Shown here piece after piece: positions 1 through 64,000 of a stretch of DNA of 64,000 bases. The notes beneath the pieces are model-generated. The model was not told where the DNA came from. It did not search any database and saw nothing but the letters and a program-made list of their open reading frames with translations. The stretch is from the IMG/VR virus record IMGVR_UViG_3300033143_001962, positions 185,798-249,797 of that record, one strand, 5' to 3'. A program made the translations under genes and the position numbers. The number at the start of each line of letters is the position of its first letter. Position 1 is the first letter of the stretch.

Positions 1-654
1 ACCTTTCTTTCTAACGCCTGGATATGCACTAAAGACATTGTCACTCTTATCACCCCTAATGCACTTCTCAAATAGTATCCAATCTGGCTCACCAATTTGT
101 TTAGGCAATCCAGTCTTCTTATCCATTACTAATTTGTTCTTGTCGTCGAACACACCGTCTAGTGTAATTCTGTGTTTCATAATTCCGTTGTATTGTGTAA
201 CTTGATCGGAGATAAGCTGGTAGTAATCTGTGTCACTACTTAAAATAACATGCTCGTCATCCGGGTGTAGTTGTACCCAACGTGCAATAACATCATCTGC
301 TTCTGCTGTCGGTGCCGCTATAACTGAACAGTTTGTTTTTTCTGCTAGGTAAGTTACGAATTGATTGTATACTTCAAAGTACAAATCATCTTCTTCAACT
401 TCTACTTCACTGCGTTTCTGTCTTTCTGCTGCACGTTGCTTCTTGTAAGGAGTATAAAAATCCTTACGCCAGTTGTTGCCACCTTCCAAACAAAATACTA
501 CGTGATCAACTTTTGAGCTTTTAACTACTTTGTTAGCCGCAGCTAACATCATGTGCATACTCATACCTAGTTTATCGTGTAAGTCTGCGCTTGGGTGAAG
601 TGAGTGTTTTGCTCTGAAGAACAAATTCATTGTGTCTACTAGTATATATCTCAT
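1..654 (-). CDS. rnh: T4-like RNase H / 5'-3' flap exonuclease (3' end runs off the window)
   Basis: Manual translation, not in ORF track: MRYILVDTMNLFFRA...EGGNWRKDFYTPYK...EADDVIA...ILSSDTDYYQL...IRGDKSDNV; acidic motifs of the FEN/PIN 5' nuclease family. Confidence 0.9.
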   Translation of the reverse strand, partial: MRYILVDTMNLFFRAKHSLHPSADLHDKLGMSMHMMLAAANKVVKSSKVDHVVFCLEGGNNWRKDFYTPYKKQRAAERQKRSEVEVEEDDLYFEVYNQFVTYLAEKTNCSVIAAPTAEADDVIARWVQLHPDDEHVILSSDTDYYQLISDQVTQYNGIMKHRITLDGVFDDKNKLVMDKKTGLPKQIGEPDWILFEKCIRGDKSDNVFSAYPGVRKKG

Positions 655-821
655 TTTAATCCTTTTAATGATACAGGGTGATACTGACGCACTATTCTAT
701 TAGATTCGATAATAGCCGGTATGAACTCCCGGTACCATGCGAAGTTGATTGTTTCGTTGAACGGATGCTTACTGTGACGAATTGCTGTGCGTTTTATATC
801 TTTAATAATTTTTAAAATCAT
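651..821 (-). CDS. small hypothetical protein (56 aa)
   Basis: Manual: MILKIIKDIKRTAIRH...SLKGLK; fills the gap and overlaps the rnh start as ATGA. Confidence 0.55.
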   Translation of the reverse strand: MILKIIKDIKRTAIRHSKHPFNETINFAWYREFIPAIIESNRIVRQYHPVSLKGLK

Positions 822-822
822 T

Positions 823-1542
823 TTATACCATTTTGTGTTTTATAATATGCTTAAGCAATACATTGTTCGCCCAAGCTGCATGTGCATCGTGTCCGTAATG
901 ATAGTTAGACGTAATGACATGATCGTATCCGTTTGTTTGCAACCAACCATCAAAGCTACCTTCTGGCAGGTATGGTTCTATGTAGCTTTCCTTAAAGTCT
1001 ACGTGCTCGTCGTTACGTATATCGTAGAACGTGTTGTTGCCGTTAAAGAATATGTGCTTGTAGCCTAAGTTAGTTAAGTACGCATCAAAGTCACAAATGT
1101 CCTGATACGCTTCTTCTGTCTTTTGATCCCAGTCAATATCTGCAATGTACTTTTTATACTGTTCGACGTACTCTGCTGGCACATCATCTATGCCGCTTGC
1201 ATTAACTTGGAAGTACGTGCCATCAATTAACCATTCTTCACGTTCCCATGTGCTCCATTGGATGACCATTAACACATCTTCAGCAGGAATAATATCTTGT
1301 GTGCGTTCTATGTACGCTTTAGTTGTTCTAATAGTACGTGCATTAGAACTAGCACTTTCAGCATCACATTGAAGCGTTGCCTTAATTGTACTAGCAAGAA
1401 CTGTGCTCCATGCAACCTTTAAGTTGTCAGGATGTGGTTGACGCTTTTGCATCCAGTACTTAGGATCATCCTCAGCGAACGAATAACTGTTTACTGCTTC
1501 CGCACCTGCTGTATGACTATCGCCGTTAGTATAAAGTATCAC
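823..1542 (-). CDS. SGNH/GDSL-hydrolase-like protein
   Basis: N-terminal NGDSHT (GDS block), ASSNAR, C-terminal HYGHDAH. Confidence 0.7.
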   Translation of the reverse strand: MILYTNGDSHTAGAEAVNSYSFAEDDPKYWMQKRQPHPDNLKVAWSTVLASTIKATLQCDAESASSNARTIRTTKAYIERTQDIIPAEDVLMVIQWSTWEREEWLIDGTYFQVNASGIDDVPAEYVEQYKKYIADIDWDQKTEEAYQDICDFDAYLTNLGYKHIFFNGNNTFYDIRNDEHVDFKESYIEPYLPEGSFDGWLQTNGYDHVITSNYHYGHDAHAAWANNVLLKHIIKHKMV

Positions 1543-1838
1543 TCACATTCACCTAATGTGCCTTTAAGCCTTTCAAGTACAAATGTTTCTTTCTTTAAGT
1601 ACTGCCTAATAGTCACAGGAGGCCCACCAAACAATGCACCTACATTATTTTCATGTGTGCCTGTGTACATTTTAGTGAATGGATAAATGTCTTCCTCTGT
1701 GATACTATCGACACGGAATTTAAAATTCCAAATGTATTCCCAGTCATTATTCGATTTTATTAAATTCAGATTCATACGTGGTAACCTCTTAACTTTATAA
1801 GTTATTATATTATCAACGGCTGCATAGCTACTGCCCAT
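1539..1838 (-). CDS. hypothetical, dispersed member of paralog family A
   Basis: YPFTKMYTGT...YLKKETFVLERLKG matches the 3332-5500 array consensus. Confidence 0.6.
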   Translation of the reverse strand: MGSSYAAVDNIITYKVKRLPRMNLNLIKSNNDWEYIWNFKFRVDSITEEDIYPFTKMYTGTHENNVGALFGGPPVTIRQYLKKETFVLERLKGTLGECE

Positions 1839-2314
1839 TATTCTTCCAGTTTTTCCAAACGTTCAATTTCTGCTAAAATGTAGTACTTAATTTTCTTAGC
1901 ATCACGCATCTTAGCACTGTGCTCTACTTCGCCATAACGGTAAACTGCACGGAAGATTTCACCCATCTGTGCATTCATATCTTTATGTGATATTAAGTGT
2001 TGTAACTCACAAGCGCATTCTGGCAATTCATAATAGCTTGCAGTACTGCCATCACTTGCTTCTTTACTTGTAGTTTCTTCTTCACTATCAAGAAGAGCAC
2101 GAGTCTTTTTTATTTCCGCTGTTACTGTCTGATAATCGTCCGCGTCTGCAGGCCCTACAGCTGGCGTGAAAACAGTATCTGCTTCAAAATTAATATTGCT
2201 TTCGTCAACTAACACCACTGGTTTTGCAGGCCCTAAATCTATCCCATTTTCTTCAGTTGCGCTTCCATCCTTCTCGTCCTGGTCTTTTAAAGGTGTTCCC
2301 ATTCCTTGTGCCAT
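1838..2314 (-). CDS. DUF3310/SaV-like phage protein with acidic N-terminal extension
   Basis: C-terminal YYELP...MGEIFRAVYRYG...DAKKIKYYILAEIERL pattern. Confidence 0.5.
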   Translation of the reverse strand: MAQGMGTPLKDQDEKDGSATEENGIDLGPAKPVVLVDESNINFEADTVFTPAVGPADADDYQTVTAEIKKTRALLDSEEETTSKEASDGSTASYYELPECACELQHLISHKDMNAQMGEIFRAVYRYGEVEHSAKMRDAKKIKYYILAEIERLEKLEE

Positions 2315-2332
2315 TATACTTCCTCCATTATG

Positions 2333-2542
2333 TTACTTGATGATATTACCGTCATCGTCGGTCGTCACTAACTCTATGTAGTCTATCTTATGCGGTGGTA
2401 TCCAGTGCCGCATATCACTTGTTGTAAATTTAAATAGTCCATTTATCCAGAATCCGTCTTTCAGATCTGCTAAATTATCAGCAAGGACAAAACCAAATGG
2501 TGTTGTGTTTTTCTCTAAGTGAGCTTTGTGATAATGTTTCAT
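2333..2542 (-). CDS. hypothetical protein
   Basis: ORF track; start moved to MKHYHK, which overlaps the upstream stop. Confidence 0.55.
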   Translation of the reverse strand: MKHYHKAHLEKNTTPFGFVLADNLADLKDGFWINGLFKFTTSDMRHWIPPHKIDYIELVTTDDDGNIIK

Positions 2543-2937
2543 TTTGTTTCCTCTTCGACACCATCGGGGCAAAATGTCTCTAAGACAGTTAATAATGATT
2601 TTGCAATATCGTACTGTCCTGCTAGTGTAGAGTAACTTATCACTTGGCGAACTTGTTCTGCAATTTCATCACGGATTGGATTATTCTCGTATGCGTATTG
2701 CACGAACAATCCAGCTCCTCTCAATGATCCCACCCACTCTGCAATGAACTCATCATTGCGTCCAGTAACATCAATATTAATTACATCACCATCATCACGA
2801 ATACGCTCAATGGCTTCTTTAGATTCTTTTAACCCGTACCCAGTTAACGCGCGGAACGATTTAATAGCCTGCACGAAATGATTAATATCGCCGCGCGATG
2901 TAATCAATAGCCTTTTAAATTGGTGTTCCATTGTCAT
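2539..2937 (-). CDS. protein with ribosomal protein bL12 (L7/L12) C-terminal-like domain
   Basis: FVQAIKSFRALTGYGLKESKEAIE resembles bL12 CTD ([21 protein letters not shown]). Confidence 0.65.
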   Translation of the reverse strand: MTMEHQFKRLLITSRGDINHFVQAIKSFRALTGYGLKESKEAIERIRDDGDVINIDVTGRNDEFIAEWVGSLRGAGLFVQYAYENNPIRDEIAEQVRQVISYSTLAGQYDIAKSLLTVLETFCPDGVEEETK

Positions 2938-3347
2938 TATCTGTACTCTCTACGGCCGCCATCTAATTTTCTGTTTTGTGGATCTGCTTGTTCTTGTTCG
3001 AATGTTTCAAGTACTACATTTCTGCATACATCAGTAAACCACTGATCAACTAAGTCAGCATCTTCTTTACCTTGGTAACCAAAACGCATTAACTTTGCAA
3101 TAAAGTAATCATTCCAGTCAAGTTCGAAATTACCATTACTTAAATCATTGTAATCAACATCCATATCAACGATAGTAACCCACGGTTCTTTACGCTTGTC
3201 GGCTTCTGCTTTTTGCTTTGCTAATGTTTCGTCACGCTTCTGCACATCTGTCTTACTTGGCTTGCGTTTTTTAACAGGCTTGTCTACGTCTTTGTTTCTT
3301 ATTACTGCCCACGTTGCACTTGCAGTTTCTCTTAATTTCTTAAACAT
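2937..3347 (-). CDS. conserved-looking phage hypothetical protein
   Basis: ORF track; start moved to MFKKLRE (3347) because the upstream part is occupied by the family A gene 3332-3553. Confidence 0.6.
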   Translation of the reverse strand: MFKKLRETASATWAVIRNKDVDKPVKKRKPSKTDVQKRDETLAKQKAEADKRKEPWVTIVDMDVDYNDLSNGNFELDWNDYFIAKLMRFGYQGKEDADLVDQWFTDVCRNVVLETFEQEQADPQNRKLDGGRREYR

Positions 3348-3553
3348 CTTTTTTCCGTACCTTTTAATTTTAGTAGTACTAATTCTTTTTCGGATATCCA
3401 CTCTTTAAATACAACTTGATACCCATCTACTTCACCTATACGCTCTCTCCAATACACTGTGGAAAGTGGCCGTATACTGTTACCTGTTACCTGACATGTG
3501 CGCGGCAATATGGTTCTTGTCTTAGTCCAATGTATATTAATACTGTAGATTAT
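3332..3553 (-). CDS. family A paralog 8 (73 aa, putative ATA start; absent from ORF track)
   Basis: Manual: IIYSINIHWTKTRTILPRTCQVTGNSIRPLSTVYWRER...KEWISEKELVLLKLKGTEKRCLRN; ATA overlaps the upstream TAA as ATAA. Confidence 0.75.
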   Translation of the reverse strand: MIYSINIHWTKTRTILPRTCQVTGNSIRPLSTVYWRERIGEVDGYQVVFKEWISEKELVLLKLKGTEKRCLRN

Positions 3554-3840
3554 ATTATACCTTTTAATTTGTTAAATGTAAACTCTTCTGGCAACATCCA
3601 GAAGTATTCTTTCATAGTTGGGTGTTTGCCACCTTCATAACCTTCATTTGTAATTCTCCTAGTTCCTTTGTACGCTTTAGTAAATGGCATTAATAATTTA
3701 CCAGTAGCCAAACACCGTGTTGGTACAATATTGCGCGTTTCTACCCACGTTGTATTGCTTAAGTATACGTCAGCGCCGTACCATGATTTAAATGTTCTAG
3801 GTAATGTCTCCACTTCCGTTACGCGACTATGCAGTCTCAT
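3550..3840 (-). CDS. family A paralog 7
   Basis: W...VPTRCLATGKLLMPFTKAYKG...WMLPEEFTFNKLKG. Confidence 0.8.
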   Translation of the reverse strand: MRLHSRVTEVETLPRTFKSWYGADVYLSNTTWVETRNIVPTRCLATGKLLMPFTKAYKGTRRITNEGYEGGKHPTMKEYFWMLPEEFTFNKLKGII

Positions 3841-4088
3841 ATATCTTCGCCCTTTATCTTTGCAAATATAAACGCTTCTTTGCTTGCGTACTTAATATCT
3901 ATACTATGCGGAATAAACGGATGCTTTTTTACACCTCTGTATATTGTGCTGCCAAACTTAGTGTACTGCTTAGTGATACAACATTTGTGTGGGAAGAATG
4001 CATACACTTCAGTCCACTCAAACGTACCCATTAACTTTTTCTGAAAGTCTGTAATTTCCTTAATTGCTTCGTCACCGATTATGATCAC
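3837..4088 (-). CDS. family A paralog 6
   Basis: W...FPHKCCIT...IYRG...YASKEAFIFAKIKG. Confidence 0.75.
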   Translation of the reverse strand: MIIIGDEAIKEITDFQKKLMGTFEWTEVYAFFPHKCCITKQYTKFGSTIYRGVKKHPFIPHSIDIKYASKEAFIFAKIKGEDI

Positions 4089-4366
4089 AGTGATCCTTTT
4101 AGTTTAAGTATCAAGTACTCTGCACTTGTTAACCACTTGTGCAATATAACAGGAGGCTCACCTGCTAAGCCGTATATCTTCCGTGTACCTTTGTATGCAT
4201 AAGTGAACATAGGAATACGCATCCTAGATAGTACACAAATATGCGGACGTATTGCTAATCGTGCCTGCCACTCGTACTTTTGTATCGGATCGTCAGAGTG
4301 TGCTTTGAGTACACGTTCTTCTTCATCTAAGAATATGTCTTGTATTGTTGGTCTTAAATCACTCAT
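4085..4366 (-). CDS. family A paralog 5
   Basis: W...RPHICVLS...IPMFTYAYKG...WLTSAEYLILKLKG. Confidence 0.8.
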   Translation of the reverse strand: MSDLRPTIQDIFLDEEERVLKAHSDDPIQKYEWQARLAIRPHICVLSRMRIPMFTYAYKGTRKIYGLAGEPPVILHKWLTSAEYLILKLKGSL

Positions 4367-4602
4367 ACATTTCCTTTAATCTTTTCAAATAAGAATTCTC
4401 GTTCAGTCATCCATTGATCTGTTTCTAATGTCATGACACCGTCATCGGTACAATTAAGTATATCTTGCTTTAAATGATAAGCTGTACTGAACATAGGAAT
4501 CTTATTGCCCGACACTACACTCTTCTTAGGCCACAATGTTTTAACCCTGCACCAACTTGGTGCTTGTGAATGGTTATTAGATGACGGTGTTGCTGGAGCC
4601 AC
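4363..4602 (-). CDS. family A paralog 4 (GTG start)
   Basis: W...WPKKSVVSGNKIPMFSTAY...WMTEREFLFEKIKG. Confidence 0.8.
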   Translation of the reverse strand: MAPATPSSNNHSQAPSWCRVKTLWPKKSVVSGNKIPMFSTAYHLKQDILNCTDDGVMTLETDQWMTEREFLFEKIKGNV

Positions 4603-4880
4603 TACACTTCACCTTGCAACTTTTTAAAGACGTACTGTTTTTCAGACATCCAGTGTACCTCTGGGATAGAGTGCGTATCATGCCCGTGAAACGAGGTTAC
4701 ATTCTTAAAGTACGCTTTAGTGAACATTGGAATATATTCATCACTCACTGAACAGCGTTTCGGCCAAAATGTTCTTCCTGGTGTCCATAGATGTGTGACA
4801 AATTGCTGTGTGTTTGTTTGGTCTGTAGTTCCGCCATCGTACTGTGTACTCATTGTATAACCCTCGTCTCTAACTGGCAT
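4602..4880 (-). CDS. family A paralog 3 (TAG stop)
   Basis: W...WPKRCSVSDEYIPMFTKAY...WMSEKQYVFKKLQG. Confidence 0.8.
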   Translation of the reverse strand: MPVRDEGYTMSTQYDGGTTDQTNTQQFVTHLWTPGRTFWPKRCSVSDEYIPMFTKAYFKNVTSFHGHDTHSIPEVHWMSEKQYVFKKLQGEV

Positions 4881-5235
4881 GTTTAATTTTCAATTTATAA
4901 AACACCATTTGTGCTTCACTAACCCATATAGTGCGTTCTCTGCCTTTGTACGCTAAAGTACCTTTAAATACTTTATTAACAAATGGCATAATAACTTTGC
5001 CAGACAATAAACACTTTCTTATTTTATAAGACGTCTCGTGTTCCCACTTAGCATTTGGTAGTACGTCTTCTACAAAAACATCAGGATCTGCTAGGTACTT
5101 GTCTACACTAGCCATAGCTAAATGTAACCGTATGTCGTTACAATCTGTGTGTAGCTTTGCACGTTGCCCACGTATTTCTTCCTGGAGTACAGCAAGTCTA
5201 TCTTTAACATTTTGTATTTCTTCTGGCCTAATCAT
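4870..5235 (-). CDS. family A paralog 2 with N-terminal coiled coil
   Basis: W...IRKCLLSGKVIMPF...FKG...WVSEAQMVFYKLK; start moved to MIRPEE overlapping the upstream stop. Confidence 0.75.
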   Translation of the reverse strand: MIRPEEIQNVKDRLAVLQEEIRGQRAKLHTDCNDIRLHLAMASVDKYLADPDVFVEDVLPNAKWEHETSYKIRKCLLSGKVIMPFVNKVFKGTLAYKGRERTIWVSEAQMVFYKLKIKHAS

Positions 5236-5500
5236 CAATTTTACCTTGTAGTCGTAATAGAACAAAACTTTTTTCACTCACCCAACGTGTCTCAGTGATG
5301 TGTACCATGCCCATGTTGCCATCTGCTTTGATACGGCCGGACACACCTTTTAAATGCGTTCCAGTCCACAACCACTGTTTAGTAACTGCGTCTATGCGCG
5401 GCAATAATATTCTTTCCTCTTGCCAATTTGCGCCCTTAAAGAATTCGTCACTTACGTTAGGATAAACTTGGCTAAGTAGTGTGTCTCTTACGTACCCCAT
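5228..5500 (-). CDS. family A paralog 1 (TAG stop)
   Basis: W...LPRIDAVT...HLKG...WVSEKSFVLLRLQG. Confidence 0.75.
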   Translation of the reverse strand: MGYVRDTLLSQVYPNVSDEFFKGANWQEERILLPRIDAVTKQWLWTGTHLKGVSGRIKADGNMGMVHITETRWVSEKSFVLLRLQGKIDD

Positions 5501-6360
5501 TCATTCTTCCATAAGTCAACTTGTAAACGTGCGCTATATCTAAAACCGTACAACATTGCTAACTTAGCCACCTCAGGAGCATTAACATCATACAATTCAG
5601 GATCACCACCACATGGCATTAAGTACACCTCACCGTGGAACCCCGCGTCTCTGTACTTTTCAACAAAGAAATTAACATCACGCATATCTGTTTGCTTGCT
5701 TACAACGAACTTTAAGTACACACTACCATACCTTTGATAGCTTGCTACAATTTCAGGTTGTAGTGCATCCTCCATTGCTTCACCAGAACTGCTAATCTTA
5801 GGACTAACACTAAATGTAAGCTGGTGAGATTCAGAATTTTTAATCTGATCTCTTAGTAAGTAATCTGCAAAGTCGTCTGTAATCTTTTGTGTGCCGTTTG
5901 TTTCAAATGTAACTTGTTTGTAGCCCATGTCACGTGCTGTACTTAGTAACTCAGGATAAGCTCGTTGCCACCCTAGTAGTGGCTCACCACCAGTTATAAC
6001 TAAGTGTGTGCTACCGTTGTTTTCTGCTACCGGGTTATTTTCTAAACGGACAACTTCCATTTGTCTAATAATCTCGTCAACTTCTAACATTGGACTTAAA
6101 TTCTTAAAACCTTTATGCCAACTTGCATAACTGTCACATCCGTACTTAGCAAGCGGCAGGCTATTATAACCCCAACCTGGATTATTTTTGTATTCTTTTG
6201 CAAACTGTTCCGGCTCTGTCGTTTCTTCGCCATCTTCTAATCCAAATGATCTACACTCAAAGTTGCAACCGAATGTTCTCACGAATACCGACGGAACGCC
6301 TGTGTATAATCCTTCGCCTTGTAAGCTGTGGAATATTTCTGCTATTTTAATTTTTGCCAT
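5488..6360 (-). CDS. queE: 7-carboxy-7-deazaguanine synthase (radical SAM)
   Basis: EIFHSLQGEG...FVRTFGCNFEC...CDS, VITGGEPLL, FETNGT, SVSPK, LQVDLW. Confidence 0.9.
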   Translation of the reverse strand: MAKIKIAEIFHSLQGEGLYTGVPSVFVRTFGCNFECRSFGLEDGEETTEPEQFAKEYKNNPGWGYNSLPLAKYGCDSYASWHKGFKNLSPMLEVDEIIRQMEVVRLENNPVAENNGSTHLVITGGEPLLGWQRAYPELLSTARDMGYKQVTFETNGTQKITDDFADYLLRDQIKNSESHQLTFSVSPKISSSGEAMEDALQPEIVASYQRYGSVYLKFVVSKQTDMRDVNFFVEKYRDAGFHGEVYLMPCGGDPELYDVNAPEVAKLAMLYGFRYSARLQVDLWKNEWGT

Positions 6361-6571
6361 ACTTTCCTTCTACGTAGTCAAGTAAAGCTAGTTGATCTTT
6401 AGTCTTACGAGAATCGCCGTAAGCCTTCACTAGCTTTATAATTTCATTTAATTCATATCGTTTTGTAATATTGTTTATTACCGCTTGCGCATGTAACGTC
6501 GAGTCATACTGATCAACATTATTGTTAATCCAATCTATTTCTGCTTGTAAACAAACGCCCATTACATCCAC
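6347..6571 (-). CDS. hypothetical protein
   Basis: ORF track, coupled to neighbours. Confidence 0.55.
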   Translation of the reverse strand: MDVMGVCLQAEIDWINNNVDQYDSTLHAQAVINNITKRYELNEIIKLVKAYGDSRKTKDQLALLDYVEGKYGKN

Positions 6572-6762
6572 CTCAATTTATAAAGCATTGCATCTTTCTC
6601 TCTGACAAAGCCTAACCGTTTCCAATCTAAGTACATGAAGTTCTTTTCGCCTACAGACTTCATAAGCCAGCGTAATTTATCGTCCTCAACCCTCGGGTGA
6701 TAGTTAGCAGGCATTGTGTACTTAAACTTCCGAGATTGGTTGCGTCGTTGTTTAGCGTTCAT
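6562..6762 (-). CDS. hypothetical, family C (C-terminal DAxxFxLKW-type motif)
   Basis: ends FVREKDAMLYKLRWM. Confidence 0.6.
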   Translation of the reverse strand: MNAKQRRNQSRKFKYTMPANYHPRVEDDKLRWLMKSVGEKNFMYLDWKRLGFVREKDAMLYKLRWM

Positions 6763-6908
6763 TATAACACCTTAGGTTCGTCATACCAAATACATTCTTC
6801 GTCGTGTCCGTCGACAAAGATGTGATCGATTGCTATTGCACCGCAACATCCGCAGTGCCCGACATTGTCTGCTAACTTAGCCCACATTTGTATTTGTTCT
6901 TGGTCCAT
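6762..6908 (-). CDS. small Cys/His-rich protein (48 aa)
   Basis: Manual: MDQEQIQMWAKLADNVGHCGCCGAIAIDHIFVDGHDEECIWYDEPKVL; TAATG overlaps on both sides. Confidence 0.55.
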   Translation of the reverse strand: MDQEQIQMWAKLADNVGHCGCCGAIAIDHIFVDGHDEECIWYDEPKVL

Positions 6909-7411
6909 TACTTTGGTTTACTCATCCACCAATCTTCAAATGGGAATACAACCCAAACATCGTTTTCTGCTTTGTTAATTTCTAATCCGGTGTATCCAAC
7001 TTCATTGAAGTCACTACTTTGATTATCCACTACTGTTGCAAAGCGTACATTGTTACCGAATACATTTTGGAATTCATCGTGAATGCTTATTTGCCAATCT
7101 TCTTTAATCCAATTAAGCGTTGCACCTGAGTCGTTGATGTCATCTACAATAAGAATGTTCTTACCATTGAACGCATCTTCTGCCATCCAGCAATTACTTT
7201 CCGGGCCTTCTTTGTTTGCATTGTCACGTAAACTTACATCTAAACTGTACATAGGTACATTCATGTATTGGCTGATTAGTACTGCTGGGAGCAATCCACC
7301 GCGTGTAATGCCCACAATGTAATCTGGTTTGTAGCCGTCTAAGTTAATGTCCCGAATAATGGTTTGCACCATACGTTCCATGTCTGTGTAGTCTAAATAT
7401 AGTTTGTTCAT
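6908..7411 (-). CDS. purine phosphoribosyltransferase (Gpt/Hpt-like)
   Basis: IVGITRGGLLPA, PRPP-binding ILIVDDINDSGAT, WVVFPFE. Confidence 0.88.
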   Translation of the reverse strand: MNKLYLDYTDMERMVQTIIRDINLDGYKPDYIVGITRGGLLPAVLISQYMNVPMYSLDVSLRDNANKEGPESNCWMAEDAFNGKNILIVDDINDSGATLNWIKEDWQISIHDEFQNVFGNNVRFATVVDNQSSDFNEVGYTGLEINKAENDVWVVFPFEDWWMSKPK

Positions 7412-7429
7412 AAGGTCTCCTATGTGTAC

Positions 7430-7458
7430 ATTATACTATATTAGTTAAATAAAGTCAA
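7430..7458 (-). promoter_or_regulatory. sigma70-type early promoter
   Basis: TTGACT-17 nt-TATAAT on the minus strand just upstream of the PRT gene. Confidence 0.75.
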
Positions 7459-8467
7459 TTTCTTTTAGATGTTTTCCGAGGGTTATTTCGACACGGTCCA
7501 TTTTGGATATAACCTGTTTATTATGTTCGAAGATATCATTGCACTTAGTAAGCACTACATCTTGCGGTAATAGTGTTAACTGATGTGCCGAATCAATAGC
7601 TGCTAACCACCGTTCTTCTTGATTTTCAATCTCATCGTAGCTTTCGTCAACTACGTCACCGAACGTCTTAAACCCAAGGCTACGTAAATTACGAAGATAG
7701 TGCTGCCCGCTAATTATAATGAATAAACGTCCGGCTGTTAACGGTTTGGCTATTTTCTCTGTAAAGAAACTAAACCAATTATGGTAGTTAGTTTCACAAA
7801 CAATTGAGTACGCTGCCTTGTTATAAATTTTATACGGCATAACCTGACTTGGTAGCATGACATGACCATTGAACTCCACACGAGAAGAATTAACATGTAT
7901 TATATCATCTTCCCATAAATCACCAGGCGAAATTGATTCAGTACTAACCGAGCTTGTTTTTAAAAATGGTGTTTCGAAGATCTTATCTCGAAAATGTGAT
8001 ACGTTATCGTTAACAAAAACTCTATGGTATCGAGAAACTCCGTACATTATTTCAAAGTGATATTCCTTTGTATGAGAGAGATGCTTATTATTACGGTTGT
8101 AAAAACTTCCTGTACTTACTAGCCAACTGCTGTTATAAAGTAATTTAGCATCTACCTGTAGCTGATCATTTAATATACCGCCTATGATATATGTGAATCT
8201 CTTACTACTATTCTTTTTCATGAATACCAGTGATTCAATGTGTAGCTCCATTGAGATTATTATTATTTGTACGTCTTCTGGTAACTTGTTGATTGTGTCC
8301 TGTAACGCATAAAACCTTTCAGATTCGTATTCTTGCTGCAATACCGCTACTTTGTTATCGCATTTAGCTGCAATGAATTTATCTAGCGAAGGAGAATACA
8401 CCACACCTTTAGCTAACTCAGTGTAGTGCATGTCATCGAAGTTAGAAATATAAATTAATCGATCCAT
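7445..8467 (-). CDS. hypothetical, possible glycosyltransferase-like (TEK-motif) protein
   Basis: YSIVCET...FFTEKIAKPL...LRSLGFKTF..VVDESYD; weak resemblance to GT10/GT-B C-terminal region. Confidence 0.45.
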   Translation of the reverse strand: MDRLIYISNFDDMHYTELAKGVVYSPSLDKFIAAKCDNKVAVLQQEYESERFYALQDTINKLPEDVQIIIISMELHIESLVFMKKNSSKRFTYIIGGILNDQLQVDAKLLYNSSWLVSTGSFYNRNNKHLSHTKEYHFEIMYGVSRYHRVFVNDNVSHFRDKIFETPFLKTSSVSTESISPGDLWEDDIIHVNSSRVEFNGHVMLPSQVMPYKIYNKAAYSIVCETNYHNWFSFFTEKIAKPLTAGRLFIIISGQHYLRNLRSLGFKTFGDVVDESYDEIENQEERWLAAIDSAHQLTLLPQDVVLTKCNDIFEHNKQVISKMDRVEITLGKHLKEIDFI

Positions 8468-8491
8468 TTAGTTCAATGTCAGTAACTTAGC

Positions 8492-8752
8492 TTATCTGAA
8501 GCAGGGTTCTGCTACTTTTTCTTTGATTTCAACACTTGTTGGGGTGATTTTGCGTAATGTTGCCTGTTCGAAGCGTTTATCGCAAATATTGACTTCGTAT
8601 ACATACGTAGACGCCATTGGCATGCCGTGTATGTCCAATGGATTTTCTATCCACTGCACGGCTGTGATAGTTACGTGTGCATTCCAAAGATTTTGCGGGG
8701 CATCAGTACTTTGCAATATAGCTACCTCACCAAGTTGAAATAGTTGGATCAT
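8492..8752 (-). CDS. hypothetical protein
   Basis: ORF track, coupled. Confidence 0.55.
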   Translation of the reverse strand: MIQLFQLGEVAILQSTDAPQNLWNAHVTITAVQWIENPLDIHGMPMASTYVYEVNICDKRFEQATLRKITPTSVEIKEKVAEPCFR

Positions 8753-9021
8753 TGCGATACTGAGTTATCCGGATCTACACAATATCCTTTCCAGTTATTT
8801 AATTCTGCTCTGAAGTGTCTTAGTTTTAACTTAACTACTGCGCTTCTTTTACTAGTAGGAATAAGTTCGTACTTGTTAACAATCTGTTGTAATGCTGTGA
8901 TCTTATCATCGCATTTTTTAGTCATTGCAGGAGAGCGTTGTAACTTCTGCTCAATTGCATTAAGACCAGCAAACGATGGAGTTGCAAATAACATTGTTAA
9001 TATAATTGCAATATGTTTCAT
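8749..9021 (-). CDS. putative secreted/membrane-anchored protein
   Basis: signal-peptide-like MKHIAIILTMLFATPSFAG; two Cys. Confidence 0.55.
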   Translation of the reverse strand: MKHIAIILTMLFATPSFAGLNAIEQKLQRSPAMTKKCDDKITALQQIVNKYELIPTSKRSAVVKLKLRHFRAELNNWKGYCVDPDNSVSQ

Positions 9022-9431
9022 TATTTTGTGCCTCGTAATGTATCTATTTTCTTATTCAATGCATCAATCTGTATAGTGTAATACTTAATTTCACCTTCAC
9101 GCTCTGACTTTCTAACAAGTTCGCCTAACTTTGTAACTTGCTCAGTTAAGTCTGCAATATACACTCCGCGTATAACTATCGCTTCGTCGTGAAAAGTTGA
9201 AGTAATACGATCTTCTGAATCTTTAAGCTGTTGCGGTGAAACAAAGCTCTTATCTACGTAAGATTCTACTTTTTCGTACAATGCAAAGCCCTGCATAATT
9301 AATACTACTAACGCTGTTGGTACCGCGATCAATGCAGATACCGTCCTAATTGGATGCGCTACGAATTGAGCCTTGATGTTATTAACTACACCTTCAGCTG
9401 TAACCTTTACTTCCTTAACCATAATAAACAC
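9021..9431 (-). CDS. single-TM coiled-coil protein, late-expressed (possible lysis function)
   Basis: hydrophobic VSALIAVPTALVVLIMQGFAL followed by coiled coil; TAAATA upstream. Confidence 0.5.
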   Translation of the reverse strand: MFIMVKEVKVTAEGVVNNIKAQFVAHPIRTVSALIAVPTALVVLIMQGFALYEKVESYVDKSFVSPQQLKDSEDRITSTFHDEAIVIRGVYIADLTEQVTKLGELVRKSEREGEIKYYTIQIDALNKKIDTLRGTK

Positions 9432-9444
9432 TCCTGTTATAGAG

Positions 9445-9450
9445 TATTTA
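9445..9450 (-). promoter_or_regulatory. T4-like late promoter core (TAAATA)
   Basis: AATAAATA 14 nt upstream of the 9431 start. Confidence 0.55.
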
Positions 9451-9458
9451 TTCTGATA

Positions 9459-10046
9459 TTAGTATTCTACCTTGCAGTGACTCTTAGGTGTTTCCCAGAA
9501 CTCAACAGCTACAACATCAACACCAAGTCCTAGCATTTTCTTCTGAGCTAATGTAAGTAACCAAGCCGCTAAGTTTTCACTTGTTGGAATAAAGTCTACA
9601 AACACCATACCTTCGTACTTTTCGATTACTGGTACTATGTTAGGCACGTACTCTAGATTTGGCGTATAATACCCTTCAGCATGTTCTATGCACTTATCAA
9701 AGTCTAAGATCTTTTTAGGCGCTGAATGTGTACCCGATGTATGATCAAACCCAATCAGTTCAGGCACTTCGTGTGGTAATAGTGGATCGTTAATATCCAT
9801 TATGAACTTATGATCAAGTACATCATCAATGAAGTCTTTCATCCAACCTAAGTGTTTAAAATCTGTAACCATACCACGTGTTAGTTCATCACCTTCAAGC
9901 ATAACTTTAAGCTTACCTTGATGCCCATGCAAATGTCTACATGCTAAACATGTATCACCTTCCGCTGTAAATTCTGCATTTAATTCTTGCGACCAAACCC
10001 TGTGCCCGTAGCACCAGTCAAAACTTTTATCTATCGTCCACTTCAT
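9459..10046 (-). CDS. queD: 6-carboxy-5,6,7,8-tetrahydropterin synthase
   Basis: FDWCYGHRV...CRHLHGH...DFKHL...LDHKF...PTSENLA...FWETPKS. Confidence 0.92.
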   Translation of the reverse strand: MKWTIDKSFDWCYGHRVWSQELNAEFTAEGDTCLACRHLHGHQGKLKVMLEGDELTRGMVTDFKHLGWMKDFIDDVLDHKFIMDINDPLLPHEVPELIGFDHTSGTHSAPKKILDFDKCIEHAEGYYTPNLEYVPNIVPVIEKYEGMVFVDFIPTSENLAAWLLTLAQKKMLGLGVDVVAVEFWETPKSHCKVEY

Positions 10047-10261
10047 TCTTTTTCCTTTATTTCAATTGATGTACTAAATTCTCTAGATATTAACTCGCTA
10101 GTGTACGGCGCGAATGATGATGTCACAATCCAATGTAGATCTGTGCTATCGTCTAAATTGTACTGTGATCGCAAGTACTGTTCAGCGTTTGCTTGTTCTT
10201 CGTGTTCGCTAACACTAACTTCTACCCTTGTGTACTTCTGTTCAGTTACGTTCATACTCAT
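10043..10261 (-). CDS. hypothetical protein
   Basis: ORF track, coupled. Confidence 0.5.
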   Translation of the reverse strand: MSMNVTEQKYTRVEVSVSEHEEQANAEQYLRSQYNLDDSTDLHWIVTSSFAPYTSELISREFSTSIEIKEKE

Positions 10262-10422
10262 GTGTTTTTCCTAGATAATATTCTATATGTTATTTCTTTA
10301 CCGTTATTCTTTTTAAACTGATCTAACTGGTCAGTTGTCATTCCAAACTTTCGTTGCATACGTAGTGGGTGCATATCACCCCTTACGATCCAATATATAA
10401 GTCTTCTTTTACGTTCGCCCAT
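10258..10422 (-). CDS. small basic hypothetical protein (54 aa)
   Basis: Manual: MGERKRRLIYWIVRGDMHP...ILSRKNT; ATGA overlap with the next gene. Confidence 0.5.
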   Translation of the reverse strand: MGERKRRLIYWIVRGDMHPLRMQRKFGMTTDQLDQFKKNNGKEITYRILSRKNT

Positions 10423-10436
10423 AGTATATTATAACA

Positions 10437-10841
10437 TTACTTGTACTTCAACGCAATCATAATGGCATCGTCGTCGTTATTGGTACCAATGTACACACGA
10501 TCACCACCACAGATTTCATTGAATTCAAATATGCTAGTTTCGTCGTATAACCCGCGTCCTGATTTAATTGTTGTGTGGTCTCCTAGCTCCCTTGCTGGGT
10601 AACAGTACGTATCCCTAAATGTTTTGTCGACATACCATCCCATCATCGGGCAATCGCCAAACACTTTATGCCAGTCTACCTCAATAATGTGCTTGTAGTT
10701 ATAGAAGACTGTTTTTATATTAGGCGCATGTAGCCACAAGTTTTCAGCATTCCACTTATCTATCTCACGCTCGTGATAAGTTCGTCCTGTCTTCCAGGTT
10801 AGGTACTTGTCTTTAAGATTTTCAAGAATTTTACTTGTCAC
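10437..10841 (-). CDS. hypothetical, family C-like C-terminus
   Basis: ends NDDDAIMIALKYK. Confidence 0.55.
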   Translation of the reverse strand: MTSKILENLKDKYLTWKTGRTYHEREIDKWNAENLWLHAPNIKTVFYNYKHIIEVDWHKVFGDCPMMGWYVDKTFRDTYCYPARELGDHTTIKSGRGLYDETSIFEFNEICGGDRVYIGTNNDDDAIMIALKYK

Positions 10842-11637
10842 GGTACTTAGTGTTAAGTTCGCGAGCCTTTTCTAAAAGGTGTAATGGAGATCCCATTTCG
10901 TTAGCCCATGCTGTAAATTCTTTTGTATCCTTAGGGAAACAATGTCCACCAAAGCCGTACTGTCCATCTGGACCTGGTACTTGTGTATGTGACATTCCGA
11001 TGCGCTTGTCAAGTGCAAGTGCTTCTATCATTGCGTCCCAGTTAGTGTCGTATGTTTCTTTGTACAGTGCTTCTAGTTCATTAAAGAACATAACCTTCAT
11101 TGCTAAGAACGAGTTTTCTGCGTACTTTAAAAAGCCTGCGCTTGCAATATCTAAAAAGCGTACATCCTTAATAGTCATTAATTGGCTAAGCACTTCATGC
11201 CACCAACGTCCACCTTTGCCTCCAAATATAGCAAACTCTGAATCACGGAACTCTTGTGTCGGGTCAGTACCTACACTACCTCTAAGGAATTCAGGACTGA
11301 ATGTTACTTTATCTCTGACACCGAGAATGTCTAGTGTATCAACACTAGTAGTCGACTTAATAAGAATTTGTGCATTAGGGTAATGCTGTTGAATCTCAAG
11401 AGTGTACTCAGTTACTAAGCTATCATCAACACGACCATTGTCTGATTCAGGAGTAGGAACACAAATAACAAAACCGTCTACATCAGTGTATCTGTTATGT
11501 AACGCACCTAAATTCGCAAAGTAATTAGTCATTGGTTGGAAGTTATAAGGGTCAACAATGTACACATCATGCTTGTCACTTAAAACACTGTAAATGGCTT
11601 TGCCAACAAAGCCTAATCCTACTACGCAAAATTTCAA
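10831..11637 (-). CDS. ugd: UDP-glucose/GDP-mannose 6-dehydrogenase (lacks C-terminal domain)
   Basis: VVGLGFVG, ICVPTP, IKSTT, FSPEFLR, KYAENSFLAMKVMFFNE, GFGGHCFPKD. Confidence 0.88.
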   Translation of the reverse strand: MKFCVVGLGFVGKAIYSVLSDKHDVYIVDPYNFQPMTNYFANLGALHNRYTDVDGFVICVPTPESDNGRVDDSLVTEYTLEIQQHYPNAQILIKSTTSVDTLDILGVRDKVTFSPEFLRGSVGTDPTQEFRDSEFAIFGGKGGRWWHEVLSQLMTIKDVRFLDIASAGFLKYAENSFLAMKVMFFNELEALYKETYDTNWDAMIEALALDKRIGMSHTQVPGPDGQYGFGGHCFPKDTKEFTAWANEMGSPLHLLEKARELNTKYRDK

Positions 11638-11792
11638 CTTAGTACATCTCCAAGTCCTTCAGCTATATCACCTAAGGTGTCTACTGCTGATTCCGCTGTA
11701 TCAGATGCTGCATCTGTAACTACATCAACCACTCCGACTACAACGTCAATTGCTGTGTCTAAAATACCTTCATTATCATTTTTCTTTGTCAT
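11634..11792 (-). CDS. small acidic protein (52 aa)
   Basis: Manual: MTKKNDNEGILDTAIDVVVGVVDVVTDAASD...GLGDVLS. Confidence 0.5.
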   Translation of the reverse strand: MTKKNDNEGILDTAIDVVVGVVDVVTDAASDTAESAVDTLGDIAEGLGDVLS

Positions 11793-12139
11793 TTTATTAC
11801 CTCTGATACTACATAGCTATCGATACTACATTCAAATAATCTACCATCCCAACATGCGGATCTTTCCATTTTACGCGGCCAAACCCCGTACAGTGTTATT
11901 CCATCTTCTGGGAAATCTAGTACTTCAATTTTTTGGTGCGAGTGCATAGCTTCACCTAAGTCTGGCTCCATGCCGTACTTCAATCTATTCCATACTTTGT
12001 CTTTACTGCTATCATCATCTGGGCAAATAATTTCAACGTCAGTGATAGTTCTCTTGCCCGGCGAGTGTGATGCCATTCCACCGTTACCGTATACTTCGAT
12101 TGTTGCTACTACTGTTGTTGGTGCCGTCTTTAATATCAA
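11789..12139 (-). CDS. hypothetical protein (TTG start)
   Basis: ORF track; start moved to a TTG overlapping the upstream TGA. Confidence 0.5.
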   Translation of the reverse strand: MILKTAPTTVVATIEVYGNGGMASHSPGKRTITDVEIICPDDDSSKDKVWNRLKYGMEPDLGEAMHSHQKIEVLDFPEDGITLYGVWPRKMERSACWDGRLFECSIDSYVVSEVIK

Positions 12140-12867
12140 GCTGCTTCTTCTTTTGGTGTTAACTTTCTGTACTCGCCAATGCCATGTACAATAGCGTACA
12201 ATATCCAAATGTAATGATACGTGTAATCTGTGTTGCTGTAGTCCCAAAAGTCTTGCATGTCGAACTTTAACTCACCGTCGTCACTTTTCCAAGTAAAGTC
12301 ACTTGCTGCATCATAAGCACGTACACCGTTTTCATCACAGTTAAGTACTTCATCTTCTAGTGCTTCTAGTAGCTCCGCTGCCATTTCTCTTAACGTTTGT
12401 GTATCCTGTGGATATGCTTCTGCAATTTCTGCATCGTCACCTTCATCATCAAACACATCTTCGTCTGTTTGGAATTGTTCGATAAAGTTATTGTACTCGT
12501 TCATAACGTTTTGTTTGAACATATCCATGCTAAACGCTTCTATGCCTTCGCCATTCTTGTTTGCTGCAACAACTTTCTCTGCCCAGTAACCAGGATTAAT
12601 AACGTGCTTCTTATTAAAATCGTTATCGTCCATAATGAAGAATTCAAACATATCGTACAGGCGATTAAACATATAATCGCCCATGTCTCCACTTACTGCT
12701 AAGTGTCCAGGCCATGTCACTAAATCAAATCTATAACACTGCGACCCGTTGTTAGTAAACTTTAAGTGTCGGTAAACACCATCGTCCTTAAGCACTTCCA
12801 TTGTGTGATTTTTAGTGTCACGTTCAAATGCTTCTTTAATTTGTTCTCTAGTCTGTTTCATTACCAT
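12136..12867 (-). CDS. conserved phage hypothetical protein
   Basis: 243-aa ORF, DDGVYRHLKF...FDLVTWPGHLAVSGDMGDYMF. Confidence 0.7.
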   Translation of the reverse strand: MVMKQTREQIKEAFERDTKNHTMEVLKDDGVYRHLKFTNNGSQCYRFDLVTWPGHLAVSGDMGDYMFNRLYDMFEFFIMDDNDFNKKHVINPGYWAEKVVAANKNGEGIEAFSMDMFKQNVMNEYNNFIEQFQTDEDVFDDEGDDAEIAEAYPQDTQTLREMAAELLEALEDEVLNCDENGVRAYDAASDFTWKSDDGELKFDMQDFWDYSNTDYTYHYIWILYAIVHGIGEYRKLTPKEEAA

Positions 12868-13055
12868 GTACTCATTGTGCTTGCAGATGCGCTTGCGGTT
12901 GATAAAGCTGAAGCTCGTTTAATCGGTTGTAATTGTCTCGAAGGGTCTGTATCTAAATGACAATCTTTATGCCCCCAACGAGGCGTATGCTCTTCGGAAC
13001 ACGGCTTCTTATGCTCTTCGCATGATTCGCATCCGTGTTTATAATAATGTTTCAT
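12861..13055 (-). CDS. small Cys/His-rich hypothetical protein
   Basis: CESC..C..H..C. Confidence 0.45.
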   Translation of the reverse strand: MKHYYKHGCESCEEHKKPCSEEHTPRWGHKDCHLDTDPSRQLQPIKRASALSTASASASTMSTW

Positions 13056-13168
13056 ATTTCTTTTCCTTGCAACTACAATAGGGATATTCGCAGTACTTCT
13101 CGCCCTGGTGCGGACAACTTGGTTTGTTCTGCTCGTTGATTTGTTTTGATAACTGTTCGAGATCGTCT

Positions 13169-13405
13169 TTAGCTTTCCGCATCAGATGTCTCCTTAACTA
13201 CTATGCTATCGCCATTGATGGATGGTGCATTTAATACAGCGTCCCAACATGCCATGTGTTCTTCCTTTGGCTCTGTTGCCATACCACATGCTTTCTTAGT
13301 GTCGACAATGTAAGTAATTGCTGTGTCTATTTGCGATTGCATACCTTCTATTACTGCTTTATAGTAGGCTTCTTTATTTGCAAATTGGCTCATTGATAGT
13401 GTCAT
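13169..13405 (-). CDS. hypothetical protein
   Basis: ORF track; SD-like GAGGA upstream. Confidence 0.55.
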   Translation of the reverse strand: MTLSMSQFANKEAYYKAVIEGMQSQIDTAITYIVDTKKACGMATEPKEEHMACWDAVLNAPSINGDSIVVKETSDAES

Positions 13406-13423
13406 TTACTTTCCTCTGTTGTT

Positions 13424-13497
13424 TGGTGCTCGGTGCGGGATTCGAACCCGCGTCTTAAGATTTAGAATCCCGCGCTAAGCCACTCAGCTAACCGAAC
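13424..13497 (-). tRNA. tRNA with CUA anticodon (amber suppressor type), CCA encoded
   Basis: GTTCGGT/ACCGAGC acceptor stem, GCTG/TAGC D-stem, loop TT-CTA-AA, T-arm GCGGG-TTCGAAT-CCCGC, 3' ACCA; anticodon stem weak (C-A mismatch, two G-U). Confidence 0.85.
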
Positions 13498-13696
13498 TTT
13501 TATCTGGTACGCATGTTGGTAATGGTTTTCTTGTATCTAGTGTGCCTGCTGGTAAATTAACCATTACGGTTATAACTGTTGTTAGTAGTATAACATAGGG
13601 CCATGCCACTTTGCAAGCTTTTCCTTTACCTAATGCTTCACACACTCCTTTTGGGAGTGGCTTATTTAGGAACTTTAATACTTTCTTTATGATCAT
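13484..13696 (-). CDS. small single-TM protein
   Basis: WPYVILLTTVITVMV; overlaps the tRNA 5' end by 14 nt. Confidence 0.4.
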   Translation of the reverse strand: MIIKKVLKFLNKPLPKGVCEALGKGKACKVAWPYVILLTTVITVMVNLPAGTLDTRKPLPTCVPDKSSVS

Positions 13697-14321
13697 CTAA
13701 GGCCTTCTGAAATTTAACAATCCATTCCCAAGGTATCTTCACTTTGGAATCTTTCATGTACGTAACTGTGTCTAACATCGTATTGGTGCTTAGGTATGCT
13801 TGTATTTCATCGTACATTACTTGAGAGCAATAGCCTTTCTTTTTGAGCATATCAATAAACGCACTGCGGAAATAAACTGGCATTGTACCAGCTAACGTAT
13901 ACATTGTCTTTTTGTACTTAGGATATAAATGGTAGTATGCATGAGCGTACTCGTGATCTAGTGCGGCAGCTTCATCACCGTGTACTCCAATGATATAAAA
14001 CTTTTTGTCTTCAAACAAGTAATCATGCAATAAATCTTGTAGCTTTTGTTCTTTCTTAAATAATTTACCACTGTACAAACTAAAGAACTTATCCACAATA
14101 TGCCCAGGAACATTAAAACCACCCCAGTCACTTGTGTATGTAAAGTTACCGTTTTCTTTTGCGTACCAGTCCATGTAGTCTTCTAGCTCGAAATACTTAT
14201 TGCGGAACTTTGGATTAGGACTTTCGTAGAACTCTTGTAAGCGTAAAAACGTAGCACAAAGCTCGTACTGTGTTTCAGCGTGGAGCATAATAATGTTATT
14301 CTTTGTTGATTTTATTTTCAT
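13662..14321 (-). CDS. putative zinc metallopeptidase (HExxH)
   Basis: LDHEYAHAYYH; FYES...DWGGFNVPG. Confidence 0.5.
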   Translation of the reverse strand: MKIKSTKNNIIMLHAETQYELCATFLRLQEFYESPNPKFRNKYFELEDYMDWYAKENGNFTYTSDWGGFNVPGHIVDKFFSLYSGKLFKKEQKLQDLLHDYLFEDKKFYIIGVHGDEAAALDHEYAHAYYHLYPKYKKTMYTLAGTMPVYFRSAFIDMLKKKGYCSQVMYDEIQAYLSTNTMLDTVTYMKDSKVKIPWEWIVKFQKALDDHKESIKVPK

Positions 14322-14589
14322 CTCTGTACTCTTCTAATATTGGACAATTATCCATGTTACAAAACATTCCGTCAATGTGTGCGCAGCCTATTGTTTTAAA
14401 GACTTCGCAATGCTTAACCGGATCATTTTTATTCCAGAATATAAAGTCTTGTAATGTCACTCCGGGTAAATATCCTAGCTTAACTGCTGCGGCTGTTACA
14501 ATAACAAATAATACAAATGTCACCGCAAATACTGCTAAGAGTATTGCTGTTAGTGATAACCAAAATTCCATCATCCTACTATCCTGCAT
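14296..14589 (-). CDS. membrane protein with Cys cluster
   Basis: long hydrophobic N-terminal helix; C..C..C..C tail. Confidence 0.5.
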   Translation of the reverse strand: MQDSRMMEFWLSLTAILLAVFAVTFVLFVIVTAAAVKLGYLPGVTLQDFIFWNKNDPVKHCEVFKTIGCAHIDGMFCNMDNCPILEEYRDENKINKE

Positions 14590-14659
14590 TGGTCAAAAAA
14601 TGTACATACAAAAGTCGTAAGTACGATTGTTACTGTAATTGGAATTATAAATAAAAGTT

Positions 14660-14863
14660 TCATTTCTTCCATCCCTTGTTTAGATCGCTTTCTTCGCCGC
14701 AGTCTTTACAGTACATCTTAGCGTAATCGAAAAAGCCTTCTACTCCGGCGTTAGTTTGAATGAGGCTAGGCTTAATACCTTCTTGTGCTTTACTAGTCCA
14801 ATTGTGCATACCCATCATTTTACATCCGACTATTATACTGAACCATCTTCTTATCCGTTCCAT
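14660..14863 (-). CDS. small zinc-finger hypothetical protein
   Basis: GCKMMGMHNW...YCKDCG. Confidence 0.5.
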   Translation of the reverse strand: MERIRRWFSIIVGCKMMGMHNWTSKAQEGIKPSLIQTNAGVEGFFDYAKMYCKDCGEESDLNKGWKK

Positions 14864-15078
14864 TTTTTCACTACCTCTTCGGCGGTCTTAGCTGAGACTT
14901 CATGTTGACAATCATCGCAAGCTAACGCACAATTACTAATTGGCCCAGATAGGCCTTCTCTCATTAAACTTATATTATTACTGTTACAACGCCTACAGCT
15001 TCTAACTGAAAGAAACCGCATATAGCCTTCGTCAAATGTTTTAATGCCACCATTGACATTAATCCGTATTAGACTCAT
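14851..15078 (-). CDS. Lar (restriction alleviation)-like zinc ribbon
   Basis: CRRC...CDDC...SAKTAEEVVKKWN, Lar-family pattern. Confidence 0.55.
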   Translation of the reverse strand: MSLIRINVNGGIKTFDEGYMRFLSVRSCRRCNSNNISLMREGLSGPISNCALACDDCQHEVSAKTAEEVVKKWNG

Positions 15079-15364
15079 TGAGAAGTTTCTCTAGCATTTT
15101 GTATTGTTCGTAAGCATCTTTAAGTGCTGGATACTTCTCGTGCATTGCAAAGTTCGGTTCAAGTATAAGTAAACGTTCTTTAATTTGCTCTAACGTTTCT
15201 TTAATATCAACACCGTCAAGTGTTAAGTTGTCAGCTACCATGTCGCCATACGAAGATGCAAATGAAATTCCATCGTTGATTACATACATGCCATCGGCGT
15301 CAGTAATTAAGTCTGCACAGGCCGACAACACGTTTGGGTCTGTGCTGTGCGATTCACTTGCCAT
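15059..15364 (-). CDS. hypothetical, family B motif
   Basis: KYPALKDAYEQYKMLEKLL. Confidence 0.65.
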   Translation of the reverse strand: MASESHSTDPNVLSACADLITDADGMYVINDGISFASSYGDMVADNLTLDGVDIKETLEQIKERLLILEPNFAMHEKYPALKDAYEQYKMLEKLLNESNTD

Positions 15365-15650
15365 GCTTCATTGCTTCGAGTGTTATGAACTGAGTCAAAG
15401 CTTTATCAAAGTCTTCGTTCTCGGCAACTAAGTACAAGTTCTCTTTAGTTTGATGAACATGGTCATCGTACCAACTAAACCTAATAATCTTACCACCTGT
15501 TGCGTGAAGTATTTGGATGTTAAGTGGACGTTGCGAAAACACTCCACTATCATCACCTTCACGTACTGGCGCGTCGACTGAGCAATTACTGTACTTTGAT
15601 TGCTGGCCTTCTTCTGCCCACTGTGCTATTTTACGTTTGAACCATTTCAT
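15354..15650 (-). CDS. hypothetical protein
   Basis: ORF track, coupled. Confidence 0.6.
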   Translation of the reverse strand: MKWFKRKIAQWAEEGQQSKYSNCSVDAPVREGDDSGVFSQRPLNIQILHATGGKIIRFSWYDDHVHQTKENLYLVAENEDFDKALTQFITLEAMKHGK

Positions 15651-15658
15651 AAATCACC

Positions 15659-16339
15659 TTAACACTTGTTGTTATGGAATATAGACATAAACTCTTGTCT
15701 AGTACTAGGATCAGATTTAAATACGCCACCAAGCTTGCTTGTAATTGTGCTACTACCTACATCTTCAACACCGCGTGACTTAACACAAAAATGTTGTGCA
15801 TCCATAATAACTGCAACATCTTCTGTGTCTAATATAAATTGTAATGCGTTAAACACTTGCTCTGTTAAGCGTTCTTGTATTTGTGGACGTTTTGCAAAGT
15901 ACTCTACAATACGATTAATTTTACTCAACCCTAGTACAGTTTTCTTTGGAATGTAACCCACTGTAGCGAAGCCATCAATGACAACAAAGTGATGTTCGCA
16001 ATTTGATTGTACGTTTATGTTACGTTCAACAACCATTGCATCGTACTTCATCTTGTTTTCGACTGTTGTACACTTTGGAAATGCGGCTGGATCTAAGCCC
16101 CAAAACACTTCACCTACGTACATTTTCGCTACACGTTTAGGAGTATCAATGAGACTATCATCAGTCATGTCTAATCCTAACGTTTCCATAATATCCTTGA
16201 ACTTTGTTTCAATTATGTCAATTTTTGCTGATCTACTAAGTCCATTGTCGACCATTGGAGTTTGTACACCTTTTTCTTTAAGGTAGTCGTTTACCTCTTT
16301 ACCTAAATCTGAATCTGTTTTTACCTTGTTAAAACTCAT
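15659..16339 (-). CDS. folE: GTP cyclohydrolase I
   Basis: DTPKRVAKMY, SNCEHH, GLSKINRIV, RPQIQERLT, HFCVKSRGV. Confidence 0.95.
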   Translation of the reverse strand: MSFNKVKTDSDLGKEVNDYLKEKGVQTPMVDNGLSRSAKIDIIETKFKDIMETLGLDMTDDSLIDTPKRVAKMYVGEVFWGLDPAAFPKCTTVENKMKYDAMVVERNINVQSNCEHHFVVIDGFATVGYIPKKTVLGLSKINRIVEYFAKRPQIQERLTEQVFNALQFILDTEDVAVIMDAQHFCVKSRGVEDVGSSTITSKLGGVFKSDPSTRQEFMSIFHNNKC

Positions 16340-17012
16340 TTGTCTTCCTTTTCATGTGTTGTGTATAATTACCTATATCCCACTCTCTAGTGCAACATAA
16401 GCAACAAGCATTTCTGCCATTGAATCTTTTTCCATTGTGATTTATTATAGCAGCCTTTGCCATGCGTTGTCTAGTCTTTTGACTCTTAGGTTTATCTTTA
16501 TGCGTTGCTGCAATCAGGTCTTTTGTCTTATTAGTGTGCTTATGCCCTTCTGCGAACTTGTTACCTGTTACCGCTATAGATTGCGCAAGTCGTCCTGCAT
16601 CTGTTTCTTTAGTTTTGCCAAGTTGTCTTTCACGTTGATCTTGTGCAAGTTTTGCTTTTCGCTCAGGTGATCGTGTTGCTATAGTTTTTCTGCGCTTACT
16701 ATTAACGACTTCACCAAGGTCCCCACCACATCCGCCGTTAGCTACATTGTATCCATTCTGTGTGACATGTGACTCGTATAACTCTATAACAGGTTGTTCA
16801 AGGATTGAGATGTACTCTTTAGTTGGCCCTATACATAATGTTTCAATGATGAAATTTTCTACTCCGTACTTAGCAAACGCATATTGTACAGGATATTTAG
16901 GATTTTTAGCAGTACTTAAATGAATAGCCAGACGTTCTTCTACCTCTAGCTTAGTGAATCCGATATACGTTTTTCTGTTTATCAGATTTGTGATTTTGTA
17001 TAATTTATACAT
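16329..17012 (-). CDS. free-standing GIY-YIG homing endonuclease with NUMOD3-like repeats
   Basis: LYKITNLINRKTYIG, GYN...GG, HKHTNKTKDLI / KSQKTRQRMAKA. Confidence 0.88.
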   Translation of the reverse strand: MYKLYKITNLINRKTYIGFTKLEVEERLAIHLSTAKNPKYPVQYAFAKYGVENFIIETLCIGPTKEYISILEQPVIELYESHVTQNGYNVANGGCGGDLGEVVNSKRRKTIATRSPERKAKLAQDQRERQLGKTKETDAGRLAQSIAVTGNKFAEGHKHTNKTKDLIAATHKDKPKSQKTRQRMAKAAIINHNGKRFNGRNACCLCCTREWDIGNYTQHMKRKTNEF

Positions 17013-17089
17013 GTGTAATTCCTTTTATCGCATCTATCGTATATACGTAACGAGGCTGTTGCCTAAATACTACCGCTGTGTAGTTAAAA

Positions 17090-17716
17090 CTATTTATCCT
17101 TATTTATCGTTATTTCTCGCAGGTCTGGATATTCTTTGTACCCAGGACTACTTATTGTATTGATCTCATTGTTAGCTAATTTGTTCAAGCCGATTACTGC
17201 ATCTTCTGGACGCATCATATAGTGATAACCAATATCAAATTCTTTTTGATCTTTCCAGTGCTTAATGTCTGGATCACGCCCATCGTAAGATGCACGTTTA
17301 AGCCATTTGTATACTTCTCTGTTGTCTGTTAGTATTGCGCCACCATGTCCAATCTCAAGTGGCTTACCATGACCAAATGATAAGCATTGTACAGTCCTAG
17401 GTACGAACATATCTTTTTCAAATGTTCTAGCAAAATCCCAAATACCTGTACCACCTATGTTGTAGCCCTTATCCCACTTTTCTTCAGTGAACATATAACT
17501 AACGTCTAACTTTTCAAGTGTCATTAATACACTCAAGTAAGTGTTAGCAGGAATAGATGCGTACATTGGCGGACGCTTTCTACGTATGCCTAACTCAATT
17601 GCATGTGTGCAAGAGTCTGTTAACACGACACCAGGAGCACCTGTGTACTCGCTTATTGCTTTTTCAAATTCTTCAATTGCGTCAAATGGGTCTGTGTAGT
17701 CACTAATGTTTTTCAT
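17090..17716 (-). CDS. DegT/DnrJ/EryC1/StrS-like PLP aminotransferase (short form)
   Basis: EFEKAISEYTG, DSCTHAI, CLSFGHGKPLEIGHGGAILTD, GYHYMM. Confidence 0.75.
   Translation of the reverse strand: MKNISDYTDPFDAIEEFEKAISEYTGAPGVVLTDSCTHAIELGIRRKRPPMYASIPANTYLSVLMTLEKLDVSYMFTEEKWDKGYNIGGTGIWDFARTFEKDMFVPRTVQCLSFGHGKPLEIGHGGAILTDNREVYKWLKRASYDGRDPDIKHWKDQKEFDIGYHYMMRPEDAVIGLNKLANNEINTISSPGYKEYPDLREITINKDK
17091..17096 (-). promoter_or_regulatory. T4-like late promoter core (TAAATA)
   Basis: ATAAATA about 80 nt upstream of the endonuclease-folE unit. Confidence 0.5.
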
Positions 17717-18483
17717 AAGTATGCCTTTAGTTTTTCTGCGACAATCCGATTTGATTGTGGGCCAAGATGCCCAGCTGAATCGGATTGGTCCACAGACATT
17801 GTTTTAAAATCTGATTGTGTAAAATCCATATAAAAATCTTTATCAACTTGTGATATTAGCATCATAATATGATCGAGCCGTTGCTGTAACACATCATCTG
17901 GATATGCTGCTCCGTCAAACACTGCTTCCATTGCATCATTTAGTAAATGGTTACTCAACGGTACGTCCATTTGCACTATCTTATTAAGATAATTCGAAAA
18001 ACCGCTAACAAAAACGTACGGTATGTCTTTTTGTTTTAGCATACCCTGTAATGCTATAACATAGCTCAACCAATTGCAAATTTCAATGTACGTGTTCATA
18101 AAATGCTTCAAGTAGATTTTCCTAAAAGCACGAAAATCTTTATTCAATAACTTTGTACCTGTTGGTACAATACAGATCATATCTTCTCTGTCCGAATTCA
18201 ATGACCGGTGCATTGATAATCTACTCACCCCCGACCATTGAACTATAACACGATCATAGTCATTGATCGATAATGCTTGTACAGTCCTGCAGAAAATTTC
18301 GTGGTTAGACGAGCCGTCCCTTGCTCTATTATCTATTTTAACATTAAGATCCTGTTCTAATAGATTACTGTACAGGTACTTATTAATATCTTCGTCGGTT
18401 AGATACCCTGATGACTTCGAATGTGAGCATCCTACTAGTAAAATGTTTTCAATGTTTGTTGTAGTAGTCATTAAATGATTCAA
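17713..18483 (-). CDS. SGNH-hydrolase-like protein
   Basis: VGCSHS, GSSNHEI, IVQWS, HLGPQSN. Confidence 0.6.
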   Translation of the reverse strand: MNHLMTTTTNIENILLVGCSHSKSSGYLTDEDINKYLYSNLLEQDLNVKIDNRARDGSSNHEIFCRTVQALSINDYDRVIVQWSGVSRLSMHRSLNSDREDMICIVPTGTKLLNKDFRAFRKIYLKHFMNTYIEICNWLSYVIALQGMLKQKDIPYVFVSGFSNYLNKIVQMDVPLSNHLLNDAMEAVFDGAAYPDDVLQQRLDHIMMLISQVDKDFYMDFTQSDFKTMSVDQSDSAGHLGPQSNRIVAEKLKAYL

Positions 18484-19447
18484 TTATAGTTTTCATATCG
18501 CTAAATTGCGGTTGTGTGCTATTATAGTATAAACTAGCGTCTGCCACAAGTGAATCTGGGTCACCTTCACGTCTGGATTTTACCAAAACGTCTACTTTTC
18601 CGACAATATCTTCAAAAATATCAATTATTTGCTGATTACTGTACCCATCGTTCGTACCCAAATTGAATACTGCTGAGGATTGCCCTTCACTTAGGTCAAC
18701 ACATGCTTTTAAGTGTGCTAATGCGAGATCGCAGACATGAATATAATCACGAACGCAAGTGCCGTCAGGCGTATCGTAATCTGAGCCAAACAATTTAAAC
18801 ACGGTGTCGTTTTGATACGCTTCGAAAATGCGCGGTATAATGTGCGTATCATTTGGCTCTGGTCCTAGTTCGTTGTCCCATACATCTGCTCCTGCTGCGT
18901 TAAAATATCTAAAGCAATAACTTCTAAGGTCGTATGCTTTGTCATAATCTTCTAAGATAAGTTCAATCATCATCTTAGTACTACCATAAGGGTTACAAGG
19001 TACCGTTGGATCGGTCTCTTGTATCATAGCCGCGCAATTATCTGCATTGCCGTACACCGCGGCTGAGCTACTGAAAACAACGAATGGTGTATGCTTCAGC
19101 TTTCGCAGCTGATCTAGCATTTGAATTGTTTTAACCACATTGTTATTGTAGTACTCAGACGGGTCTAGTACACTTGGCCCAACTAAACTTGTTCCAGCAC
19201 AATGGACGACACCATCTAATGTACCGTATTTTTTAATATTTTCTTCATCAACGCAAAGCGCATCCCATAAGTCAGGATCGCCGTAATCGTTAGTAATGTA
19301 TTCAACACCTTTAACGATGTTTTGCTCAACGTGTCTGTTGTCGACTGAGATAACGTATGCACCTGCCTTGTGTAGTACTTTACAAGTGTGACTACCTACG
19401 TAGCCCATACCACCTGTTACTACTATTTTTAATCCGTCTAGTCTCAT
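18449..19447 (-). CDS. galE: UDP-glucose 4-epimerase
   Basis: VTGGMGYVGSH, FSSSAAVYG, YGSTK, RYFNAAGAD, DGTCVRDYIHV; start moved to MRLDG. Confidence 0.92.
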   Translation of the reverse strand: MRLDGLKIVVTGGMGYVGSHTCKVLHKAGAYVISVDNRHVEQNIVKGVEYITNDYGDPDLWDALCVDEENIKKYGTLDGVVHCAGTSLVGPSVLDPSEYYNNNVVKTIQMLDQLRKLKHTPFVVFSSSAAVYGNADNCAAMIQETDPTVPCNPYGSTKMMIELILEDYDKAYDLRSYCFRYFNAAGADVWDNELGPEPNDTHIIPRIFEAYQNDTVFKLFGSDYDTPDGTCVRDYIHVCDLALAHLKACVDLSEGQSSAVFNLGTNDGYSNQQIIDIFEDIVGKVDVLVKSRREGDPDSLVADASLYYNSTQPQFSDMKTIIESFNDYYNKH

Positions 19448-19719
19448 TTTGATAATTCCAATAATGTTATTAAGTGATTGTATGTTTCGTGTACTGCGGG
19501 GTTTTTGCTTTCGCACATCATATCAGTAAAACGTATTAAGTGACACATAGAATAAAAACGCTCATCGTCTATTTCAACTTTCATCTCAGTAATTACTTTA
19601 ACTGGATTTTCCATAGTGTCATGTGTCATTTCACGGATAGGCAACGGAACGTGCGTGTGCTTAACGTCCATTACTCTGAGTCCAAGTTTAGCTAATAGTT
19701 TCTGATTGATATTGGGCAT
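19444..19719 (-). CDS. hypothetical, family B motif
   Basis: KNPAVHETYNHLITLLELS. Confidence 0.6.
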   Translation of the reverse strand: MPNINQKLLAKLGLRVMDVKHTHVPLPIREMTHDTMENPVKVITEMKVEIDDERFYSMCHLIRFTDMMCESKNPAVHETYNHLITLLELSK

Positions 19720-20215
19720 CTATTACTCCTGTGCAATTACAAGTATAACATCTAACATCGTTCATGTCAATAGTGTGTTCGCCACCTTCAAAGTCTTCTA
19801 TAGATGGAGGCGGTAGTACATGATATCCTTTGCCGTTGCATTCTGGGCACGTCCTAGGGTTGCGTAATTTCCTACTTTCGGTTATCATTACTTCTAAGCG
19901 TATTTCGGTTGCCTGGATGTCTTCATGCCATGATGTACGCTGGATGAACAGGCCGTTTTCTTCATGCTTGTAAATTTGAATAGGTACTGCGCCACTGAAC
20001 CAATGCCCGTGTAACTTCCAATGCACTACAGGATCGTAGAACTTAACTTCTGTTATCTTCTGGCCAGGTACAAATGCTGCGGACCACTTATCCATTTCGA
20101 TCTTAGCAGGATCACGTAAGTACGTTGCTGTTACATCGTACTTAAAATCTTCAACCATAAACTTGTTACACAGGTAGTTATGCGACTCCTGATTTATTAA
20201 CTCAGTCGGTAACAC
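19688..20215 (-). CDS. hypothetical with DnaJ-type zinc finger
   Basis: CPECNGKG...CYTCNCTG. Confidence 0.55.
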   Translation of the reverse strand: MLPTELINQESHNYLCNKFMVEDFKYDVTATYLRDPAKIEMDKWSAAFVPGQKITEVKFYDPVVHWKLHGHWFSGAVPIQIYKHEENGLFIQRTSWHEDIQATEIRLEVMITESRKLRNPRTCPECNGKGYHVLPPPSIEDFEGGEHTIDMNDVRCYTCNCTGVIDAQYQSETIS

Positions 20216-20571
20216 TAAGGATCGTCCATGACAGGAACTTCATTTGCATTGCGACCATTCACTAATGCCATTGTAGTTAGTAGTCCTTCGAACGCATCTT
20301 TAATTGCCGGGTCATGTGAATTACGTATAGTATCCATTAGCTCTAAGTCTTTAATAAATTTTCCTAAGTTAATGTCCACGCCGTATATACTACCAGCAAA
20401 TGTTATCTCAGTATTCGTTGTTGCTGTATTATCGTACTTTTCAGTAACGCTTGCTACCATTAAATTATAATAAGATAGGTTTACTTTAAATGTGTCTTCA
20501 TTATTCATACTTTCCTGCTTGCACCATGTCTCTATAGCGCATATCATCTCGGTTCCATTCCTCACCACCAC
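20215..20571 (-). CDS. hypothetical, family B motif
   Basis: HDPAIKDAFEGLLTTMALV. Confidence 0.55.
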   Translation of the reverse strand: MVVRNGTEMICAIETWCKQESMNNEDTFKVNLSYYNLMVASVTEKYDNTATTNTEITFAGSIYGVDINLGKFIKDLELMDTIRNSHDPAIKDAFEGLLTTMALVNGRNANEVPVMDDP

Positions 20572-21679
20572 CTTGCATTATGTCAATGCACCGATCAATA
20601 GTACCGTTTGTCCAATCGCTTATCTTGCCTATGTTAGGACTTGGTGCATCTAATAATTTCATAAGTTTAGCTTCCGCATCATCTAAACTCCAAGGTACGT
20701 ATAAGCGATCTGCATCATTAGCAAATGTTTCCGGGAATGAACGGTATGCTGGATATAATACATTACATCCTAATGCGTCTGCTTCACTTACTGTATTACT
20801 AACCCAATCTTGTAATGCACAATTGAACATTATTCGACTATCGTTAACAATATCGTAGTACTGGTTCTTCTTTAAGTCTTCGTGTATAGTAAGTTTACCT
20901 TCTGCTTCTAACTTGCGAGCACGGTTAATAAACTTCTGATTGTTACTACGTAGTGGACCACCTTGCATAATTGCAAACTCCACTGTTGGATCTTTAGCTG
21001 TTACACGTTCAATTAAGTCCATGTAGAAGTCTGGTTGCTTCTCTTGATCCCAACGTGCGCCAAATACTACTCTGCGCTTACGTTCGTTAAAAGGTTTAAT
21101 GTTGTTATCAACTCTACCTTGTACTTCTTCTTTGCCAAATGCTAGTCCACTAATGTTATACAGTGGAGCAGTCCAGTTAGCTATCTTCATGTGTGCAACC
21201 ATTTCTTCATTAGTTGCAAGTACATGACAATTTGGAATTTCGTTAACCATTGCTTCGTACAATGACATCCACTTAGCCATACCCCATACATGAACAAAGT
21301 CATCTGGGTCTACTGCTTGTGCTAAACATCTTACGTATACTTGCGGTTGATCTTCTTTTGGTATCTGATTCATAATGTAAGGTAACGACTCGATACCAGG
21401 GCTAAACATATCTTCAAAAAAGATACAGTCTTCCCCGGTAACGTCACCGTTCCGCATCATTTGAACTAAGTTCATCATCTGCGACATTGAGAAATATGAT
21501 CTGCCATGGGCATCAAGCACTTGTCCCACTTGAATAGACTTAGTGTTGTCGATTTCCGTTCCGGGCACTATCACGTAATCTATGCCACGTTTCTTAAATG
21601 CCGCTTCGCTCCAGTCCTGTAACTGTAAGGTATATCTACCTTCATACGATTCCAAACCCATGTAAATCAATTTTCTCAT
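20501..21679 (-). CDS. GT-B (GT4-like) glycosyltransferase
   Basis: VVFGARWDQEKQPDF...ALQDWVSNTVSEADALGCNVLYP (ExxxxG acceptor motif variant). Confidence 0.75.
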   Translation of the reverse strand: MRKLIYMGLESYEGRYTLQLQDWSEAAFKKRGIDYVIVPGTEIDNTKSIQVGQVLDAHGRSYFSMSQMMNLVQMMRNGDVTGEDCIFFEDMFSPGIESLPYIMNQIPKEDQPQVYVRCLAQAVDPDDFVHVWGMAKWMSLYEAMVNEIPNCHVLATNEEMVAHMKIANWTAPLYNISGLAFGKEEVQGRVDNNIKPFNERKRRVVFGARWDQEKQPDFYMDLIERVTAKDPTVEFAIMQGGPLRSNNQKFINRARKLEAEGKLTIHEDLKKNQYYDIVNDSRIMFNCALQDWVSNTVSEADALGCNVLYPAYRSFPETFANDADRLYVPWSLDDAEAKLMKLLDAPSPNIGKISDWTNGTIDRCIDIMQGGGEEWNRDDMRYRDMVQAGKYE

Positions 21680-21688
21680 TTTCTTTCC

Positions 21689-21922
21689 TTATCGTTTGCC
21701 GGTGTATACTGGCTTGCTATGGAATCGGCGTAAGTCGAAATCCCATTGGTTCTTGCAATTTTTATTATTGCGGAACTTGTTGTACTGCTGGAAGGGATAT
21801 GTACGCATATTGTACATGTCAGCTTCGTTAAATTTATATCCGTGACTCACGCAAAATGCTTTGTACTTTTCTAAGTCATCAAACACTTGTTCCGTGCGCG
21901 GGTTTTTCTTTTTATACTTCAT
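21689..21922 (-). CDS. small basic hypothetical protein
   Basis: ORF track; start moved to MKYKKK. Confidence 0.55.
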   Translation of the reverse strand: MKYKKKNPRTEQVFDDLEKYKAFCVSHGYKFNEADMYNMRTYPFQQYNKFRNNKNCKNQWDFDLRRFHSKPVYTGKR

Positions 21923-21941
21923 TGTTAATTCCTTTATGGGA

Positions 21942-22376
21942 TTATAGTTTAGTGTAATGGATCTCCGATCCATTTTCGTTATCTTCGCTTACGCTTATTG
22001 TGATATCTCTTTCAGGATATCTGTTCGCAATGTAATTATAAAGTTCGTCGGATAGCATCTCGCATGACTTATAATCTAGTTGCAGAATATCTTGGTTGAA
22101 GCCATTAAGGCACCAACGCTTAAATTGTATAAATTCTATTTCTCTATCATTGTGGAATACTTCGATTGCAATTTTAAAATGGAACATGTGCCTATGTGGG
22201 TGGGCAAGGAAACTTACATCGTACTCGTCACCTGTTGCAAGGGCAGGATTAATCTTTGCGTCTGGGTAGTTGTGAACGCCTTCGCGTTGGAATGTTACCC
22301 AAATAAACCGCTGTGCGTTAGTCTTTACTGTATCAACTTTATCTTGCTTTGCTTGTATTCTTTGTTCTGTATCCAT
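21942..22376 (-). CDS. QueD-paralog T-fold protein, DpdL-like (putative CDG decarboxylase)
   Basis: LAHPHRHMF fits LxxxHRHxF; DREIEFIQFK, SCEMLS, ISVSEDNENG; DpdL motif recalled from the literature, not searched. Confidence 0.65.
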   Translation of the reverse strand: MDTEQRIQAKQDKVDTVKTNAQRFIWVTFQREGVHNYPDAKINPALATGDEYDVSFLAHPHRHMFHFKIAIEVFHNDREIEFIQFKRWCLNGFNQDILQLDYKSCEMLSDELYNYIANRYPERDITISVSEDNENGSEIHYTKL

Positions 22377-22411
22377 GTCTTATTATAACACCTTTAGTAA
22401 GTTAATGCTAG

Positions 22412-22639
22412 TTAAACGGTTCCACGTGCTTGTTTTTCAACAATTTCAATTTCAACTCGTTCTCGAATTGAATCCAATGCGTCCATTAAGTCGTCTTCAT
22501 TGCGTGGCTCGTGCTCGTCATTGATAAAATTCAATGTAGCATTAAACCCGTTTTCTTCTAAGAATTCATGTAGTGCTTGTGAAATTGCTGACTTGCCTAC
22601 ACCGGCTGCGCCAGTAACGGTTATTGTAATTTTACTCAT
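22412..22639 (-). CDS. small P-loop-containing protein
   Basis: TGAAGVGKS Walker A in 75 aa. Confidence 0.5.
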   Translation of the reverse strand: MSKITITVTGAAGVGKSAISQALHEFLEENGFNATLNFINDEHEPRNEDDLMDALDSIRERVEIEIVEKQARGTV

Positions 22640-23271
22640 ACTATTTTATCATCCTTGTATTTTTTCCAATTTGTGTACTTGTCTGGATCCATTAAGCTAT
22701 GTAACTTATGACACCATACACCTGGGTTCGATGCATCAAAATCTTTATCATCGATCTTAACTGTAGCGTTATATCCCATTTGGTTAGCATAAGGAATCTT
22801 ACAACTAATCATCGGAATGAAGTTATGCTTTTCGACTAAAATAGTTTCAACAATATCTTCTGCGTACTTAACGTCAAAGTCTAACGTACACCAAAAGTCA
22901 TCTACGTGCATAAGACAACCATTGATCATCTCAACCCATTCTCGCAACTGGTCCGACAGACTTGGCAACGGAGTGTTAATAAGATCAAAACTTTGATTGG
23001 CACCGAAGTAAATAGCCTGACATTGTAATGTGTTAGCTCTTGTAAGTATTTCTCTAAGGGGCTGCACACCTACAACAAATAATGTTTTAAGTTCATGTGC
23101 TGGTGTATGCTCTACTTCATAACCTATGAAGAAGTTAGCATCTGTATTTTCTGTTTCGTTTGTATAATCTCTTTTCATTTTCTTTCCTTGTGAACATTTA
23201 GGGCATGTTGCGCCATGTGGGTATTGTACCTTGTGCGTTGGACACAAATGATATGTATCTGCATTTAACAT
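22636..23271 (-). CDS. uncharacterised protein in the dpdA-dpdL interval
   Basis: FFIGYEVEHTP...IYFGANQSF...TVKIDDKDF...NPGVWCH; optional N-terminal C..H...C..C finger. Confidence 0.65.
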   Translation of the reverse strand: MLNADTYHLCPTHKVQYPHGATCPKCSQGKKMKRDYTNETENTDANFFIGYEVEHTPAHELKTLFVVGVQPLREILTRANTLQCQAIYFGANQSFDLINTPLPSLSDQLREWVEMINGCLMHVDDFWCTLDFDVKYAEDIVETILVEKHNFIPMISCKIPYANQMGYNATVKIDDKDFDASNPGVWCHKLHSLMDPDKYTNWKKYKDDKIV

Positions 23272-23513
23272 TTCTTATCCCAGTTTATATCTTCTTTGTT
23301 TGTCTTGTCTGTTAATATGTACGCAATGTAATGTCGCTCACCTTCCGGACCATCATCCCTTGCAACTTTATGTAATGTTAACGGTCTGCCTGGATCTCGC
23401 TTTAATAAATGCCAAATCTTTTCGGCATCGGGCAAGTCATCTACAATCATATCTCGTATAATGTGGTGTGGTATTTCAGCCATAGCTTCCGTGATTAACT
23501 GTTCTAGTTTCAC
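23265..23513 (-). CDS. hypothetical protein
   Basis: ORF track; N-terminus MKLEQLITEA. Confidence 0.5.
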   Translation of the reverse strand: MKLEQLITEAMAEIPHHIIRDMIVDDLPDAEKIWHLLKRDPGRPLTLHKVARDDGPEGERHYIAYILTDKTNKEDINWDKKC

Positions 23514-23754
23514 CTTCTGTACCGCATAGTTCGCAATACGGCGTATAGTCTGTATAATCTGTATCTAAGTATCCGCCTGGGCTGTAGTACTCCCTGGTCT
23601 TAACGTACTGCTGAGGATGGTGACATATACTTTTTAATTCTTCTTTCGCGTCCATGATTTCTTGAGACATTGCATCACGTTCAGCTTCTAATTCTGCAAT
23701 GTTTTTGTTCCAAGCTTTAATATCACGTATGTACATATTACTCTCCAAATTCAA
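23476..23754 (-). CDS. coiled-coil plus zinc-finger hypothetical protein
   Basis: CHHP...YCELCG. Confidence 0.55.
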   Translation of the reverse strand: MNLESNMYIRDIKAWNKNIAELEAERDAMSQEIMDAKEELKSICHHPQQYVKTREYYSPGGYLDTDYTDYTPYCELCGTEGETRTVNHGSYG

Positions 23755-25318
23755 ATAACGATGTTTCTGCTACTGAAGCCTTAACTAACTTTTCTTCTTC
23801 TTTTGCTGTTGCCTTAGCAACATCAAGATCAAACATATCGTCGAACTGTCCAGCTGCACTAATAGCTTTCTTACCGCCCATGCCACGTGCGCCACTGATC
23901 CCCATAAAGAACTTACTGTACACATCTAAAATTGCCATACGTTCTTCGTATGCATCTGTTGAGAACACTGCGTCAATAATATCAGTAATAGTTGTGCCTG
24001 TGTGAAGGTCTACTAACATTTTCGGCATAATACCTGCATCGTACTTGCGGTTAGCTTCTTGTACTGAATTAATATGGTGCCAAACATTGTGCCCCATCAT
24101 TAATGCATAACTGAAACTATCCCAAGATGTTTTACCTTCCTTCTTAATCTTATTAAGGTCGCCCGGTGCGTAAACATCAATGTCACTAATAAGTAGTTGT
24201 TCAGATATAGGACTGTCTTCAAATACATCATGAAACACCTTGCCAGTCTTTGGGTTAATGTCAGTTGTTGCAACTTCTGAGAACTTACGATTGTCTGTTG
24301 CGTACTTCTTATCGTCCATTGTAGGATTCATTCTATAACTCCACTTACCACTTTTGTTTGCTTTAGTAAGTGTTCTGTAATCAGGAGTAACAGTCTCATG
24401 ATATATTTGTCCATTGGCGGTAGCAAGAAACGGGCTGGCGCAATCAAAGGATATTGTAAAATTCTTATTATGTGTGCGTCTTACTGCCCGTTGTAATGCT
24501 GTTAATAACACCGCCCATTCTAGTTTTGATGTGCCTAAGAAATGCATCCAGTCTTGCTTGCCTTCCTCTAATAGACCATCATGAATAAGTGTAACTACTC
24601 GTTTAATAGCTAGGTGGGGATCAGCCATGTTAGCTCCTCCCATTGCCCAACCTTTAAAATACTTTTCGTGCTTAGTCGGATCGCTGTACTCTTTCATTTC
24701 TTCGTACCAACGATCAGCGTCGGCATGGTTACTTCCTTGTAGTACATTAAGGAACTTTGCATCGCCTGTAGCATGTTCCATAAAGTATTCGTGATTGTAC
24801 TTAGTCGCATCTACTGCGTCTTGGTAACTTTTAATATTTGTTTTCTTAACGGACTCTGGATTAGTACAAGTCCATGTAGGTATATCAAGTGTCATACTGT
24901 AATCACTAATGCTGCATAGCCATTTAAGTACTGTGCTTCTGTATTTTTCAGCTTTAGGACATTTAGGGTCAAGCCAGTCTGCTTCCCACACACCTTTTGC
25001 AATTTGGAATCCACCACTATCAGCTAACAGTAATGTATCACTGCTACGCTTACGGATCATATCTTCTTTAGGTACTTCCTTAGTTAAATCTAAGTTAGCG
25101 TGTCCTGCTGAGTACAATCCCCATTTGTACTTAAACAAACCTTCCTTGTTATTAAAGAAGTTCATCATTTCCATATCAGGAATGCCTGTAGGCATACGCT
25201 CTTGCGGAACGTTCTCTGGATCACTTTGCTGCTTACCAATGTAAGTGCTGTAGAAGCTACTAATAGCTGGTAAGAATAATGCGTAATCTTCTTGCTTATC
25301 TGTTAAATTTTTATTCAT
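23738..25318 (-). CDS. dpdA: DpdA/TGT-fold 7-deazaguanine transglycosylase
   Basis: ADSGGFQ, MTLDIP, FLNVLQG, GWAMGG, MHFLG, SFDCASP, GHN; no CxCxxC zinc site of tRNA TGTs. Confidence 0.8.
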   Translation of the reverse strand: MNKNLTDKQEDYALFLPAISSFYSTYIGKQQSDPENVPQERMPTGIPDMEMMNFFNNKEGLFKYKWGLYSAGHANLDLTKEVPKEDMIRKRSSDTLLLADSGGFQIAKGVWEADWLDPKCPKAEKYRSTVLKWLCSISDYSMTLDIPTWTCTNPESVKKTNIKSYQDAVDATKYNHEYFMEHATGDAKFLNVLQGSNHADADRWYEEMKEYSDPTKHEKYFKGWAMGGANMADPHLAIKRVVTLIHDGLLEEGKQDWMHFLGTSKLEWAVLLTALQRAVRRTHNKNFTISFDCASPFLATANGQIYHETVTPDYRTLTKANKSGKWSYRMNPTMDDKKYATDNRKFSEVATTDINPKTGKVFHDVFEDSPISEQLLISDIDVYAPGDLNKIKKEGKTSWDSFSYALMMGHNVWHHINSVQEANRKYDAGIMPKMLVDLHTGTTITDIIDAVFSTDAYEERMAILDVYSKFFMGISGARGMGGKKAISAAGQFDDMFDLDVAKATAKEEEKLVKASVAETSLFEFGE

Positions 25319-25544
25319 AATCTGATTCGTGTGGTCCGTCTGTTAATGCATAGAAGGTGCCTAGTGCCGTTACCTTATCAAATGCTTCTCTAATCTCAGG
25401 GATTGCGTTGTGTACGCTTGCCCTGTCATATCCTTTGGCGTTGTTTTTGTCAAGTAAAAGTTCATAGTACGCCCATACTTCATTTTCTAATGGAGTTGTG
25501 TGTCTGCCATACTGGCCGTGATTGGGACTATCTTCTTGTATCAT
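25311..25544 (-). CDS. hypothetical, divergent family B motif
   Basis: AIPEIREAFDKVTAL. Confidence 0.5.
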   Translation of the reverse strand: MIQEDSPNHGQYGRHTTPLENEVWAYYELLLDKNNAKGYDRASVHNAIPEIREAFDKVTALGTFYALTDGPHESDYE

Positions 25545-25765
25545 AGTTTGTATTTTAACATAAATGCTGTCTTACTACTATCGTTCTGGAACTTTACATC
25601 TTTAATACCGTAGTTGCATTCATCCATAATAAGCTTGCAGCCGTAGTCTTCTTGAAACTGTTCTAGTGTTTTGCCATCAAAGACATAACTTTTAAGTGCG
25701 GTAGCAAGCACCTTTAACTCTTCGCGGTCGAGTTTAATGTCTAGGAACATGTGTTCCTTCTTCAC
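25541..25765 (-). CDS. hypothetical, family C
   Basis: ends FQNDSSKTAFMLKYKL. Confidence 0.6.
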   Translation of the reverse strand: MKKEHMFLDIKLDREELKVLATALKSYVFDGKTLEQFQEDYGCKLIMDECNYGIKDVKFQNDSSKTAFMLKYKL

Positions 25766-25956
25766 AAGCTACCCCATTTAAGTACAAATGCAGTTCTATC
25801 TTTTTCATCTGCTATGTACACTCTGACAATACTTTTAAATGTTATTGGATCCACAATAGGTTCTACTATGTTTGCTATGATATCTGAATCAAGTATCCAC
25901 TCTTTCATTAGCTTGTAAGTATCTGGTTCTGTAAGTTCAGCTTTTATTATTTGCAT
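25762..25956 (-). CDS. hypothetical, family C
   Basis: ends IADEKDRTAFVLKWGSL. Confidence 0.6.
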   Translation of the reverse strand: MQIIKAELTEPDTYKLMKEWILDSDIIANIVEPIVDPITFKSIVRVYIADEKDRTAFVLKWGSL

Positions 25957-26225
25957 TATCTAACTAAACTCTTAAGCATTTGGTACTTTTCCCAAGCTTC
26001 TGCAATTGCTGGATTATCACCATCTGCATCGGCTTGATCCATTAGCTTCCAGTAGTTCTTCTCCCACTGTGGTCTGTCTTCTAAGTGTTTACGTTCAGTA
26101 ACCTTAACGCCCATTAATGTACGTATAACATCAATTTGTTCAAACGCATCTTTAAGTGCTGGGTTGTCGTCGTGAAACTTTGTTTGTGATTCTAGCCAAG
26201 ACAGTTCTTTTTCCATGTCGTTCAT
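25956..26225 (-). CDS. family B protein with two motif copies
   Basis: DNPALKDAFEQIDVIRTLM and DNPAIAEAWEKYQMLKSLV. Confidence 0.7.
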   Translation of the reverse strand: MNDMEKELSWLESQTKFHDDNPALKDAFEQIDVIRTLMGVKVTERKHLEDRPQWEKNYWKLMDQADADGDNPAIAEAWEKYQMLKSLVR

Positions 26226-26416
26226 GTTACTAACCTCAATGTTACTCGATACTGCTCGTATGCATCCATTACTGCTGGATGCAGCCTGCGGATGTTTGCT
26301 TCCTGCACTGCGAGGGATTGTAGTCTTATCAACTCAGATTGCAACTCATCAATGCGATGTTGCTTCTCGTCAAGTTCGCTGTGAGTTGGTGGACGTTTTG
26401 ATCTGTACTCTATCAT
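26222..26416 (-). CDS. family B protein
   Basis: LHPAVMDAYEQYRVTLRLV; start moved to MIEYRS. Confidence 0.7.
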   Translation of the reverse strand: MIEYRSKRPPTHSELDEKQHRIDELQSELIRLQSLAVQEANIRRLHPAVMDAYEQYRVTLRLVT

Positions 26417-26607
26417 TGTATTAACTCCAACATAAGTTGATATTGATCCCACAGTTCTTTGAGACCTGGATGCTCGGCACGTAATTCTTCCTGTACTTCA
26501 TCAATCTGATCACGCGCCCTGATTTCAGCAGTAAGTTGTCTAATAATAGTACTACGGTTATCACGTATGTCACCGTCTATTGTGTACTCTTGGCCTTCTT
26601 CTAACAT
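26413..26607 (-). CDS. family B protein
   Basis: EHPGLKELWDQYQLMLELI. Confidence 0.7.
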   Translation of the reverse strand: MLEEGQEYTIDGDIRDNRSTIIRQLTAEIRARDQIDEVQEELRAEHPGLKELWDQYQLMLELIQ

Positions 26608-26798
26608 TATGCTATCAGCCTTTTAGTCAATTGAAACTTTTCGTATAAGTCTTGTAGTGCTGGGTTTTGTTCACGTAAGTATTCGTCCCAGTTAAGCGCG
26701 TCTTCAAGATCTCTAACCCTGGCGTCAAGGTCACGTATAACCGTAGACAGATCCTCTCCTGCTGTGTAACCACCAGAAAAGTTACGCGATATTGACAT
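26607..26798 (-). CDS. family B protein
   Basis: QNPALQDLYEKFQLTKRLI. Confidence 0.7.
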   Translation of the reverse strand: MSISRNFSGGYTAGEDLSTVIRDLDARVRDLEDALNWDEYLREQNPALQDLYEKFQLTKRLIA

Positions 26799-27072
26799 CT
26801 GCTGTTACCTTTGCTAATGCTGCTATTACTTTGTACTTGTCGTAAGCATCTTTAACAGATGGGTTACTTTTAATTAACGCGTCTTCTTCCATTAATCTAC
26901 TTTCAAGTAGCTCAAAGTTCACTTGTAACATATCAAGTCTACGCTGCATATCCTGCATACCAAATCCTGGACTAACCTGTACTTCCATTGTAGGACTTCC
27001 GTCGTGGTTACTATAAGTTTGAAACTTATTAATCATAATAAGATTCTCGTCCATGGATTTGATATCAAACAT
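26782..27072 (-). CDS. family B protein
   Basis: SNPSVKDAYDKYKVIAALA. Confidence 0.7.
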   Translation of the reverse strand: MFDIKSMDENLIMINKFQTYSNHDGSPTMEVQVSPGFGMQDMQRRLDMLQVNFELLESRLMEEDALIKSNPSVKDAYDKYKVIAALAKVTADVNIA

Positions 27073-27075
27073 ATT

Positions 27076-27795
27076 TTACTTGCTCTGTGCTGGTAAGATG
27101 TAAGTGTATTCAGCCATACCGCTGTCTACAATGATTTGTGCTGCGCCATCATCACTGATGCGTAGTACCTTGTCGCCTGGTAGGCTTAAGATGTTAATAA
27201 CATGAGCTACAGGCCAATGCCACTTGCGCTTAAGTTCACCTTGCACGTCTGCTGCAAACACAAAGTTACCTGCGTGTGTGCTATGATCGCCGAAGTAAAA
27301 CTTCAAGTCACCATCTTCGGTTGTTGCAATAAATGTAGTTTCACCTGGGTTAGCTTGTGCTTGATACTTAAGACGCATAATAGCTGCTACTGTAGGTTCA
27401 AGTTCAACGTTCCAGTTAACACCTTTAAACTTAACTTCTTTTAATTTTTCTTCAACAACTTCTTGAGCCATAAAGCGGAAATCGTTTGTGAAGTCACCTG
27501 TGTCATTTTTGAAGTTCATGTTAGACGGACCTTTGTCACTTTGCACTACTGTAATTGTAGCGTTTTCAGCGTAAGGTTCAAGACTGATAATAGTCTTTAA
27601 TGTACTCATTGTTGGCATACCAAATGTTCCTACGAACTCTGGAATTGCAGTATGGAACTTTGCTTGAATAACAACACTGTGGTCGTCTGCTAATCCATCT
27701 ACTACTGTTGACTTATCGTCTCCAGTTATTTTTACTAAATCAACACATCCTAAATCATGTGTATGTGTAATCAAATCCTTTAAATTGTCAATCAT
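27076..27795 (-). CDS. putative DNA sliding clamp (gp45/PCNA-like)
   Basis: 239 aa, alternating beta/alpha pattern with two-domain symmetry, ends YTYILPA; lies next to polB. Confidence 0.55.
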   Translation of the reverse strand: MIDNLKDLITHTHDLGCVDLVKITGDDKSTVVDGLADDHSVVIQAKFHTAIPEFVGTFGMPTMSTLKTIISLEPYAENATITVVQSDKGPSNMNFKNDTGDFTNDFRFMAQEVVEEKLKEVKFKGVNWNVELEPTVAAIMRLKYQAQANPGETTFIATTEDGDLKFYFGDHSTHAGNFVFAADVQGELKRKWHWPVAHVINILSLPGDKVLRISDDGAAQIIVDSGMAEYTYILPAQSK

Positions 27796-27819
27796 TTTAT
27801 TTCCTTATATTATCTTTGT

Positions 27820-27848
27820 ATTATACATTATGTATAACAGTATATCAA
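27820..27848 (-). promoter_or_regulatory. sigma70-type promoter
   Basis: TTGATA-17 nt-TATAAT upstream of the clamp gene. Confidence 0.7.
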
Positions 27849-28807
27849 GTCTTCTGGTTACTTTCTTTAAGAATACACCCTAATGTCTTTCCACCTTTAA
27901 GCGTACTAAGCTCGCCTGGTTTCTTTATACACAACCATGAAACTCGATCATTATATTCTGCTCTTTCTATTTCAAACCCAGTTAATGCACATAATTCGCG
28001 TACAAGTGTGCCCGGTGTAAAACTGTTTAACCCATTTTCAAAATTGATGGCACCGCTTGCATAATCGCAATCGTTATATGTGAATATTAAATAGCCACCT
28101 TCGCGAAGCACTGTAAATGTTTCTTCTAAGTATTGCTTCATAACATCAATTGGTTTATAGTTCATAAAGTTATCCATTACTATTAATCCAATTTGCCCTT
28201 CGGGCAATGAGTTAGATATAAACTCATCTTTATATTCATCAATTAACTTAAAATGAATTGTGTTAAATTCTGCTGTACTTAGATTTTTAAACATATACGG
28301 AACTGCACTACTCTGTTCCATTACATAAAGCACATCACTTGCTTTTAATGCATTAAAGAATCGTAACGAGTTTGGCCTAATGTATACCGATGGGTACTTC
28401 CACGACGTATGCTTTTTAATTAGATCATTAAATGTTGTTCTATTAGCTTCATCAGTGAACAAATCTAAATCCCTGTACTTGTCAATCGTTTCAATATTCG
28501 GCCAGTTACGTTTGGTCTCGTCGTAATGATCTCGGCTTTCAACCAATGGCTCATGTGATTTTTCTTGCATCAATTCAGCTGCTTGTTCTTTAGCTCCAGA
28601 GATTGCACTTTCCATTTCGTACATGTCTTGTGTTAAGTCTCTGATTCTATCGCCTAACGTGCAGAACCAATCACCTAACTCGGTGCCTTCCATTGCTTCC
28701 ATGTTATTATTAATGTCTGAGATAGCACGATCTAATGCGCGTACTTCTTTATCAATATTCCAACTATCAATAGTTGCTTTGTCTGTTAGTAAGTCACTTA
28801 ATTTCAT
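27845..28807 (-). CDS. class I SAM-methyltransferase-like protein with coiled-coil N-terminus
   Basis: IGLIVMDNFMNY...LREGGYLIFTYND; start moved to MKLSDLL (TAATG overlap with polB). Confidence 0.5.
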   Translation of the reverse strand: MKLSDLLTDKATIDSWNIDKEVRALDRAISDINNNMEAMEGTELGDWFCTLGDRIRDLTQDMYEMESAISGAKEQAAELMQEKSHEPLVESRDHYDETKRNWPNIETIDKYRDLDLFTDEANRTTFNDLIKKHTSWKYPSVYIRPNSLRFFNALKASDVLYVMEQSSAVPYMFKNLSTAEFNTIHFKLIDEYKDEFISNSLPEGQIGLIVMDNFMNYKPIDVMKQYLEETFTVLREGGYLIFTYNDCDYASGAINFENGLNSFTPGTLVRELCALTGFEIERAEYNDRVSWLCIKKPGELSTLKGGKTLGCILKESNQKT

Positions 28808-31578
28808 TAGAACTCGAATAAATTTCCAAAAGTACTGCTTGTGTCTGTATGTGCTGCTAAATCCCAATCAAGCACACCTAATAAGTTTTCAATCTTTTGC
28901 GTAACTACAGACTCTTCCATACCTTCTTCGTCAAAGGGTAAGTCCTTAAACCATTGCGGTATATTGTTTTCGTCTGTTGGTCGTGCAACACTTGTATATC
29001 CAAGTGGATTCTCTCTTAACTTACATACAATACACTTTGTACCATCTGAGATAGCAGCGGTGTACTTGTCGTCGTGCATCTTAAGTAACTTATTGTAATT
29101 GTAACCTGCTCGTACGTGTCCAGGTAACCGTGCTTTCTCACCTTTGCTTTGTGCCATGTCTTCTAATGCGCTGTACTTGGTTAAGTTATTAACACGTTTA
29201 GGAGCACCCTTTTCCCAAGGTTCTAAGTCACCGAATGTTGTTTTAAAGTCCATTATTTGCTCAATTACTCTATCCTTACCTTGTTCAGTAAGTGTTGACT
29301 CAAGTATATCCTTTAAGAACTCTTGCACAACTGGTGGAGTATCAGAACGTTTTAAGTCTAAGCCCATAGCTTTAATCTTGCCAGGCTTGCCATCTACGTC
29401 ACAACGTTGTCCTTCATTGTCTACTACCATTAATGCATAACGCTTCTTAGTAATAAACAAACCGTTAACTGCTACAACTTCTCGACCGCACTTAATAAGC
29501 TCGCCGTACTTCTGTGGCGCGTTAAACGCACGTTTCATAAATGGTGGAAAGCTAACATTACATTCGTCTGCTAATCCATCGTACAATGCAATAGCCGAAT
29601 CTACGTTCCATGGCATTTTACCTTTTTCAACTTGGTCTTTAATAACAGGCCATGCACTAAAGTAAGCGGAATCTGTATCGCCGTAAACAATAGTTTCGCC
29701 AGTGTGATCGTACACGCCAGTTAAACATTCATTAACATGTGCGTCCATGTGCTGTGCAATAGCTCGGCCAGTTAATGTAGTACTTTGTCCGATACGCTTA
29801 TCAAAGAATCTACAGTGCTGATTTAATATCGCACCGTACAGTGAGTTAAGATTGATCTTTTTAACAAGCTGTCGCTTATCCCAGTATTCGATCTCTACTT
29901 TGTTTCCTGCTTTGTACGCTTCTTTAAGTTTAGCTTGCATGACTTTACGTTCTGCGTACCAGTGCTTAAGTAGGCCAGGTATAATGCCTTCGCGTTCAAG
30001 TGTAAAGATAGTACCGTTAGCAGTTATTACCCAAGGTAAGCCACTATCAAATATCATCTTATGTACATCGTCTGCTTGCATACGCATACCATCAGCGATA
30101 GCACCGTATGTAACATAACTACCAAATCCAAGTTCGGTTAACTTTTCACTTGCATTTCTATCCCAGTCTATTGTAACTGTAACGTCTGGATCCTTGTCCA
30201 TAACCGCAGTGTATTCTAAGCTGCCGAACATTCCTTCCCAACTTGCTGCAAAGGTTTTACCCTTCTTAGTTTTACGTGTTTTAGGATTAACTTGATCGGC
30301 CATTTGTGACGCAATGTGCTCATCTGTCATTATAGGACGTAATTGTCCCATGATAGTTTCAGGAGCCATGTTCAATGATTGAATAGCACTTGGATACAGT
30401 GAGTTAATATCAACACTGCCTATCCACTTGTGTATACCTTTCTTAGGATATGCTACGTATGCGCCTGCTGCTTGTGTGTTATCATCATCACTGTAACGTA
30501 TCTTGTCAGGAACAATAAAGCCTTGCTTGTGTGCTTCGTTTATAATAGCTTGTTCTGTTTGTGCTACTGCGCCCATTGTCTTAGGAAGTAGAACAGTGTT
30601 TTCATGTGCAACTGAATTCGCTAAGTCAATGAACTTAAGTTTAACGTCAAGCTTATGTAACAACAAAGTATCTTGTATGTTGTACTCGATGAACTTTTTA
30701 AAGTCATAATTGTATAAGTGATCAAGTGTGCCTTTATACGCAACCTTAGTTTCGTTAAGTTCGTACTCGCCAATTGCATCTAAGCTGTAGCTATGCATTT
30801 CGTGATACGTGTACTTTCTGTATAGTTGCATGTAATCTAAATGCACACGACCAAACAAATCGTATGTTGTATTTTCAGCACCAAATCGTTCAAATGTACG
30901 CTTCTTAGGAAGCTTATCCCATAAGCAGAAACGTCTGGTGTCATTTTTACTTAGCACTCTTGTTATTCTATTAACCATGTACGGAATATCGTAGCCTTCA
31001 CTGTTCCATCCGCTTAGTATATCAGCATCTTCTATAACATCGAGCCAGTCTTTGAACATTTCCTTTTCATCTGTATATAATATACAGTTATCAAAGTGTG
31101 CTACAATAGCTTTAGCTTGCTCGTTAGATAATGTGTCTGGAGCGATTACTTGCGTAACCATTGTCTTAGACCAATTAAGATACGTTGAGATAGCTGTTAC
31201 TTTATTAAACGGATCATCTGTAGGTGAGAAACCTTTCACCTTATCGAAGTCTACCTCGATATCGAAGAACGCTGTATGCAACTCAGGAAACTCTGCACCA
31301 CCGTAGTTCTTTTCGAGACATCGTTGCAAGGGAGTGAAGTCACTTTCAAATAACTTCGTGCCACTGTGCATACGTTTCTCTTTCTGGAACTCTTTATTAG
31401 ACCGTGTGGTGAATTTACTAACTGGTGTATCGTAAACAGTCCTGTACTTGCCGCCTCTATCTTCGAAATAGAATGTGTGGTCTGCCGGGTAATCGACAAA
31501 GATACGTTTACCATGTACACGTTCTACTACGTGTACTGTATCTTTGTCCTTGTTGTAGAATGCATCTACAAAACTCAT
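28807..31578 (-). CDS. family B DNA polymerase with 3'-5' exonuclease
   Basis: FDIEVD, GWNSEGYDIPY, DINSLYPS, KINLNSLYG, YGDTDS, KKRY; uninterrupted, no intein. Confidence 0.97.
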   Translation of the reverse strand: MSFVDAFYNKDKDTVHVVERVHGKRIFVDYPADHTFYFEDRGGKYRTVYDTPVSKFTTRSNKEFQKEKRMHSGTKLFESDFTPLQRCLEKNYGGAEFPELHTAFFDIEVDFDKVKGFSPTDDPFNKVTAISTYLNWSKTMVTQVIAPDTLSNEQAKAIVAHFDNCILYTDEKEMFKDWLDVIEDADILSGWNSEGYDIPYMVNRITRVLSKNDTRRFCLWDKLPKKRTFERFGAENTTYDLFGRVHLDYMQLYRKYTYHEMHSYSLDAIGEYELNETKVAYKGTLDHLYNYDFKKFIEYNIQDTLLLHKLDVKLKFIDLANSVAHENTVLLPKTMGAVAQTEQAIINEAHKQGFIVPDKIRYSDDDNTQAAGAYVAYPKKGIHKWIGSVDINSLYPSAIQSLNMAPETIMGQLRPIMTDEHIASQMADQVNPKTRKTKKGKTFAASWEGMFGSLEYTAVMDKDPDVTVTIDWDRNASEKLTELGFGSYVTYGAIADGMRMQADDVHKMIFDSGLPWVITANGTIFTLEREGIIPGLLKHWYAERKVMQAKLKEAYKAGNKVEIEYWDKRQLVKKINLNSLYGAILNQHCRFFDKRIGQSTTLTGRAIAQHMDAHVNECLTGVYDHTGETIVYGDTDSAYFSAWPVIKDQVEKGKMPWNVDSAIALYDGLADECNVSFPPFMKRAFNAPQKYGELIKCGREVVAVNGLFITKKRYALMVVDNEGQRCDVDGKPGKIKAMGLDLKRSDTPPVVQEFLKDILESTLTEQGKDRVIEQIMDFKTTFGDLEPWEKGAPKRVNNLTKYSALEDMAQSKGEKARLPGHVRAGYNYNKLLKMHDDKYTAAISDGTKCIVCKLRENPLGYTSVARPTDENNIPQWFKDLPFDEEGMEESVVTQKIENLLGVLDWDLAAHTDTSSTFGNLFEF

Positions 31579-31841
31579 TACTCAGTGCGACCAACTGTTT
31601 CCAATATGTTCTCAAGTAATTCAAAATCTGTAGTTGCTTGATGGAAGCCTGACTTGTGTGCTGTTTTAATTGCTTTAGTAAGCACTGCTGGTTTGATTTC
31701 CATTTCTTCAGCAATAGCTTTTACTGTATCTTTTAAACCGCCGTTTAGTACTTCGATTTCTTCCATAACAGAAAGACCTTCTGTCATTAATTGCTTTAGT
31801 TTTAACTGTTCCTCTACGTTAAAAATTTTATCGTCCGACAT
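31578..31841 (-). CDS. T4 DsbA/GapR-like dsDNA-binding protein
   Basis: 87 aa helical: LKQLMTEG...LKDTVKAIAEEMEIKPAVLTKAIKTAHK. Confidence 0.55.
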   Translation of the reverse strand: MSDDKIFNVEEQLKLKQLMTEGLSVMEEIEVLNGGLKDTVKAIAEEMEIKPAVLTKAIKTAHKSGFHQATTDFELLENILETVGRTE

Positions 31842-31866
31842 TTATACTTCTCCTTTGTAATGTAGT

Positions 31867-31895
31867 ATTATAGCTTATTACTTAGGCTTTGTCAA
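31867..31895 (-). promoter_or_regulatory. consensus sigma70 promoter driving dsbA-polB
   Basis: perfect TTGACA-17 nt-TATAAT. Confidence 0.85.
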
Positions 31896-31904
31896 CAAGA
31901 AGTC

Positions 31905-31930
31905 AAAAAAATAGACACCGAAGTGTCTAC
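31905..31930 (-). terminator. Rho-independent terminator ending the late cluster
   Basis: TAGACAC-TTCG-GTGTCTA hairpin followed by a T-run. Confidence 0.85.
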
Positions 31931-31952
31931 TAAACTATGGTTTTGGAAAACT

Positions 31953-32288
31953 TTATGTTAGTGTAATGCCTTTACCTTGAGCGGCCGCTTTAATCTTTTG
32001 CTTTAGGATTGCGATGTGTTTTGCACTAGCCCCTTGCTTTGCAAGTTTAGAAATGTGATTCCATTGCGCAATTAATTTTTCTTTTTCAGCTTTGTCAGTA
32101 TGTGCTTTACGTTGCTCTATGCCGACGCCACTGTCTGTTGTTTTGCCTTTACCTACAAATGACTTGTCTGACTTAAAGTCCATTGGATCCATCTCATTAA
32201 TCATTGTCATAATGGATTCAAAAAGTCTATCAGCTTTACTGTTTAACTGTGCTTCTGTAAGTGGTTGGTATAATTCAAATAATCTCAT
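31953..32288 (-). CDS. putative internal head protein
   Basis: N-terminus MRLFELYQPLTEA. Confidence 0.55.
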   Translation of the reverse strand: MRLFELYQPLTEAQLNSKADRLFESIMTMINEMDPMDFKSDKSFVGKGKTTDSGVGIEQRKAHTDKAEKEKLIAQWNHISKLAKQGASAKHIAILKQKIKAAAQGKGITLT

Positions 32289-33481
32289 TTTATTTCGCCT
32301 GGCGGTGTTAATTTAATTCCACGTTTTCTTGCAAGTTCAACTAACTTACTGACTTGTTCTATTGTATCCATATCATCAAGTGCATCACCTGATTTAATGT
32401 CGAGGATTAATTGTCTCCAAGTTGCGTTTATACGTTTATTTAGCTGTTCTTCTGTACCTTCTGGCATAGTTTCCAATAACGACATCATACTGTTAATTGA
32501 CTCTGCCATTGGGTTAGCTATCATTTCAATTCCCCAACCTTCACGTTGGAATTCATGGAACTCTTTAGCTGATTCAAACTTACCACTTGGGTAAATTGCA
32601 AACTTACGGTTACCTAATATGCCAAAGTACGCAACTTCATCACCGCGTACTAGTTTAGTCTTATTATATAAATTTCCGCCTTTTTCGATAAGCTCGTCCA
32701 TTGTTTCATGTTGTGCTGGTGTTGGACCTGTTGGCGCAGCTTCTGTTACTGCGTCTTCTGGCATGTACTTTGCAAAGTCTCTATGCCCGCGACGTCTAAG
32801 TTCACGGTCGATCATTTTAATTTGGAATGCTCTCGGAGTTCCTCCTCCGCCTGCTTGATGACTGTCGATACCTTGTCCAGCTAATGCTTTTAATTCATCA
32901 TCGTCCATTTTATTAATTCGTGCCATCATATCTTTCGGAGTAAGGTAGCCGTCCCACCAAAACATTTTATTAAACTTACGTCCTAAGCTATCACCACGTG
33001 CTTCATCAATACCTTCGCCGAACCATTGTTCTGGATTTTCTAATGCTTGTATAGTATCGCTTGCTAATTCGTCCATGTCACCGTCTAGAGTTAGGACTTT
33101 TTGCATAATGTCAGCTACGTATTCGTCACCGTACTGGCTAAAAATGTCTGGGTTAATTGCTAACAACTTTTGTGTTAATAATTCCATACCGTTATTAGTA
33201 TCGTAAGTATCTTCACCTAAGGACATAGCCTTACCGGATTCAAGTGCATCTAACCGTGCAACAATGTTGCCTAAGTCAAACTCTTGATCTTTATTAACTT
33301 CTGCATTAATGTCGATTTCGCTGTCGTGACCTGCATCCATATCACGTGACAGTGATGCTACTGCACCTAAGTCATCGTCGACTGATCCTTTGTATCTCGA
33401 TCTGGCTTGTTTAATAGCCATTGCCGTACCTGCATCTCTTGTTTTTATATCTGTCTTTTCAAATAATTGAAATAGTTTCAT
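32285..33481 (-). CDS. modular putative internal head protein
   Basis: MKLFQLFEK; modules separated by LGED, IDEA, VTEA, MAES. Confidence 0.55.
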   Translation of the reverse strand: MKLFQLFEKTDIKTRDAGTAMAIKQARSRYKGSVDDDLGAVASLSRDMDAGHDSEIDINAEVNKDQEFDLGNIVARLDALESGKAMSLGEDTYDTNNGMELLTQKLLAINPDIFSQYGDEYVADIMQKVLTLDGDMDELASDTIQALENPEQWFGEGIDEARGDSLGRKFNKMFWWDGYLTPKDMMARINKMDDDELKALAGQGIDSHQAGGGGTPRAFQIKMIDRELRRRGHRDFAKYMPEDAVTEAAPTGPTPAQHETMDELIEKGGNLYNKTKLVRGDEVAYFGILGNRKFAIYPSGKFESAKEFHEFQREGWGIEMIANPMAESINSMMSLLETMPEGTEEQLNKRINATWRQLILDIKSGDALDDMDTIEQVSKLVELARKRGIKLTPPGEIK

Positions 33482-34302
33482 TACTTAAATCCTTTGTCTC
33501 TGTACTGTTGTACAGTGTTTTTAGTGCTAGAGCGAACTGCTTCTACTGCGCTGATAACTTTATTTGCAAATGCAATAAATGTCTCACCATCGTTTGTTCT
33601 AAACTCTTCGTCTACTTCGTCAATATTCCCACCGAAGTATGCAAGGTTTTTAATCTGTGCCATTAATTCTTGTATACTAAGCATACGACTACTTTCAGAT
33701 AAATTAGATTTACCATTGTCGCCTTTAGTTAATTCTTTGTTAGTTATTTCGTCATGTAGCTCACGCTTAAAACGTGTCTCCATGTTCTCGTGTTCTTCGT
33801 CCATTGACTTAAATATATCTGCAAAGGATTGTTTCTGATTCATTGCTTGCTTTGGTGCTAATTTTGGGCTTAGTTGTTCTTCTACAGCGCCTTCGTGTAG
33901 TTCGCCTACCCCGTCGCATCTGCTGCACTCTTCGCCACTGTGGGTAAAACCGTTGCCTTGGCAAGATGGGCATTCTGTTGTAGCTGGTTCAAATGATTGT
34001 TTACTTTTCTTTTTATTCTTTTGTACGTCAGCCCAAGTAGTAACTAAGTCACCTTCTTCTAAATCCACTTCATCATCAAACTCACCGCCAACTAAGTACT
34101 TACTTGCAGGGTGTTTTGTTTTTGTATTCTTAGCCATTTTATGTTGTGCTGGCATTCGATTAACACTTTTTTGTTGTGAGTCTAACCCTTCTAACAATAT
34201 TTTCATAGCATCTTTTTCTACTGCAGCGTTGATAATAACAGGATTCTCTTGTCCTGCGCCTGCAAAATTCTTAAGTATGTTTGTCATGTTGTCGTCTATC
34301 AT
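33481..34302 (-). CDS. modular late protein with zinc finger
   Basis: CPSCQGNG...CSRCDGVG; LLEG, LEEG, LHEG, LSES linkers. Confidence 0.55.
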   Translation of the reverse strand: MIDDNMTNILKNFAGAGQENPVIINAAVEKDAMKILLEGLDSQQKSVNRMPAQHKMAKNTKTKHPASKYLVGGEFDDEVDLEEGDLVTTWADVQKNKKKSKQSFEPATTECPSCQGNGFTHSGEECSRCDGVGELHEGAVEEQLSPKLAPKQAMNQKQSFADIFKSMDEEHENMETRFKRELHDEITNKELTKGDNGKSNLSESSRMLSIQELMAQIKNLAYFGGNIDEVDEEFRTNDGETFIAFANKVISAVEAVRSSTKNTVQQYRDKGFK

Positions 34303-34727
34303 TAGTCTAAATCCTTGCTATTCTTATATTTACCGGATTTTTTCTTCTTCTTCTTCTTTTTTGCAGGGTTGCCATAAATTGATGCATTGCGAGTTAATGT
34401 AGACCCCATGCCTGTTGCTACTGTTGCAACACACCCTGCTGTAGTTGTTTCATTTAGGTTAGCTTGCTGGAACTTACGTCTGGATTTTTCAAACCTGAGT
34501 CCGTCACCTTTACCACCTTTGTACGCTGTACCAACACCTTTGTAATCGCTCCATGTACCTTTAAGTCTGGTGCCACCTGCGTCTACTGCGTAAATTAAAT
34601 CTGTGTTAAATTCTTTCTCATTGACAAATTCCACGGCTCCCATTGATCGCATATCTTCTATCCAATCGCCCTTAACTGTGTACTCTATGCCTTCTATTAA
34701 AAAATCACTTGCTCTCATAAATCTCAA
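34302..34727 (-). CDS. putative internal head protein with Lys-rich tail
   Basis: MRASDFLIEG...LNETTTAG...KKKKKKKK. Confidence 0.55.
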   Translation of the reverse strand: MRFMRASDFLIEGIEYTVKGDWIEDMRSMGAVEFVNEKEFNTDLIYAVDAGGTRLKGTWSDYKGVGTAYKGGKGDGLRFEKSRRKFQQANLNETTTAGCVATVATGMGSTLTRNASIYGNPAKKKKKKKKSGKYKNSKDLD

Positions 34728-34998
34728 ACCTATTGTTATCTAGTACTTCTGCGTTACCAATTAATACTGTTGGTGCGCTTATATCAAATGTGCCAGTAAA
34801 TGGAGATAGCTGGTCAACCCGTATTGTATATATCCCTGGCACCGCTTCTATCTGTAATACTTCTTTAATAAATGTATCGTTGCGCCATTTAAATGTACGC
34901 TCTGCAAACATTTCGTCGTTTACGTACACTCTGTAGTCTGGTGGAAATCCTTCCCAATCACAACGTACTTCAAAATTAACTTTAATAAACTGCTCCAT
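34705..34998 (-). CDS. small beta-rich late protein
   Basis: start moved to MEQFIK, directly after TAAATA at 35004-35009. Confidence 0.55.
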   Translation of the reverse strand: MEQFIKVNFEVRCDWEGFPPDYRVYVNDEMFAERTFKWRNDTFIKEVLQIEAVPGIYTIRVDQLSPFTGTFDISAPTVLIGNAEVLDNNRFEIYESK

Positions 34999-35006
34999 AG
35001 CAGTAT

Positions 35007-35606
35007 TTATCCGTATATCCAATCTCCGACCATTTTGTACTTAATGTTAAATGCATTCATTAATAACTGCATTTCTTTTAAGCATTCGTGCTGCCCACCA
35101 CCACCTAGCAATGATCCACTAAGTGCTTTTAAATCACCTATGCTAATTTCAGGGAGGTAAATTCCATCATCGTACATCCAAGAGCCACCGTCGTCTCCGA
35201 CAAGCTTCTGGAATATTTCTACTCCGTTTTCTTGTTGTTCGATTATATCTCTGCTGTCGTTCATATCGTTCATAACCATATAACGCACTACTCTTATAAT
35301 AGTACTGTTATCAACACCTTGATCCATCCAGCCACGTAACCATGCATAACTCTTTTCTTTGTACGTAATGCTTTGTGCTATATCTTCATCTAACCCGTAC
35401 TCTACAAAATGTTCTGCAACTTCGTACGCTGTATCTTCTATACCTACATCTTCGCCATTGAAGAATGCTGTAATGTTAGGGTTCTTTTCGTTTAAGTAAT
35501 GCATACATCGTTCAATTGCATCTCTGTATCCGAACTGATCAGAGTCGTATGCTGGTTGAAAATCAACTAAAATTACACTATTGCCTCTTGCTTCAATTAG
35601 TTTCAT
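35007..35606 (-). CDS. isochorismatase/nicotinamidase-like cysteine hydrolase
   Basis: ILVDFQP, EKSY, GGGQHECLKE (D-K-C triad pattern); N-terminus MKLIEA. Confidence 0.55.
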   Translation of the reverse strand: MKLIEARGNSVILVDFQPAYDSDQFGYRDAIERCMHYLNEKNPNITAFFNGEDVGIEDTAYEVAEHFVEYGLDEDIAQSITYKEKSYAWLRGWMDQGVDNSTIIRVVRYMVMNDMNDSRDIIEQQENGVEIFQKLVGDDGGSWMYDDGIYLPEISIGDLKALSGSLLGGGGQHECLKEMQLLMNAFNIKYKMVGDWIYG

Positions 35607-36487
35607 TATTTTCCGGCAGCGTCATTCATTGCGTTTTTAAGTATATCCATTTTAAGCTCTTGTACTTCGTCGTAATACTCTCTACCGTACTCTAATAATG
35701 CTTTAGCTAGTTTGGCTCTTGCCGCAGGCTCTTCTTTAAGTAATCGTTCAAGTTCACGTGCATTGTTAGGAACACTTGCCCAACCGTGATGCAATGTACC
35801 GTACGTGTTTAAGAATCTATCCATTGTTTTTCTGTTAAATCCTTCTTCAGCAACTTCTTCGATTGTTTCTGCTGCTTCAAGTGCTAGTTCCCTTGCACTT
35901 TGCGTACCACGTGTAAACGATGGGTTGCGTCCGTACTTGTCATAGCCTCGTGGTATTTCACGTAAGCCTGCGTAAATAGCATCTGCCATTTTATTTAACT
36001 TGTCTTGTATTTTTGGTAAGAATGTTTTATCCATGTACTCGTAAATATCATAATCACTGACAACACCAACTTCTTCTCTGTCCCTGACACTTGCGACATC
36101 ACTTGCTGGTTTGTCGCCTCTGTACTCATGGAATGTATTAAGGAAGTAAAACTTTCCGTTGCCTTTTTTAGCACCAAATCGTTTCTTAGCATCGGAGAAT
36201 TTTTGTTCAGTGCTTTCTTTAACCTTGTCGGTCTTTGGATCGTATGTCCAAACTGTCCAGCCGGAACCGCCCCACTTACCTTTACGTATTGCATAAGCTG
36301 TCCCATCGTTGTTAACACGGAAAATTATACCGTGTTCCATATCTTTCATGTTAAGCTTTGTAACTTCTTTTGGCGTGTCTTTATGCCCGATAGTGTACTC
36401 TTTAGCAACTCTCGCAGCAAGCTTCTTCGGAACACCCACTGATTCCAGCCCTGGTGTTGCTTCTATTAAAAATTCTGTTGCTTTCAT
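35606..36487 (-). CDS. putative internal head protein
   Basis: MKATEFLIEA. Confidence 0.55.
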   Translation of the reverse strand: MKATEFLIEATPGLESVGVPKKLAARVAKEYTIGHKDTPKEVTKLNMKDMEHGIIFRVNNDGTAYAIRKGKWGGSGWTVWTYDPKTDKVKESTEQKFSDAKKRFGAKKGNGKFYFLNTFHEYRGDKPASDVASVRDREEVGVVSDYDIYEYMDKTFLPKIQDKLNKMADAIYAGLREIPRGYDKYGRNPSFTRGTQSARELALEAAETIEEVAEEGFNRKTMDRFLNTYGTLHHGWASVPNNARELERLLKEEPAARAKLAKALLEYGREYYDEVQELKMDILKNAMNDAAGK

Positions 36488-39400
36488 ACGTAATGTCCTA
36501 TATCCATGTATAAATTTTTAAATGCCGCTCTCGCTGCACTCTTCGGGGCTCCTGTTCTGCCCATTTCGATTTCCATTGCTTCCATCCAACGCATTTCACA
36601 TTGCATATCAAGTATAGCATGTCTGTCTGCTAACATTTCTATTGCCTCGCGTTCGTTCTTAGGACTAGGTATTTGTACCTCGCCTGGCTTTCCAGTGTCG
36701 ACTGCTTCACCTGCTTCTGCTGCCGCTCTTGCTTCTGCACGTTTTGCCGCAGCTTTCTTTAAGTTTACTATAAGTTGATCTTTAGTAATCATACCTGCGT
36801 TAAATGCTGCAAACAATGTCATTGCTGTTTTATCATTTGCTCGTTTATGTGTTGGCAAGTTAGTTGCCATCTTATAAAGCTTCTTAGCGTATTCTTTCTT
36901 ATGTGCTTCTGGATCTGCTGCCACTGCATACGCAACAACAAATCTGTTAATCGAATGGGTAATAGCTTCTATATCGTGTATATAATCTGCACCGCCGGCT
37001 GCTCGAAACTCTATTCTATCAGCTTTAATGCCTACTGAACTGAACTTACCAAAATCAACGTTCTCAAATGAACTCATTAAGCTGTGACTTAAGTTGTTTT
37101 TCATCTTACCCATCATGTCTGCATAGCCTTTAGCTTTTGCAGGGCGATCTTTTTCATAACCTTGTGTGCTATCAATGAAGTCAGTTAACTTAGCCAGTGA
37201 GTTTACAGCAAATTCGCTGTACTCACGACCAAACTCTCTTGCGACTTTATTATCGCCGACCATTAATACTAACTTAGCGTAATCTAGTTTACTGTGATCT
37301 ATGTTCTTCATGCTTACGTTAACATGTAAGCCTGTAGACTCATTTGCGTACCCGCCATTTTGTTTAAGGAACTGCACTATATCTTCTACGTCAGCGATAC
37401 CTTCTTCGTATTCTGTAGGAGGCATAATAATTTCCATGCCTGCATCATCATCGTCGTTAGGCTTAACAGAACTGTCTGGCATTATTATCCAATCTTCTGA
37501 TGCTACTGCTAAATCATCAGCATCATCTCCAGGTTCGCCTTCGTTTTCTTCAACGGTACGTACTTCAACAGTGTGCCCTAATTGTTGTTCCATTTTACTA
37601 GCCATATTATGCGCTGCTTCTTCGTCGAAGCTTCCATTGCTATAATCACCAGTAAAGAAACTATGCTCACTGTATAATCTGCCATCGTACTCTCTACCAA
37701 TTTCTTTAAAAGATCTAATAGTGTCTTTAATGAACCAACTACCTAAACTATATGCTGAATCATCCGGGTATGCGCTTTCCCAGAAGTCTGCTTGTACTAA
37801 CTCTCTTAGAGGCTGTACTGCTTCATCTGCATCTTCTATAAATATTTCATAGTACAATGATAGGTACGGGTTTGTACCTATTTGTGGCGTTGGCCAACTA
37901 CCAACCGCTCCTATTTCTTTATACGCTTCCTGTGATTTAGATATAACTAATTTTGCCATTTCTTCAGTAAGTTCAATGTCATCATCGTCGCCTGTAATTC
38001 TAATTATAATGTCGTCCATGTCACCTGTCGTCGTCATGTTAACCATAGCTTCAACCTTTTCATCATCGTTATAATACGGTACATTAATAATATGTTTTAA
38101 TTGATCCTCAACCCATTCAGGCTCTTTCTCGGCACTAATCCATTCCATGTGCTCTTGTTCCATTTCTACCCAGACTTCATCATCGTCGCTGTTGTCGAAG
38201 TAGTCTTGTAAGTCTCTTAAAGATGTTTCATCTGTCACCTTAGGGTTACTGTCATCATCGGATGCTACGCATACTTCAAACTCTAATCCTATAACCGGAC
38301 GGGCTGTTTGTACTATTTTGTTTACTTGTTTTCGGAGGCCACCCGGTGTCATATCCAGTTCAAATAATGCACCTTCCATTATGTTTGATACTGTCTTGTA
38401 ACTACCGTTTGATTTAAGTAAAGGGGGAATGCCACCTTTATCTACTGTAAGGCCTAACTTGGCTGCTTCACGTTTAGTACTGTTCTCATCAACGTCTGCT
38501 GTCGTGTTAACACCTTTAACTATAATGCCTACACCTTCATTGACGCCTTTATCATTCCAACGTGTGAGGAATTCACCTTCGTCATCTACTACATCGAACG
38601 TAGCTTGCCCTGGTCTAATAAATTCCTTAGGACGTGGGTATTTGCTAAGTTTAAGTTTTGATAGTTTAATTACTTTTTCTAAAATGCCCGGATCAATATC
38701 TGCAAAATCCTTTATTAAATCAGGTTCATTGGCAAATGCTATAACCTTGACTTCGTCAGTTGGGTTATTGATATTATTAAACACAAAGGCAACACCAACA
38801 CTAACTTCGCTACCTAGCTGGATTGCTTTAAGTTGTATCTCTGGATCTGGGTTTTTAATGTATTTAATGTTCTGCAAGCCGCCATCTCTCAATACAACAG
38901 ACTGCAATTCTTTAGATGGATTGTCTATGTACTTTAAATTCCACGGACTTGTGTGTACAGCATCATACAACTCGGAGTCTGATGGATTGTCCATCAATGG
39001 AACCATGCCGTGTCGTGTTGCGTACTTATTGAGTACTTTCTTTATCTGAGGATAGGTGTCTACTAGCTCTTTCATTTCTTCTGGCGTTAACTCTTGATCT
39101 CGTGCGTTCATGTACGAGTTGCTTTGGAAATGGAATTGGAACTTACCTAGCTTTTTGGTTTGTATAATCCAAAGCGGACCTTGTTGATGATAATGCTCAA
39201 AATAATTGTCGCCGCCGTAGCTTGCTGCTGTACACCACTTAGTGCCTTTACCAAAGAAACAACTTGCTTCTTCAGTAGCTGGTACTACTATCTCAACATC
39301 TTTATCCTTGTACATTAATTCAGCTGCGGAGCTATCCAGGAACGCTTTCTTTTCTCTGCGGTCAGCTTCTCTATTTGATACTGTATCTTTTTCTTCAAAC

Positions 39401-40788
39401 GGTTCCAGCACATTGTATAAATCATCCAACGATAATCTGTTTAAGTCTCTGTGCTCTGGTGGTAGTTTTGATTTAACTTTTGCGAACTTCATTAGCTCTT
39501 GTTTAATTTGTCCGATATCTTCTAGCTTGTACTCGCCAGCTATGTATCGATTTGCTAACCACTGTATTGCTTTTGTGCTTGCTACTGCGAGCTTATTGAT
39601 TATTTCTAATGCGGTAACTTCAGTATGTGTATTACCAGTTTCTTCTTCGTAACGTGCAATTAACTTATCATTTAATTGATCTGCTACGTGCTGTGCTCTG
39701 TCTTCGTCAAGCATTTCGCCTTCGTGGAATTCATCACCGACTAAGTCAACACCAGTAAACCTTTGTATCATTTCCCAAGCTTCTTTATGCTTGCGTAATG
39801 CTAACAAGTTTCTAAATTGATCTATAAGTCCTTGGTTAGCTTCTTTGTAAAATTTCATTACTTCCATAGCACCTAAGTTGCCGCTGTACGCTGCTTCCAT
39901 TGTTGCTATATCAGATGCTTGTTCGTGCAATGAATCGTAGTCGTAATCATCAAACAGTGTATCTGCACCGCTGTATAATTCTTTTATGATATCTTCTGCT
40001 GTGCGACCACTTTCACCGTAGTTGTTAAAGTCTGCTGCGAGCTCTTGCTCTAAGTCTGTATCTACTTCGTCGTTCACGTGTTCTAAACTTAAATGTTCAT
40101 CTTCAAAGCTGCGTCTCTTATCCCATAGCTTATCAAAGTATCCATCTTTACGTAACATCTTAAATGCTAAGTTCTCTGGACCAAACTCACCGTTCTCACT
40201 TAGTCCTGCTTTTCTATAACGTTTTACAATGTCAAGCACATCATCAAGGTATTGTCTATTGTCGGTTGCGAGTGCTCTAATTGCAAGTTGCTTTAACTTA
40301 TTGTATTTGAAGTAACTTGCTTCTTCATCTACGTTTGCACGTTGCTTAGTTGGAAAACGGTTCCATTCGTTATTGAAAACACTATAGTTTCCTAAGCTCA
40401 CATGCGGTTGCGCTGCATCTTGTACATACAGTTCAACATCGTACCCCTTGATCTTAATATCGTGCTGATCATTATATTGGTACTTTTTAGAATCAAATAA
40501 CTCTCTGTATACTTCGTTGTCTGGTAGTTGAGAGAAGTCAACGATTAAATGCAAGTCAACGTCTGAGTGAGGCGTGTAACTATATGCTGCATTAGACCCG
40601 CTTAAAGTAATATCAACTAAAGACGTAAGTTCAACGCCGAGAAATTCACGAAAATGATCAGCTATACCAATCAAGGACTGATGAACCTCAGGACGCATCA
40701 CTTCATCTACGAAGAGTTGCGGATTAAGATCATTATTGAAATTAATTGCTTTTGTTATTTGAAACTTGTCAAGTTCTTCTAAATTCAT
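36484..40788 (-). CDS. 1434-aa multidomain protein: Pol-beta-superfamily nucleotidyltransferase, WCT module, short repeats, putative amidoligase
   Basis: LSGSNAAYSYTPHSDVDLH; GTKWCTAA; YIDNPS/YIKNPD repeats; IGLEFEV, PDSSV, GMEIIMP, STGLHVNVS, IEFRAAGG. Confidence 0.75.
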   Translation of the reverse strand: MNLEELDKFQITKAINFNNDLNPQLFVDEVMRPEVHQSLIGIADHFREFLGVELTSLVDITLSGSNAAYSYTPHSDVDLHLIVDFSQLPDNEVYRELFDSKKYQYNDQHDIKIKGYDVELYVQDAAQPHVSLGNYSVFNNEWNRFPTKQRANVDEEASYFKYNKLKQLAIRALATDNRQYLDDVLDIVKRYRKAGLSENGEFGPENLAFKMLRKDGYFDKLWDKRRSFEDEHLSLEHVNDEVDTDLEQELAADFNNYGESGRTAEDIIKELYSGADTLFDDYDYDSLHEQASDIATMEAAYSGNLGAMEVMKFYKEANQGLIDQFRNLLALRKHKEAWEMIQRFTGVDLVGDEFHEGEMLDEDRAQHVADQLNDKLIARYEEETGNTHTEVTALEIINKLAVASTKAIQWLANRYIAGEYKLEDIGQIKQELMKFAKVKSKLPPEHRDLNRLSLDDLYNVLEPFEEKDTVSNREADRREKKAFLDSSAAELMYKDKDVEIVVPATEEASCFFGKGTKWCTAASYGGDNYFEHYHQQGPLWIIQTKKLGKFQFHFQSNSYMNARDQELTPEEMKELVDTYPQIKKVLNKYATRHGMVPLMDNPSDSELYDAVHTSPWNLKYIDNPSKELQSVVLRDGGLQNIKYIKNPDPEIQLKAIQLGSEVSVGVAFVFNNINNPTDEVKVIAFANEPDLIKDFADIDPGILEKVIKLSKLKLSKYPRPKEFIRPGQATFDVVDDEGEFLTRWNDKGVNEGVGIIVKGVNTTADVDENSTKREAAKLGLTVDKGGIPPLLKSNGSYKTVSNIMEGALFELDMTPGGLRKQVNKIVQTARPVIGLEFEVCVASDDDSNPKVTDETSLRDLQDYFDNSDDDEVWVEMEQEHMEWISAEKEPEWVEDQLKHIINVPYYNDDEKVEAMVNMTTTGDMDDIIIRITGDDDDIELTEEMAKLVISKSQEAYKEIGAVGSWPTPQIGTNPYLSLYYEIFIEDADEAVQPLRELVQADFWESAYPDDSAYSLGSWFIKDTIRSFKEIGREYDGRLYSEHSFFTGDYSNGSFDEEAAHNMASKMEQQLGHTVEVRTVEENEGEPGDDADDLAVASEDWIIMPDSSVKPNDDDDAGMEIIMPPTEYEEGIADVEDIVQFLKQNGGYANESTGLHVNVSMKNIDHSKLDYAKLVLMVGDNKVAREFGREYSEFAVNSLAKLTDFIDSTQGYEKDRPAKAKGYADMMGKMKNNLSHSLMSSFENVDFGKFSSVGIKADRIEFRAAGGADYIHDIEAITHSINRFVVAYAVAADPEAHKKEYAKKLYKMATNLPTHKRANDKTAMTLFAAFNAGMITKDQLIVNLKKAAAKRAEARAAAEAGEAVDTGKPGEVQIPSPKNEREAIEMLADRHAILDMQCEMRWMEAMEIEMGRTGAPKSAARAAFKNLYMDIGHYV

Positions 40789-40793
40789 ATCTG

Positions 40794-40799
40794 TATTTA
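40794..40799 (-). promoter_or_regulatory. late promoter core (TAAATA)
   Basis: ATAAATA 5 nt upstream of the 40788 start. Confidence 0.65.
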
Positions 40800-40826
40800 T
40801 GCCTAACTAGACACTGTACAGAAATG

Positions 40827-41492
40827 TTATAGTCGGAAGTTGTTTATGAATTCGTTAAATTCGCGGATTAGTGATTCAGTTTGTACAACGCCTAAGCGTT
40901 TGTCAAACAATTTTTTAAGAGTTGCAGTTGGTTTCTTATCGTACATATCTGCTAATATTTGTGTACGCTGTTCATCGCTTGCATTTGCATACATATCGCG
41001 TATCTCTGTTGCACCTGTAATAGCTTGTCCTGCTATTGTAAATTCAACTGTCGGAGTTACTTCTACGTATATATGGCCATTAGCTACCGGTTGTGGGTTG
41101 TCTGTTAACCATTGTATAGCTGCTCTACTACCGTCTTTCTTAAGTGCAAAACCTTCTGCATCTTTAGTTTTACCGATTAAACGGTCACCATCTTTTCTGC
41201 TTAGTGCTACAATTAGAACAGTGTTCTTTTCATTGAATGGAAGTACTGCTTGTATTAAGTCTTTATTGTAAACACTTTTAGGTGCGATGAATTTGTCTAC
41301 TGGAATGCCCATCATCTTAGCAATTTTTTGTTTCTCTTTCCAAGCAAATGGATCTTTAGGACCTGTTGGTTTATCCGCAGATGCTACATACACCGCACCA
41401 TTGCCGAACTTACTTACAAGTGCATCGTAAGAAGCTTTGTGGCCTTTATGCATTGGTTGGAATCGTCCACCATAAATTACTATTGTTTTCAT
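40827..41492 (-). CDS. HIGH-motif cytidylyl/adenylyltransferase-like protein
   Basis: IYGGRFQPMHKGH, DPFAWKEK, GATEIR; TAAATA at 41498-41503. Confidence 0.8.
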   Translation of the reverse strand: MKTIVIYGGRFQPMHKGHKASYDALVSKFGNGAVYVASADKPTGPKDPFAWKEKQKIAKMMGIPVDKFIAPKSVYNKDLIQAVLPFNEKNTVLIVALSRKDGDRLIGKTKDAEGFALKKDGSRAAIQWLTDNPQPVANGHIYVEVTPTVEFTIAGQAITGATEIRDMYANASDEQRTQILADMYDKKPTATLKKLFDKRLGVVQTESLIREFNEFINNFRL

Positions 41493-41496
41493 AGTA

Positions 41497-41799
41497 CTAT
41501 TTATTCGGTTCGAATGGTATTACTTCGGCTTCTTGTGTTGTGTCTAAATCATTAAAGCGATCAAGCTCACTGTAGAACATTTCAACAAGTGCATTAAAAC
41601 GTACAATAGGATCTTTGTACTTTTGCAACTCTCTGTCCATGCGCCATACTGCTTTGCGACAGCGTTCTGCTCCGCACTCAGTTACACACATGTCTTGTAT
41701 TTTTTGTTCGAGGATTTCGATACGTTTTTCGTGAAACGCATCCTCATTTGTTTGATATAGTTTTACTAAGTCTGTATACAGTTCGTTAAAATTGCACAC
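41497..41799 (-). CDS. hypothetical protein (TAG stop)
   Basis: ORF track. Confidence 0.5.
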   Translation of the reverse strand: MCNFNELYTDLVKLYQTNEDAFHEKRIEILEQKIQDMCVTECGAERCRKAVWRMDRELQKYKDPIVRFNALVEMFYSELDRFNDLDTTQEAEVIPFEPNK

Positions 41800-42165
41800 T
41801 TAGTGGCCTAAAGAAACCTTCTGGATAGAACCTGCTGTGAAGTCAGTCACTGTAGCTCTAATCCAAGTATATTTTCCTTTAAGATTAATGAAGTCATTTA
41901 TTGTTACTGGTGTCACTGTGCCATCTACTGTTGCAATAGCTGAGTAATTAGTTGTATCTGGATCTGCATCTAACGTTGCTTCAATTAGCAACTTAGCATT
42001 GAAATTAGTTAAGTACCATGACGCTGTCTGTGTGTCTTTTGCCTTAGAGTAATAAGCCGATGCTTTTACTGGAACACCGCTGAATGTTGCTGCTAATCCA
42101 TCGTAGTTACCTACGGCTGTTCCGAATGTTGTTGCTGGTATTAAATTGTAAGATAAAGTTTTCAT
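41800..42165 (-). CDS. small beta-sandwich late/structural protein
   Basis: start at MKTLSY after TAAATA at 42171-42176; Thr/Ala-rich. Confidence 0.55.
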   Translation of the reverse strand: MKTLSYNLIPATTFGTAVGNYDGLAATFSGVPVKASAYYSKAKDTQTASWYLTNFNAKLLIEATLDADPDTTNYSAIATVDGTVTPVTINDFINLKGKYTWIRATVTDFTAGSIQKVSLGH

Positions 42166-42169
42166 ATTG

Positions 42170-42823
42170 TTATTTATCACTAATTATCGTGTATATTTTA
42201 CTTGTTACGCCCGGGGCCATTAAATCTAGTACCACCTGCATCTTTGCATCATTAACATCAATGAAAAAATGTGTTTCTGTATGCTGCCACCAATATTTAC
42301 CAAATGCCCATCTTAGCAAAGACCCGCTCGAGCGTACATCAGCGTCATACGACGTTAAAAATTTAGCAATATTCTCACGCACATCCTTTCCACATTTAAC
42401 ATGCCTAAATGGAATGCGGTACTTGTACTCTGAGTTTTTCCTGTATATTGTTCCTGGCTCGCATGTAACACTAGCTTCTGTAATAACACCAGTTTTATCA
42501 AAAGCTAGTAACTCATGAATAGTATCTATGTTATTTGTGTACGCTATTGTTGTATTACGAGATGCAGCAAATCGCATATCTTCACTCTGCACTATGTAAT
42601 CATGTAAGTTGCATAAGTTATCAAGCAATAGTGCTAATCCCTCAGGAGCACGGTTGTGTATGTGATATTTTTCAGCCCGCGTACATATTCTCTCATGTGA
42701 CACCGGACGGTGCTTGGCCCCGCGTATAACCGAGGAGCCTGGCACACTTAATCTTACACTGTACTTGTACTTGTTAAAGAATAACTTATCAGTACTCTTA
42801 AGCTTTAGGTTTAAATTGGTCAA
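42170..42823 (-). CDS. hypothetical protein
   Basis: 217-aa ORF; KLFFNKYKYSVRL. Confidence 0.6.
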   Translation of the reverse strand: MTNLNLKLKSTDKLFFNKYKYSVRLSVPGSSVIRGAKHRPVSHERICTRAEKYHIHNRAPEGLALLLDNLCNLHDYIVQSEDMRFAASRNTTIAYTNNIDTIHELLAFDKTGVITEASVTCEPGTIYRKNSEYKYRIPFRHVKCGKDVRENIAKFLTSYDADVRSSGSLLRWAFGKYWWQHTETHFFIDVNDAKMQVVLDLMAPGVTSKIYTIISDK

Positions 42824-45104
42824 GTACTACGTACCCTTCGTCGTCTGTATGCCCTGCAGGTGTTTTCGCAGGCAACATTGGAGGTGGTAACAATTGACTA
42901 GTAGTAAACGTAATTTTATCACCTTCGTAATCTACTCTAACAGTACAATCTGTTAACCCATCGAATAAAATCTTTTTACTTAACGGAGTTTTAATAATCT
43001 CGTTAATCTTTCTGTCGATTGGTCTTGCACCTAAGCTTGAATCGTAACCAGCTTCAGCAATATGTTGTACCGCTGCTTCTGTTATGTTCAATACAATCTT
43101 CTTAGCTTTTAAACTTTCCTTAAGTACGTTAATGAACTTAACCACAATTTTCTTAATGTTAATATCTTCAAGCTTCTGGAACTTAACAATACCATCAAGT
43201 CTGTTACGTAATTCTGGCTTGAAGAATTCTTTAGTAGCTTTATCTTCTTCGCCTGTACGTTCTAGTGATTTGCCAAAGCCAATGTTGTTCTGCTCGTTAG
43301 CCGATGCACCCAAGTTTGAAGTAAGTATAATAATACAGTTAGTAAGGTTAACTTCTTTACCACCTGCACTTGTAATTTTACCTTCATCAAGTATTTGTAA
43401 TAACACTGAACTAATATCTTGGTGTGCTTTTTCAATTTCATCAAACAATACAACTGAGTAAGGATGTTTACTTACATCACTAATAAGTTTACCGCCACCT
43501 TGTGATCCATCTTCAAATCCAACGTAACCCGGAGGTGCACCGATTAATGTACTAAGCGAATGTTTCTCTTGGTACTCGGACATATCGTAACGTAACAATT
43601 TCATGTCTAAGTTCGAGCTTAATAATTTAGCAAGTTCTGTTTTACCTGTACCAGTTGGTCCTAAGAATAAGAAACTAGCTACCGGCTTAGTTGCTGAACC
43701 TAACCCACTAAAGTTAACATAGATCTTCTCGAGTACTTGCTCGACGGCTTCTTCCTGACCGTACAATTTGTCATCTATGTTACTCTTTAGTGACATTAAG
43801 TTTGCGCTTTGTTCGTTACCTAGTCTTTCAACTGGAACGCTTGCCATCTTGCTAACTTGAGCTAGTACTTTTTCTTCGTTAATGATAGCTGACTTATTAT
43901 CTATCGCACGTTCTCTTGCACATGCCGCATCAATAATGTCAATTGACTTATCCGGATTCTTTCTGTCATGAATGTAACGTGTGCTTAAATCAACTGCTGA
44001 CTTAATAGCATCTGCTGTAATAGTAACACTATGGAACTCAGACAAACGTTTAGCAACACCAGTAATAATTTTAATAGTGCTATCGTAATCTGGCTCGTCT
44101 ACTGTTAAGTTAAAGAAGCGGCGCATAAGTGCCTTATCTTTCTCAAAGGATTCGTAGTACTCGTCCCAAGTAGTGTTTGCAATAACTTTAATCTTACCAC
44201 GTGTGATAGCTGGCTTCAACATGTTTGCAAAGTCTAAACTGCCGCCTGTAGTTGCACCAGCACCTTTCATAGTATGTGCTTCATCAATAAACAGTACTGC
44301 CTTGCCACTTGCTTCAAGTGCTGTAATAATCTTTTGGAACTTCTCTTCAAAGTCACCACGGTACTTACTGCCAGCTAACATGCTGCCAATCTCTAAGCTC
44401 CATACAGTGTGATCTTTTAAGAACTCAGGTACATCGTTAGCAAGGATCTTTTGTGCAAGTCCTTCTACGATTGCAGTTTTACCTACACCTGGGTCGCCAA
44501 TCATTAGTACGTTAGACTTAAACTTCTTAGCAAGTATTTCAATGGTGCTTTTAATTTCTTCGCCGCGGCCGATAAGTGGTTCTAAGTCACCGTCTTCTGC
44601 TTGTCTGCTTAAGTTAATACAATGTTCTTCAAGTAACTCTTCAGACTGTGTTGGTGTTAATACTACATTACCATCACTGTAATGTTCATTCCAGTAATCA
44701 GCAAATGAATCCCTATCATCAATGCCGTACTTAAGTATAAAATAATTTGCGTGGCTATTTGCTTCGCCTGTGATACTTAAAAACAAATCAACTGTAGTAA
44801 CATAACGTCGGTTGCTGAACAGTACCTGTGTTACTGCTCTATTAAATACACGTTCTAATGTGTTTGTACGCTTTGGTTGTGTGTTTGGCGGAAGTGGTGT
44901 AGTAAGTAAACTATCTAAGTACTCGTCTACATCATTGATCATGTCATCAATTTCAACGCCATAGCCTTTTAAGCAATTATAAAATGGCTGATAACTTAAA
45001 AGTGCTTCTAATAAGTGTTCCACAAGTACGTACTCGTGTCCTTTCTTCTTTGCTAAGTTAATAGCATAGTCTGTAATTTGTTCAATCTCTGGATTAATTT
45101 GCAT
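42798..45104 (-). CDS. clpA: ClpA-like AAA+ unfoldase
   Basis: Clp N-domain; GDPGVGKT, GSKYRGDFEE, FIDEAH; GPTGTGKT, DMSEYQE, LFDEIEKAH, FKPELRNRLD, GARP. Confidence 0.92.
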   Translation of the reverse strand: MQINPEIEQITDYAINLAKKKGHEYVLVEHLLEALLSYQPFYNCLKGYGVEIDDMINDVDEYLDSLLTTPLPPNTQPKRTNTLERVFNRAVTQVLFSNRRYVTTVDLFLSITGEANSHANYFILKYGIDDRDSFADYWNEHYSDGNVVLTPTQSEELLEEHCINLSRQAEDGDLEPLIGRGEEIKSTIEILAKKFKSNVLMIGDPGVGKTAIVEGLAQKILANDVPEFLKDHTVWSLEIGSMLAGSKYRGDFEEKFQKIITALEASGKAVLFIDEAHTMKGAGATTGGSLDFANMLKPAITRGKIKVIANTTWDEYYESFEKDKALMRRFFNLTVDEPDYDSTIKIITGVAKRLSEFHSVTITADAIKSAVDLSTRYIHDRKNPDKSIDIIDAACARERAIDNKSAIINEEKVLAQVSKMASVPVERLGNEQSANLMSLKSNIDDKLYGQEEAVEQVLEKIYVNFSGLGSATKPVASFLFLGPTGTGKTELAKLLSSNLDMKLLRYDMSEYQEKHSLSTLIGAPPGYVGFEDGSQGGGKLISDVSKHPYSVVLFDEIEKAHQDISSVLLQILDEGKITSAGGKEVNLTNCIIILTSNLGASANEQNNIGFGKSLERTGEEDKATKEFFKPELRNRLDGIVKFQKLEDINIKKIVVKFINVLKESLKAKKIVLNITEAAVQHIAEAGYDSSLGARPIDRKINEIIKTPLSKKILFDGLTDCTVRVDYEGDKITFTTSQLLPPPMLPAKTPAGHTDDEGYVVLDQFKPKA

Positions 45105-45523
45105 TATTTTGCCTTCTTCTTTGCTTTCTTTTTAGCAACCTTTTTAACTACTGTACCGTTATGTAAGTACTCTATAGCTGTCCGGATTGCTCCGTCTGCA
45201 TCATTGATCTCAATCTTCTTATCTTTCCCGAGATAGTTTTGATAACTTATATGTATTATACTATCTTTTGAATCGGTTGTCGACTGTTTTGAATCCAAAA
45301 TAGCCGGATTAAAGAAGAAATGTGGCTTTATTTTGGTTACAAGTATCTTTGAATCTACGTTCACTTCAGGTGCTGTAATAACATCCTTAGTGGTTAGGTT
45401 CAATGCAATGAGCATTTCGATGCCAAGTTTTTGTACGGTTGTTGGCGTAGTGTAATCTACGTCTTGTGCTGGTGTTTTTTGTGGTTTTTCAATTATTTTT
45501 AACATAAAATTATTTAGCTTCAC
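45104..45523 (-). CDS. hypothetical with Lys/Ala-rich tail
   Basis: ends KKVAKKKAKKKAK. Confidence 0.5.
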   Translation of the reverse strand: MKLNNFMLKIIEKPQKTPAQDVDYTTPTTVQKLGIEMLIALNLTTKDVITAPEVNVDSKILVTKIKPHFFFNPAILDSKQSTTDSKDSIIHISYQNYLGKDKKIEINDADGAIRTAIEYLHNGTVVKKVAKKKAKKKAK

Positions 45524-46263
45524 TTGTGGTGTTGCTTAATAATATTTATTATGTCCTCCGGAATGTTATCTGGTATTATTGCTTCGATGTGAACTAGCAT
45601 ATCACCTACGGCTAACATATTCTGTCTAGTACGCATACCTTTACCTTTCACTCTTAGGTAAGTGCCTGGTTGTGTGCCCTTTGGAACCTTTAAGCGTATA
45701 GTCTTTTTATCTATTGTAGTAACGTCAACTTCCGTGCCTAAAATTAAATCCCATATATTAACCTTAACAGATTTAATAAGATTCATCTCACTTACTTCCC
45801 ACTCAGAGTCGGGCAGAATCAAGTACGATATTATTATATCACGTCCTTCTGCAAGGTTAGGATACCTAACAGTTTCGCCATGACGTGTACCAGGCGGTAT
45901 GTCAATTTCGAATGATTTGTTTTGTCCATTGATAGTTAGTTCTATGTACTTAGTGCCACCGTTTATTGCGTCGGACAATGTAATATTAATATTAACTCTA
46001 TAAAACTGTTGCCTTTGTTGTTGCTGGTGTCTTTTAAAGAAATCACTGAAGTCGGATGCTGAAGTAAACTTGTACTCGTTGACATCCGGAGCGGGTGGCC
46101 CGTCTTTAACTTGGTCGTACGCTGCTTGCACTTCCTTGAACTTTTCATCCTTGCCATCGTTGCGGTCCGGGTGATGTTTCATAGCAAGTTTTTTGTATGC
46201 TTTTTTAATGTCTGGCAGCGGAGTGTCACGGGTGACACCTAATGTAACATACGGGTCACTCAT
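45520..46263 (-). CDS. dnaJ: DnaJ/CbpA-like co-chaperone (no zinc finger)
   Basis: DPYVTLGV, KHHPDRN (HPD), LRVKGKGM, GDMLV. Confidence 0.9.
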   Translation of the reverse strand: MSDPYVTLGVTRDTPLPDIKKAYKKLAMKHHPDRNDGKDEKFKEVQAAYDQVKDGPPAPDVNEYKFTSASDFSDFFKRHQQQQRQQFYRVNINITLSDAINGGTKYIELTINGQNKSFEIDIPPGTRHGETVRYPNLAEGRDIIISYLILPDSEWEVSEMNLIKSVKVNIWDLILGTEVDVTTIDKKTIRLKVPKGTQPGTYLRVKGKGMRTRQNMLAVGDMLVHIEAIIPDNIPEDIINIIKQHHK

Positions 46264-47336
46264 TACTTAGATACTAGCTCAGGTTTGTAAACTGATGCTA
46301 ATCCAAGTGCTTCTTTGTTGAATTTAACAAGTGCCTTAAGTGCTGGTGCTGTTGTCATACCTTTTAAGATACTAACAGTCTTGTTACCGTCTTCGCCGAT
46401 AACCCAATCGTACTTGCCAATCTTCTTTTCAAGTATAGCAATCGATTCTGGATTCTGTGACATTTGCGTACACGCTAAACGGAACTTTTCTGTATTAGGA
46501 TTTCCTTTGTTAACCCATAGTGCTTTTTGAATACTATCACGCCATGTATGAATCATCGTGTAAGCATCGTATAAGTCACCGAATGGTTCCATGCCCCACT
46601 TAGCTTTAAATACTTCTTCAAAACGCAATCCTGGATAGTTAATGTCATCGCCGGGCTTGCCTGTAGCTAAATCAAGTACGCCGTGATGGAACCAAGTCTC
46701 AACCTTACCTTCTTTAATTAAAGGAAGTACCTTAGATTTGTATGCTGCTGGATTTTCACGTGTGCCTAGTAACTCTTTCTTAGCAAATGCTAAACGTCTG
46801 CCCTTGCCATTTACCCATGTCACCTTGTCGTTAAAAATAGCAATGTACTCATCAACTGTTCTATTAGGGCCGCCAATCATCATTGCAATTGATAAACCTT
46901 CTGGTACCATGCCGCTTCCTGCTGAAAAACTAAATCCATTGTCTTCATTGACACCAACGTGCTTTGCTACAATAATGTTTAAGTTCTGATGGCAAATAGA
47001 ATCATACTTAGTGTAATCGTACTTTACATTTTCTTGTACGTAACTAATACCGTTACCACCATGTGATACCATTATAGTGTTGTCTTTAAAACGTTCTGTT
47101 TTATGAAACTTATTAAAGCCTGCTTGATCACGTGCGCCTGGGTTATAAGAGATAATAATGTTCTCTCCCTTAAGTGCATCTGTCTTTGCTAATTCTTTAG
47201 CAATAATTCCTGCCCATTGACTTGTACCTTTGCCTGGTTTTTGTGGCACCATTAATGTTACGTCTGCCTTTAGTGGTGAAATAGCTGCCATCAATCCTAT
47301 GATCGCACCCACTAATATAATTTGTGTTAATTTCAT
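46263..47336 (-). CDS. TctC/Bug-like periplasmic binding protein
   Basis: signal peptide; MVPQKPGKGTS, NPGA, Bug-family layout; adjacent to tctA. Confidence 0.6.
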   Translation of the reverse strand: MKLTQIILVGAIIGLMAAISPLKADVTLMVPQKPGKGTSQWAGIIAKELAKTDALKGENIIISYNPGARDQAGFNKFHKTERFKDNTIMVSHGGNGISYVQENVKYDYTKYDSICHQNLNIIVAKHVGVNEDNGFSFSAGSGMVPEGLSIAMMIGGPNRTVDEYIAIFNDKVTWVNGKGRRLAFAKKELLGTRENPAAYKSKVLPLIKEGKVETWFHHGVLDLATGKPGDDINYPGLRFEEVFKAKWGMEPFGDLYDAYTMIHTWRDSIQKALWVNKGNPNTEKFRLACTQMSQNPESIAILEKKIGKYDWVIGEDGNKTVSILKGMTTAPALKALVKFNKEALGLASVYKPELVSK

Positions 47337-47524
47337 TCTTCTCTTTTTCCTTGTGTTAGTCTGTAGATTACAATAGCATCTTCATACGCTTCGAGTTGAT
47401 TGAACGTTTTCTTTAATGATGCTGCCGAGCGGCCTTTTCGTAATCCTTCTAATAGTTTATTTCTAAAGTACTGTAAGTCTTCATCGTTTACAATGTGACC
47501 TTCTGGCAATAATGTGTCTTCCAT
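47333..47524 (-). CDS. hypothetical protein
   Basis: 63-aa soluble ORF between tctA and tctC-like genes. Confidence 0.45.
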   Translation of the reverse strand: MEDTLLPEGHIVNDEDLQYFRNKLLEGLRKGRSAASLKKTFNQLEAYEDAIVIYRLTQGKREE

Positions 47525-47533
47525 ATTTTAATC

Positions 47534-49102
47534 CTATGCGTAATCAATCTTACTTTTATTCTTATATCCCCATACTAGTACAAGTACGGTTAATAGAACA
47601 ATAGCTATAAATGTAGGATGCTGTAACAAATCTTTACCTGGCAATAAAGCTGCGTTGATTTGTCCTTGTCCTACATTGTATCCGAATAATTCTTTTAATT
47701 TAATTAACGGATAGCCTGCAACATTAAACAATTGAAATGTTTGTAGTGCAAGTTCCTCAATTCTGTACCCTAATATAAATCCTATCATTAGCGCGGGTCT
47801 GCTAAATCTGTACTTCTTTAATTGCAATCCTAGCACTGTAAAAAACACTAACAGTATAACATTTTCTACGCCATAAGTCGCGAATCCTGACGTGTAAGTT
47901 GCCCAAACTATTAAAGATAGTATAATGGGAAAGTAGTATTTATAGGGTACATAGGTGATCCTCGAAATATACTTAATCAAAACTAAGCAAATTATACCTG
48001 TTAATAATGTAGCTGCTAAGAATCCTATACTCAAGGCATTAAAGAAGTTTGAGTCTGCAAGTACACTTTCACTGTCTAGCGTAAGTTCAAATCCGATGGC
48101 ACCAAACAATCCTACAACCACGGCTGCAAATGGTGCACCTGGTATTCCAAAAAGTACTGTAGGTATCATGCTTGTTGCTTTCTGTGCGTTGTTGCTACCT
48201 TCTGGTCCTATAACACCTTTAATGTTACCGTTACCAAATTCCTCTTTCGGGTTGGATGCTACTGTTGCTCCGTAACTTAACCAGTCACTTATGCCACCGC
48301 TGAGACCAGGCAAGAAGCCAACTACACTTCCTATCAGTCCTCCCTTAAGCGACAGTTTCCATTCTTTAAAAGATATTTTAATACCATCTTTAACTTGTTT
48401 ATAATTGTCTGTTGCGTAGACACTAAGTTTAGAATCTTTTTGTAACGCAAGGATAAGTTCGGGCATAGCAAATATACCTGCCATAAGTGGTATCATTGGA
48501 ATACCGTGGCCTGCGTCACCTTCTAAAAATTCCCAGCCCATCGTAAAGCGTGGAGCTGCTGTCATTGGATCTGTGCCTACTAGGCTAAAGAATATACCTA
48601 AGGATAGTGCTATAAGTGAACGTACCCAAAATTTATTAGATACAAAACTAACAGTGACAAATGCCATTATACAAAACGCAAATAGTTCTGCTTGGCCAAC
48701 GCCACCTAAGTGTGCTGGCAGTAATAAAAAATCTTTATAATAAGGTAAGAGTAAGAATGTTGCTGCACCAAATATTAATCCATTAACAGTTGACGTTGTA
48801 ATAGCTGCTGATAATGCATAACTTGCCTTACCTTGCTGAGCAAGAGGGAAGCCGTCCACCATTGTTGCTGCGCTGCTATTAGCCCCTGGTATACCTAAAA
48901 GTATACTAGCAAAGGTGTCGCCTGTTGTACTTGCTGCGACAACAGACATAATAAAGACTACAGCGAGATAAGGATCAACTGCTTGCAATATAGCAATAAA
49001 CGGAAATAGCGCGACAAGACCTGTCGTTGCGCCTGCTGCCGGGATTATGCCAACAACAAGTCCGTAAAATGTGCCCAGGAATAAGGCTAATAAGTATGTC
49101 AT
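47534..49102 (-). CDS. tctA: tripartite tricarboxylate transporter large subunit
   Basis: GIIPAAGATT, ILLGIPG...ATMVDGF, GPEGSNNA, LFGIPG; many TM helices. Confidence 0.88.
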   Translation of the reverse strand: MTYLLALFLGTFYGLVVGIIPAAGATTGLVALFPFIAILQAVDPYLAVVFIMSVVAASTTGDTFASILLGIPGANSSAATMVDGFPLAQQGKASYALSAAITTSTVNGLIFGAATFLLLPYYKDFLLLPAHLGGVGQAELFAFCIMAFVTVSFVSNKFWVRSLIALSLGIFFSLVGTDPMTAAPRFTMGWEFLEGDAGHGIPMIPLMAGIFAMPELILALQKDSKLSVYATDNYKQVKDGIKISFKEWKLSLKGGLIGSVVGFLPGLSGGISDWLSYGATVASNPKEEFGNGNIKGVIGPEGSNNAQKATSMIPTVLFGIPGAPFAAVVVGLFGAIGFELTLDSESVLADSNFFNALSIGFLAATLLTGIICLVLIKYISRITYVPYKYYFPIILSLIVWATYTSGFATYGVENVILLVFFTVLGLQLKKYRFSRPALMIGFILGYRIEELALQTFQLFNVAGYPLIKLKELFGYNVGQGQINAALLPGKDLLQHPTFIAIVLLTVLVLVWGYKNKSKIDYA

Positions 49103-49809
49103 GCACTGATGCTAATGTAATTATCTTTCAAGTATTTGTACGCTGCCTTGTGTGCATCTTCCAACGGATGCCACATAGGGCTAATCTCAAAATTGTTTTG
49201 TTTACTCCACTCATGCAAGCCTAAGTCGTCGAACCACCACATGCGTTCTTCGTACTGTTCCTTAAGAACATTTACTAGCGGTGTGTTATAGTGCTCGTCG
49301 TGATAGATTTTTTCATCTATACACGTTGCAATAAAATCTATATTACGTAACTGCATGTAGTCTAATATTAAGTTAATGGCTTTAAGTGATTCAACTTGAT
49401 CCCACATTGTGCTATGTATGTTTTTGTAGTACAGTTCGTAGTACTGGCTATCCTCTGTTCCGCTTGGCCTAATTGTTTCCCAGTTACGTTCTAAGTCATT
49501 ATAAAAGTCGTAACGGTCACGCCATGTAAAACTTATTATAACTGTGTCGCCTTTTCCTATTAGATGCACATTCTCAAAAAACTTACGTACCATTGACTGA
49601 TTGCTGCACCCTTGTTCTGCTAAACACATGTAATCCATGTTGTTATCTTTTGCAAATAACGATTGCCAAGTGCTTCGTGAGTAGGTACTGTCGAAGCTAT
49701 TTTGCTTCTTCCATGCTTCGGGTTTTGCTTGGTATTCCCATATACGCATAGTGTCTGCCATGTCACTGCCCCATGTAAAGCTGTCGCCGAATGCTATTAT
49801 TTTAGCCAT
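49099..49809 (-). CDS. SGNH-hydrolase-like protein
   Basis: AFGDSFTWG, GCSN, WHPLEDAH; start moved to MAKIIAF. Confidence 0.7.
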   Translation of the reverse strand: MAKIIAFGDSFTWGSDMADTMRIWEYQAKPEAWKKQNSFDSTYSRSTWQSLFAKDNNMDYMCLAEQGCSNQSMVRKFFENVHLIGKGDTVIISFTWRDRYDFYNDLERNWETIRPSGTEDSQYYELYYKNIHSTMWDQVESLKAINLILDYMQLRNIDFIATCIDEKIYHDEHYNTPLVNVLKEQYEERMWWFDDLGLHEWSKQNNFEISPMWHPLEDAHKAAYKYLKDNYISISA

Positions 49810-50030
49810 AAGTAAAATAGTCCTGGTATAATAATAAAAAATTGTGGTAAGAAGTTCAATAGTAAAGACTTTTCGTCCCATTTTAGTGCTACGTAAACCC
49901 AACCACTTGCACCTAATAACTGCAAGTAACTGTTCCACGGCGTAATTCCTAACACATGAAACACCATTGCTATTAATATAATAATAGCTGATGCCCATTT
50001 AATTACTGTTGTTGCTTTATCGTCTTTCAT
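49797..50030 (-). CDS. small three-TM membrane protein
   Basis: WASAIIILIAMVFH...GWVYVA.KW; start moved to MKDDK. Confidence 0.55.
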   Translation of the reverse strand: MKDDKATTVIKWASAIIILIAMVFHVLGITPWNSYLQLLGASGWVYVALKWDEKSLLLNFLPQFFIIIPGLFYLWLK

Positions 50031-50629
50031 GGTTTGTACATTGTTACTAGTACATCGTCCCATATTGGCATTACATCATCGGGCACTGCACCGAACATTT
50101 TTTCACACCATTCTACTGTGAATGATTCCCACACTAACTTATTTTCGTAAGCGAATTTCAGCATTGCGTTATTTTGGACTTGTATTTCGTAGAACATTCG
50201 CTCAGTTGTACCGTACCATGAATAATCAGGATACGTGATTTCCTTAAATCCGCCTACCATTAGCCACCATGCGAAACTTACCATGTCTGGTCTGTATACT
50301 AACATTATCCATCCGTCGTCGCAATGATACTGTTTGATGCTATCTAACATGTACGCCCAATGATGGCTTTTTGCTAACATGCAGCCTGCGTCTGGATCTG
50401 TGTACAGTGTATGCACTTCTTCTGGAATAGCATCGTGTTCCATCCCTGGACCGAAGTATGCGCCGGCATGTCGTACATCACCGTTATTGAAACCATCGTC
50501 GTAGTATTCGCGCTCTGGGCTCCTGTCAGTTGTATTGACCCCATCCATTATTTCAAGCAATTGTGAGATTCCGCTCCACTTACTTCCGGGTGCACCTGTA
50601 AAAAATATTTTATTCGGTAATTCATTCAT
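50027..50629 (-). CDS. P-loop/sulfotransferase-like protein
   Basis: FTGAPGSKWSG, KSH, VYRP; TAAATA at 50649-50654. Confidence 0.55.
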   Translation of the reverse strand: MNELPNKIFFTGAPGSKWSGISQLLEIMDGVNTTDRSPEREYYDDGFNNGDVRHAGAYFGPGMEHDAIPEEVHTLYTDPDAGCMLAKSHHWAYMLDSIKQYHCDDGWIMLVYRPDMVSFAWWLMVGGFKEITYPDYSWYGTTERMFYEIQVQNNAMLKFAYENKLVWESFTVEWCEKMFGAVPDDVMPIWDDVLVTMYKP

Positions 50630-50672
50630 GTTTCTATTTCCTTTTCGTTATTTACATAGCCTGCCGTCTGCT

Positions 50673-50680
50673 TATAAATA
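50673..50680 (+). promoter_or_regulatory. T4 late promoter consensus TATAAATA
   Basis: exact match immediately upstream of the plus-strand methyltransferase. Confidence 0.65.
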
Positions 50681-50682
50681 TA

Positions 50683-51213
50683 TTGATGCACAACCAAACA
50701 TTTCTTAATAATTATTTTTCCGAACACTGGGACTCGGCTATTTCGCAGTACATCTACAGCGGGTATTCAATCTTAGATAAAATTCTATCGACCCAATCCG
50801 TAATTGATGTTGGGTGCGGTACTAATCCATTTAAGGACAAAATACAAAATTTAGTCGGCATCGATCCAACTGATGTTGGTGCTGATATTGTAACAACCCT
50901 CGAAGATTACACGCCAAACAATAAATATGATGTTGCATTATGTCTGGGCTCTATTAACTTTGGCTCTGAAGATATTATAGCAAATCAAATTGAAAAAGTC
51001 AATTCATTACTTAATCCATCTGCTCGAATATTTTGGAGACTTAATCCAGGACTTGCAGATCACGATAGCGAGTTATGCGATAACATTGATTTCTATCCGT
51101 GGACATTTGAAAAGTTAGATGAGTTTGCTATACGGTATGGATTCAAACAAGTAAACTGTGCCGAAGATACCGATGGCGAGAATGTGCGTTTGTACGCAGA
51201 ATGGATTAGATAA
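50683..51213 (+). CDS. class I SAM-dependent methyltransferase-like protein
   Basis: VIDVGCG, YDVALCLGS; own late promoter. Confidence 0.75.
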   Translation: MMHNQTFLNNYFSEHWDSAISQYIYSGYSILDKILSTQSVIDVGCGTNPFKDKIQNLVGIDPTDVGADIVTTLEDYTPNNKYDVALCLGSINFGSEDIIANQIEKVNSLLNPSARIFWRLNPGLADHDSELCDNIDFYPWTFEKLDEFAIRYGFKQVNCAEDTDGENVRLYAEWIR

Positions 51214-51811
51214 TACGAGCGTTGCGTTGCATACGCTTTAAATCTTCGTCTGTTGTTTTTTCGTGTTGTGTAGGAATTTGTGCTAGTTCGCGCATTGCAT
51301 TAACATCATCAGCTTTACTTTTGTAAATTGCTTTAGTTGGCATTCCTGCTGCGATTCGCATTTCATTTAGATCCATTTCGTGCGTTTCTCTATAAGTTTG
51401 TGGGCTAAGGATTAACGCTGATTTAAGTACTTCTTCATCAAATGGGTAATCAGCTTCTTCGAACGTAACAGTCCAATCTTTTAAAGTAAATTCAGTCAGA
51501 GTTTCAAAGTCTTCAAGCATTTCGCGGAGCTGTTCTATAATTTGTGTACGTCGTTTAATTTCAACAAACACTAAGTAACGGTTAGGTTCAATTTCGCCTG
51601 GGCTGCGATCAGCATCTATAATAAAGTCATATCCGCTTTCAAACCACTGTACTAAATCTTCTGCAACAACTTGGTTGTGTACATAGAAGCTTAATACGAT
51701 GTAAGCATCATCTTCACCTACTTTACTTTTAAACTCATCAACGTATACAGTAGGTTTAATCATCTCTACCATATCTTTATATTCTAATCCTTCCTTAAGC
51801 GAACGGGTCAT
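51206..51811 (-). CDS. hypothetical late protein
   Basis: start moved to MTRSLKEG; DEFKSKVG motif. Confidence 0.6.
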   Translation of the reverse strand: MTRSLKEGLEYKDMVEMIKPTVYVDEFKSKVGEDDAYIVLSFYVHNQVVAEDLVQWFESGYDFIIDADRSPGEIEPNRYLVFVEIKRRTQIIEQLREMLEDFETLTEFTLKDWTVTFEEADYPFDEEVLKSALILSPQTYRETHEMDLNEMRIAAGMPTKAIYKSKADDVNAMRELAQIPTQHEKTTDEDLKRMQRNARII

Positions 51812-52382
51812 CTTCTGCCTCTTCCTGATCTTGTGCTTCTGCTTCCACTTCTTCTTCATCATTGTCAACTACTGCATCATCCTCTAAGTCCTCTTCGTAA
51901 CTTAGATCTAAATCTTCTAGGTCAATTTCTTGTCCTTCTAATTCAATGCTACCTGAACGTATGTCTGCAATTAAGTCTTTTGGCATTGTTATCTCAACTA
52001 ACCAAACTGGAACATCTTTAAGCTTTGGCTTTTTAATCTCATCTCTGTAATCATCATTTGATTCGATTTTCATTGGAATTTTCATCTTAGTCTTCTTCCA
52101 TTTAATTTTGCAATCAAACGGTAGTAAACGTTTAGCTCCACGTGGGTCTGGCATTAAATGTGCTGGCCATAAAAATGTGCAAGCTACTGAATAACGTGTT
52201 ACTTCAGGACCTTCGACTAATTCGCCTAATATCCAGTTCTTAAATGCATATAAGTCAACTTCGTCTAGAACTGCTTCGTAGTCTAATAACGTAGTTAAGC
52301 TGCCGTCACTCATATAAATATCTTTTATATTCTCAGCAACATTCCAATAATCGGTGTCTTTTGTAAACAGTTCTTCATTCAT
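51795..52382 (-). CDS. hypothetical late protein with acidic tail
   Basis: start moved to MNEELF after TAAATA at 52388-52393. Confidence 0.6.
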   Translation of the reverse strand: MNEELFTKDTDYWNVAENIKDIYMSDGSLTTLLDYEAVLDEVDLYAFKNWILGELVEGPEVTRYSVACTFLWPAHLMPDPRGAKRLLPFDCKIKWKKTKMKIPMKIESNDDYRDEIKKPKLKDVPVWLVEITMPKDLIADIRSGSIELEGQEIDLEDLDLSYEEDLEDDAVVDNDEEEVEAEAQDQEEAEDDPFA

Positions 52383-52520
52383 AGTGTTATTTATGCAGAG
52401 TTGATTACGAGCTTGTATAATAAAATAGCGGATATTTACCACAACGGTAAATATTAATATGTGCATATAATGGTCGCGGCGTAGGATTAGTAAATAATTT
52501 ATACAAAAGGAGAATACATT

Positions 52521-53243
52521 TTGTCAAAGAAGCAAAGAGCTAAGAAAAGAGAAAGAAGCGGAAGTGTAGTAAATTTTAATGATGCAGTAAAAGCAAAAAC
52601 AAGAGACATTAATTTAGTACCAAAAAGTATTAACCAAGAAAAGTACATTGTAGGTTTATTGGACGACAAGCAAGACATAGTCATTGCGTACGGTCCGGCC
52701 GGAACAGGCAAAACTTACTTAGCGATGCAGGCAGCGATAAAGAGCTTGCGACAAGGGACTTGTGAACGTATTGTGTTAACAAGACCAGCAGTGGGAGTAG
52801 AAGACGAAAAACACGGTTTCTTACCAGGCACATTAGAAGAAAAGATGGCGCCATGGACTAGACCATTACTAGATGTAATGCGTGAATATTATACACCACC
52901 TGAGATACAGAAGATGCTAGAAAACCAAACAGTGGAAATTTCACCCCTAGCGTTTATGCGAGGTCGAACGTTTAAAGACTCTTGGATAATTGGCGACGAG
53001 ATGCAGAACGCAACTCCAGGTCAAATGAAAATGCTATTAACACGTATAGGTGAAAATAGTAAAATTGTAGTAACAGGCGACATCGAACAAACAGATAAGC
53101 GTAAGAAGGACAATGGTCTGATGGACTTATGCGATCGACTAGACGATACAGTCTCTGGAATTACAGCATGTGAATTAACAGCAAAGGACATTCAAAGACA
53201 CAGAATAATTGCATCTGTGTTAACTATGTACAACGATATTTAA
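52521..53243 (+). CDS. phoH: PhoH-like ATPase
   Basis: GPAGTGKT, LTRPAV, GFLPG, PLAFMRGRTF, DEMQN, VTGD; TAAATA at 52491-52496. Confidence 0.95.
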   Translation: MSKKQRAKKRERSGSVVNFNDAVKAKTRDINLVPKSINQEKYIVGLLDDKQDIVIAYGPAGTGKTYLAMQAAIKSLRQGTCERIVLTRPAVGVEDEKHGFLPGTLEEKMAPWTRPLLDVMREYYTPPEIQKMLENQTVEISPLAFMRGRTFKDSWIIGDEMQNATPGQMKMLLTRIGENSKIVVTGDIEQTDKRKKDNGLMDLCDRLDDTVSGITACELTAKDIQRHRIIASVLTMYNDI

Positions 53244-53500
53244 TTTTTATTTTTGCAGATGTACTTTCTATGGAAGTACATCGCGAAGGTTACGCCCAGG
53301 GCGCCGCCCGTGCCAATGTACATTGCTGCTGCCCATCCGTGCTGAACAGCAAATAACACGATTGCAATATCTGCAAATGCTAATCCATAACTAGTGGCAG
53401 CCGCCCAATAAAAGAATCTATGCTGGACATTTTGCTGCTGAAATGCTCTTAATGATACTAAGCAAAATGCAGTAAACACCATTAACAAGTTAGTAATCAA
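53240..53500 (-). CDS. small three-TM membrane protein
   Basis: hydrophobic segments, GTGGALG. Confidence 0.55.
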   Translation of the reverse strand: MITNLLMVFTAFCLVSLRAFQQQNVQHRFFYWAAATSYGLAFADIAIVLFAVQHGWAAAMYIGTGGALGVTFAMYFHRKYICKNKN

Positions 53501-53775
53501 CTTGCTGCGCTCTCTGGACTATGTTCTGCTTCTAAACTTTTAATAGTTGTTTCGTAGTGCTTCTTGTAAAAGTCATTGAGTGTATCATAATCCGCAGCTG
53601 GCTTCATGCCTGCTTTGTCTTGCGTAAAGCGTGACTTAACGATCTTCTGCAACTTGTAATCGAGTATAACGGATGCTTCCTGGAGATGTCTGTTCTTAAT
53701 TTTATCTTCAAGATGCATTGTTTCATTGTATTTGCCGTCTGGCGTTTGGTAGTACGTAATTATAAAATATCGCAT
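53497..53775 (-). CDS. hypothetical protein
   Basis: ORF track, coupled. Confidence 0.55.
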   Translation of the reverse strand: MRYFIITYYQTPDGKYNETMHLEDKIKNRHLQEASVILDYKLQKIVKSRFTQDKAGMKPAADYDTLNDFYKKHYETTIKSLEAEHSPESAAS

Positions 53776-54851
53776 AATTGTATTCCTAAATAATCCCTGT
53801 GGTTAATATTTCTTCTTTCATCTAGTTCGTGTATAAATGCTGATAATAATTCAGGCTCACCTTCTAGCATTATTTGCCTAAGTGTACTATCTACGTTCGC
53901 TTTAAACTCACTTCCGTCAACGTAGAACTTTGATTGTTTTATCTTTTCAAATTGGTTAATTGTATTCGTTTTGTATTGATGCGGTATGTTTTCAACTTGT
54001 AACTTTTTACGTGCAATAACAAATGACAACGTCCAAAAATCAATACCATCTTCAAGTTCAATTAACTCGTGCATGTTTAATACAGATACCGCATCGATTA
54101 CAGAATTAAACATCAGTGTACAATTTAATGTCTTTGCCCATTCTAGGTTAGTTGTAAACTTACTCCACTTAAGCGGGTACCTGTGGTACTCATTGACGTC
54201 ACCATAAGCATCAACACTAATGGTTAATGTCAAGTTTGTTATTCTATTAAGTACTGCTTTAATACTATCATTGACTCTGGTTAAATTCGTATTGATAACT
54301 ACTTCTGGTTGTACTTTCGAATCTGCTATTACACCTAACAATGTAATAAACTCATCAATGATTAGTGGTTCACCACCTGCAAGATAAATTTTCTTGGAGT
54401 TTAATATCTCTGTCAAATTAATATCAATCTGTCTGTGACCTACCGGAATACCTAACTCCTTCTGCCAGAGCGAACTGTTATCAGGCTTACAAGTAATACA
54501 CGCTAGATTACATTTGTTATCGTACCGTATATCATAAAAGTATTTAGGTTCGGTGTCGTACGGTTGCCAATTATTGATGTAAAACTTTACATCTGGATCT
54601 ACCATCCAGCGTTTAGTTTCGCGGAAGCGGGGGCTAATGCCACCCTTGTCTTCAATATCGTAACATGCAGTACATTGCTCAACACGTTCACCGTTTGCTA
54701 TCTTTTCCTTAAGCTGTTCTACATGGTAGCCTTCACGTACCGGAGCATGAGTTTCGCCCATGCAACATAGATACTTGTTACCATCCAGGCTAATAAACTC
54801 CTCAATGAATGGCAGCACACAAAATGTACCATTACTTAAGTCTTTACGCAT
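53760..54851 (-). CDS. radical SAM protein with N-terminal SPASM/twitch-like Cys cluster
   Basis: FCVLPF...CC, CTAC; CNLACITC; GGEPL; SVDA. Confidence 0.85.
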   Translation of the reverse strand: MRKDLSNGTFCVLPFIEEFISLDGNKYLCCMGETHAPVREGYHVEQLKEKIANGERVEQCTACYDIEDKGGISPRFRETKRWMVDPDVKFYINNWQPYDTEPKYFYDIRYDNKCNLACITCKPDNSSLWQKELGIPVGHRQIDINLTEILNSKKIYLAGGEPLIIDEFITLLGVIADSKVQPEVVINTNLTRVNDSIKAVLNRITNLTLTISVDAYGDVNEYHRYPLKWSKFTTNLEWAKTLNCTLMFNSVIDAVSVLNMHELIELEDGIDFWTLSFVIARKKLQVENIPHQYKTNTINQFEKIKQSKFYVDGSEFKANVDSTLRQIMLEGEPELLSAFIHELDERRNINHRDYLGIQLCDIL

Positions 54852-55770
54852 TCTGCACTAATTCAATAAGTGTTGCTGATAAATTAATTTCTGGATCAGC
54901 AACAAAACTATGGTTAACTAATCCTGTGCGTATTACTAATATAGCAGCATCTTTCTTTTCATCAGTGTCACCCCATAAGCCTAACGAATCGTACATCCAT
55001 CTGTACACACCTTCCATTTCTTCTGGCCTTACACTTGCGCACAATAGCTCACGAGCCTTAGTGTACTGTTGCTTCTTCATTAAATCAACTACCGCTAACT
55101 TATAATCGTCACCACCACCTGCACCAGTGCTGCTACCAGGAGAGGCAAGCTTTAAGTCTACACTACCTTCTTGTAAGCTGTTTAAGCATTTACGCAAGTC
55201 TGGGTACGTAGCTGTAACATAGCTATCTAATGTATCGAGATCAAACTCTACACCTTCTGTTATAAGCACTTCTGCTGCTCTTGCTGTAAACTCTGTTTGA
55301 TCAACTCTATCAACATGGAAGCCTTGGCAGCGTGAATGCAACGGGCCTATAATCTTATACGGAAAGTTACATGTTAAGATAAAGCGGGCTGTACTTGCGT
55401 ACTTCTCCATTAATCCACGTAGCACTGCTTGAGCGTTAGGTGATAAGTAATCTGCTTCATCTAAGAGTACAACTTTAAAATCACCAAATGGCATTGTTTG
55501 GACAAAACCTTCAACAGTGTTTCTAATGTAATCCACGCTGTTGTCTCGACTTGCGTTAATTTCCTTAACATCGTATTCTTCAACGCCGAGTTGATTAATT
55601 AATATTTTTGCTAATGTAGTTTTGCCTACGCCTGCACTACCACTGAATAGCAAGTGCGGAATTGACTTTTCAGCAATCCAACTGTTTATTTTTGCTTTCT
55701 GATCTTCGTTCTGAAATACATATCCGTTTACTGTATTTGGTCTGTATTTTTCTACCCATAGCTCTTTCAT
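54844..55770 (-). CDS. clamp loader small subunit (RFC/gp44-like)
   Basis: LWVEKYRP, SGSAGVGKTT, EINAS, LLDEAD, SRC, PDLRK. Confidence 0.93.
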   Translation of the reverse strand: MKELWVEKYRPNTVNGYVFQNEDQKAKINSWIAEKSIPHLLFSGSAGVGKTTLAKILINQLGVEEYDVKEINASRDNSVDYIRNTVEGFVQTMPFGDFKVVLLDEADYLSPNAQAVLRGLMEKYASTARFILTCNFPYKIIGPLHSRCQGFHVDRVDQTEFTARAAEVLITEGVEFDLDTLDSYVTATYPDLRKCLNSLQEGSVDLKLASPGSSTGAGGGDDYKLAVVDLMKKQQYTKARELLCASVRPEEMEGVYRWMYDSLGLWGDTDEKKDAAILVIRTGLVNHSFVADPEINLSATLIELVQNA

Positions 55771-56105
55771 TATTCTTCTCGCTTTCCATTAAACACACAA
55801 ATGAAATACATACTAGTATTCTCATCATTATTAAACACTCTATGGAAGGCGCCATCAGGAACCATTACAGTATCGCCTGCTGTTACTTCTATCATAGTGT
55901 CGTTTAATTGCATGGTGCCGTCGCCGAGTGCAAAGAAGTATATTTCTTCTTGCCCTTCGTGTGCGTGTCCACCTGTTGATTGATTAGGTTTTAATCGTGT
56001 ACTGCTAAGTACTAAATTCTTTAAGTCTGTGTTATCCTTAACAACATAGCGTTCGTCATCTCTTACGATTTTGCCGCCTATTGTCCAGTTACTGTATTTT
56101 GACAT
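55770..56105 (-). CDS. cupin domain protein
   Basis: HAHEGQEEIY...PDGAFHRV. Confidence 0.85.
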   Translation of the reverse strand: MSKYSNWTIGGKIVRDDERYVVKDNTDLKNLVLSSTRLKPNQSTGGHAHEGQEEIYFFALGDGTMQLNDTMIEVTAGDTVMVPDGAFHRVFNNDENTSMYFICVFNGKREE

Positions 56106-56162
56106 GTAGCCCTCCGTTGCGTAATTATAACATTACACAACGAAGATGTCTATAAGGTTTGG

Positions 56163-56591
56163 TTACTTTGCTATTGCGTCTCGATCTGTTCCATCGTTAT
56201 GCAACGAGCCTTCAATGCGATGTGCGTCTGAGTGTGCTGTTAGTGCAACTGATACAGTTTCGTCTTCCATTGCTTCTGTACTAACTAACAATATGTCAGC
56301 GTTGTCTACCATGCGTACTGTTAGATCTTCACCTGCGATGTTGTACTTCATACCACGTGTCCAACGACCGTGACTTACAAGTATCCATTCGCCTACTGCA
56401 ATGTCTTTCTGCTCTGGCCCTACTGCGTGTACTTCTGCCCAACGTGGGCGAATGCCTTCTGACTTTCTATCGTCACCGATCATTAGGATGCCGCCGGTGG
56501 TTAGGCGATCACCGAATACCATGTCACGTACTAAAATGCGATCACGTATTGGTTCTAGTGCGTTTGCTTCGTATATGTCAATTGATGCCAT
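56163..56591 (-). CDS. groES: GroES-like co-chaperonin
   Basis: LEPIRDRILVR, TTGGIL, VHAVGP, VGEWIL, DILLV. Confidence 0.8.
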   Translation of the reverse strand: MASIDIYEANALEPIRDRILVRDMVFGDRLTTGGILMIGDDRKSEGIRPRWAEVHAVGPEQKDIAVGEWILVSHGRWTRGMKYNIAGEDLTVRMVDNADILLVSTEAMEDETVSVALTAHSDAHRIEGSLHNDGTDRDAIAK

Positions 56592-57100
56592 TAAATTTTC
56601 TTTACACCGTCTACGCTACGCGCTTCTTCTTGCGGGGTTTTAACCGTTTCTTGTTTTACTTCACGTGCCTTAGCAATAGCTTCTGCAAGCCCACCTTTGG
56701 CTTCTGCAACAACTTCCGTTACATCTTCAACGACTGGAGTATCGACTTCTGCGGTTATATTTTCAACTACCGGAGTAACGTCTACAATAGTAACATCATC
56801 GTCTAATCCAGTAACTTCTGTAACTTCCGTTGTTGAGTTTACATACTTTTCAGCAATTATCTGAGCTGCTTTCTTGCTGTTAACAACTGGCATGTCTTTA
56901 ACTTGTGTGCCAATTTGCTTTCTGTAATTCTTACTTACTTGCTTATTGCGATCAACAACTTTCTTGTTGTTACTATCAATAACATCACCACGAGCATTAG
57001 TATTCATGTTACCTACTGCACGTACTTCTTCGTTCTTTAGCATTAGCTTGCCGAGATCTAACTCTTTACCTTGGCTTGTTTTATAAACATTTCCTGCCAT
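56591..57100 (-). CDS. hypothetical late protein
   Basis: start at MAGNVYK after TAAATA at 57126-57131. Confidence 0.6.
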   Translation of the reverse strand: MAGNVYKTSQGKELDLGKLMLKNEEVRAVGNMNTNARGDVIDSNNKKVVDRNKQVSKNYRKQIGTQVKDMPVVNSKKAAQIIAEKYVNSTTEVTEVTGLDDDVTIVDVTPVVENITAEVDTPVVEDVTEVVAEAKGGLAEAIAKAREVKQETVKTPQEEARSVDGVKKI

Positions 57101-57128
57101 TTGTATTCTCCCTATTATATACGTATAT

Positions 57129-57662
57129 TTATCGTAAAAATTCACTGACGTCAAGTTTATAAAACATTGAGTCTATTCTGTGTACTTTCATTTTATATAA
57201 TACGTAACTCGACACGCTAGAACCACGTCCAACGCCCCAAATAACTCCATTTAATTCCATTAAGTCTACTAAGTATTTCATATAGCGCAATAGATCAAAC
57301 AGGTCACGTTCCATGTACATTAATAATTCTTCACCACAGCGTTGTAACTCTGCATCAGTACTGCATAAGCTTAATACATGTGCCGCAATGTCTAAATCTT
57401 TGTACTGTTGTGGCATTTGCCACTCAACTTGATTTTGTTTGTCAAATTCTTCTACAGATAAATTATCGTTATCTAACTGTTTTACTAACGCTTCGTACCC
57501 AGCGACTGTGTTTGCAGTGTCTACGTCTATGGTCTGCCCATCGTCGGCAACGACAAAAGGACCGGGTTTGAATTCTGGATCGGCATTATTTACATCGTGC
57601 ATTAAGATATCAAATATCTCAGCTTCGTTGTAAATCATTTGACCGAACTTATCAGTAATCAT
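57129..57662 (-). CDS. DNA polymerase III alpha (DnaE) fragment
   Basis: RCGEEL...LRYMKYLVD...WGVGRGSSVSSYVLY...IDS; ends before the PDID catalytic motif. Confidence 0.75.
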   Translation of the reverse strand: MITDKFGQMIYNEAEIFDILMHDVNNADPEFKPGPFVVADDGQTIDVDTANTVAGYEALVKQLDNDNLSVEEFDKQNQVEWQMPQQYKDLDIAAHVLSLCSTDAELQRCGEELLMYMERDLFDLLRYMKYLVDLMELNGVIWGVGRGSSVSSYVLYKMKVHRIDSMFYKLDVSEFLR

Positions 57663-58318
57663 TTTTTCTTATTAAAATCGTTCATGTTAATAATTGTACT
57701 TTCTTCTTTCTCTTCTGTTAATGATTTCTTTAACGATTCAGGAGTGAATACAATTTCTAAGTCTTCGTCTTCGTCTTCTTCATCTACCCAATGTAACTGC
57801 AAGTCCTTCCATGTCATGGTAGTTTCAGTGGTGCCACTGACGTAGTCTGGTTCTTTCTTTGCCCACCACTTCTTCGGATCTTCTGTGTTAACTAGCTCAT
57901 GTATTTCATCTTCGTCGTCTTCGTCTGCAACATCAAACACGTATGTAACGAATCCGCCTAAGTGGCTCATTATCTCAGACTCTGTAATAATTAATGCATC
58001 TTCAAGTATTGCATTAAGCTTAGTTACAATAACGGCTTGGACGACTTGATCGTATGCACCTGGCTCCGGAACTGTTAACAGTGGAATGTCTGCATTTGCT
58101 AATTTATTAATACCGTCTTGGTCAGTTTCTGTAATGAATACACTACGCTGAACAATGTCTTGTATGAAATAGTTAATACGCTCAAAGCCAATGGTGTGGT
58201 CGCCCATGTTCTCTGAGTTAGTGTACAAGTCAAGGTTCATTTTAAATCTATTAAAGAATAACTCGTTGCCGATGTATATTCCTGCCATAAAATCATATTC
58301 GTTTTTTAGTCTTGCCAT
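57659..58318 (-). CDS. hypothetical acidic protein
   Basis: 219-aa ORF, coupled. Confidence 0.6.
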   Translation of the reverse strand: MARLKNEYDFMAGIYIGNELFFNRFKMNLDLYTNSENMGDHTIGFERINYFIQDIVQRSVFITETDQDGINKLANADIPLLTVPEPGAYDQVVQAVIVTKLNAILEDALIITESEIMSHLGGFVTYVFDVADEDDEDEIHELVNTEDPKKWWAKKEPDYVSGTTETTMTWKDLQLHWVDEEDEDEDLEIVFTPESLKKSLTEEKEESTIINMNDFNKKK

Positions 58319-58326
58319 TTTAATCC

Positions 58327-58806
58327 CTATTGTAGTTCTACTACTAATCTTACGTTTTTAAACGTGTCTACTATGTTAATTTTATCATGTGCTGTTATCG
58401 TCGAAGCGCCATCTATAATAACCATGCTGCGATTCTGCACAGGTTCAATTCTACGGGCTGTACTTCTATCGCCTACAATAAATACACGCTTCATCATGTC
58501 TGCACGTACTACATATAGCTTTGATAAATTATCTACATGCTCTCTAATACCGCGCATTGCACTGCCATTTCTAACATATAGTATAGCATCGTCATTAGCA
58601 AATAACAATCTTATTGCTGCGGTTGTATGCCCCATGCGTCTTGCCATTTGTATCTTAACTGTGCCGAACTCTTGCCTGAACGCGCCGCTATCTAAATTGT
58701 AATTTTCTCTGTAGTCTTTAACAACTCCACGTTCTAAGTTCTTTAGTGCTGCTTCAACTACACTACAAATCATGTCTGCATTGTCTGGCTTAACATCTTC
58801 AATCAT
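58327..58806 (-). CDS. degenerate P-loop protein
   Basis: MARRMGHTT (Walker A with K replaced by H), VIIDGA. Confidence 0.5.
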   Translation of the reverse strand: MIEDVKPDNADMICSVVEAALKNLERGVVKDYRENYNLDSGAFRQEFGTVKIQMARRMGHTTAAIRLLFANDDAILYVRNGSAMRGIREHVDNLSKLYVVRADMMKRVFIVGDRSTARRIEPVQNRSMVIIDGASTITAHDKINIVDTFKNVRLVVELQ

Positions 58807-59039
58807 GATATATCAATCTTACCATCCATGCCCTTATTACCTTTGAACATTTCGTCGATCATTTCGTGATGCGCACGTTGGTATGTTTCAAGAGCCATTT
58901 CAATTTGATACACGAGTTCTTGCTGCCCCATGCCGTATGAAAAGGACAAGCGTGACATAAGATCATTTATCTTCGTTTGGACTTGCTCAATAGTCATATC
59001 TTCTTTAATTGTTCTTACACTTAATCCTGGATGTTCCAT
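58803..59039 (-). CDS. hypothetical protein
   Basis: ORF track, coupled. Confidence 0.55.
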   Translation of the reverse strand: MEHPGLSVRTIKEDMTIEQVQTKINDLMSRLSFSYGMGQQELVYQIEMALETYQRAHHEMIDEMFKGNKGMDGKIDIS

Positions 59040-59245
59040 TACACTTTCCTGAAAATCGGAGTAGTATTCTGCATACGTTCAAATGCAACATCAGTTAAAT
59101 CAGATATTTCAGATTCGTTAATCTTCATAACTTTAAGATTCATTCCGTTGGTACTATTAGGCGTTTTTAGCATGTAGTAAAGAAGGTCATTGTCACGTTC
59201 TTCGTTTTCTAATTGCGCTTTGAAATATTCTTTCATTTCTTTCAT
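59039..59245 (-). CDS. hypothetical protein
   Basis: ORF track, coupled. Confidence 0.5.
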   Translation of the reverse strand: MKEMKEYFKAQLENEERDNDLLYYMLKTPNSTNGMNLKVMKINESEISDLTDVAFERMQNTTPIFRKV

Positions 59246-59264
59246 ACTATTAATTATCCTTGTA

Positions 59265-59666
59265 TTACAAGTCGCCTGCTTTTCTGTTTTCAGATTCGTC
59301 TACTGTAAAGCCATTTACATAACGCTTATCTATCTTTTCAACGTTTTCAATAATAACTTCTTCTACGCTATATCCTAGTGCAACACATGCCATAGTTAGG
59401 TAAAATGCTGCATCGCCTAATTCACGTTTCATGTGGAATCGATTGGCTTCGTTAAGTTCTTTGCCTTGCCATTGTATTTTCTTAACAATTTCAATAAACT
59501 CACCAGCTTCTGCGGCGAGGCCTTCTGATGCTGTAATCATTAACGGAATGTTAACGTTAGGCATTGTTTCTTGTAGTTCTTCAAGACGCCTGATATAGGT
59601 ATCTAAGTCTTTACTTGTTGTTGATGTTTTGTCAAAGACAAAATCCTGGTACTTTTCTAATTCCAT
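59265..59666 (-). CDS. mazG: MazG-like nucleotide pyrophosphohydrolase
   Basis: AEAGEFIEIVKK, ELGDAAFY, NVEKIDKRY. Confidence 0.88.
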   Translation of the reverse strand: MELEKYQDFVFDKTSTTSKDLDTYIRRLEELQETMPNVNIPLMITASEGLAAEAGEFIEIVKKIQWQGKELNEANRFHMKRELGDAAFYLTMACVALGYSVEEVIIENVEKIDKRYVNGFTVDESENRKAGDL

Positions 59667-59668
59667 TT

Positions 59669-59908
59669 TTACTTTTCCTTATATATAAAATCGTGTATCT
59701 TTTTAATAATCCAATGTCCTACGAACATAGACATAAACCATAGTATAAAGAACAATGGCATGAGTAGACTAAACCATCTAGCTTCCGCGCTAGTAATAAA
59801 CTCTGGGCTAAATGCGTAGTCCATTATGTACATGCCGCCTATCATACATATGATAGACCATGCTATCATTGCTGCTCTGAAGAATTTTATGTGCTTGGTC
59901 TTCGCCAT
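59669..59908 (-). CDS. two-TM membrane protein
   Basis: two hydrophobic helices. Confidence 0.55.
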   Translation of the reverse strand: MAKTKHIKFFRAAMIAWSIICMIGGMYIMDYAFSPEFITSAEARWFSLLMPLFFILWFMSMFVGHWIIKKIHDFIYKEK

Positions 59909-60189
59909 ACTTGCTCCTTTGGTGTATCGTGTTTATATCCTTGGAATTCAAACTTCCAATTCTTCTGACCTGTGTGTCCAGGCCACGTTAATGTAATCGT
60001 TGCCTTGTACAATCCTATTTTACCAGACTCCATCGGTACTTCAATGTTATTTGTTTTGAGTTGTCCGTGTTCCCACAGATTGTAATTCTGTAGCTGGTGA
60101 TCAAATACACAATTATGATTGAAGTCAAGTTTGTATTTCTTCGCTGCTCTACGCGCTTTCCAAAGATTGTACTTATCCTTTAGCTTCAT
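59887..60189 (-). CDS. hypothetical protein
   Basis: ORF track. Confidence 0.5.
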   Translation of the reverse strand: MKLKDKYNLWKARRAAKKYKLDFNHNCVFDHQLQNYNLWEHGQLKTNNIEVPMESGKIGLYKATITLTWPGHTGQKNWKFEFQGYKHDTPKEQVWRRPST

Positions 60190-60484
60190 ATCGCTCTGCT
60201 TCTTTTTTATAATCTATTATACAGTCAAACGGAATGTTTGAATATATTGTTAAGTCATGTGCTGCGTGTTTGACCAGTTTCATTAGTTCGTGGTTAGCGT
60301 GTTTTAATTTCGCAATGTCAACTGTGTCTATTTCTATAATTTTATTAAGTGCATCGATCTTTTCTTCAATTAATTCACACGAAAAATTTAATACGTACTT
60401 GCCGTCAGGGTCTAAGTACTCTATTAACTTTCCGTCCATTAATTCTACACTTACTCTGGTCGTCATTATACTGTCCTTGGCCAT
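60173..60484 (-). CDS. hypothetical coiled-coil protein
   Basis: ORF track. Confidence 0.5.
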   Translation of the reverse strand: MAKDSIMTTRVSVELMDGKLIEYLDPDGKYVLNFSCELIEEKIDALNKIIEIDTVDIAKLKHANHELMKLVKHAAHDLTIYSNIPFDCIIDYKKEAERYEAKG

Positions 60485-60720
60485 TTCTTGTAGTACGCAA
60501 TAATTAAGATTAATATAACATTAAAGCCGTAGTTGGCAATAAGAGGCCATAGTAGTTGCGGAATAACATAAATCAATACAGCAACTTCGCCCCAGAACCA
60601 TAAGTTCAGGAATGTCCAAGTTAAACTATGTCCTACCTGTCCTGACTTGTATGCTTCCCATGCTAATGGCACACCGCAAATTGCTAATAGTAAGCCGCCG
60701 ATCCAACCAATTATTTCCAT
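60466..60720 (-). CDS. PQ-loop/SemiSWEET-like three-TM protein
   Basis: GWIGGLLLAICGVPLAW...SLTW.FL.LW...LIANY. Confidence 0.65.
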   Translation of the reverse strand: MEIIGWIGGLLLAICGVPLAWEAYKSGQVGHSLTWTFLNLWFWGEVAVLIYVIPQLLWPLIANYGFNVILILIIAYYKKWPRTV

Positions 60721-60721
60721 A

Positions 60722-61054
60722 TTATGAAGTACATCTTTCTAAGTAATCTTGTGCTGCTTCAAGTACAACTTCGTTTAAGTTCCGGGATGCCGCTAATATA
60801 TGTTTGCCGAACTCAGAGTCATCCCATTGATAAATGTAGTACTCGTCTACATCTTCATCTGCAAATAATTGCCAGTTGTCAATCATCATTAACTTGCTAA
60901 GTAATTTAAAACACTGCCCATCGTTTAATAGTGGTTCGTACACACAATACCCGTTTCCGTTGCATCGTACGTATTCGTTATCTGTTTGGTCTGTTAGAAT
61001 TTCTGCAGGTATTTCACAAATCGTTGCGAGTCGTAATAGGTCTTTAGCGTTCAT
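60722..61054 (-). CDS. hypothetical protein
   Basis: first gene after the sigma70 promoter. Confidence 0.55.
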   Translation of the reverse strand: MNAKDLLRLATICEIPAEILTDQTDNEYVRCNGNGYCVYEPLLNDGQCFKLLSKLMMIDNWQLFADEDVDEYYIYQWDDSEFGKHILAASRNLNEVVLEAAQDYLERCTS

Positions 61055-61076
61055 AATGATTCCTTAGTAGATAACA

Positions 61077-61105
61077 ATTATAAACGATACAGAACTAGAA
61101 GTCAA
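61077..61105 (-). promoter_or_regulatory. sigma70-type early promoter
   Basis: TTGACT-17 nt-TATAAT, abutting the terminator T-run. Confidence 0.8.
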
Positions 61106-61130
61106 AATAAAAGGGCGAAATGCCCTTTTA
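61103..61130 (-). terminator. Rho-independent terminator ending the structural cluster
   Basis: AAAAGGGC-ATTTC-GCCCTTTT followed by ATTTT. Confidence 0.8.
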
Positions 61131-61144
61131 ACATTACCGAAATG

Positions 61145-61462
61145 TTACCAAGTAGCTGGAGAGCGTACCCAAATGCCTGGATCACCGTTTACGTAGTCTG
61201 ATATACACATGTACATATAAGTCGCATCTGCTGCTATCATCCCAATTCTATCACCCGCTTGCCCAGCTGAACTAACCGGTACTGTAGTTGGAATTGCCAC
61301 TGTTGCAATTTCAGCTTGCAATGAAGATATTTCATCTTTTGCTGTTGCAAAGTTTGATAAAATGTTTGTAAAGTTATCGCGGAAGCCTTGACTGTCGTTA
61401 TCTTGTCCTGCTTGCGGGAAACCTGGGTCTATAAAATCTGTGCCTGTGTTTATTGTGCTCAT
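61145..61462 (-). CDS. short baseplate/tail-fibre-like protein
   Basis: PQAGQDNDSQGFRDNF; C-terminus GMIAADATYMYMC...IWVRSPATW paralogous to the 63799+ gene; TAAATA at 61487-61492. Confidence 0.65.
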   Translation of the reverse strand: MSTINTGTDFIDPGFPQAGQDNDSQGFRDNFTNILSNFATAKDEISSLQAEIATVAIPTTVPVSSAGQAGDRIGMIAADATYMYMCISDYVNGDPGIWVRSPATW

Positions 61463-61489
61463 TTAATTTAATTCCTTAATTTACTGTAT

Positions 61490-63793
61490 TTATTGTTCAT
61501 TATTTATTATTTTCGTTTGTGGGAACATAATATACGTGTCGTTCTTATCACTTGTTATGTACAAGTCAATTGGTGAAGTAAATCGTAAACTACCACCATC
61601 AAATGTTGTTTCAAATTCAATGCCAGCTGTTCTATCAAACGTTGTTGATACTGCCGGGAACCATTTTTGTTCAACTAAGTCCCAATTCTGTGACATTCTT
61701 GAATCTAATGTGTATCTATCTATTTCAAAATCAATTAAGTTTAATTGTGTTCCGAAAAACTCTTGTATATTGTATTGAATTAGCTTAGACTTTTCTGGCT
61801 TAGTGTACGTAATTACCCATGCTGGCGTAAACCCAAGTACTTCACCATTTTCTTGCTTTGAAAGCATCCAACGCGGTAGTACTTTTGATTGCTGTCCAAT
61901 TTGATCAACAACTTGCTCACGCATATTCTCTAAGCTGTTAGTATAAACTGCATTTACTTCTGTGCCATTATGAATAGCCGGTGCTGATATATCCTGCAGG
62001 CTTACTACACTTTCGCCTGCTGCATTTACAGCATCATCGATAATTTGACTGTACACTACTTCATATACTATATTGCCGTCATCATCAAGTGCTCTTGCTG
62101 TTTTAAGTTCGCCTAACGTAACTGTTTTATTAAAGTGATTTGTGCTTAATGCTGCAAAGTAATCTTCTATAGTTGCAGGTGTAAGCCCTAATGCATGTTG
62201 GTAGTACACACGTTTAGCTGAACCAAAATTAACATCGTCTGCTCTGTACACATGCTCAAGTGGAATAACATCACTGTTTAATAACATAGAATCTATTAGG
62301 TTTCTATCTGCTAGTGGTGGCATTGCTTTGCAATATAATATGTTCTGCGGAGTTTGAAATTCTCTGTGTACCATTACTGTAAATTCTTTTGTTACCGAAA
62401 CAAGACCACTTAAACTATAAGCTTCAACTGTAAATGTAAATGTTAAATCAAATGTAGTTGGGTTGACGTCTAAACGTGTAGCATGATCAGAATTAAATGT
62501 TGTTGTGCCACCGTCTAAGCTAAATGTTTTAAACGATGTGCGGCCGGCTAAGTTACCACTTTCGAGTAATGTTAACCCTTGCGGTAACTTATTAAATGTA
62601 CCGTTTTCAGCTATTCTATAATATAGTACAGTACCTTCGTGTACTGCTTCAACCGACAATGTACTAACTGAACCGTTGTTGATTGTTCCTAAGTCACTAT
62701 CAGTTAGCCATGTAACGCTTGTTTCGATATCACCATGTACGACCATTTGTGTGTTATAGATTCTAGAAATAATGTCCGGGTTAACTACCTTACGTACTTG
62801 TATTCCAAATTCGTGTAGTTGTTCTGTTACCCCCACACTTATTAAATGTCCGGACAACCAGCCAGTGACTGGATCAAGTGTTAGATTCAGTGGCAGTGTT
62901 CCTGTCCCTAAGAAGTACTCAACCTGATCGCCATCTGGGTCTTCACCTTGGAATTGATAAGCAAAAAAGTTATCGTGTCTATAGCGGCCCAAGTCTTCAT
63001 CGAAGTTATTAATGTACGGCGAACGGATAGCAATACTATCTGCTGTTATGTTAGTAGTATCAGCTGTAATCTCAATGGTATCAGCTGTCATGCTGCTGCG
63101 ACTAAACACAAATATTTCAAATGTGCGCATAGCAACATCTTTGCCATCTGTCACTTGTAATGTAAATTGGTAATTAGTGCTTATTGATCTTGTACTAAAA
63201 TCAAATGGGTTCTCAGCGAAGCCTGTGCCATCTCTGTCCCAGCCTGCTTGTATACCTGTTGCTAAGTCTACTATCGGATCAATGAATCCAGTTAACAAAC
63301 CATTTGAGTCTATTGTTGTGCCAGCTGGTAACTGCCCATTGGCAAATGATACAGTGAGCACGTCACCTGGATCGTCATCGTGAACTTCAAATTGGAAATT
63401 TATTTCACTACCATCAAAGTACTGTCCGATTAATCCCGGAGGTGTAACAAATTCCGGAATGTCTTGTCCTGTTACTGTAAGCGTAAATGTTCTGTCTGCT
63501 ATTCTATCTTCGTCATCAACTGCACGTATAGCAAATTTAGATGTTGTGTTTTGTGATACTTCTGCTGGTACACCTTTAAAGTCTGCCACTGAGACTGGTA
63601 TACCTTCTATTGTTCCGTTTGTGTTTACTTGTACGCCAGCAGGTAACTCGCCCGATATTAACGAGTAGGTTACTTTAGTAGGGTCTGCTGGAAAGTCTGG
63701 ATCGTAAGCTTCAAGTGCAACACGGTAGAACCTACCTTCTGGCACTACGCCTAAACTACCTGTCTCTGTTATCCAAATCGGCGGCTGCGTCAT
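61490..63793 (-). CDS. baseplate wedge-like protein with Ig-like (He_PIG/cadherin) repeats
   Basis: repeated YSLISGELPAG / GQLPAG / GTLPLNLTLD..TGWLSG; C-terminal LPRWM and IDRY motifs. Confidence 0.7.
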   Translation of the reverse strand: MTQPPIWITETGSLGVVPEGRFYRVALEAYDPDFPADPTKVTYSLISGELPAGVQVNTNGTIEGIPVSVADFKGVPAEVSQNTTSKFAIRAVDDEDRIADRTFTLTVTGQDIPEFVTPPGLIGQYFDGSEINFQFEVHDDDPGDVLTVSFANGQLPAGTTIDSNGLLTGFIDPIVDLATGIQAGWDRDGTGFAENPFDFSTRSISTNYQFTLQVTDGKDVAMRTFEIFVFSRSSMTADTIEITADTTNITADSIAIRSPYINNFDEDLGRYRHDNFFAYQFQGEDPDGDQVEYFLGTGTLPLNLTLDPVTGWLSGHLISVGVTEQLHEFGIQVRKVVNPDIISRIYNTQMVVHGDIETSVTWLTDSDLGTINNGSVSTLSVEAVHEGTVLYYRIAENGTFNKLPQGLTLLESGNLAGRTSFKTFSLDGGTTTFNSDHATRLDVNPTTFDLTFTFTVEAYSLSGLVSVTKEFTVMVHREFQTPQNILYCKAMPPLADRNLIDSMLLNSDVIPLEHVYRADDVNFGSAKRVYYQHALGLTPATIEDYFAALSTNHFNKTVTLGELKTARALDDDGNIVYEVVYSQIIDDAVNAAGESVVSLQDISAPAIHNGTEVNAVYTNSLENMREQVVDQIGQQSKVLPRWMLSKQENGEVLGFTPAWVITYTKPEKSKLIQYNIQEFFGTQLNLIDFEIDRYTLDSRMSQNWDLVEQKWFPAVSTTFDRTAGIEFETTFDGGSLRFTSPIDLYITSDKNDTYIMFPQTKIINNEQ

Positions 63794-63798
63794 TTAGC

Positions 63799-64000
63799 TT
63801 ACCAAGTCGCTATAGCTGAACGAGCCCAAATAGGTGTTGCACCATCAAAGTATCCGGTGCATACATACACGTAAGCTGAATCGTATGCTATCATTCCAGC
63901 AATATCACCTGTTGCTCCGATCGACGCTAGTGGCGGCGTGTTACGTGCTACTGATGCAATACCTGCATAAATTTCATTGAAGTTATCGTTAGCTTTAGTG
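63799..64000 (-). CDS. baseplate/tail protein, C-terminal part (5' end outside the window)
   Basis: Manual: TKANDNFNEIYAG...GMIAYDSAYVYVC...IWARSAIATW; gp9/gp10-like KxNxNFxE motif. Confidence 0.65.
   Translation of the reverse strand, partial: TKANDNFNEIYAGIASVARNTPPLASIGATGDIAGMIAYDSAYVYVCTGYFDGATPIWARSAIATW

What the first reader, a model, noticed from the sequence alone, without database searches (positions are those of the whole stretch)
17090..23271. Glycosyltransferase and orphan enzyme co-transcribed with dpdA/dpdL: candidate glycosylated 7-deazaguanine hypermodification
Seen, in transcription order: dpdA, two small ORFs, a 211-aa orphan (22636-23271), a mini P-loop protein, the DpdL-like gene, a small basic ORF, a GT-B glycosyltransferase (20501-21679), then galE, an SGNH protein and a DegT-like aminotransferase, followed by folE; ugd sits beside queD. 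Sugar-nucleotide genes are therefore interleaved with the deazaguanine genes. Known: T-even phages glucosylate hmC with GT-B enzymes; I know of no sugar-bearing deazaguanine. Inference: the GT may add a (possibly amino- or acyl-) sugar to the inserted base, and the orphan may be a missing pathway step. The alternative is glycosylation of virion proteins.
Basis: inference. Interest (0 to 1): 0.75.

Follow-up and report, generated by a model that had tools for sequence, protein, structure and literature searches.

The report
Glycosyltransferase wired into 7-deazaguanine DNA pathway
A virus-only sugar-transferring enzyme sits inside the gene cluster that replaces guanine with 7-deazaguanine in this marine jumbo phage and in at least ten other phage lineages, which makes a sugar-decorated deazaguanine (so far unknown in DNA) a well-founded prediction that is easy to test.

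Summary
The gene layout is largely as described, all on the minus strand: DpdA-like transglycosylase, small ORFs, a 211-aa protein, DpdL (exact LxxxHRHxF signature), a GT-B glycosyltransferase, GalE, a DegT-like protein, FolE. QueD, QueE, a phosphoribosyltransferase and a Ugd-like gene lie downstream. No QueC was found.

Corrections:
- The "orphan" has over 3,200 homologues and probably starts at M32.
- The "SGNH" call is unsupported.
- DegT and Ugd are short forms conserved in relatives.
- Co-transcription is plausible but not shown.

Key result: the GT belongs to a large, virus-specific GT4-like family. Every member with enough flanking sequence lies beside dpdL and deazaguanine genes. This covers PA5oct, ACP17, BUDD/X1, BCSR5, Phosso, BUCT-ZZ01, 77 of 77 untruncated IMG/VR loci and four distant metagenomic lineages.

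The reverse does not hold. phiST, whose DNA is proven plain dDG, and four other DpdL phages lack the GT. On the DpdL tree, GT-positive and GT-negative phages interleave. That is the pattern of an optional decorating step downstream of DpdL.

No pyrimidine hydroxylase route exists; the ThyA is canonical. The sugar adduct remains inference, and I found no report of one in DNA. I consider the functional link strongly supported and the chemistry untested.

The parts
23738..25318 (-). DpdA-like DNA guanine transglycosylase (526 aa), a divergent member of the TGT superfamily
   Evidence: Motifs DSGGFQ (D100), LDIP (D145) and SFDCASP (D292) are invariant in alignment A4. TIGR00449 matches at E 2e-3, below its cut-off. 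hhalign gives 91.9% probability, E 7e-7, against ACP17/BUDD/BCSR5-type DpdA. It is 36% identical to PA5oct EST35_0316. It is present in 77 of 80 GT loci.
22636..23271 (-). The probable true start is M32 at 23178, giving about 180 aa.
   Evidence: More than 3,200 homologues, none with a Pfam domain. M32 and many acidic residues (E52, E54, D131, D133, D174, D175) are invariant. It lies between DpdA and DpdL in 75 of 80 loci. In the phage collection it occurs only in the PA5oct group and ACP17. The AF2 model has pLDDT 78 and no significant PDB match.
22412..22639 (-). 75-aa Walker-A (P-loop) mini protein, specific to this window
   Evidence: Weak AAA and kinase P-loop matches. It has no homologue in 80 related loci.
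21942..22376 (-). DpdL, the QueD-like T-fold protein proposed to be the CDG decarboxylase
   Evidence: LAHPHRHMF equals the signature LxxxHRHxF (PMC10516641). phrog_17812 matches at E 1e-27. Homologues occur in phiST, ACP17, PA5oct and others.
21689..21973 (-). 94-aa basic protein just upstream of the GT
   Evidence: pI 9.8. It is conserved at this position in 37 of 80 loci. It matches no family.
20501..21679 (-). GT-B, GT4-like glycosyltransferase of a virus-specific family linked to dpdL
   Evidence: PF00534 scores above its cut-off. The AF2 model has pLDDT 94 and TM 0.6-0.68 to BshA, MshA, PimA and LmbT. Motifs R209-x4-K214 and D291-x7-E299 are conserved. The family spans 815 clusters at 50% identity.
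19444..20571 (-). Three small ORFs (118, 175 and 91 aa) inserted between the GT and GalE, specific to this window
   Evidence: No family matches. None has a homologue in 80 related loci, where GalE directly follows the GT.
18449..19516 (-). UDP-glucose 4-epimerase (GalE)
   Evidence: TIGR01179 scores 289.7 bits against a cut-off of 262.3. It lies directly downstream of the GT in 76 of 80 loci and in the Tara lineage.
17713..18483 (-).
   Evidence: No Pfam, NCBIfam or PHROG match. No homologue in 80 loci.
17090..17716 (-). Short DegT/DnrJ-like protein (208 aa) that keeps the SFxxxK...GGA PLP-lysine motif
   Evidence: PF01041 matches at E 6e-13 but covers only profile positions 164-236. The same 195-238-aa size is seen in 23 relatives, directly after GalE.
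16329..17012 (-). GIY-YIG homing endonuclease inserted between the DegT-like gene and FolE
   Evidence: PF01541. phrog_314 and phrog_7168, both homing endonuclease families.
15659..16339 (-). GTP cyclohydrolase I (FolE)
   Evidence: PF01227 at E 4e-61. NF006824 scores 318.7 bits against a cut-off of 202.
10831..11637 (-). Short Ugd-like nucleotide-sugar dehydrogenase (268 aa). It lacks the first ~70 residues and the C-terminal domain of the cellular enzymes.
   Evidence: TIGR03026 covers positions 71-297 of 413 and scores below its cut-off. Pfam finds the central domain. The size is 246-271 aa in 26 relatives.
9459..10046 (-). QueD (6-carboxytetrahydropterin synthase family)
   Evidence: PF01242 at E 7e-25. 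TIGR03367 matches at E 2e-13 (50.8 bits), below its 89.25-bit cut-off.
6908..7411 (-). Purine-type phosphoribosyltransferase
   Evidence: PF00156 at E 5e-16. Xanthine and hypoxanthine PRT models are the best matches, all below their cut-offs. It is shared with the Tara lineage, BUCT-ZZ01, PA5oct and phiST, and is not correlated with the GT.
5488..6360 (-). QueE (radical-SAM CDG synthase)
   Evidence: QueE models are the best matches (E 1e-14), though all below their curated cut-offs. It is 44% identical to the annotated BUCT-ZZ01 QueE.

Best explanation
The 392-aa protein is a nucleotide-sugar-dependent GT-B (GT4-like, probably retaining) glycosyltransferase. It belongs to a family that exists almost only in viruses and is dedicated to the DpdL branch of 7-deazaguanine DNA modification.

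Proposed pathway:
1. FolE, QueD and QueE make 7-carboxy-7-deazaguanine from GTP.
2. With no QueC present, DpdL converts it to 7-deazaguanine.
3. The DpdA-like transglycosylase exchanges guanine in phage DNA for this base.
4. The GT then transfers a hexose onto the inserted base in the DNA polymer, giving a glycosylated 7-deazaguanine. The adjacent, co-conserved GalE suggests UDP-galactose or a derivative as donor.
5. In some relatives, sugar-modifying genes (the short DegT-like and Ugd-like proteins) and a second GT may diversify the glycan.

The likely function is a further layer of protection from restriction enzymes and from defences aimed at deazaguanine.

Shown here: the gene identities, the family's fold and donor-binding motifs, and its strict genomic link to dpdL. 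Inferred: that a sugar is transferred, to which atom, and that this happens on DNA after insertion.
For: 1. Context in cultured phages. Every GT homologue in 50,697 phage records sits inside a deazaguanine cluster and every such phage has DpdL. These are BUCT-ZZ01, ACP17, BCSR5, BUDD, X1, the PA5oct group and Phosso. GT identities among them are only 20-24% apart from BUCT-ZZ01.
2. Context in metagenomes. Of 80 IMG/VR loci, 77 have DpdL, 77 have DpdA and 76 have GalE, in the fixed order DpdA-orphan-DpdL-GT-GalE-FolE. The 3 exceptions are cut by contig ends. Four distant family members (30-32% identity) and six MAG contigs also carry dpdL beside the GT.
3. Nested distribution. DpdL phages without the GT exist: phiST, RHph_I1_18, Bakedbeans, D479 and Ahp1. 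phiST DNA is plain dDG (PMC10516641). GT-positive and GT-negative phages interleave on the DpdL tree, with 4 changes, the same as for shuffled labels. So the GT is an optional step downstream of DpdL.
4. Enzyme features. The model has pLDDT 94. The donor-binding motifs R209-x4-K214 and D291-x7-E299 are conserved. So are polar residues of the N-terminal, acceptor-side domain (E10, R15, Y16, Q67, D90, D127, E142) across members only 20% identical, which argues for one common acceptor.
5. Structural neighbours. The nearest structures (BshA 3mbo/5d01, MshA 3c4q, PimA 2gej, 6kih, LmbT 8ixp/8ixq, 7qsg) are the same ones reported for the phage DNA arabinosyl- and glycosyltransferases of that study, some tested experimentally and the rest predicted (PMC13326640, Table 1).
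6. No competing pyrimidine route. The only ThyA homologue is a canonical thymidylate synthase followed by DHFR.
7. PA5oct, which is GT-positive, has restriction-resistant DNA modified at G whose chemistry is undetermined (PMC12191111).
Against: - 7-Deazaguanine offers no hydroxyl. Attachment would have to go to C7/C8, N2 or O6, and no GT4-type enzyme is known to do this on a nucleobase (my own knowledge).
- No chemical data exist for any GT-positive phage.
- In Phosso the GT sits beside DpdL while DpdA lies about 170 kb away. This fits a role in making the base at least as well as a role on DNA.
- The structural neighbours are mostly enzymes with small-molecule acceptors.
- The complex prediction for DpdA with the GT gave no answer.
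- The 80 IMG/VR loci are close relatives and count as one lineage.
- The record is only about 72% complete, so absences (QueC, hydroxylases) are provisional.
Confidence: 0.5

Rival explanations
1. The GT glycosylates the free base or a nucleotide-level precursor (DG or CDG) before insertion. DpdA or the polymerase then puts the already glycosylated base into DNA. The end product in DNA is the same, but the acceptor and the timing differ.
For: The GT is directly beside DpdL in most lineages. In Phosso it is far from DpdA. The nearest structures have small-molecule acceptors: malate, inositol phosphate, ergothioneine and selenophosphate. TGT-family enzymes can insert bulky bases such as queuine (my own knowledge). 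The published attempt to obtain dDG from ACP17 DpdL plus DpdA alone failed, and the authors suggest other enzymes may be needed (PMC10516641).
Against: Known phage DNA glycosylations occur on the polymer (PMC13326640, abstract and section titles). The window-type DpdA is shared with Vibrio phage 2.275.O, which has a QueF/QueC pathway and no GT, so no DpdA type is specific to GT phages. DpdL at 60% identity functions in a GT-less phage, RHph_I1_18.
Confidence: 0.2
2. The GT works in the deazaguanine pathway but leaves no sugar in virion DNA. It might transiently activate the CDG carboxylate as a glycosyl ester, act on a by-product, or serve as a non-catalytic partner.
For: The genomic link is to the pathway, not demonstrably to DNA. 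No acceptor hydroxyl exists on DG.
Against: DpdL phages make dDG without this GT (phiST), so it is not needed for the core chemistry. Donor-binding residues are conserved, which argues for real catalysis. A co-conserved GalE implies sustained sugar consumption.
Confidence: 0.1
3. The GT glycosylates something other than nucleic acid, such as virion proteins or host envelope components. Its position in the cluster reflects a general early-gene or accessory island.
For: The GalE, Ugd-like and DegT-like genes resemble surface-polysaccharide toolkits. The region holds window-specific inserted ORFs and a homing endonuclease, so it is plastic.
Against: The GT co-occurs strictly with dpdL in at least ten lineages infecting unrelated hosts, and it is the GT rather than the sugar-nucleotide genes that is constant. 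No GT homologue occurs in phages lacking dpdL at E<=1e-3. The acceptor-side residues are conserved despite the different hosts. The neighbours are DNA polymerase, a clamp-like protein (so annotated only in the Phosso homologue) and DpdA.
Confidence: 0.07
4. The GT decorates a hydroxylated pyrimidine (5hmC, 5hoC or 5hmU) as in T-even phages, RB69 and DLP3, and merely neighbours the guanine pathway.
For: All established DNA glycosylations are on pyrimidines (PMC13326640). Those enzymes have the same fold neighbours as this GT.
Against: The genome's only ThyA homologue passes the thymidylate synthase equivalog cut-offs and is followed by DHFR. It lies more than 100 kb from the GT. No arabinose-activation genes lie nearby. 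The GT family tracks dpdL, not ThyA homologues. It is not close to T4 AGT or BGT.
Confidence: 0.05

Closest known systems
DpdL/DpdA3 7-deazaguanine (dDG) system of Cellulophaga phage phiST (Cui et al. 2023, PMC10516641)
   Same: It has FolE, QueD, QueE, DpdL with the LxxxHRHxF signature and a divergent DpdA, and lacks QueC. The predicted base is 7-deazaguanine replacing G.
   Different: phiST has no member of the GT family and its DNA is plain dDG. The DpdA here is a different, larger type (526 aa against 259 aa). GalE, the DegT-like and Ugd-like genes and the 180-aa conserved protein are additional.
Phage DNA glycosyltransferases acting on hydroxylated pyrimidines: T4 alpha/beta-GT on 5hmC, and the arabinosyltransferases of RB69 and DLP3 on 5hoC (PMC13326640)
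   Same: They are GT-B enzymes using UDP-sugars. The RB69 and DLP3 enzymes have the same nearest structures (BshA, MshA, PimA, sucrose-phosphate synthase). They are encoded next to the genes that make the acceptor base, often together with sugar-nucleotide genes. They are thought to act on DNA after replication.
   Different: There is no detectable sequence relationship. T4-type enzymes are not among the near structural neighbours. The partner pathway makes a purine analogue without a hydroxyl handle. No ThyA-type hydroxylase is associated.
Glycosylated queuosines of vertebrate tRNA (galQ and manQ; PMC8654956, PMC7384130)
   Same: They are the only known sugar-bearing 7-deazaguanine nucleosides. 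A TGT-family enzyme inserts the base and a glycosyltransferase acts afterwards.
   Different: They occur in RNA, not DNA. The sugar sits on the cyclopentene-diol of queuosine, and the genes that build that side chain (QueC and the later Q-pathway steps) are absent here.
Uncharacterised homologues in cultured phages: PA5oct EST35_0317, ACP17 ASD50404, BUDD USV40851, BCSR5 QRE00063, Phosso XYS97382, BUCT-ZZ01 UTS52032
   Same: They belong to the same family (20-71% identity over the full length) and sit at the same place inside the deazaguanine cluster.
   Different: None has been studied. Only PA5oct DNA is known to be modified at G, and its chemistry is undetermined (PMC12191111).

Membership tests
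GT-B / GT4-like glycosyltransferases (Pfam Glycos_transf_1) | Two Rossmann-like domains (GT-B fold) | tested here: met
   The AF2 model has pLDDT 94 and pTM 0.91. Foldseek gives E 1e-12 and TM 0.60-0.68 to BshA, MshA, PimA and glycogen synthase.
GT-B / GT4-like glycosyltransferases (Pfam Glycos_transf_1) | Profile match above the curated threshold | tested here: met
   PF00534 scores 28.7 bits against a cut-off of 26.4. The family profile hits GlgM, MshA and PglH in the PDB at E 3e-4 to 1e-3.
GT-B / GT4-like glycosyltransferases (Pfam Glycos_transf_1) | Diphosphate-binding R-x4-K and (E/D)-x7-E motifs in the C-terminal domain | tested here: met
   R209 and K214 are invariant, and D291 and E299 are at least 90% conserved, in 43 sequences. 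Mapping these residues to the motifs rests on my knowledge of GT4 enzymes.
GT-B / GT4-like glycosyltransferases (Pfam Glycos_transf_1) | Transfers a sugar from an NDP-sugar; identity of donor and acceptor | not testable with these tools
   The only hint is the co-conserved GalE directly downstream.
T4-type DNA glucosyltransferases (alpha-GT, beta-GT) | Close sequence or structural similarity to T4 AGT or BGT | tested here: not met
   No T4 enzyme is among the 50 best PDB matches. Viral models annotated as DNA alpha-GT reach only TM 0.46-0.54. tblastn finds no T-even phage.
T4-type DNA glucosyltransferases (alpha-GT, beta-GT) | Genome encodes a hydroxymethyl- or hydroxy-pyrimidine synthase that supplies the acceptor | tested here: not met
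   The single ThyA homologue passes the thymidylate synthase equivalog cut-offs (344.4 against 327) and is followed by DHFR. The record is about 72% complete.
DpdL (proposed CDG decarboxylase) | QueD-like protein with LxxxHRHxF in place of CxxxHGH | tested here: met
   LAHPHRHMF lies in the 144-aa protein. The signature is taken from PMC10516641.
DpdL (proposed CDG decarboxylase) | Homology to phiST CGPG_00067 and ACP17 DpdL | tested here: met
   31% identity and E 4e-11 to phiST; 49% identity and E 3e-37 to ACP17. phrog_17812 at E 1e-27.
DpdL (proposed CDG decarboxylase) | Context of FolE, QueD, QueE and DpdA without QueC | tested here: met
   No PF06508 match in the 249,797-bp record. QueD, QueE, FolE and DpdA are present. 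The record is incomplete.
DpdL (proposed CDG decarboxylase) | Decarboxylase activity | not testable with these tools
   It has not been demonstrated in the literature either (PMC10516641).
DpdA (TGT-superfamily DNA transglycosylase) | Conserved catalytic and substrate aspartates in the DSGGFQ, xDExP-like and FDC motifs | tested here: met
   D100, D145 and D292 are invariant in 13 sequences. Equating them with the TGT motifs rests on my knowledge.
DpdA (TGT-superfamily DNA transglycosylase) | Match to the TGT profile above the curated threshold | tested here: not met
   There is no PF01702 hit. TIGR00449 scores 16.9 bits against a cut-off of 47.6. The profile finds no PDB sequence at E<=1.
DpdA (TGT-superfamily DNA transglycosylase) | Homology to phage proteins already assigned as DpdA | tested here: met
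   hhalign gives 91.9% probability, E 7e-7, over 190 columns to the ACP17/BUDD/BCSR5/BUCT group. BUDD's copy is annotated as queuine tRNA-ribosyltransferase. ACP17's dpdA is used in PMC10516641.
Glycosylated queuosine pathway (galQ, manQ) | Presence of the route to queuosine that provides the diol acceptor | tested here: not met
   No QueC was found. No QueF or later queuosine genes are seen in the cluster.

The most novel reading that the evidence does not exclude
Virion DNA of this phage and of cultured relatives such as PA5oct, ACP17, BUDD and Phosso carries a glycosylated 7-deazaguanine. This would be the first sugar-decorated purine analogue in any DNA. It would be attached without a hydroxyl handle, through a C-, N- or O6-glycosidic link made by a dedicated virus-only GT4-like family. 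Given thousands of near-identical genes in ocean metagenomes, it would be widespread in marine viral DNA.
Probability: 0.5. Interest if true: 0.9.

Novelty: new variant of a known kind. Interest (0 to 1): 0.8.

Why it matters
- All established DNA glycosylations sit on pyrimidines that first receive a hydroxyl. A sugar on 7-deazaguanine would extend hypermodification chemistry to the guanine position and would need an unusual glycosidic linkage.
- It would explain the unidentified G modification of the therapeutic jumbo phage PA5oct.
- It may explain why DpdL plus DpdA from ACP17 gave no dDG in E. coli.
- It would predict resistance or sensitivity patterns towards restriction enzymes, the deazaguanine-directed glycosylases (Dag) and END nucleases.
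- The family is abundant in ocean metagenomes, so a sizeable share of marine viral DNA could carry an undescribed base. That has consequences for sequencing bias and enzymatic handling.
- The prediction can be tested at once with phages already in culture.

Tried and rejected
- Complex prediction for DpdA with the GT returned "no answer". It is not evidence either way.
- The 180-aa conserved protein has no significant PDB fold match. Only an unnamed AlphaFold DB cluster matches it. Its profile finds nothing in the PDB. The protein-atlas search found only unnamed viral clusters. A profile search did not find it in BUDD, BCSR5, Phosso, BUCT-ZZ01 or phiST. Only marginal signals appeared for the ORF beside the GT in L115 (E 0.008) and in BCSR5 (E 0.97).
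- The DpdA profiles found no PDB sequence.
- Promoter and terminator scans were at chance level.
- Isoelectric point as a proxy for DNA binding is uninformative. The GT is acidic (pI 4.9), but so are DpdA (5.7) and the DNA polymerase (5.8).
- A search for informative domain fusions in longer family members found only a low-complexity tail.
- The phosphoribosyltransferase as a GT-specific partner was rejected. It occurs in phiST, which lacks the GT, and is absent from ACP17, BUDD, BCSR5 and Phosso, which have it.
- A megablast of the region against phage genomes found nothing.
- The scan of 185,579 species genomes found only six MAG contigs that look viral.
- Alignment A5 was discarded. It mixed in a second GT from BUCT-ZZ01 and a radical-SAM protein.
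- Literature searches found no report of a sugar on deazaguanine in DNA. The library lacks most subscription journals, and the MMBR 2024 review could not be read.

Full report
**Source and setting.** The window is the last 64 kb of a 249,797-bp IMG/VR virus record that CheckV estimates as about 72% complete. GC content is about 39%. In the region of the finding all genes lie on the minus strand. The phage is a relative of the PA5oct, Phosso and Vibrio 2.275.O jumbo phages. Its family-B DNA polymerase is 43% identical to theirs. The order small conserved protein, DNA polymerase, clamp-like protein is shared with all three, and a DpdA follows in PA5oct and Vibrio 2.275.O; in Phosso the DpdA lies elsewhere in the genome.

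**Checking the observation.** In transcription order the region holds:
- A 526-aa DpdA-like protein (23738-25318).
- ORFs of 92 and 82 aa.
- The 211-aa ORF (22636-23271).
- A 75-aa Walker-A protein.
- A 144-aa DpdL (21942-22376).
- A 94-aa basic protein.
- The 392-aa glycosyltransferase (20501-21679).
- Three ORFs of 118, 175 and 91 aa.
- GalE (18449-19516).
- A 256-aa ORF.
- A 208-aa DegT-like protein (17090-17716).
- A GIY-YIG homing endonuclease.
- FolE (15659-16339).

Further downstream lie a Ugd-like gene, QueD, a purine-type phosphoribosyltransferase and QueE.

DpdL carries LAHPHRHMF, which is exactly the LxxxHRHxF signature that Cui et al. use to separate DpdL from QueD.

The DpdA call rests on three invariant Asp-containing motifs: DSGGFQ, LDIP and SFDCASP. 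It also rests on a weak TIGR00449 match and on a profile-profile match to the DpdA type of ACP17, BUDD and BCSR5 (91.9% probability). It does not reach any curated TGT threshold.

No QueC is found in the record.

- The "SGNH" ORF matches nothing and is unique to this genome.
- The DegT-like and Ugd-like proteins are much shorter than the cellular enzymes. They have the same short length in 23 and 26 related phages, so they are conserved short forms rather than debris.
- The "orphan" has more than 3,200 homologues and most likely starts at M32.
- Co-transcription is plausible but not demonstrated. Genes overlap or lie within 86 nt of each other, and no convincing minus-strand terminator is present.

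**The glycosyltransferase.**
- Fold: Pfam Glycos_transf_1 is matched just above threshold. An AlphaFold model built on 43 diverse homologues is confident (pLDDT 94) and is a GT-B fold.
- Structural neighbours: the nearest are GT4-type enzymes, namely BshA, MshA, PimA, glycogen synthase, LmbT and SenB. T4 alpha- and beta-glucosyltransferases are not among the near neighbours.
- Conserved residues: R209-x4-K214 and D291-x7-E299 are conserved. So are several polar residues of the N-terminal domain (E10, R15, Y16, Q67, D90, D127, E142), even between members only 20% identical. I read this as one conserved acceptor for the whole family.
- Comparison with studied phage DNA enzymes: the DNA arabinosyl- and glycosyltransferases of RB69, DLP3 and RL38J1 (some confirmed experimentally, the rest predicted) are reported to have the very same nearest structures: 3mbo, 3c4q, 2gej, 6kih, 8ixp and 7qsg (PMC13326640). 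The small-molecule flavour of the neighbours therefore does not argue against DNA as the acceptor.
- Family size and range: the family has 815 clusters at 50% identity and more than 8,000 clusters at 90% identity, mostly from marine metagenomes. Among 185,579 species genomes only six MAG contigs carry it. All six carry dpdL beside the GT, and they look viral.

**Gene neighbourhood, the decisive evidence.** In the phage collection, tblastn with the GT finds six records from five phages. A pairwise comparison adds the PA5oct group, and annotation plus a profile search adds Phosso. In each case the homologue lies within the deazaguanine cluster:

| Phage | Local gene order |
|---|---|
| ACP17 | QueD-FolE-(180-aa protein)-DpdA-GT-DpdL-QueE |
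| BUDD | FolE-...-GT-DpdA-DpdL-QueE |
| BCSR5 | DpdL-...-GT-DpdA-...-QueE-...-FolE |
| PA5oct | DpdA-GT-DpdL-...-PRT-QueE |
| Phosso | DpdL-GT-...-FolE-...-QueE |
| BUCT-ZZ01 | QueE-PRT-QueD-FolE-GT2-DpdA-DpdL-GT |

All these phages have DpdL.

Among 80 IMG/VR loci carrying close GT homologues, the counts within 10 kb are: DpdL 77, window-type DpdA 77, the 180-aa protein 75, GalE 76 and FolE 63. The order is fixed: DpdA, 180-aa protein, DpdL, sometimes the basic protein, GT, GalE, sometimes DegT, FolE, PRT, QueE. The three loci without DpdL end less than 1.2 kb upstream of the GT. These 80 loci are one lineage and count once.

The independent support comes from the divergent lineages listed above and from distant family representatives at 30-32% identity. 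All four with usable flanks have dpdL within 2 kb.

**The reverse relation.** DpdL occurs without the GT. Whole-record profile searches find no GT in phiST, RHph_I1_18, Bakedbeans, D479 or Ahp1_CNU-2021. phiST DNA is experimentally plain 2'-deoxy-7-deazaguanosine with complete replacement of dG. On a DpdL tree the GT-positive and GT-negative phages interleave. The tree needs four changes, no fewer than for shuffled labels, and PA5oct pairs with GT-less Ahp1 at 98/96 support. The GT is thus nested within DpdL phages and has been gained or lost repeatedly. This is what is expected of an optional step acting on the product of the DpdL pathway, and not of a component DpdL or DpdA needs.

**Sugar supply.** GalE passes the equivalog cut-off. 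It is directly downstream of the GT in 76 of 80 loci and also in the separate Tara lineage. The short DegT-like and Ugd-like genes are variably present, in 24 and 26 of 80 loci. BUCT-ZZ01 has a second GT in the cluster. This suggests a UDP-hexose donor, possibly galactose, with lineage-specific elaboration. The non-marine lineages have no GalE in the cluster.

**Excluding other acceptors.** The genome's only thymidylate-synthase homologue passes the ThyA equivalog cut-offs, is followed by DHFR, and lies more than 100 kb away. The GT is the only Glycos_transf_1 match in the record. A 5hmC-, 5hoC- or 5hmU-type acceptor is therefore unsupported. Glycosylation of virion or host surface components cannot be excluded. 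It does not explain a link to dpdL that holds across phages of Pseudomonas, Acidovorax, Xanthomonas, Burkholderia, Sinorhizobium and marine hosts.

**Mechanism and its weak point.**
- I propose GTP to CDG (FolE, QueD, QueE), then CDG to 7-deazaguanine (DpdL), then insertion by DpdA, then glycosylation by the GT on DNA.
- The last step is inferred by analogy with all known phage DNA glycosylations.
- Its weak point is chemical: 7-deazaguanine has no hydroxyl, so the link would have to be to the electron-rich C7/C8, to N2 or to O6. That is my own reasoning and is untested.
- Glycosylation of the free base before insertion is a serious rival. Supporting it, the GT is more constantly beside DpdL than beside DpdA. 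In Phosso, DpdA is about 170 kb away.
- The 180-aa protein has many invariant acidic residues and may be an extra enzyme. It is found only in four or five GT-positive lineages, and its fold gave no lead.

**Literature.**
- PA5oct DNA resists enzymes with G in their sites and is targeted by defences that sense modified G. Its base has not been identified (PMC12191111).
- A Vibrio phage, VP1, has full dDG substitution (bioRxiv 10.1101/2025.10.29.685425). Whether it has the GT is unknown.
- Searches found no report of a sugar on deazaguanine in DNA.
- In RNA, galactosyl- and mannosyl-queuosine are known.

**Verdict.** The functional coupling of the GT to the DpdL deazaguanine pathway is strongly supported, and I put it near 0.9. 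That the outcome is a glycosylated deazaguanine in virion DNA is the best reading: about 0.5 for glycosylation on DNA, plus 0.2 for glycosylation before insertion. It needs mass spectrometry, which can be done on phages already in culture.

Noticed in passing
window 13424-13497 (-): ARAGORN reports a tRNA gene with anticodon CUA, an amber-reading tRNA that it labels Pyl. It lies inside the modification island. TAG is still used as a normal stop in about 12% of long ORFs of the genome, so wholesale recoding is not evident.
   Followed up: partly
window 16329-17012 (-): A GIY-YIG homing endonuclease is inserted between the DegT-like gene and FolE. Related loci have DegT directly followed by FolE. 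Several other ORFs here (75, 92, 82, 118, 175, 91 and 256 aa) are also unique to this genome, so the island is a hotspot for insertions.
   Followed up: partly
own genome G000:C1:63101-72351 and 90793-91152 (outside the window; loci L005-L012): A tandem array of at least six paralogous radical-SAM genes (open frames of 396-456 aa) lies on the plus strand, and another lies near 90.8 kb. Their function is unknown.
   Followed up: no
L001:6010-7353 (Synechococcus phage BUCT-ZZ01): A second glycosyltransferase (447 aa, Glyco_trans_1_4) sits in the same deazaguanine cluster, two genes upstream of the family GT. This hints at a disaccharide or an alternative sugar.
   Followed up: no
L024:1776-9896 (Tara Oceans contig, GT 75% identical): Upstream of the GT, this lineage has three radical-SAM proteins (two with SPASM domains), a DAO-family FAD oxidoreductase and a cytochrome-b-like membrane protein instead of the window-type DpdA. 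DpdL lies among these genes at 3079-3594, and a homologue of the 180-aa protein lies at 10-582.
   Followed up: no
L019:8408-9232 (Rhizobium phage RHph_I1_18): In this GT-less phage a macro-domain (Appr-1-p processing) gene directly follows DpdL, which is 60% identical to the window's DpdL. It may be a different add-on to the same base.
   Followed up: no
L124:9146-10733 and L114:1111-7858 (metagenomic contigs with distant GT relatives): In L124 the order is DpdL-GT followed by an AAA_28 protein, a SAM methyltransferase and QueD. In L114, DpdA, DpdL, the GT and a radical-SAM gene sit next to a RES-domain toxin gene and a resolvase, which suggests a mobile element rather than a lytic phage.
   Followed up: no
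window 6908-7411 (-): A purine-type phosphoribosyltransferase lies in the cluster and is shared with the Tara lineage, BUCT-ZZ01, PA5oct and phiST. It could recycle the guanine released by DpdA or make a deazaguanine nucleotide. It is not correlated with the GT.
   Followed up: partly
window 10831-11637 and 17090-17716 (-): The Ugd-like and DegT-like proteins lack whole domains of their cellular counterparts, yet they keep this short form in two dozen related phages. Whether they are active is open.
   Followed up: partly
window 2937-3401 (-): A 154-aa protein is conserved downstream of QueE in 26 of 80 loci and in the Tara lineage, Phosso and PA5oct. It matches a PHROG annotated as virion structural protein (phrog_13349, E 2e-13).
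   Followed up: no

What the first reader, a model, noticed from the sequence alone, without database searches (positions are those of the whole stretch)
31953..41492. Cluster of putative capsid-packaged, protease-processed cargo proteins with T4-CTS-like N-termini
Seen: consecutive late genes begin MRLFELYQPLTEA, MKLFQLFEK, MRASDFLIEG, MKLIEA, MKATEFLIEA and MNLEEL, and their internal modules are separated by [LIVM]-x-E-[AGDS] linkers (LGED, IDEA, VTEA, LLEG, LHEG, LSES, LNET, VNEG, IMEG). Known: T4 internal proteins carry a roughly 10-aa capsid-targeting sequence (MKTYQEFIAE) and the prohead protease gp21 cuts after [IL]-x-E. Inference: about 9.5 kb encodes ejected polyproteins cut into many small effectors delivered with the DNA, that is an injected host-takeover/anti-defence payload.
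Basis: partly seen in the sequence, partly recalled or inferred. Interest (0 to 1): 0.72.

Follow-up and report, generated by a model that had tools for sequence, protein, structure and literature searches.

The report
Capsid-address tags on phage cargo genes
An uncultured giant phage with a T4-type head-maturation protease carries at least a dozen unrelated genes that begin with a short tag very like the phage T4 signal that loads proteins into the capsid, so they are probably proteins packed into the head and delivered with the DNA, though no virion data exist to prove it.

Summary
The N-termini are real and non-random. A strict form of the tag (M-[KR]-[AST]-x-[DE]-F-[ILMV]-x-E) occurs 7 times in the 250-kb contig, always at an ORF start. 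It occurs 0 times in reversed or codon-shuffled sequence. The tagged proteins are not paralogues.

The contig encodes a T4 gp21-type (Peptidase_S77) prohead protease, a gp23-type capsid protein and a scaffold enriched in [LIV]xE. Syntenic relatives keep the tags. Orthologues change tag length but keep the E|[AGST] junction.

A basic peptide module (208 clusters) is bounded by [LIV]xE wherever it sits in a protein. Tagged proteins elsewhere in the contig include a T7 gp0.7-like kinase and a ParB-like protein.

The 1434-aa protein is a nucleotidyltransferase + amidoligase multidomain ("polyvalent") protein. Three of its four h-x-E-[AGST] motifs lie at module junctions.

Not supported:
- Linker motifs are not enriched overall, and four of the nine listed are poorly conserved.
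- MNLEEL is the conserved start of the nucleotidyltransferase domain, not a separate tag.
- Packaging, cleavage and ejection are inferred only.

Verdict: T4-like capsid-targeted cargo, partly supported; a new variant of a known kind.

The parts
40794..40800 (-). Late-type promoter motif ATAAATA, 5 nt before the ATG of the 1434-aa gene
   Evidence: The 7-mer is 9x enriched in upstream intergenic regions of the contig. It also precedes head and tail genes. A gp55-like late sigma factor is encoded in the contig.
36484..40788 (-). 1434-aa multidomain ('polyvalent') protein. Nucleotidyltransferase domain aa 1-237 (nt 40078-40788). Inserted module aa 358-752 (nt 38533-39717) holding a PA5oct gp205-like domain plus repeats. 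C-terminal part aa 753-1434 with Amidoligase_2 (hit aa 1065-1165, nt 37294-37596). Junction motifs: FHEG aa 354 (nt 39718-39729), VNEG aa 749 (nt 38533-38544), IMEG aa 803 (nt 38371-38382).
   Evidence: Pfam Amidoligase_2 at 39.3 bits against a cut-off of 22. PHROG hits. AF2 model pLDDT 79.7, with Foldseek matches to aminoglycoside adenylyltransferases and CD-NTases. GS...DxD motif at aa 64. 438 homologous giant proteins. Insert boundaries from the alignment with relatives. PA5oct gp205 match at 39% identity.
35606..36487 (-). 293-aa orphan protein with tag MKATEFLIEA|TPG (tag nt 36458-36487)
   Evidence: The orthologue P0004 starts MDLLKELLLEA|TPG, and a truncated orthologue also keeps TPG. 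No family or structure match.
35007..35606 (-). 199-aa protein with short tag MKLIEA|RGN. Conserved motifs LVDFQPAY and GGGGxHECL.
   Evidence: Orthologues begin MKANEFMIEA|RRD, MKIILNE|SRQ, MKLVEA|RGN and MKPQEFITEA|RSD. Tag length varies but the junction is fixed. The AF2 model is poor (pLDDT 48.6).
34705..34998 (-). 97-aa conserved protein without a tag. It has its own ATAAATA-N5-ATG promoter motif at 35004-35010.
34302..34718 (-). 138-aa protein: tag MRASDFLIEG, an ~80-aa domain, then the internal site LNE|T (aa 88-90, nt 34449-34457), then a basic peptide (aa 91-138, nt 34305-34448) that ends in a poly-Lys run.
   Evidence: In relatives the peptide is a separate 49-56-aa gene product whose tag ends exactly at [IL]xE|TT. 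The family has 208 clusters. Internal copies are preceded by [LIV]xE in 11 of 12 cases.
33481..34302 (-). 273-aa protein with conserved N-terminus MIDDNMTNILKNF, invariant LLEG|LD at aa 36 (nt 34186-34197), a CxxCxGxG zinc-ribbon-like motif at aa 111, and NLSE at aa 200.
   Evidence: In the called proteins of the contig, LLEGLD otherwise occurs only in the capsid-protein propeptide.
32285..33481 (-). 398-aa orphan protein with class-B N-terminus MKLFQLFEK
   Evidence: Orthologues start MKLFEMFDK, MKLFQIFET and MKLFELFEK. The listed internal linkers are not conserved. No family match.
31953..32288 (-). 111-aa basic protein with class-B N-terminus MRLFELYQPLTEA
31910..31931 (-). Intrinsic terminator that closes the cluster's transcription unit
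   Evidence: 9-bp stem followed by a T-run
31867..31895 (-). Perfect sigma-70 promoter (TTGACA-17-TATAAT) for the DsbA-like and DNA polymerase genes. It marks the boundary with the replication module.
   Evidence: 12 of 12 consensus matches
40827..41492 (-). 221-aa cytidylyltransferase/NMNAT-like protein.
   Evidence: Pfam CTP_transf_like. NCBIfam NMN adenylyltransferase-like hits, all below their cut-offs.

Best explanation
The cluster (window 31953-40788, minus strand) encodes cargo proteins of the phage head.

Most cluster proteins carry a short N-terminal address tag. The main form is M-[KR]-x-x-[DE]-F-[IL]-x-E-[AG]. Shorter forms are M-[KR]-[LI]-x-E. A second class is MKLFxLFxK.

Proposed mechanism, by analogy with the T4 capsid-targeting sequence:
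1. The tag docks the protein onto the gp22-like scaffold core while the prohead assembles.
2. Once the shell is closed, the phage's gp21-type (Peptidase_S77) protease cuts after Glu in [LIV]-x-E|[AGST]. This removes the tags, excises a conserved basic peptide of about 45 aa, cuts the giant nucleotidyltransferase-amidoligase protein at a few module junctions, and degrades the scaffold.
3. The mature proteins stay in the head with the DNA and enter the cell with it. The enzymes would then act before any phage gene is expressed. These enzymes are the nucleotidyltransferase-amidoligase protein and, at other loci of the same contig, a T7 gp0.7-like kinase and a ParB-like protein.

Shown here: the tags, their non-random occurrence, their conservation and fixed junctions in relatives, and the presence of the protease, scaffold and capsid genes.

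Inferred: targeting, cleavage, retention in the head, ejection, and any host-takeover or anti-defence role.
For: 1. Tag statistics and lack of paralogy: 7 strict matches, all at ORF starts, against 0 in controls.
2. Likeness to T4. ipII and ipIII start MKTYQEFIAE, the published CTS (PMC8442874). T4 alt, annotated as present in the capsid and entering with the DNA, starts MELITELF and resembles class B.
3. T4-type head machinery in the same contig:
- Peptidase_S77 at 87.6 bits.
- Pfam Gp23 capsid protein, matched from residue 54, with LLEG, LLEG and LAE|S in the preceding propeptide.
- A scaffold with 20 [LIV]xE against 10.1 expected (z 3.9).
4. Comparative evidence:
- Syntenic relatives keep the tags.
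- Orthologues of the 199-aa and 293-aa proteins vary the tag but keep the E|A/S junction.
- In the peptide family (208 clusters), the residue three before the cut (P3) is I/V/L in all 123 tags that the extraction pattern ([FILVMT] at P3) recovered. Internal copies are preceded by [LIV]xE in 11 of 12 cases. 39 members have a second YANS[ILV]xE|[SGA] site.
5. Tagged proteins elsewhere in the contig form a second run of four genes: a kinase (phrog_15752), a ParB-like protein, a KOW-like protein and an orphan. Three more tagged genes lie at other positions. The kinase tag MRIDE is invariant in 10 orthologues. Kinases, ParB nucleases and Pol-beta nucleotidyltransferases are typical domains of proteins predicted to be injected (PMC5512222).
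6. The giant protein belongs to a family of 438 or more proteins. Some members are fused to lytic transglycosylase, GH19, LysM or peptidase domains. One of its modules is homologous to PA5oct gp205, a virion protein by ESI-MS/MS that starts MKLFEVF. Its h-x-E-G motifs sit at the insert boundaries.
7. DUF5661 occurs both as a tagged stand-alone gene (L006, L031) and as a domain fused into homologues of the giant protein.
8. A late-type promoter motif and a separate terminator define the unit.
Against: - No proteomic or genetic data exist. The lineage is uncultured, and no isolated phage has these genes or the tag.
- The cluster sits next to replication genes, about 200 kb from the head module in the contig. 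Read-through from an upstream sigma-70-like promoter at 45283 cannot be excluded.
- Class-B N-termini lack a clean E|small-residue site.
- FHEG and VNEG have F and V, not L or I, three residues before the cut.
- The giant protein has no distinct tag.
- LxE density is not enriched overall.
- The mature parts have no recognisable function.
- Stand-alone homologues of the nucleotidyltransferase domain sit beside DNA polymerase in T4-like cyanophages. That context also fits a cytoplasmic role.
Confidence: 0.62

Rival explanations
1. The tagged proteins are propeptide-bearing components of the prohead core (extra scaffold or 'inner body' material, or DNA counter-ions). The protease processes them, but they have no effector role after ejection.
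For: Several are basic or end in poly-Lys runs. Most have no enzymatic signature. LLEGLD is shared with the capsid-protein propeptide. T4 internal proteins are also abundant DNA-associated proteins (PMC3012670).
Against: The tagged set includes a kinase and a ParB-like protein. The giant protein has nucleotidyltransferase and amidoligase domains. Enzymes are not expected for purely structural filler.
Confidence: 0.15
2. The 1434-aa nucleotidyltransferase-amidoligase protein is a cytoplasmic enzyme of the replication or DNA-modification module, for example base hypermodification or nucleotide metabolism. It is not packaged, and its h-x-E-G motifs are ordinary linker sequence. (This confidence applies to the 1434-aa protein alone; it is not exclusive with tag-directed packaging of the other proteins.)
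For: It lies between NMNAT-like and DsbA/DNA polymerase genes. Stand-alone nucleotidyltransferase homologues sit next to DNA polymerase, the clamp loader and regA in cyanophages. Radical SAM genes are interleaved in relatives. It has no separate tag. From my own knowledge, glutamine-synthetase-like amidoligases have been predicted to act in phage base hypermodification; this was not checked here.
Against: Homologues are fused to lytic transglycosylase, GH19, LysM and peptidase domains. The PA5oct homologue of one module is a virion protein. DUF5661 is exchanged between the giant-protein family and tagged small genes. Three of its four h-x-E-[AGST] motifs fall at module junctions. It has a late-type promoter motif.
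Confidence: 0.2
3. The N-terminal tag is a recognition signal for a cytoplasmic system rather than for the capsid. One candidate is the phage's ClpA/B-like ATPase and DnaJ, which are always encoded just upstream; the tag might act as an unfolding or degradation tag.
For: DnaJ plus a Clp ATPase are syntenic with the cargo cluster in the window and in loci L031, L033 and L045.
Against: The tag matches a known capsid-targeting sequence that works in T4, whose head-assembly components as reviewed include no Clp ATPase. The fixed [LIV]xE|small junction, also seen at internal positions, fits a Glu-specific protease rather than an unfoldase tag. Tagged genes also occur at other loci far from the Clp gene.
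Confidence: 0.07
4. The shared N-termini reflect a constraint on the mRNA or on translation initiation (A/U-rich 5' coding ends of genes without a Shine-Dalgarno site, or of leaderless late genes), or they arise by chance.
For: Many tagged genes lack a clear Shine-Dalgarno sequence. One (contig position 143857) has ATAAATA-N5-ATG.
Against: Conservation is at the amino-acid level with synonymous codon changes. Controls give 0 matches. The same [LIV]xE boundary appears when the peptide module is internal.
Confidence: 0.03

Closest known systems
Phage T4 internal proteins IPI/IPII/IPIII and their capsid-targeting sequence (CTS)
   Same: Both have a tag of about 10 residues with the same pattern (T4 MKTYQEFIAE|A; here MKATEFLIE|A and MRASDFLIE|G). 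Both put the tag on otherwise unrelated, fast-evolving proteins. Both phages have a gp21-family protease, gp22-like scaffold and gp23 capsid protein. Some of the cargo is basic in both (PMC3012670; PMC9958956).
   Different: The phage is a distant, uncultured jumbo phage; its DNA polymerase is at most 44% identical to any isolate. There are at least 12 tagged genes rather than 3-4, including a multidomain giant protein's neighbours, a kinase and a ParB-like protein. The tag is one residue shorter and comes in several classes. No mature part is homologous to a T4 internal protein. Nothing has been tested experimentally.
Phage T4 Alt (packaged, injected ADP-ribosyltransferase)
   Same: It is an enzyme carried in the head and injected. 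Its N-terminus MELITELF resembles the class-B starts MKLFELF and MRLFELY.
   Different: No ADP-ribosyltransferase domain was found here. Class-B cleavage sites are unclear.
Polyvalent proteins of phages and conjugative elements (Iyer et al. 2017, PMC5512222)
   Same: One polypeptide combines disparate enzymatic domains. Pol-beta nucleotidyltransferases are among the listed domain types. The class is predicted to be packaged and injected, sometimes after proteolytic processing. Homologues here add lytic transglycosylase, GH19, LysM and peptidase domains.
   Different: The amidoligase term did not occur in that paper. Processing here would be by the prohead protease at h-x-E-G sites rather than by a built-in peptidase. 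The gene is not next to head genes.
Ejection/inner-body proteins of phiKZ-like giant phages (phiKZ, 201phi2-1, SPN3US)
   Same: Many head-internal proteins are processed after Glu by a gp21-related protease and then ejected (PMC5694885).
   Different: Their propeptides are mostly 100 or more residues long and their cleavage motifs are A/S/G-x-E. Here the tags are 5-10 residues long and the residue three before the cut is I/L/V, as in T4.
Pseudomonas phage PA5oct gp205 (structural protein by ESI-MS/MS)
   Same: It is 39% identical over 226 residues to aa 360-585 of the 1434-aa protein, and it starts MKLFEVF.
   Different: It is a stand-alone 482-aa protein. No other PA5oct gene carries either tag class.

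Membership tests
T4-type CTS-bearing internal head proteins | N-terminal tag of about 10 residues resembling MKTYQEFIAE | tested here: met
   MKATEFLIEA and MRASDFLIEG in the window. MRAKDFIAEG, MRATEFIVEG and MKSSEFITEG elsewhere in the contig. 7 strict matches against 0 in controls. T4 sequences read from the T4 record.
T4-type CTS-bearing internal head proteins | Tag ends at a gp21-type site: hydrophobic residue, any residue, Glu, then a small residue | tested here: met
   Met for class A and the short tags, and the junction is conserved in orthologues. Not met for class B (MKLFQLFEK), where no E|small site is conserved.
T4-type CTS-bearing internal head proteins | Same genome encodes a gp21-family protease, a scaffold core and a gp23-type capsid protein | tested here: met
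   Peptidase_S77 at 87.6 bits against a cut-off of 27. Pfam Gp23 at 321 bits. The scaffold matches phrog_10922 and has a [LIV]xE excess of z 3.9.
T4-type CTS-bearing internal head proteins | Protein present in purified virions in the cleaved form | not testable with these tools
   The lineage is uncultured, and no isolate has homologues.
T4-type CTS-bearing internal head proteins | Tag sufficient to load a foreign protein into the capsid | not testable with these tools
   This needs an experiment. The fold of protease plus tag peptide gave no verdict.
T4-type CTS-bearing internal head proteins | Homology of the mature part to T4 IPI/II/III | tested here: not met
   No Pfam, PHROG or NCBIfam match for the mature parts. 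T-even internal proteins themselves share only the CTS (PMC3012670), so this feature weighs little.
Polyvalent proteins (Iyer et al. 2017) | Two or more domains of disparate biochemical activity in one polypeptide | tested here: met
   Nucleotidyltransferase fold, Amidoligase_2, a gp205-like module and repeats.
Polyvalent proteins (Iyer et al. 2017) | Context or evidence indicating packaging into the virion | tested here: inconclusive
   The gene is not adjacent to head genes. However, it has a late-type promoter motif, homologues carry cell-wall hydrolase fusions, and the PA5oct homologue of one module is a virion protein.
Pfam Amidoligase_2 (PF12224) | Score above the curated gathering threshold | tested here: met
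   39.3 bits against 22, over aa 1065-1165. The precomputed Pfam hit is shared by most homologues. Catalytic residues were not examined.
Pol-beta superfamily nucleotidyltransferases | GS...DxD motif and the two-domain nucleotidyltransferase fold | tested here: met
   G64, S65, D76 and D78 are invariant in 41 homologues. Foldseek probability is 0.95-0.99 to AadA/AAD(9) and CdnE, but TM-scores are low at 0.19-0.29. No subfamily could be assigned.

The most novel reading that the evidence does not exclude
A large uncultured clade of T4-related jumbo phages uses a modular set of short N-terminal address tags, read by a gp21-type protease, to load a broad and fast-changing arsenal into the head. 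The arsenal includes a protein kinase, a ParB-like nuclease and a nucleotidyltransferase-amidoligase giant protein. It also includes an undescribed excised peptide of about 45 residues (Gly/Ala/Thr-rich core plus a poly-Lys tail; more than 200 sequence clusters). That peptide could be a new class of DNA-condensing, shell-binding or membrane-active ejection peptide.
Probability: 0.3. Interest if true: 0.8.

Novelty: new variant of a known kind. Interest (0 to 1): 0.64.

Why it matters
If confirmed, this extends T4's capsid-targeting mechanism far beyond the T-even phages. In the comparisons made here it is documented for T4, and the reviews read describe it for the T-even phages. The tag then becomes a simple sequence rule for predicting which genes of uncultured giant phages encode injected proteins. 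Such proteins are the first phage molecules a cell meets and are prime candidates for anti-defence functions. It would also provide natural packaging tags for loading foreign proteins into other phage capsids. Finally, it points to a widespread unstudied peptide family and to a set of enzymes (kinase, ParB-like protein, nucleotidyltransferase-amidoligase) that may act before any phage gene is expressed.

Tried and rejected
- Megablast of the region against isolated phages: no match.
- tblastn of the 398-aa protein, the 199-aa protein and a peptide-module protein against isolated phages: no match.
- Pfam, PHROG and NCBIfam scans: nothing for most cargo proteins.
- PDB sequence search with the 1434-aa protein: no hit.
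- ESM Atlas look-ups of the 293-aa and 398-aa proteins: only low-confidence models and no usable relatives.
- AF2 of the 199-aa protein with 5 orthologues: pLDDT 48.6, so it was not used for fold search. An isochorismatase-like reading of its LVDFQ/HEC motifs stays a guess.
- Fold of the S77 protease with the first 45 residues of the 293-aa protein: no verdict (score 0.00), which is evidence neither for nor against binding.
- The exact T4 late promoter TATAAATA is not enriched in the window (5 found against 7.9 expected). The shorter ATAAATA is enriched upstream of genes.
- Neither tag class is widespread in PA5oct; only gp205 has one.
- The class-A tag is absent from Atu_ph07, Vibrio phage 2.275.O, Phosso and fEgEco12, with one loose hit in XaC1. 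The nearest cultured relatives therefore cannot serve as models.
- Paralogy as the source of the shared N-termini: rejected.
- Overall LxE enrichment as evidence for polyproteins: rejected.
- MNLEEL as a distinct tag: rejected as such, because it is the conserved domain start. Its M-x-[IL]-x-E form does not exclude a minimal tag. The AF2 model leaves residues 1-6 unstructured.
It was repeated without that row.

Full report
**Setting.** The window is bases 185798-249797 of a 249.8-kb IMG/VR viral contig judged about 72% complete. Nearly all genes lie on the minus strand. The DNA polymerase at 28807-31578 is T4-type. Its best matches among isolates are jumbo phages (Atu_ph07, Phosso, Vibrio phage 2.275.O, XaC1, Rak2-like coliphages) at only 40-44% identity. 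The region itself has no nucleotide match among isolated phages. This is therefore an uncultured jumbo phage distantly related to T4-like viruses.

**Head and late-transcription machinery.** The contig encodes:
- A gp21-family prohead protease (Peptidase_S77, 87.6 bits against a cut-off of 27).
- A gp23-type major capsid protein. The Pfam Gp23 match starts at residue 54, and the preceding propeptide contains LLEG twice and LAE|S.
- A scaffold-like coiled-coil protein with twice the expected number of [LIV]xE motifs (20 against 10.1, z 3.9).
- A portal protein (read from the sequence and its position beside the head genes; no family scan was run on it).
- A gp55-like late sigma factor.

**The observation.** The eight genes from 40788 down to 31953 are tightly packed or overlapping.
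- Genome-wide, 11% of called genes have [LI]xE in their first 14 residues. In the cluster, 5-6 of 8 do.
- Scanning the six-frame translation for M[KR][AST]x[DE]F[ILMV]xE gives 7 matches, all at the start of long ORFs. The reversed sequence gives none, and 20 codon shuffles give none. The looser form without the final xE matches no internal methionine out of 1793.
- The proteins are not paralogues.
- The codons differ synonymously and the upstream DNA is unrelated.

The shared N-terminus is therefore a protein-level tag placed on unrelated proteins.

Tagged genes occur elsewhere in the contig.
- A run of four consecutive genes at contig 166.7-169.2 kb: MRIDELNPQ (a T7 gp0.7-like protein kinase, phrog_15752), MRANEFMNLYKK (ParB-like), MRSKEFLKED (KOW-like) and MRATEFIVEG (an orphan).
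- Three further genes: MRAKDFIAEG (143857), MKSKDFLGEN (176753) and MKSSEFITEG (177333).
- The kinase start MRIDE is invariant in ten orthologues of 44-77% identity.

**Comparison with T4.** Reading the T4 record shows that ipII and ipIII both begin MKTYQEFIAE. This is the published capsid-targeting sequence, which is removed by a single cleavage (PMC8442874). In T4, gp21 trims small N-terminal peptides from IPI-III and Alt and degrades the scaffold (PMC9958956; PMC5694885). MKATEFLIE|A and MRASDFLIE|G differ from the T4 tag mainly by one missing residue. T4 alt is annotated as present in the capsid and entering with the DNA. It starts MELITELF, which resembles the second class here (MKLFQLFEK, MRLFELYQP).

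**Related sequences.**
- Loci fetched through the DNA polymerase and through homologues of the giant protein share the gene order DnaJ, ClpA/B-like ATPase, cytidylyltransferase-like gene, giant protein, small genes, DsbA-like gene, DNA polymerase. They carry the same kinds of N-termini.
- Orthologues of the 199-aa protein begin MKLIEA|RGN, MKANEFMIEA|RRD, MKIILNE|SRQ, MKLVEA|RGN and MKPQEFITEA|RSD. The tag changes length, but the junction after Glu and the following sequence are fixed.
- The 293-aa protein's orthologue starts MDLLKELLLEA|TPG against MKATEFLIEA|TPG.
- The C-terminal 48 residues of the 138-aa protein are, in relatives, a separate gene of 49-56 codons. Its tag ends exactly at [IL]xE|TT(S/T)AGG. 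In the window a domain of about 80 residues has been inserted between the tag and a retained LNE|T junction.

**The peptide module.**
- A profile search of 1.84 billion representative proteins found 208 clusters carrying it.
- A pattern that required a hydrophobic residue ([FILVMT]) three before the cut recovered the N-terminal tag in 123 of the 150 listed hits. In these the tag is 9 residues long in 98 cases, that residue (P3) is I, V or L in all of them, and T, S or M follows the cut in 116.
- Where the module is internal or C-terminal, it is preceded by [LIV]xE in 11 of 12 cases.
- 39 members have a second site, YANS[ILV]xE|[SGA], after it.
- This is the pattern expected of a peptide cut out by a Glu-specific protease that prefers a hydrophobic residue at P3.
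- The module has no match in PHROGs, isolated phages or the searched literature.

**The 1434-aa protein.**
- Its first 237 residues form a Pol-beta-type nucleotidyltransferase. G64, S65, D76 and D78 are invariant. The AF2 model has pLDDT 79.7. Foldseek gives probability 0.95-0.99 to aminoglycoside adenylyltransferases and CD-NTases, though TM-scores are low.
- The C-terminal part contains Amidoligase_2.
- At least 438 proteins of 800-2300 residues share this frame with variable middles. Some carry lytic transglycosylase, GH19, LysM, M48 or U49 peptidase, or DUF5661 domains, and many are on contigs of 200-370 kb. This fits the class of 'polyvalent proteins' predicted to be packaged and injected (PMC5512222).
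- Compared with its closest relatives, the window's protein has a 390-residue insert (aa 358-752). Part of the insert is 39% identical to PA5oct gp205, a virion protein by mass spectrometry.
- The protein has only four [LIVMF]xE[AGST] motifs. Two (FHEG 354, VNEG 749) sit at the insert boundaries. A third (IMEG 803) is conserved as [ILF]xE[GS] in homologues, as is xEG|VGIIVKG. Overall the protein is depleted in [LI]xE. Such depletion would suit a protein that must survive in a protease-filled prohead, but the effect is modest.
- MNLEEL is not a separate tag. M-[DN]-[IL]-x-E-L is the conserved start of the domain in all homologues.

**Other linkers.** In the 273-aa protein, LLEG|LD is invariant in five orthologues. 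Among the contig's called proteins, LLEGLD otherwise occurs only in the capsid-protein propeptide. L[SA]E at residue 200 is kept in 4 of 5 orthologues. LHEG is only partly kept. In the 398-aa protein, LGED, IDEA and VTEA are not conserved beyond the nearest relative. The picture of many small effectors cut from polyproteins is therefore supported for a few defined sites, not in general.

**Transcription.**
- The exact T4 late promoter TATAAATA is not enriched.
- ATAAATA is 9-fold enriched upstream of genes. It precedes head and tail genes and sits 5 nt before the ATG of the 1434-aa gene and of the 97-aa gene.
- A terminator (31931-31910) followed by a perfect sigma-70 promoter (31895-31867) separates the cluster from the DsbA-like and polymerase genes.
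- Late expression is thus plausible. Read-through from a sigma-70-like promoter at 45283 is not excluded.

**Conclusion.** The best reading is a T4-like system of capsid-targeted cargo that is trimmed by the prohead protease, here expanded to a dozen or more proteins and several tag classes. I put this at about 0.6.
- Targeting, cleavage, retention, ejection and function are all inferred by analogy and from sequence conservation.
- Main alternatives for individual members: a purely structural role in the core; a cytoplasmic DNA- or nucleotide-modifying role for the giant protein; or a link to the neighbouring ClpA/B-DnaJ genes.
- The tag is absent from the nearest cultured relatives. The system is therefore lineage-specific and currently has no experimental model.

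Noticed in passing
window 35004-35010, 40794-40800, 41498-41504, 42171-42177 (minus strand); 50674-50680 (plus strand): ATAAATA sits exactly 5 nt before the ATG of about 14 genes in the contig, and these genes lack a Shine-Dalgarno sequence. With T4 late-promoter geometry the transcript would start at the A of the ATG, which suggests leaderless late mRNAs.
   Followed up: partly
window 42798-46263; also L031, L033, L045: A ClpA/B-like two-AAA ATPase (768 aa) and a DnaJ-like gene are always encoded just upstream of the cargo cluster in this phage group. The reason is unknown.
   Followed up: partly
L044:167-331 (T4 record 18966-19130): T4 gene 61.1, a 54-codon hypothetical gene next to the primase gene, begins MKTFKEFIKE. 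This is very like the ipII/ipIII capsid-targeting sequence.
   Followed up: no
L004:1221-1397: A related phage contig encodes a ribosomal protein L33 homologue directly after the orthologue of the 293-aa cargo protein.
   Followed up: no
L038:2380-3264 (contig 142379-143263): A 294-aa protein with a typical signal peptide and a porin-like, beta-rich sequence lies just downstream of a tagged gene. This rests on reading the sequence only.
   Followed up: no
L029:6343-8331 (contig 171342-173330): A 662-aa protein with membrane segments and GGDEF and EAL motifs (a cyclic-di-GMP turnover type) is encoded by the phage. It is preceded by ATAAATA-N5-ATG. This rests on reading the sequence only.
   Followed up: no
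L030:6335-8554; L031:14815-15702: In relatives, a NUMOD3 homing-endonuclease-like gene and a radical SAM gene on the opposite strand interrupt the cargo cluster. Both are absent from the window.
   Followed up: no
window 27845-28807: The 320-aa gene just downstream of the DNA polymerase starts MKLSDLLTDK, a partial match to the tag pattern.
   Followed up: no

What the first reader, a model, noticed from the sequence alone, without database searches (positions are those of the whole stretch)
36484..40788. 1434-aa fusion of a Pol-beta nucleotidyltransferase and a COOH-NH2 amidoligase with intervening repeat modules
Seen: N-terminal GS-x9-DxD NTase, an EAAYSGNLGAME module, a KWCTAA module with YIxNP repeats, a VGIIVKGVNTTADV module, and a C-terminal amidoligase (GLEFE, PDSS, MEI, TGLHVN, IEFR) split by a long acidic insert. 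Known: phage amidoligases were predicted to modify cell wall or proteins; Pol-beta NTases include protein AMPylases and CD-NTases; T4 packages the modifying enzyme Alt. Inference: an ejected dual protein-tagging enzyme (nucleotidylation plus peptide ligation) targeting host machinery or second-messenger immunity.
Basis: partly seen in the sequence, partly recalled or inferred. Interest (0 to 1): 0.65.

Follow-up and report, generated by a model that had tools for sequence, protein, structure and literature searches.

The report
Giant late phage protein: nucleotidyltransferase plus amidoligase
A 1434-residue protein of an uncultured jumbo phage does join an apparently active nucleotidyltransferase to an apparently active amidoligase. 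It belongs to a large, undescribed, virus-only family of modular giant proteins that carry a late-type promoter motif and may be delivered into the host with the phage DNA.

Summary

- **Residues 1-235:** a Pol-beta-fold nucleotidyltransferase with invariant G64-S65, D76/D78 and E119.
- **Residues 814-1295:** a glutamine-synthetase-fold Amidoligase_2 with all five motifs invariant. The "acidic insert" (842-1100) models as a folded helical domain.
- **Residues 356-750:** a free-standing phage cassette (KWCT domain plus DUF4116 repeats) inserted only in this protein. A relative of it is a mass-spectrometry-confirmed virion protein of phage PA5oct.

The fusion is not unique. Hundreds of metagenomic phage proteins (234-2288 aa) start with the same nucleotidyltransferase. 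Their tails range from nothing to 1-3 amidoligases, SLT, GH19, LysM, an M48 peptidase or DUF5661. No cultured phage holds the fusion.

New here: the gene carries a T4-type late promoter motif (ATAAATA at -12 to -6 from the ATG). In this genome the same motif precedes the portal and baseplate genes, and it is conserved upstream of relatives.

Best reading: a late-made, polyvalent-type two-enzyme effector, probably packaged and ejected. Packaging and targets are inferred only. A link to second-messenger immunity has no support.

The parts
36484..40788 (-). Whole gene: 1434-aa modular protein (P0001)
   Evidence: ORF list and translation; 438 homologues in the 0.55-1.75x length range.
40794..40800 (-). 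ATAAATA, a T4-type late-promoter-like motif at -12 to -6 from the A of the ATG. T4 geometry would place the transcript start on the ATG itself, giving a leaderless mRNA.
   Evidence: Sequence read. The motif is enriched 13-fold upstream of ORFs in this genome. It precedes the portal, baseplate hub, baseplate wedge and a virion structural gene. TAAATA at -10 to -15 recurs upstream of most of the 53 related loci. T4 geometry from PMC1524935; ATAAATA as the late motif of Rak2-like jumbo phage CBB from PMC5259590.
40084..40788 (-). Residues 1-235: Pol-beta-fold nucleotidyltransferase core plus a four-helix C-terminal subdomain. This is the constant 'head' of the family.
39724..40083 (-). Residues 236-355: acidic linker, then a small helical module (EAAYSGNLGAME...). 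It is shared with the nearest relatives and is found as the C-terminus of a separate 200-aa protein in L055.
38539..39723 (-). Residues 356-750: inserted cassette. It comprises a helical N-part, a KWCT domain (invariant G513, W518, C519, T520, Y533), then 3-4 DUF4116-type repeats (YIxNP).
   Evidence: Absent from the nearest relatives P0002-P0017. 43 free-standing homologues of 242-648 aa were found, and DUF4116 is matched in 20 of 31. Atlas feature score 0.94 to DUF4116 clusters. 39% identity to PA5oct virion protein EST35_0205.
38353..38538 (-). Residues 751-812: conserved linear motif (VKGVNTTxDV...KLG...G.PP) ahead of the amidoligase. It is modelled as mostly disordered.
   Evidence: Near-invariant T19, D21, A31, K33, G42 and P44 of alignment A2. 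pLDDT is 35-65. It occurs with or without an amidoligase in related loci.
36904..38349 (-). Residues 814-1295: glutamine-synthetase-fold carboxylate-amine ligase (Amidoligase_2), with a helical insert at 842-1100.
37489..38265 (-). Residues 842-1100: acidic but folded helical insert between the first catalytic strand (GLEFE) and the rest of the ligase
   Evidence: 26% D+E and net charge -51. pLDDT is about 90 and the segment is helical. Conserved F, W, A and M positions lie inside it.
36484..36903 (-). Residues 1296-1434: helical C-terminal tail with the conserved EYAKKLYK motif
40827..41492 (-). Upstream neighbour p221: HIGH-superfamily (NMN-adenylyltransferase-like) nucleotidyltransferase, carrying the same -12 late motif
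   Evidence: Pfam CTP_transf_like at E 1e-5. NCBIfam NMNAT models at E 3e-7, below their cut-offs. Found upstream of the nucleotidyltransferase gene in 41 of 55 related loci. Motif seen.
42798..46263 (-). Conserved upstream block: DnaJ (45520-46263), a 139-aa ORF, and a ClpA-like AAA+ unfoldase (42798-45104, with an IGF loop at residue 608)
   Evidence: ClpA TIGR02639 at E 2e-230 and DnaJ domains. ClpA homologue present in 43 of 55 related loci. IGF motif seen.

Best explanation
The gene encodes a late-expressed, two-enzyme modular protein of an uncultured T4-related jumbo phage.

Shown:
- An N-terminal Pol-beta-fold nucleotidyltransferase and a C-terminal glutamine-synthetase-fold ATP-dependent carboxylate-amine ligase both keep their full catalytic motifs.
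- The protein belongs to a large, virus-restricted family. The same nucleotidyltransferase head is followed by swappable modules.
- This copy has additionally acquired a KWCT/DUF4116 cassette.
- The gene carries the late-promoter-type motif that in this genome also precedes virion genes.

Inferred:
- The protein is made late and loaded into the capsid.
- It enters the host with the DNA, as polyvalent proteins and T4 Alt do.
- In the cytoplasm, the only compartment with NTP and ATP, the nucleotidyltransferase transfers a nucleotidyl group to a hydroxyl. The ligase joins an amine (amino acid or peptide) to a carboxylate. The targets would be host proteins or cell-envelope precursors.
- In relatives, SLT, GH19 and LysM modules would open the wall on the way in, and an M48 peptidase would cut the polyprotein.
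For: **Enzymes**
- The catalytic residues are invariant.
- The fold matches are to nucleotidyltransferases and to glutamine synthetase. The Pfam amidoligase hit is above its cut-off.

**Family and modularity**
- All 119 listed homologues share residues 1-235 plus an amidoligase, with different middles.
- ORFs at the conserved start run from 234 to 1876 aa, and 30 of 54 carry an amidoligase.
- Relatives carry SLT+LysM, GH19+LysM, Peptidase_M48, DUF5661, or three amidoligases.
- Only 7 hits, all in MAGs, were found in 185,579 species genomes.

**Late expression**
- ATAAATA is enriched 13-fold upstream of ORFs.
- It lies upstream of the portal, baseplate hub, baseplate wedge and a virion structural gene.
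- It sits at -12 to -6 of this gene and is conserved in relatives.
- The neighbouring DNA polymerase and ClpA genes lack it.

**Virion link**
- The middle cassette is 39% identical over 226 aa to PA5oct EST35_0205, annotated 'structural protein, ESI-MS/MS'.
- Precedent for injected multidomain enzymes comes from PMC5512222.
Against: - There is no proteomic evidence for this family, and no cultured phage holds the fusion.
- The gene lies between ClpA/DnaJ and the DNA polymerase, not beside portal or MuF genes.
- Solo versions of the nucleotidyltransferase sit in replication regions of T4-like phages.
- P0001 itself has no wall-degrading or peptidase module.
- Although the phage has a gp21-type protease, no T4-type [LI]xE cleavage site stands out at its linkers.
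- Late transcription also fits lysis or assembly roles.
- The PA5oct homology concerns only the inserted cassette, which the nearest relatives lack.
- The late promoter is inferred from sequence alone.
Confidence: 0.45

Rival explanations
1. The protein is a late cytoplasmic enzyme that is not packaged. It acts inside the already infected cell on peptidoglycan precursors or other envelope components, or on phage particle proteins. This could tune lysis, exclude superinfection, or mature virions.
For: - Relatives fuse the same head to GH19, SLT and LysM.
- In Caulobacter phage Cr30, a GH19-like 'lytic enzyme' gene overlaps the start of the solo nucleotidyltransferase gene, with a TagD-like HIGH nucleotidyltransferase just upstream.
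- A HIGH nucleotidyltransferase is also the upstream neighbour here and in 41 of 55 loci.
- Late promoter motif.
- Both enzymes need cytoplasmic nucleotides.
Against: - Wall hydrolase and LysM modules need the periplasm. In proteins of 1500-2300 aa for which Pfam reports no membrane-anchor or export domain (signal peptides were not tested), that suits an ejected protein better than an endolysin.
- P0001 has no wall-binding module.
- The KWCT/DUF4116 cassette has a virion-protein relative.
Confidence: 0.28
2. The protein is a biosynthetic enzyme for a modified nucleotide, a DNA hypermodification or a small metabolite. The nucleotidyltransferase and amidoligase would act in sequence on a nucleotide-linked or DNA-borne substrate.
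For: - Amidoligase genes co-occur with thymidine-hypermodification genes in viral contigs (PMC8989533).
- The gene and its solo relatives lie near the DNA polymerase.
- An NMNAT-like neighbour is present.
- The closest structural matches of the head modify small molecules (AadA, AAD(9)).
Against: - The nucleotidyltransferase occurs without an amidoligase in 24 of 54 loci.
- The scans of the neighbouring genes named no hydroxymethylase, kinase or aGPT-Pplase.
- The variable SLT, GH19 and peptidase modules do not fit a biosynthetic enzyme.
- Timing is late rather than replication-phase.
Confidence: 0.12
3. One reading: the nucleotidyltransferase makes or intercepts cyclic-oligonucleotide signals to disarm CBASS-type immunity.
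For: CdnE, CdnC and CdnD are among the Foldseek matches at probability 0.8-0.99.
Against: - The 235-aa two-domain layout is the size of ANT enzymes, not of CD-NTases.
- No family-level sequence match was found.
Confidence: 0.05
4. The protein is a purely structural virion or scaffold protein whose enzyme-like domains are inactive.
For: Its large size, and the cassette shared with a virion protein.
Against: Every metal- and nucleotide-binding motif of both enzymes is invariant in 42 and 39 diverged relatives, down to 23-40% identity.
Confidence: 0.03

Closest known systems
Polyvalent proteins of phages and conjugative elements (Iyer et al. 2017, PMC5512222)
   Same: - Very large multidomain proteins whose domain sets vary between relatives.
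- They mix protein- or nucleotide-modifying enzymes with lysozyme/SLT and zincin peptidase modules.
- They are proposed to enter the host with the DNA.
   Different: - That survey has no amidoligase. It found Pol-beta nucleotidyltransferases only in conjugative-element versions.
- This family has a fixed N-terminal nucleotidyltransferase head and no MuF.
- It lies by ClpA and the DNA polymerase, not by head genes.
Amidoligase_2 / COOH-NH2 ligases of phages (Pfam PF12224; Iyer et al. 2009, not readable here)
   Same: Glutamine-synthetase-like fold and motif set; the Pfam score is above the cut-off.
   Different: - About 260 residues of helical insert follow the first catalytic strand.
- It is fused into a giant protein.
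- The scans found none of the usual partners among the neighbours (glutamine amidotransferase-like peptidase or Aig2 cyclotransferase, recalled from my own memory of the Pfam description).
Aminoglycoside nucleotidyltransferases AadA / AAD(9) / ANT(4')
   Same: - Best structural matches.
- Same two-part layout, with a Pol-beta core plus a helical C-domain in about 250 residues.
   Different: - Only 13-18% identity over about 105 aligned residues. No sequence-family match.
- The family is virus-restricted. Nothing points to an antibiotic substrate.
T4 Alt and internal proteins
   Same: A late-made enzyme packaged in the head and injected to modify host proteins. This is the functional model adopted here.
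   Different: - Alt is an ADP-ribosyltransferase with a defined capsid-targeting and cleavage signal.
- No such signal was found here.
GlnE-glutamine synthetase and PafA/Pup systems (analogies from general knowledge)
   Same: - In the first, a Pol-beta nucleotidyltransferase acts on a glutamine-synthetase-fold enzyme.
- In the second, a ligase of that fold tags proteins for an AAA+ unfoldase.
- Here a ClpA-like unfoldase lies in the same conserved block.
   Different: - No sequence-level relation to GlnE or PafA was seen.
- PafA and Dop were not among the top structural matches.
- No Pup-like gene was identified.

Membership tests
Pol-beta nucleotidyltransferase superfamily | hG[GS] motif followed by DxD on the next strand | tested here: met
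   G64-S65 and D76/D78 are invariant in 42 sequences. They align to the GS...DxD of PDB 2rff.
Pol-beta nucleotidyltransferase superfamily | Third acidic residue on a later beta strand | tested here: met
   E119 is invariant and lies in predicted strand 116-124.
Pol-beta nucleotidyltransferase superfamily | Alpha-beta sandwich fold of the core | tested here: met
Pol-beta nucleotidyltransferase superfamily | Pfam NTP_transf_2 above its gathering score | tested here: not met
   The score is 12.7-14.4 bits against a cut-off of 21. 38 of 42 relatives match weakly, the best at E 4.7e-5.
Pol-beta nucleotidyltransferase superfamily | Nucleotidyl transfer activity | not testable with these tools
   This needs an enzyme assay.
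CD-NTase (CBASS cyclases) | Specific structural or sequence similarity beyond the shared core, and associated effector genes | tested here: inconclusive
Amidoligase_2 (PF12224) | Pfam score above the gathering cut-off | tested here: met
   39.3 bits against 22, covering residues 1065-1165. The six-frame genome search gave 42.1 bits.
Amidoligase_2 (PF12224) | Glutamine-synthetase-like catalytic fold | tested here: met
Amidoligase_2 (PF12224) | Conserved acidic, His and Arg motifs (GxExE, PDxS, E, TGxH, ExR) | tested here: met
   G834, E836, E838, D1105, S1107, E1119, T1152, H1155, E1260 and R1262 are invariant in 39 sequences.
Amidoligase_2 (PF12224) | Usual gene partners (amidotransferase-like peptidase or Aig2 cyclotransferase) | tested here: not met
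   No such family was found among the neighbours scanned with Pfam, PHROGs and NCBIfam.
Polyvalent proteins (Iyer 2017) | Large protein with several unrelated catalytic domains and an architecture that varies between relatives | tested here: met
Polyvalent proteins (Iyer 2017) | Signature modules (zincin peptidase, lysozyme/SLT, MuF, helicase or methylase) | tested here: inconclusive
   Relatives have Peptidase_M48, SLT and GH19. P0001 itself has none. No MuF was seen.
Polyvalent proteins (Iyer 2017) | Packaged in the virion and delivered with the DNA | not testable with these tools
   Only indirect evidence is available: the late promoter motif and the homology of the cassette to a PA5oct virion protein.
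DUF4116 repeat proteins (PF13475) | Pfam match to the repeats | tested here: inconclusive
   P0001 356-750 has no hit even at E 1. However, 20 of 31 aligned homologues match, the best at 5.5e-51. The atlas feature score is 0.94.

The most novel reading that the evidence does not exclude
The conserved block (DnaJ, ClpA-like unfoldase with an IGF ClpP-docking loop, HIGH nucleotidyltransferase, and the nucleotidyltransferase-amidoligase giant) could be a phage-borne protein-tagging and unfolding system. In this reading the glutamine-synthetase-fold ligase attaches an amino-acid or peptide tag to host proteins, as PafA does with Pup. The phage's own ClpA then feeds the tagged proteins to host ClpP. 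The fused nucleotidyltransferase would switch the ligase or the targets by nucleotidylation, as GlnE does for glutamine synthetase.
Probability: 0.06. Interest if true: 0.85.

Novelty: new variant of a known kind. Interest (0 to 1): 0.55.

Why it matters
Jumbo phages carry many giant proteins of unknown role. This one defines a large family, with hundreds of members in metagenomes and none in cultured phages. I found no description of it in the literature I could search.

The family combines two covalent-modification chemistries behind a fixed nucleotidyltransferase head, and it carries a late-type promoter motif. If it is injected, it would add nucleotidylation and amide ligation to the known repertoire of virion-delivered host-modifying enzymes, which so far includes ADP-ribosylation, acetylation and phosphorylation. 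It would also give phage amidoligases, predicted in 2009 and to my knowledge still uncharacterised, a testable setting.

The invariant residues give ready catalytic mutants. The modular relatives give natural domain-swap controls.

Tried and rejected
**Searches that gave nothing**
- Sequence searches of the three thirds of the protein against PDB chains found nothing. Profile searches gave only 2rff at E 1.3 and a spurious GINS/Sld5 hit at E 0.04.
- Megablast of 10 kb around the gene against cultured phages gave no match.
- NCBIfam named nothing for P0001.
- No paralogue of any module exists elsewhere in the 250-kb record.
- No public sequencing run was listed for the gene, so expression and the transcript start could not be checked.

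**Ideas tested and dropped**
- The exact T4 octamer TATAAATA is not enriched in the window (5 found, 7.9 expected). The 7-mer ATAAATA is the enriched form.
- Obligatory ClpA linkage fails. Atu_ph07 and PA5oct have ClpA but no homologue of this nucleotidyltransferase. The synteny may therefore be inherited gene order.
- No ClpP was found in the held 72% of the genome.
- The phage has a gp21-type prohead protease, but reading the linkers of P0001 by eye I saw no convincing [LI]xE site. The conserved LS[LI]xE at the end of the nucleotidyltransferase domain is also the natural end of the solo proteins, so I did not count it as a cleavage site.
- The downstream 293-aa gene overlaps the stop codon. 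It has no homologue in the 55 related loci and no usable atlas hit.
- A LicD/fukutin-like phosphotransferase role, suggested by the HIGH nucleotidyltransferase neighbour, was considered. No LicD match appeared in the 25 families listed from the Pfam scan of relatives or in the listed structural matches.

**Unavailable or unused**
- The 2009 amidoligase paper could not be read.
- The exhaustive HMM search and complex prediction were not used. The family was already well populated, and no binding claim is made.
Full report
**1. The observation**

Window 36484-40788 on the minus strand is a single ATG-to-stop ORF of 1434 residues.
- GS at 64-65 and DVD at 76-78. The spacer is ten residues, not nine.
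- EAAYSGNLGAME at 298 and KWCTAA at 517.
- YIDNP, YIKNP and INNP at 620, 643 and 673.
- VGIIVKGVNTTADV at 753.
- GLEFE at 834, PDSS at 1104, MEI at 1118, TGLHVN at 1152 and IEFR at 1259.

Pfam finds Amidoligase_2 above its curated cut-off (39.3 against 22 bits). It gives only a sub-threshold NTP_transf_2 match. PHROGs places residues 14-235 in phrog_36119 (E 6e-38, function unknown) and the middle in four other unannotated families.

**2. The nucleotidyltransferase**

An alignment of 42 relatives has these columns invariant: G64, S65, D76, D78, E119 and a basic/acidic cluster (R192, E201, E205, N206, K210, R213).

An AlphaFold2 model built on that alignment has pLDDT 82-96 over most of the core. 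It shows helix, strand (ending at GS), strand (DxD), helix, strand (E119), then four helices.

The structural and sequence matches are:
- Foldseek's best matches are spectinomycin/streptomycin adenylyltransferases and CdnE cyclases, at probability 0.98-1.0.
- 38 of the 42 relatives match NTP_transf_2 weakly, the best at E 4.7e-5.
- A profile search of PDB sequences aligns the GS...DxD segment to the putative nucleotidyltransferase 2rff.

This is a Pol-beta-fold nucleotidyltransferase with a complete metal site. It belongs to no described family, and the data do not favour CD-NTases over other branches.

**3. The amidoligase**

In 39 relatives the following are invariant: G834, E836, E838, D1105, S1107, E1119, T1152, H1155, E1260, F1261 and R1262.

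The intervening stretch (842-1100) is acidic, with 26% D+E and net charge -51. It is nevertheless modelled as a helical domain at pLDDT about 90, and it holds conserved positions. It is an inserted domain rather than a spacer.

**4. The middle**

The nearest relatives (P0002-P0017) match residues 1-355 and about 750-1433 and lack 356-748. That segment is a cassette that exists as free-standing phage proteins. 43 homologues of 242-648 aa were found. G513, W518, C519, T520 and Y533 are invariant, and Pfam DUF4116 is matched in 20 of the 31 aligned sequences. An atlas feature score of 0.94 points the same way.

One such protein, PA5oct EST35_0205, is 39% identical over 226 residues and is annotated as a structural protein found by ESI-MS/MS. 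In related loci the cassette is either fused to the nucleotidyltransferase or encoded a few kb downstream.

**5. The family**

- All 119 listed homologues of 792-2288 aa share the N-terminal 235 residues (46-86% identity) and an amidoligase, with unrelated middles.
- In 54 IMG/VR loci, the ORF that starts with this domain is 234-1876 aa. Thirty carry an amidoligase and 24 do not. Seven of the latter are solo proteins of about 236 aa.
- Members scanned with Pfam add SLT+LysM, GH19+LysM, Peptidase_M48, DUF5661, or three amidoligase copies.
- A further 941 short proteins match the head alone.
- Only seven hits, all in metagenome bins, were found in one genome each of 185,579 prokaryote species.
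- No record among 50,697 cultured or deposited phages holds the fusion. Solo heads occur in T4-like cyanophages, Caulobacter phage Cr30, Maribacter phages, Lak phages and other huge phages. Solo amidoligases occur in Atu_ph07 and RsoM2USA.

**6. The surroundings**

The window is the last 64 kb of a 249,797-bp IMG/VR record estimated 72% complete. Its DNA polymerase is 40-44% identical to those of Atu_ph07, Phosso, XaC1 and Rak2-like coliphages.

Upstream of the gene lie DnaJ, a ClpA-like AAA+ protein, three small ORFs and an NMN-adenylyltransferase-like HIGH nucleotidyltransferase. Downstream are unannotated ORFs and then the family-B DNA polymerase. The ClpA and HIGH-nucleotidyltransferase neighbours recur in 43 and 41 of 55 related loci.

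Atu_ph07 and PA5oct have ClpA without this nucleotidyltransferase, so the synteny may be inherited order. Cr30 shows a parallel arrangement: a TagD-like HIGH nucleotidyltransferase, then a GH19-like lytic enzyme overlapping the solo nucleotidyltransferase, then the DNA polymerase.

**7. Timing**

- The 7-mer ATAAATA is enriched 13-fold in the 45 nt upstream of ORFs in this genome (28 ORFs against 2.1 expected).
- 29 of its 82 copies lie within 60 nt of a same-strand start.
- The genes it precedes include the portal, baseplate hub, baseplate wedge and a virion structural protein.
- The target gene has it at -12 to -6 (GCATAAATACAGAT-ATG). So do the HIGH nucleotidyltransferase and a conserved 97-aa ORF (the 105-aa ORF read from its internal ATG). 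The DNA polymerase, ClpA and DnaJ do not.
- T4 late promoters are TATAAATA at -13 to -6 from the transcript start, with a weak first T in other T4-like phages (PMC1524935). ATAAATA was proposed as the late motif of the Rak2-like jumbo phage CBB (PMC5259590).
- With that geometry the transcript would start on the ATG.
- TAAATA at -10 to -15 is found upstream of the gene in most of 53 related loci, although the flanks differ.

I take this as good sequence-level evidence for late transcription. It remains an inference.

**8. Interpretation**

The two enzymes look active, and the family behaves like the polyvalent proteins described for phages and conjugative elements (PMC5512222). It is huge and recombining, and it mixes modifying enzymes with wall-opening and peptidase modules.

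Three things make a virion-packaged, ejected effector the best single reading:
- late timing;
- a cassette related to a confirmed virion protein;
- wall-hydrolase modules in relatives.

I put it at about 0.45. There is no proteomic evidence, no targeting or cleavage signal, and no head-gene adjacency. The polyvalent-protein survey lists neither amidoligases nor phage-borne Pol-beta nucleotidyltransferases.

The rivals, in order of weight:
- **A late cytoplasmic enzyme acting on envelope precursors or particle proteins (about 0.28).** This is the main rival.
- **A nucleotide, DNA-modification or metabolite enzyme (about 0.12).** Amidoligases co-occur with thymidine-hypermodification genes (PMC8989533).
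- **Second-messenger interference (about 0.05).** This has no specific support.
- **A dead structural protein (about 0.03).** The invariant active sites contradict it.

**9. Novelty**

Searches for amidoligase together with polyvalent proteins, jumbo phages, nucleotidyltransferase or virion found no description of this family. I rate it a new variant of a known kind. It is a polyvalent-type phage protein with a new fixed head and a new enzyme pair. Neither domain, nor the idea of injected modifying enzymes, is new in kind.

Noticed in passing
Whole record G000; in the window, the starts at 40788, 41492, 34998 and 50686: Twelve genes have ATAAATA exactly at -12 to -6 from their ATG and no Shine-Dalgarno sequence. 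With T4 late-promoter geometry these would be leaderless late mRNAs. Another 17 genes carry the motif elsewhere in the 60 nt upstream; those with it 25-36 nt upstream, including the portal and baseplate genes, mostly show an AGGAG/GGGA-type site.
   Followed up: partly
window 47534-49102 (-): A full-length TctA-family tripartite tricarboxylate transporter membrane subunit (Pfam E 9e-89) is encoded in the phage record. This is an unusual auxiliary gene for a phage.
   Followed up: no
window 42798-45104 (-) and 45520-46263 (-): The phage encodes a ClpA-like double-AAA+ unfoldase with an N-domain and an IGF loop (residue 608) of the kind that docks ClpP. A complete DnaJ co-chaperone lies beside it. 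No ClpP gene was found in the held 72% of the genome.
   Followed up: partly
L055 2364-4845: In a related 217-kb contig (DNA polymerase 58% identical), the same position holds two different GS...DxD nucleotidyltransferase-like proteins (328 and 299 aa) followed by the HIGH nucleotidyltransferase. The EAAY helical module forms the C-terminus of a separate 200-aa Gly-rich protein at 5590-6192.
   Followed up: no
G000:C1:168508-169224 (-): A 238-aa protein matches the T7 gp0.7-type kinase PHROG ('inhibitor of host transcription', E 1.4e-16). It also carries the -12 late motif, so it may be another late-made host-modifying enzyme.
   Followed up: no
L065 (Caulobacter phage Cr30) 2311-4157: A TagD-like HIGH nucleotidyltransferase, a tRNA, and a GH19-like 'lytic enzyme' precede the solo homologue of the nucleotidyltransferase head. 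The end of the lytic enzyme gene overlaps the start of the nucleotidyltransferase gene by 8 nt. This echoes the GH19 fusions and the HIGH-nucleotidyltransferase neighbour in the jumbo-phage family.
   Followed up: partly
Alignment A1, columns after the nucleotidyltransferase domain (for example P0048, P0064, P0114): Many family members have a Lys-rich run just after the head. It is followed by an aromatic/Gly-rich stretch (YG..FGG.FFPGYHYY) and a Gly/Asp/Glu run. Its role is unknown, and the same kind of stretch occurs in the L055 200-aa protein.
   Followed up: no
window 35606-36487 (-): The 293-aa gene downstream overlaps the stop codon of the target by 4 nt, which suggests translational coupling. 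It has no homologue in the 55 related loci and no family or atlas match.
   Followed up: partly
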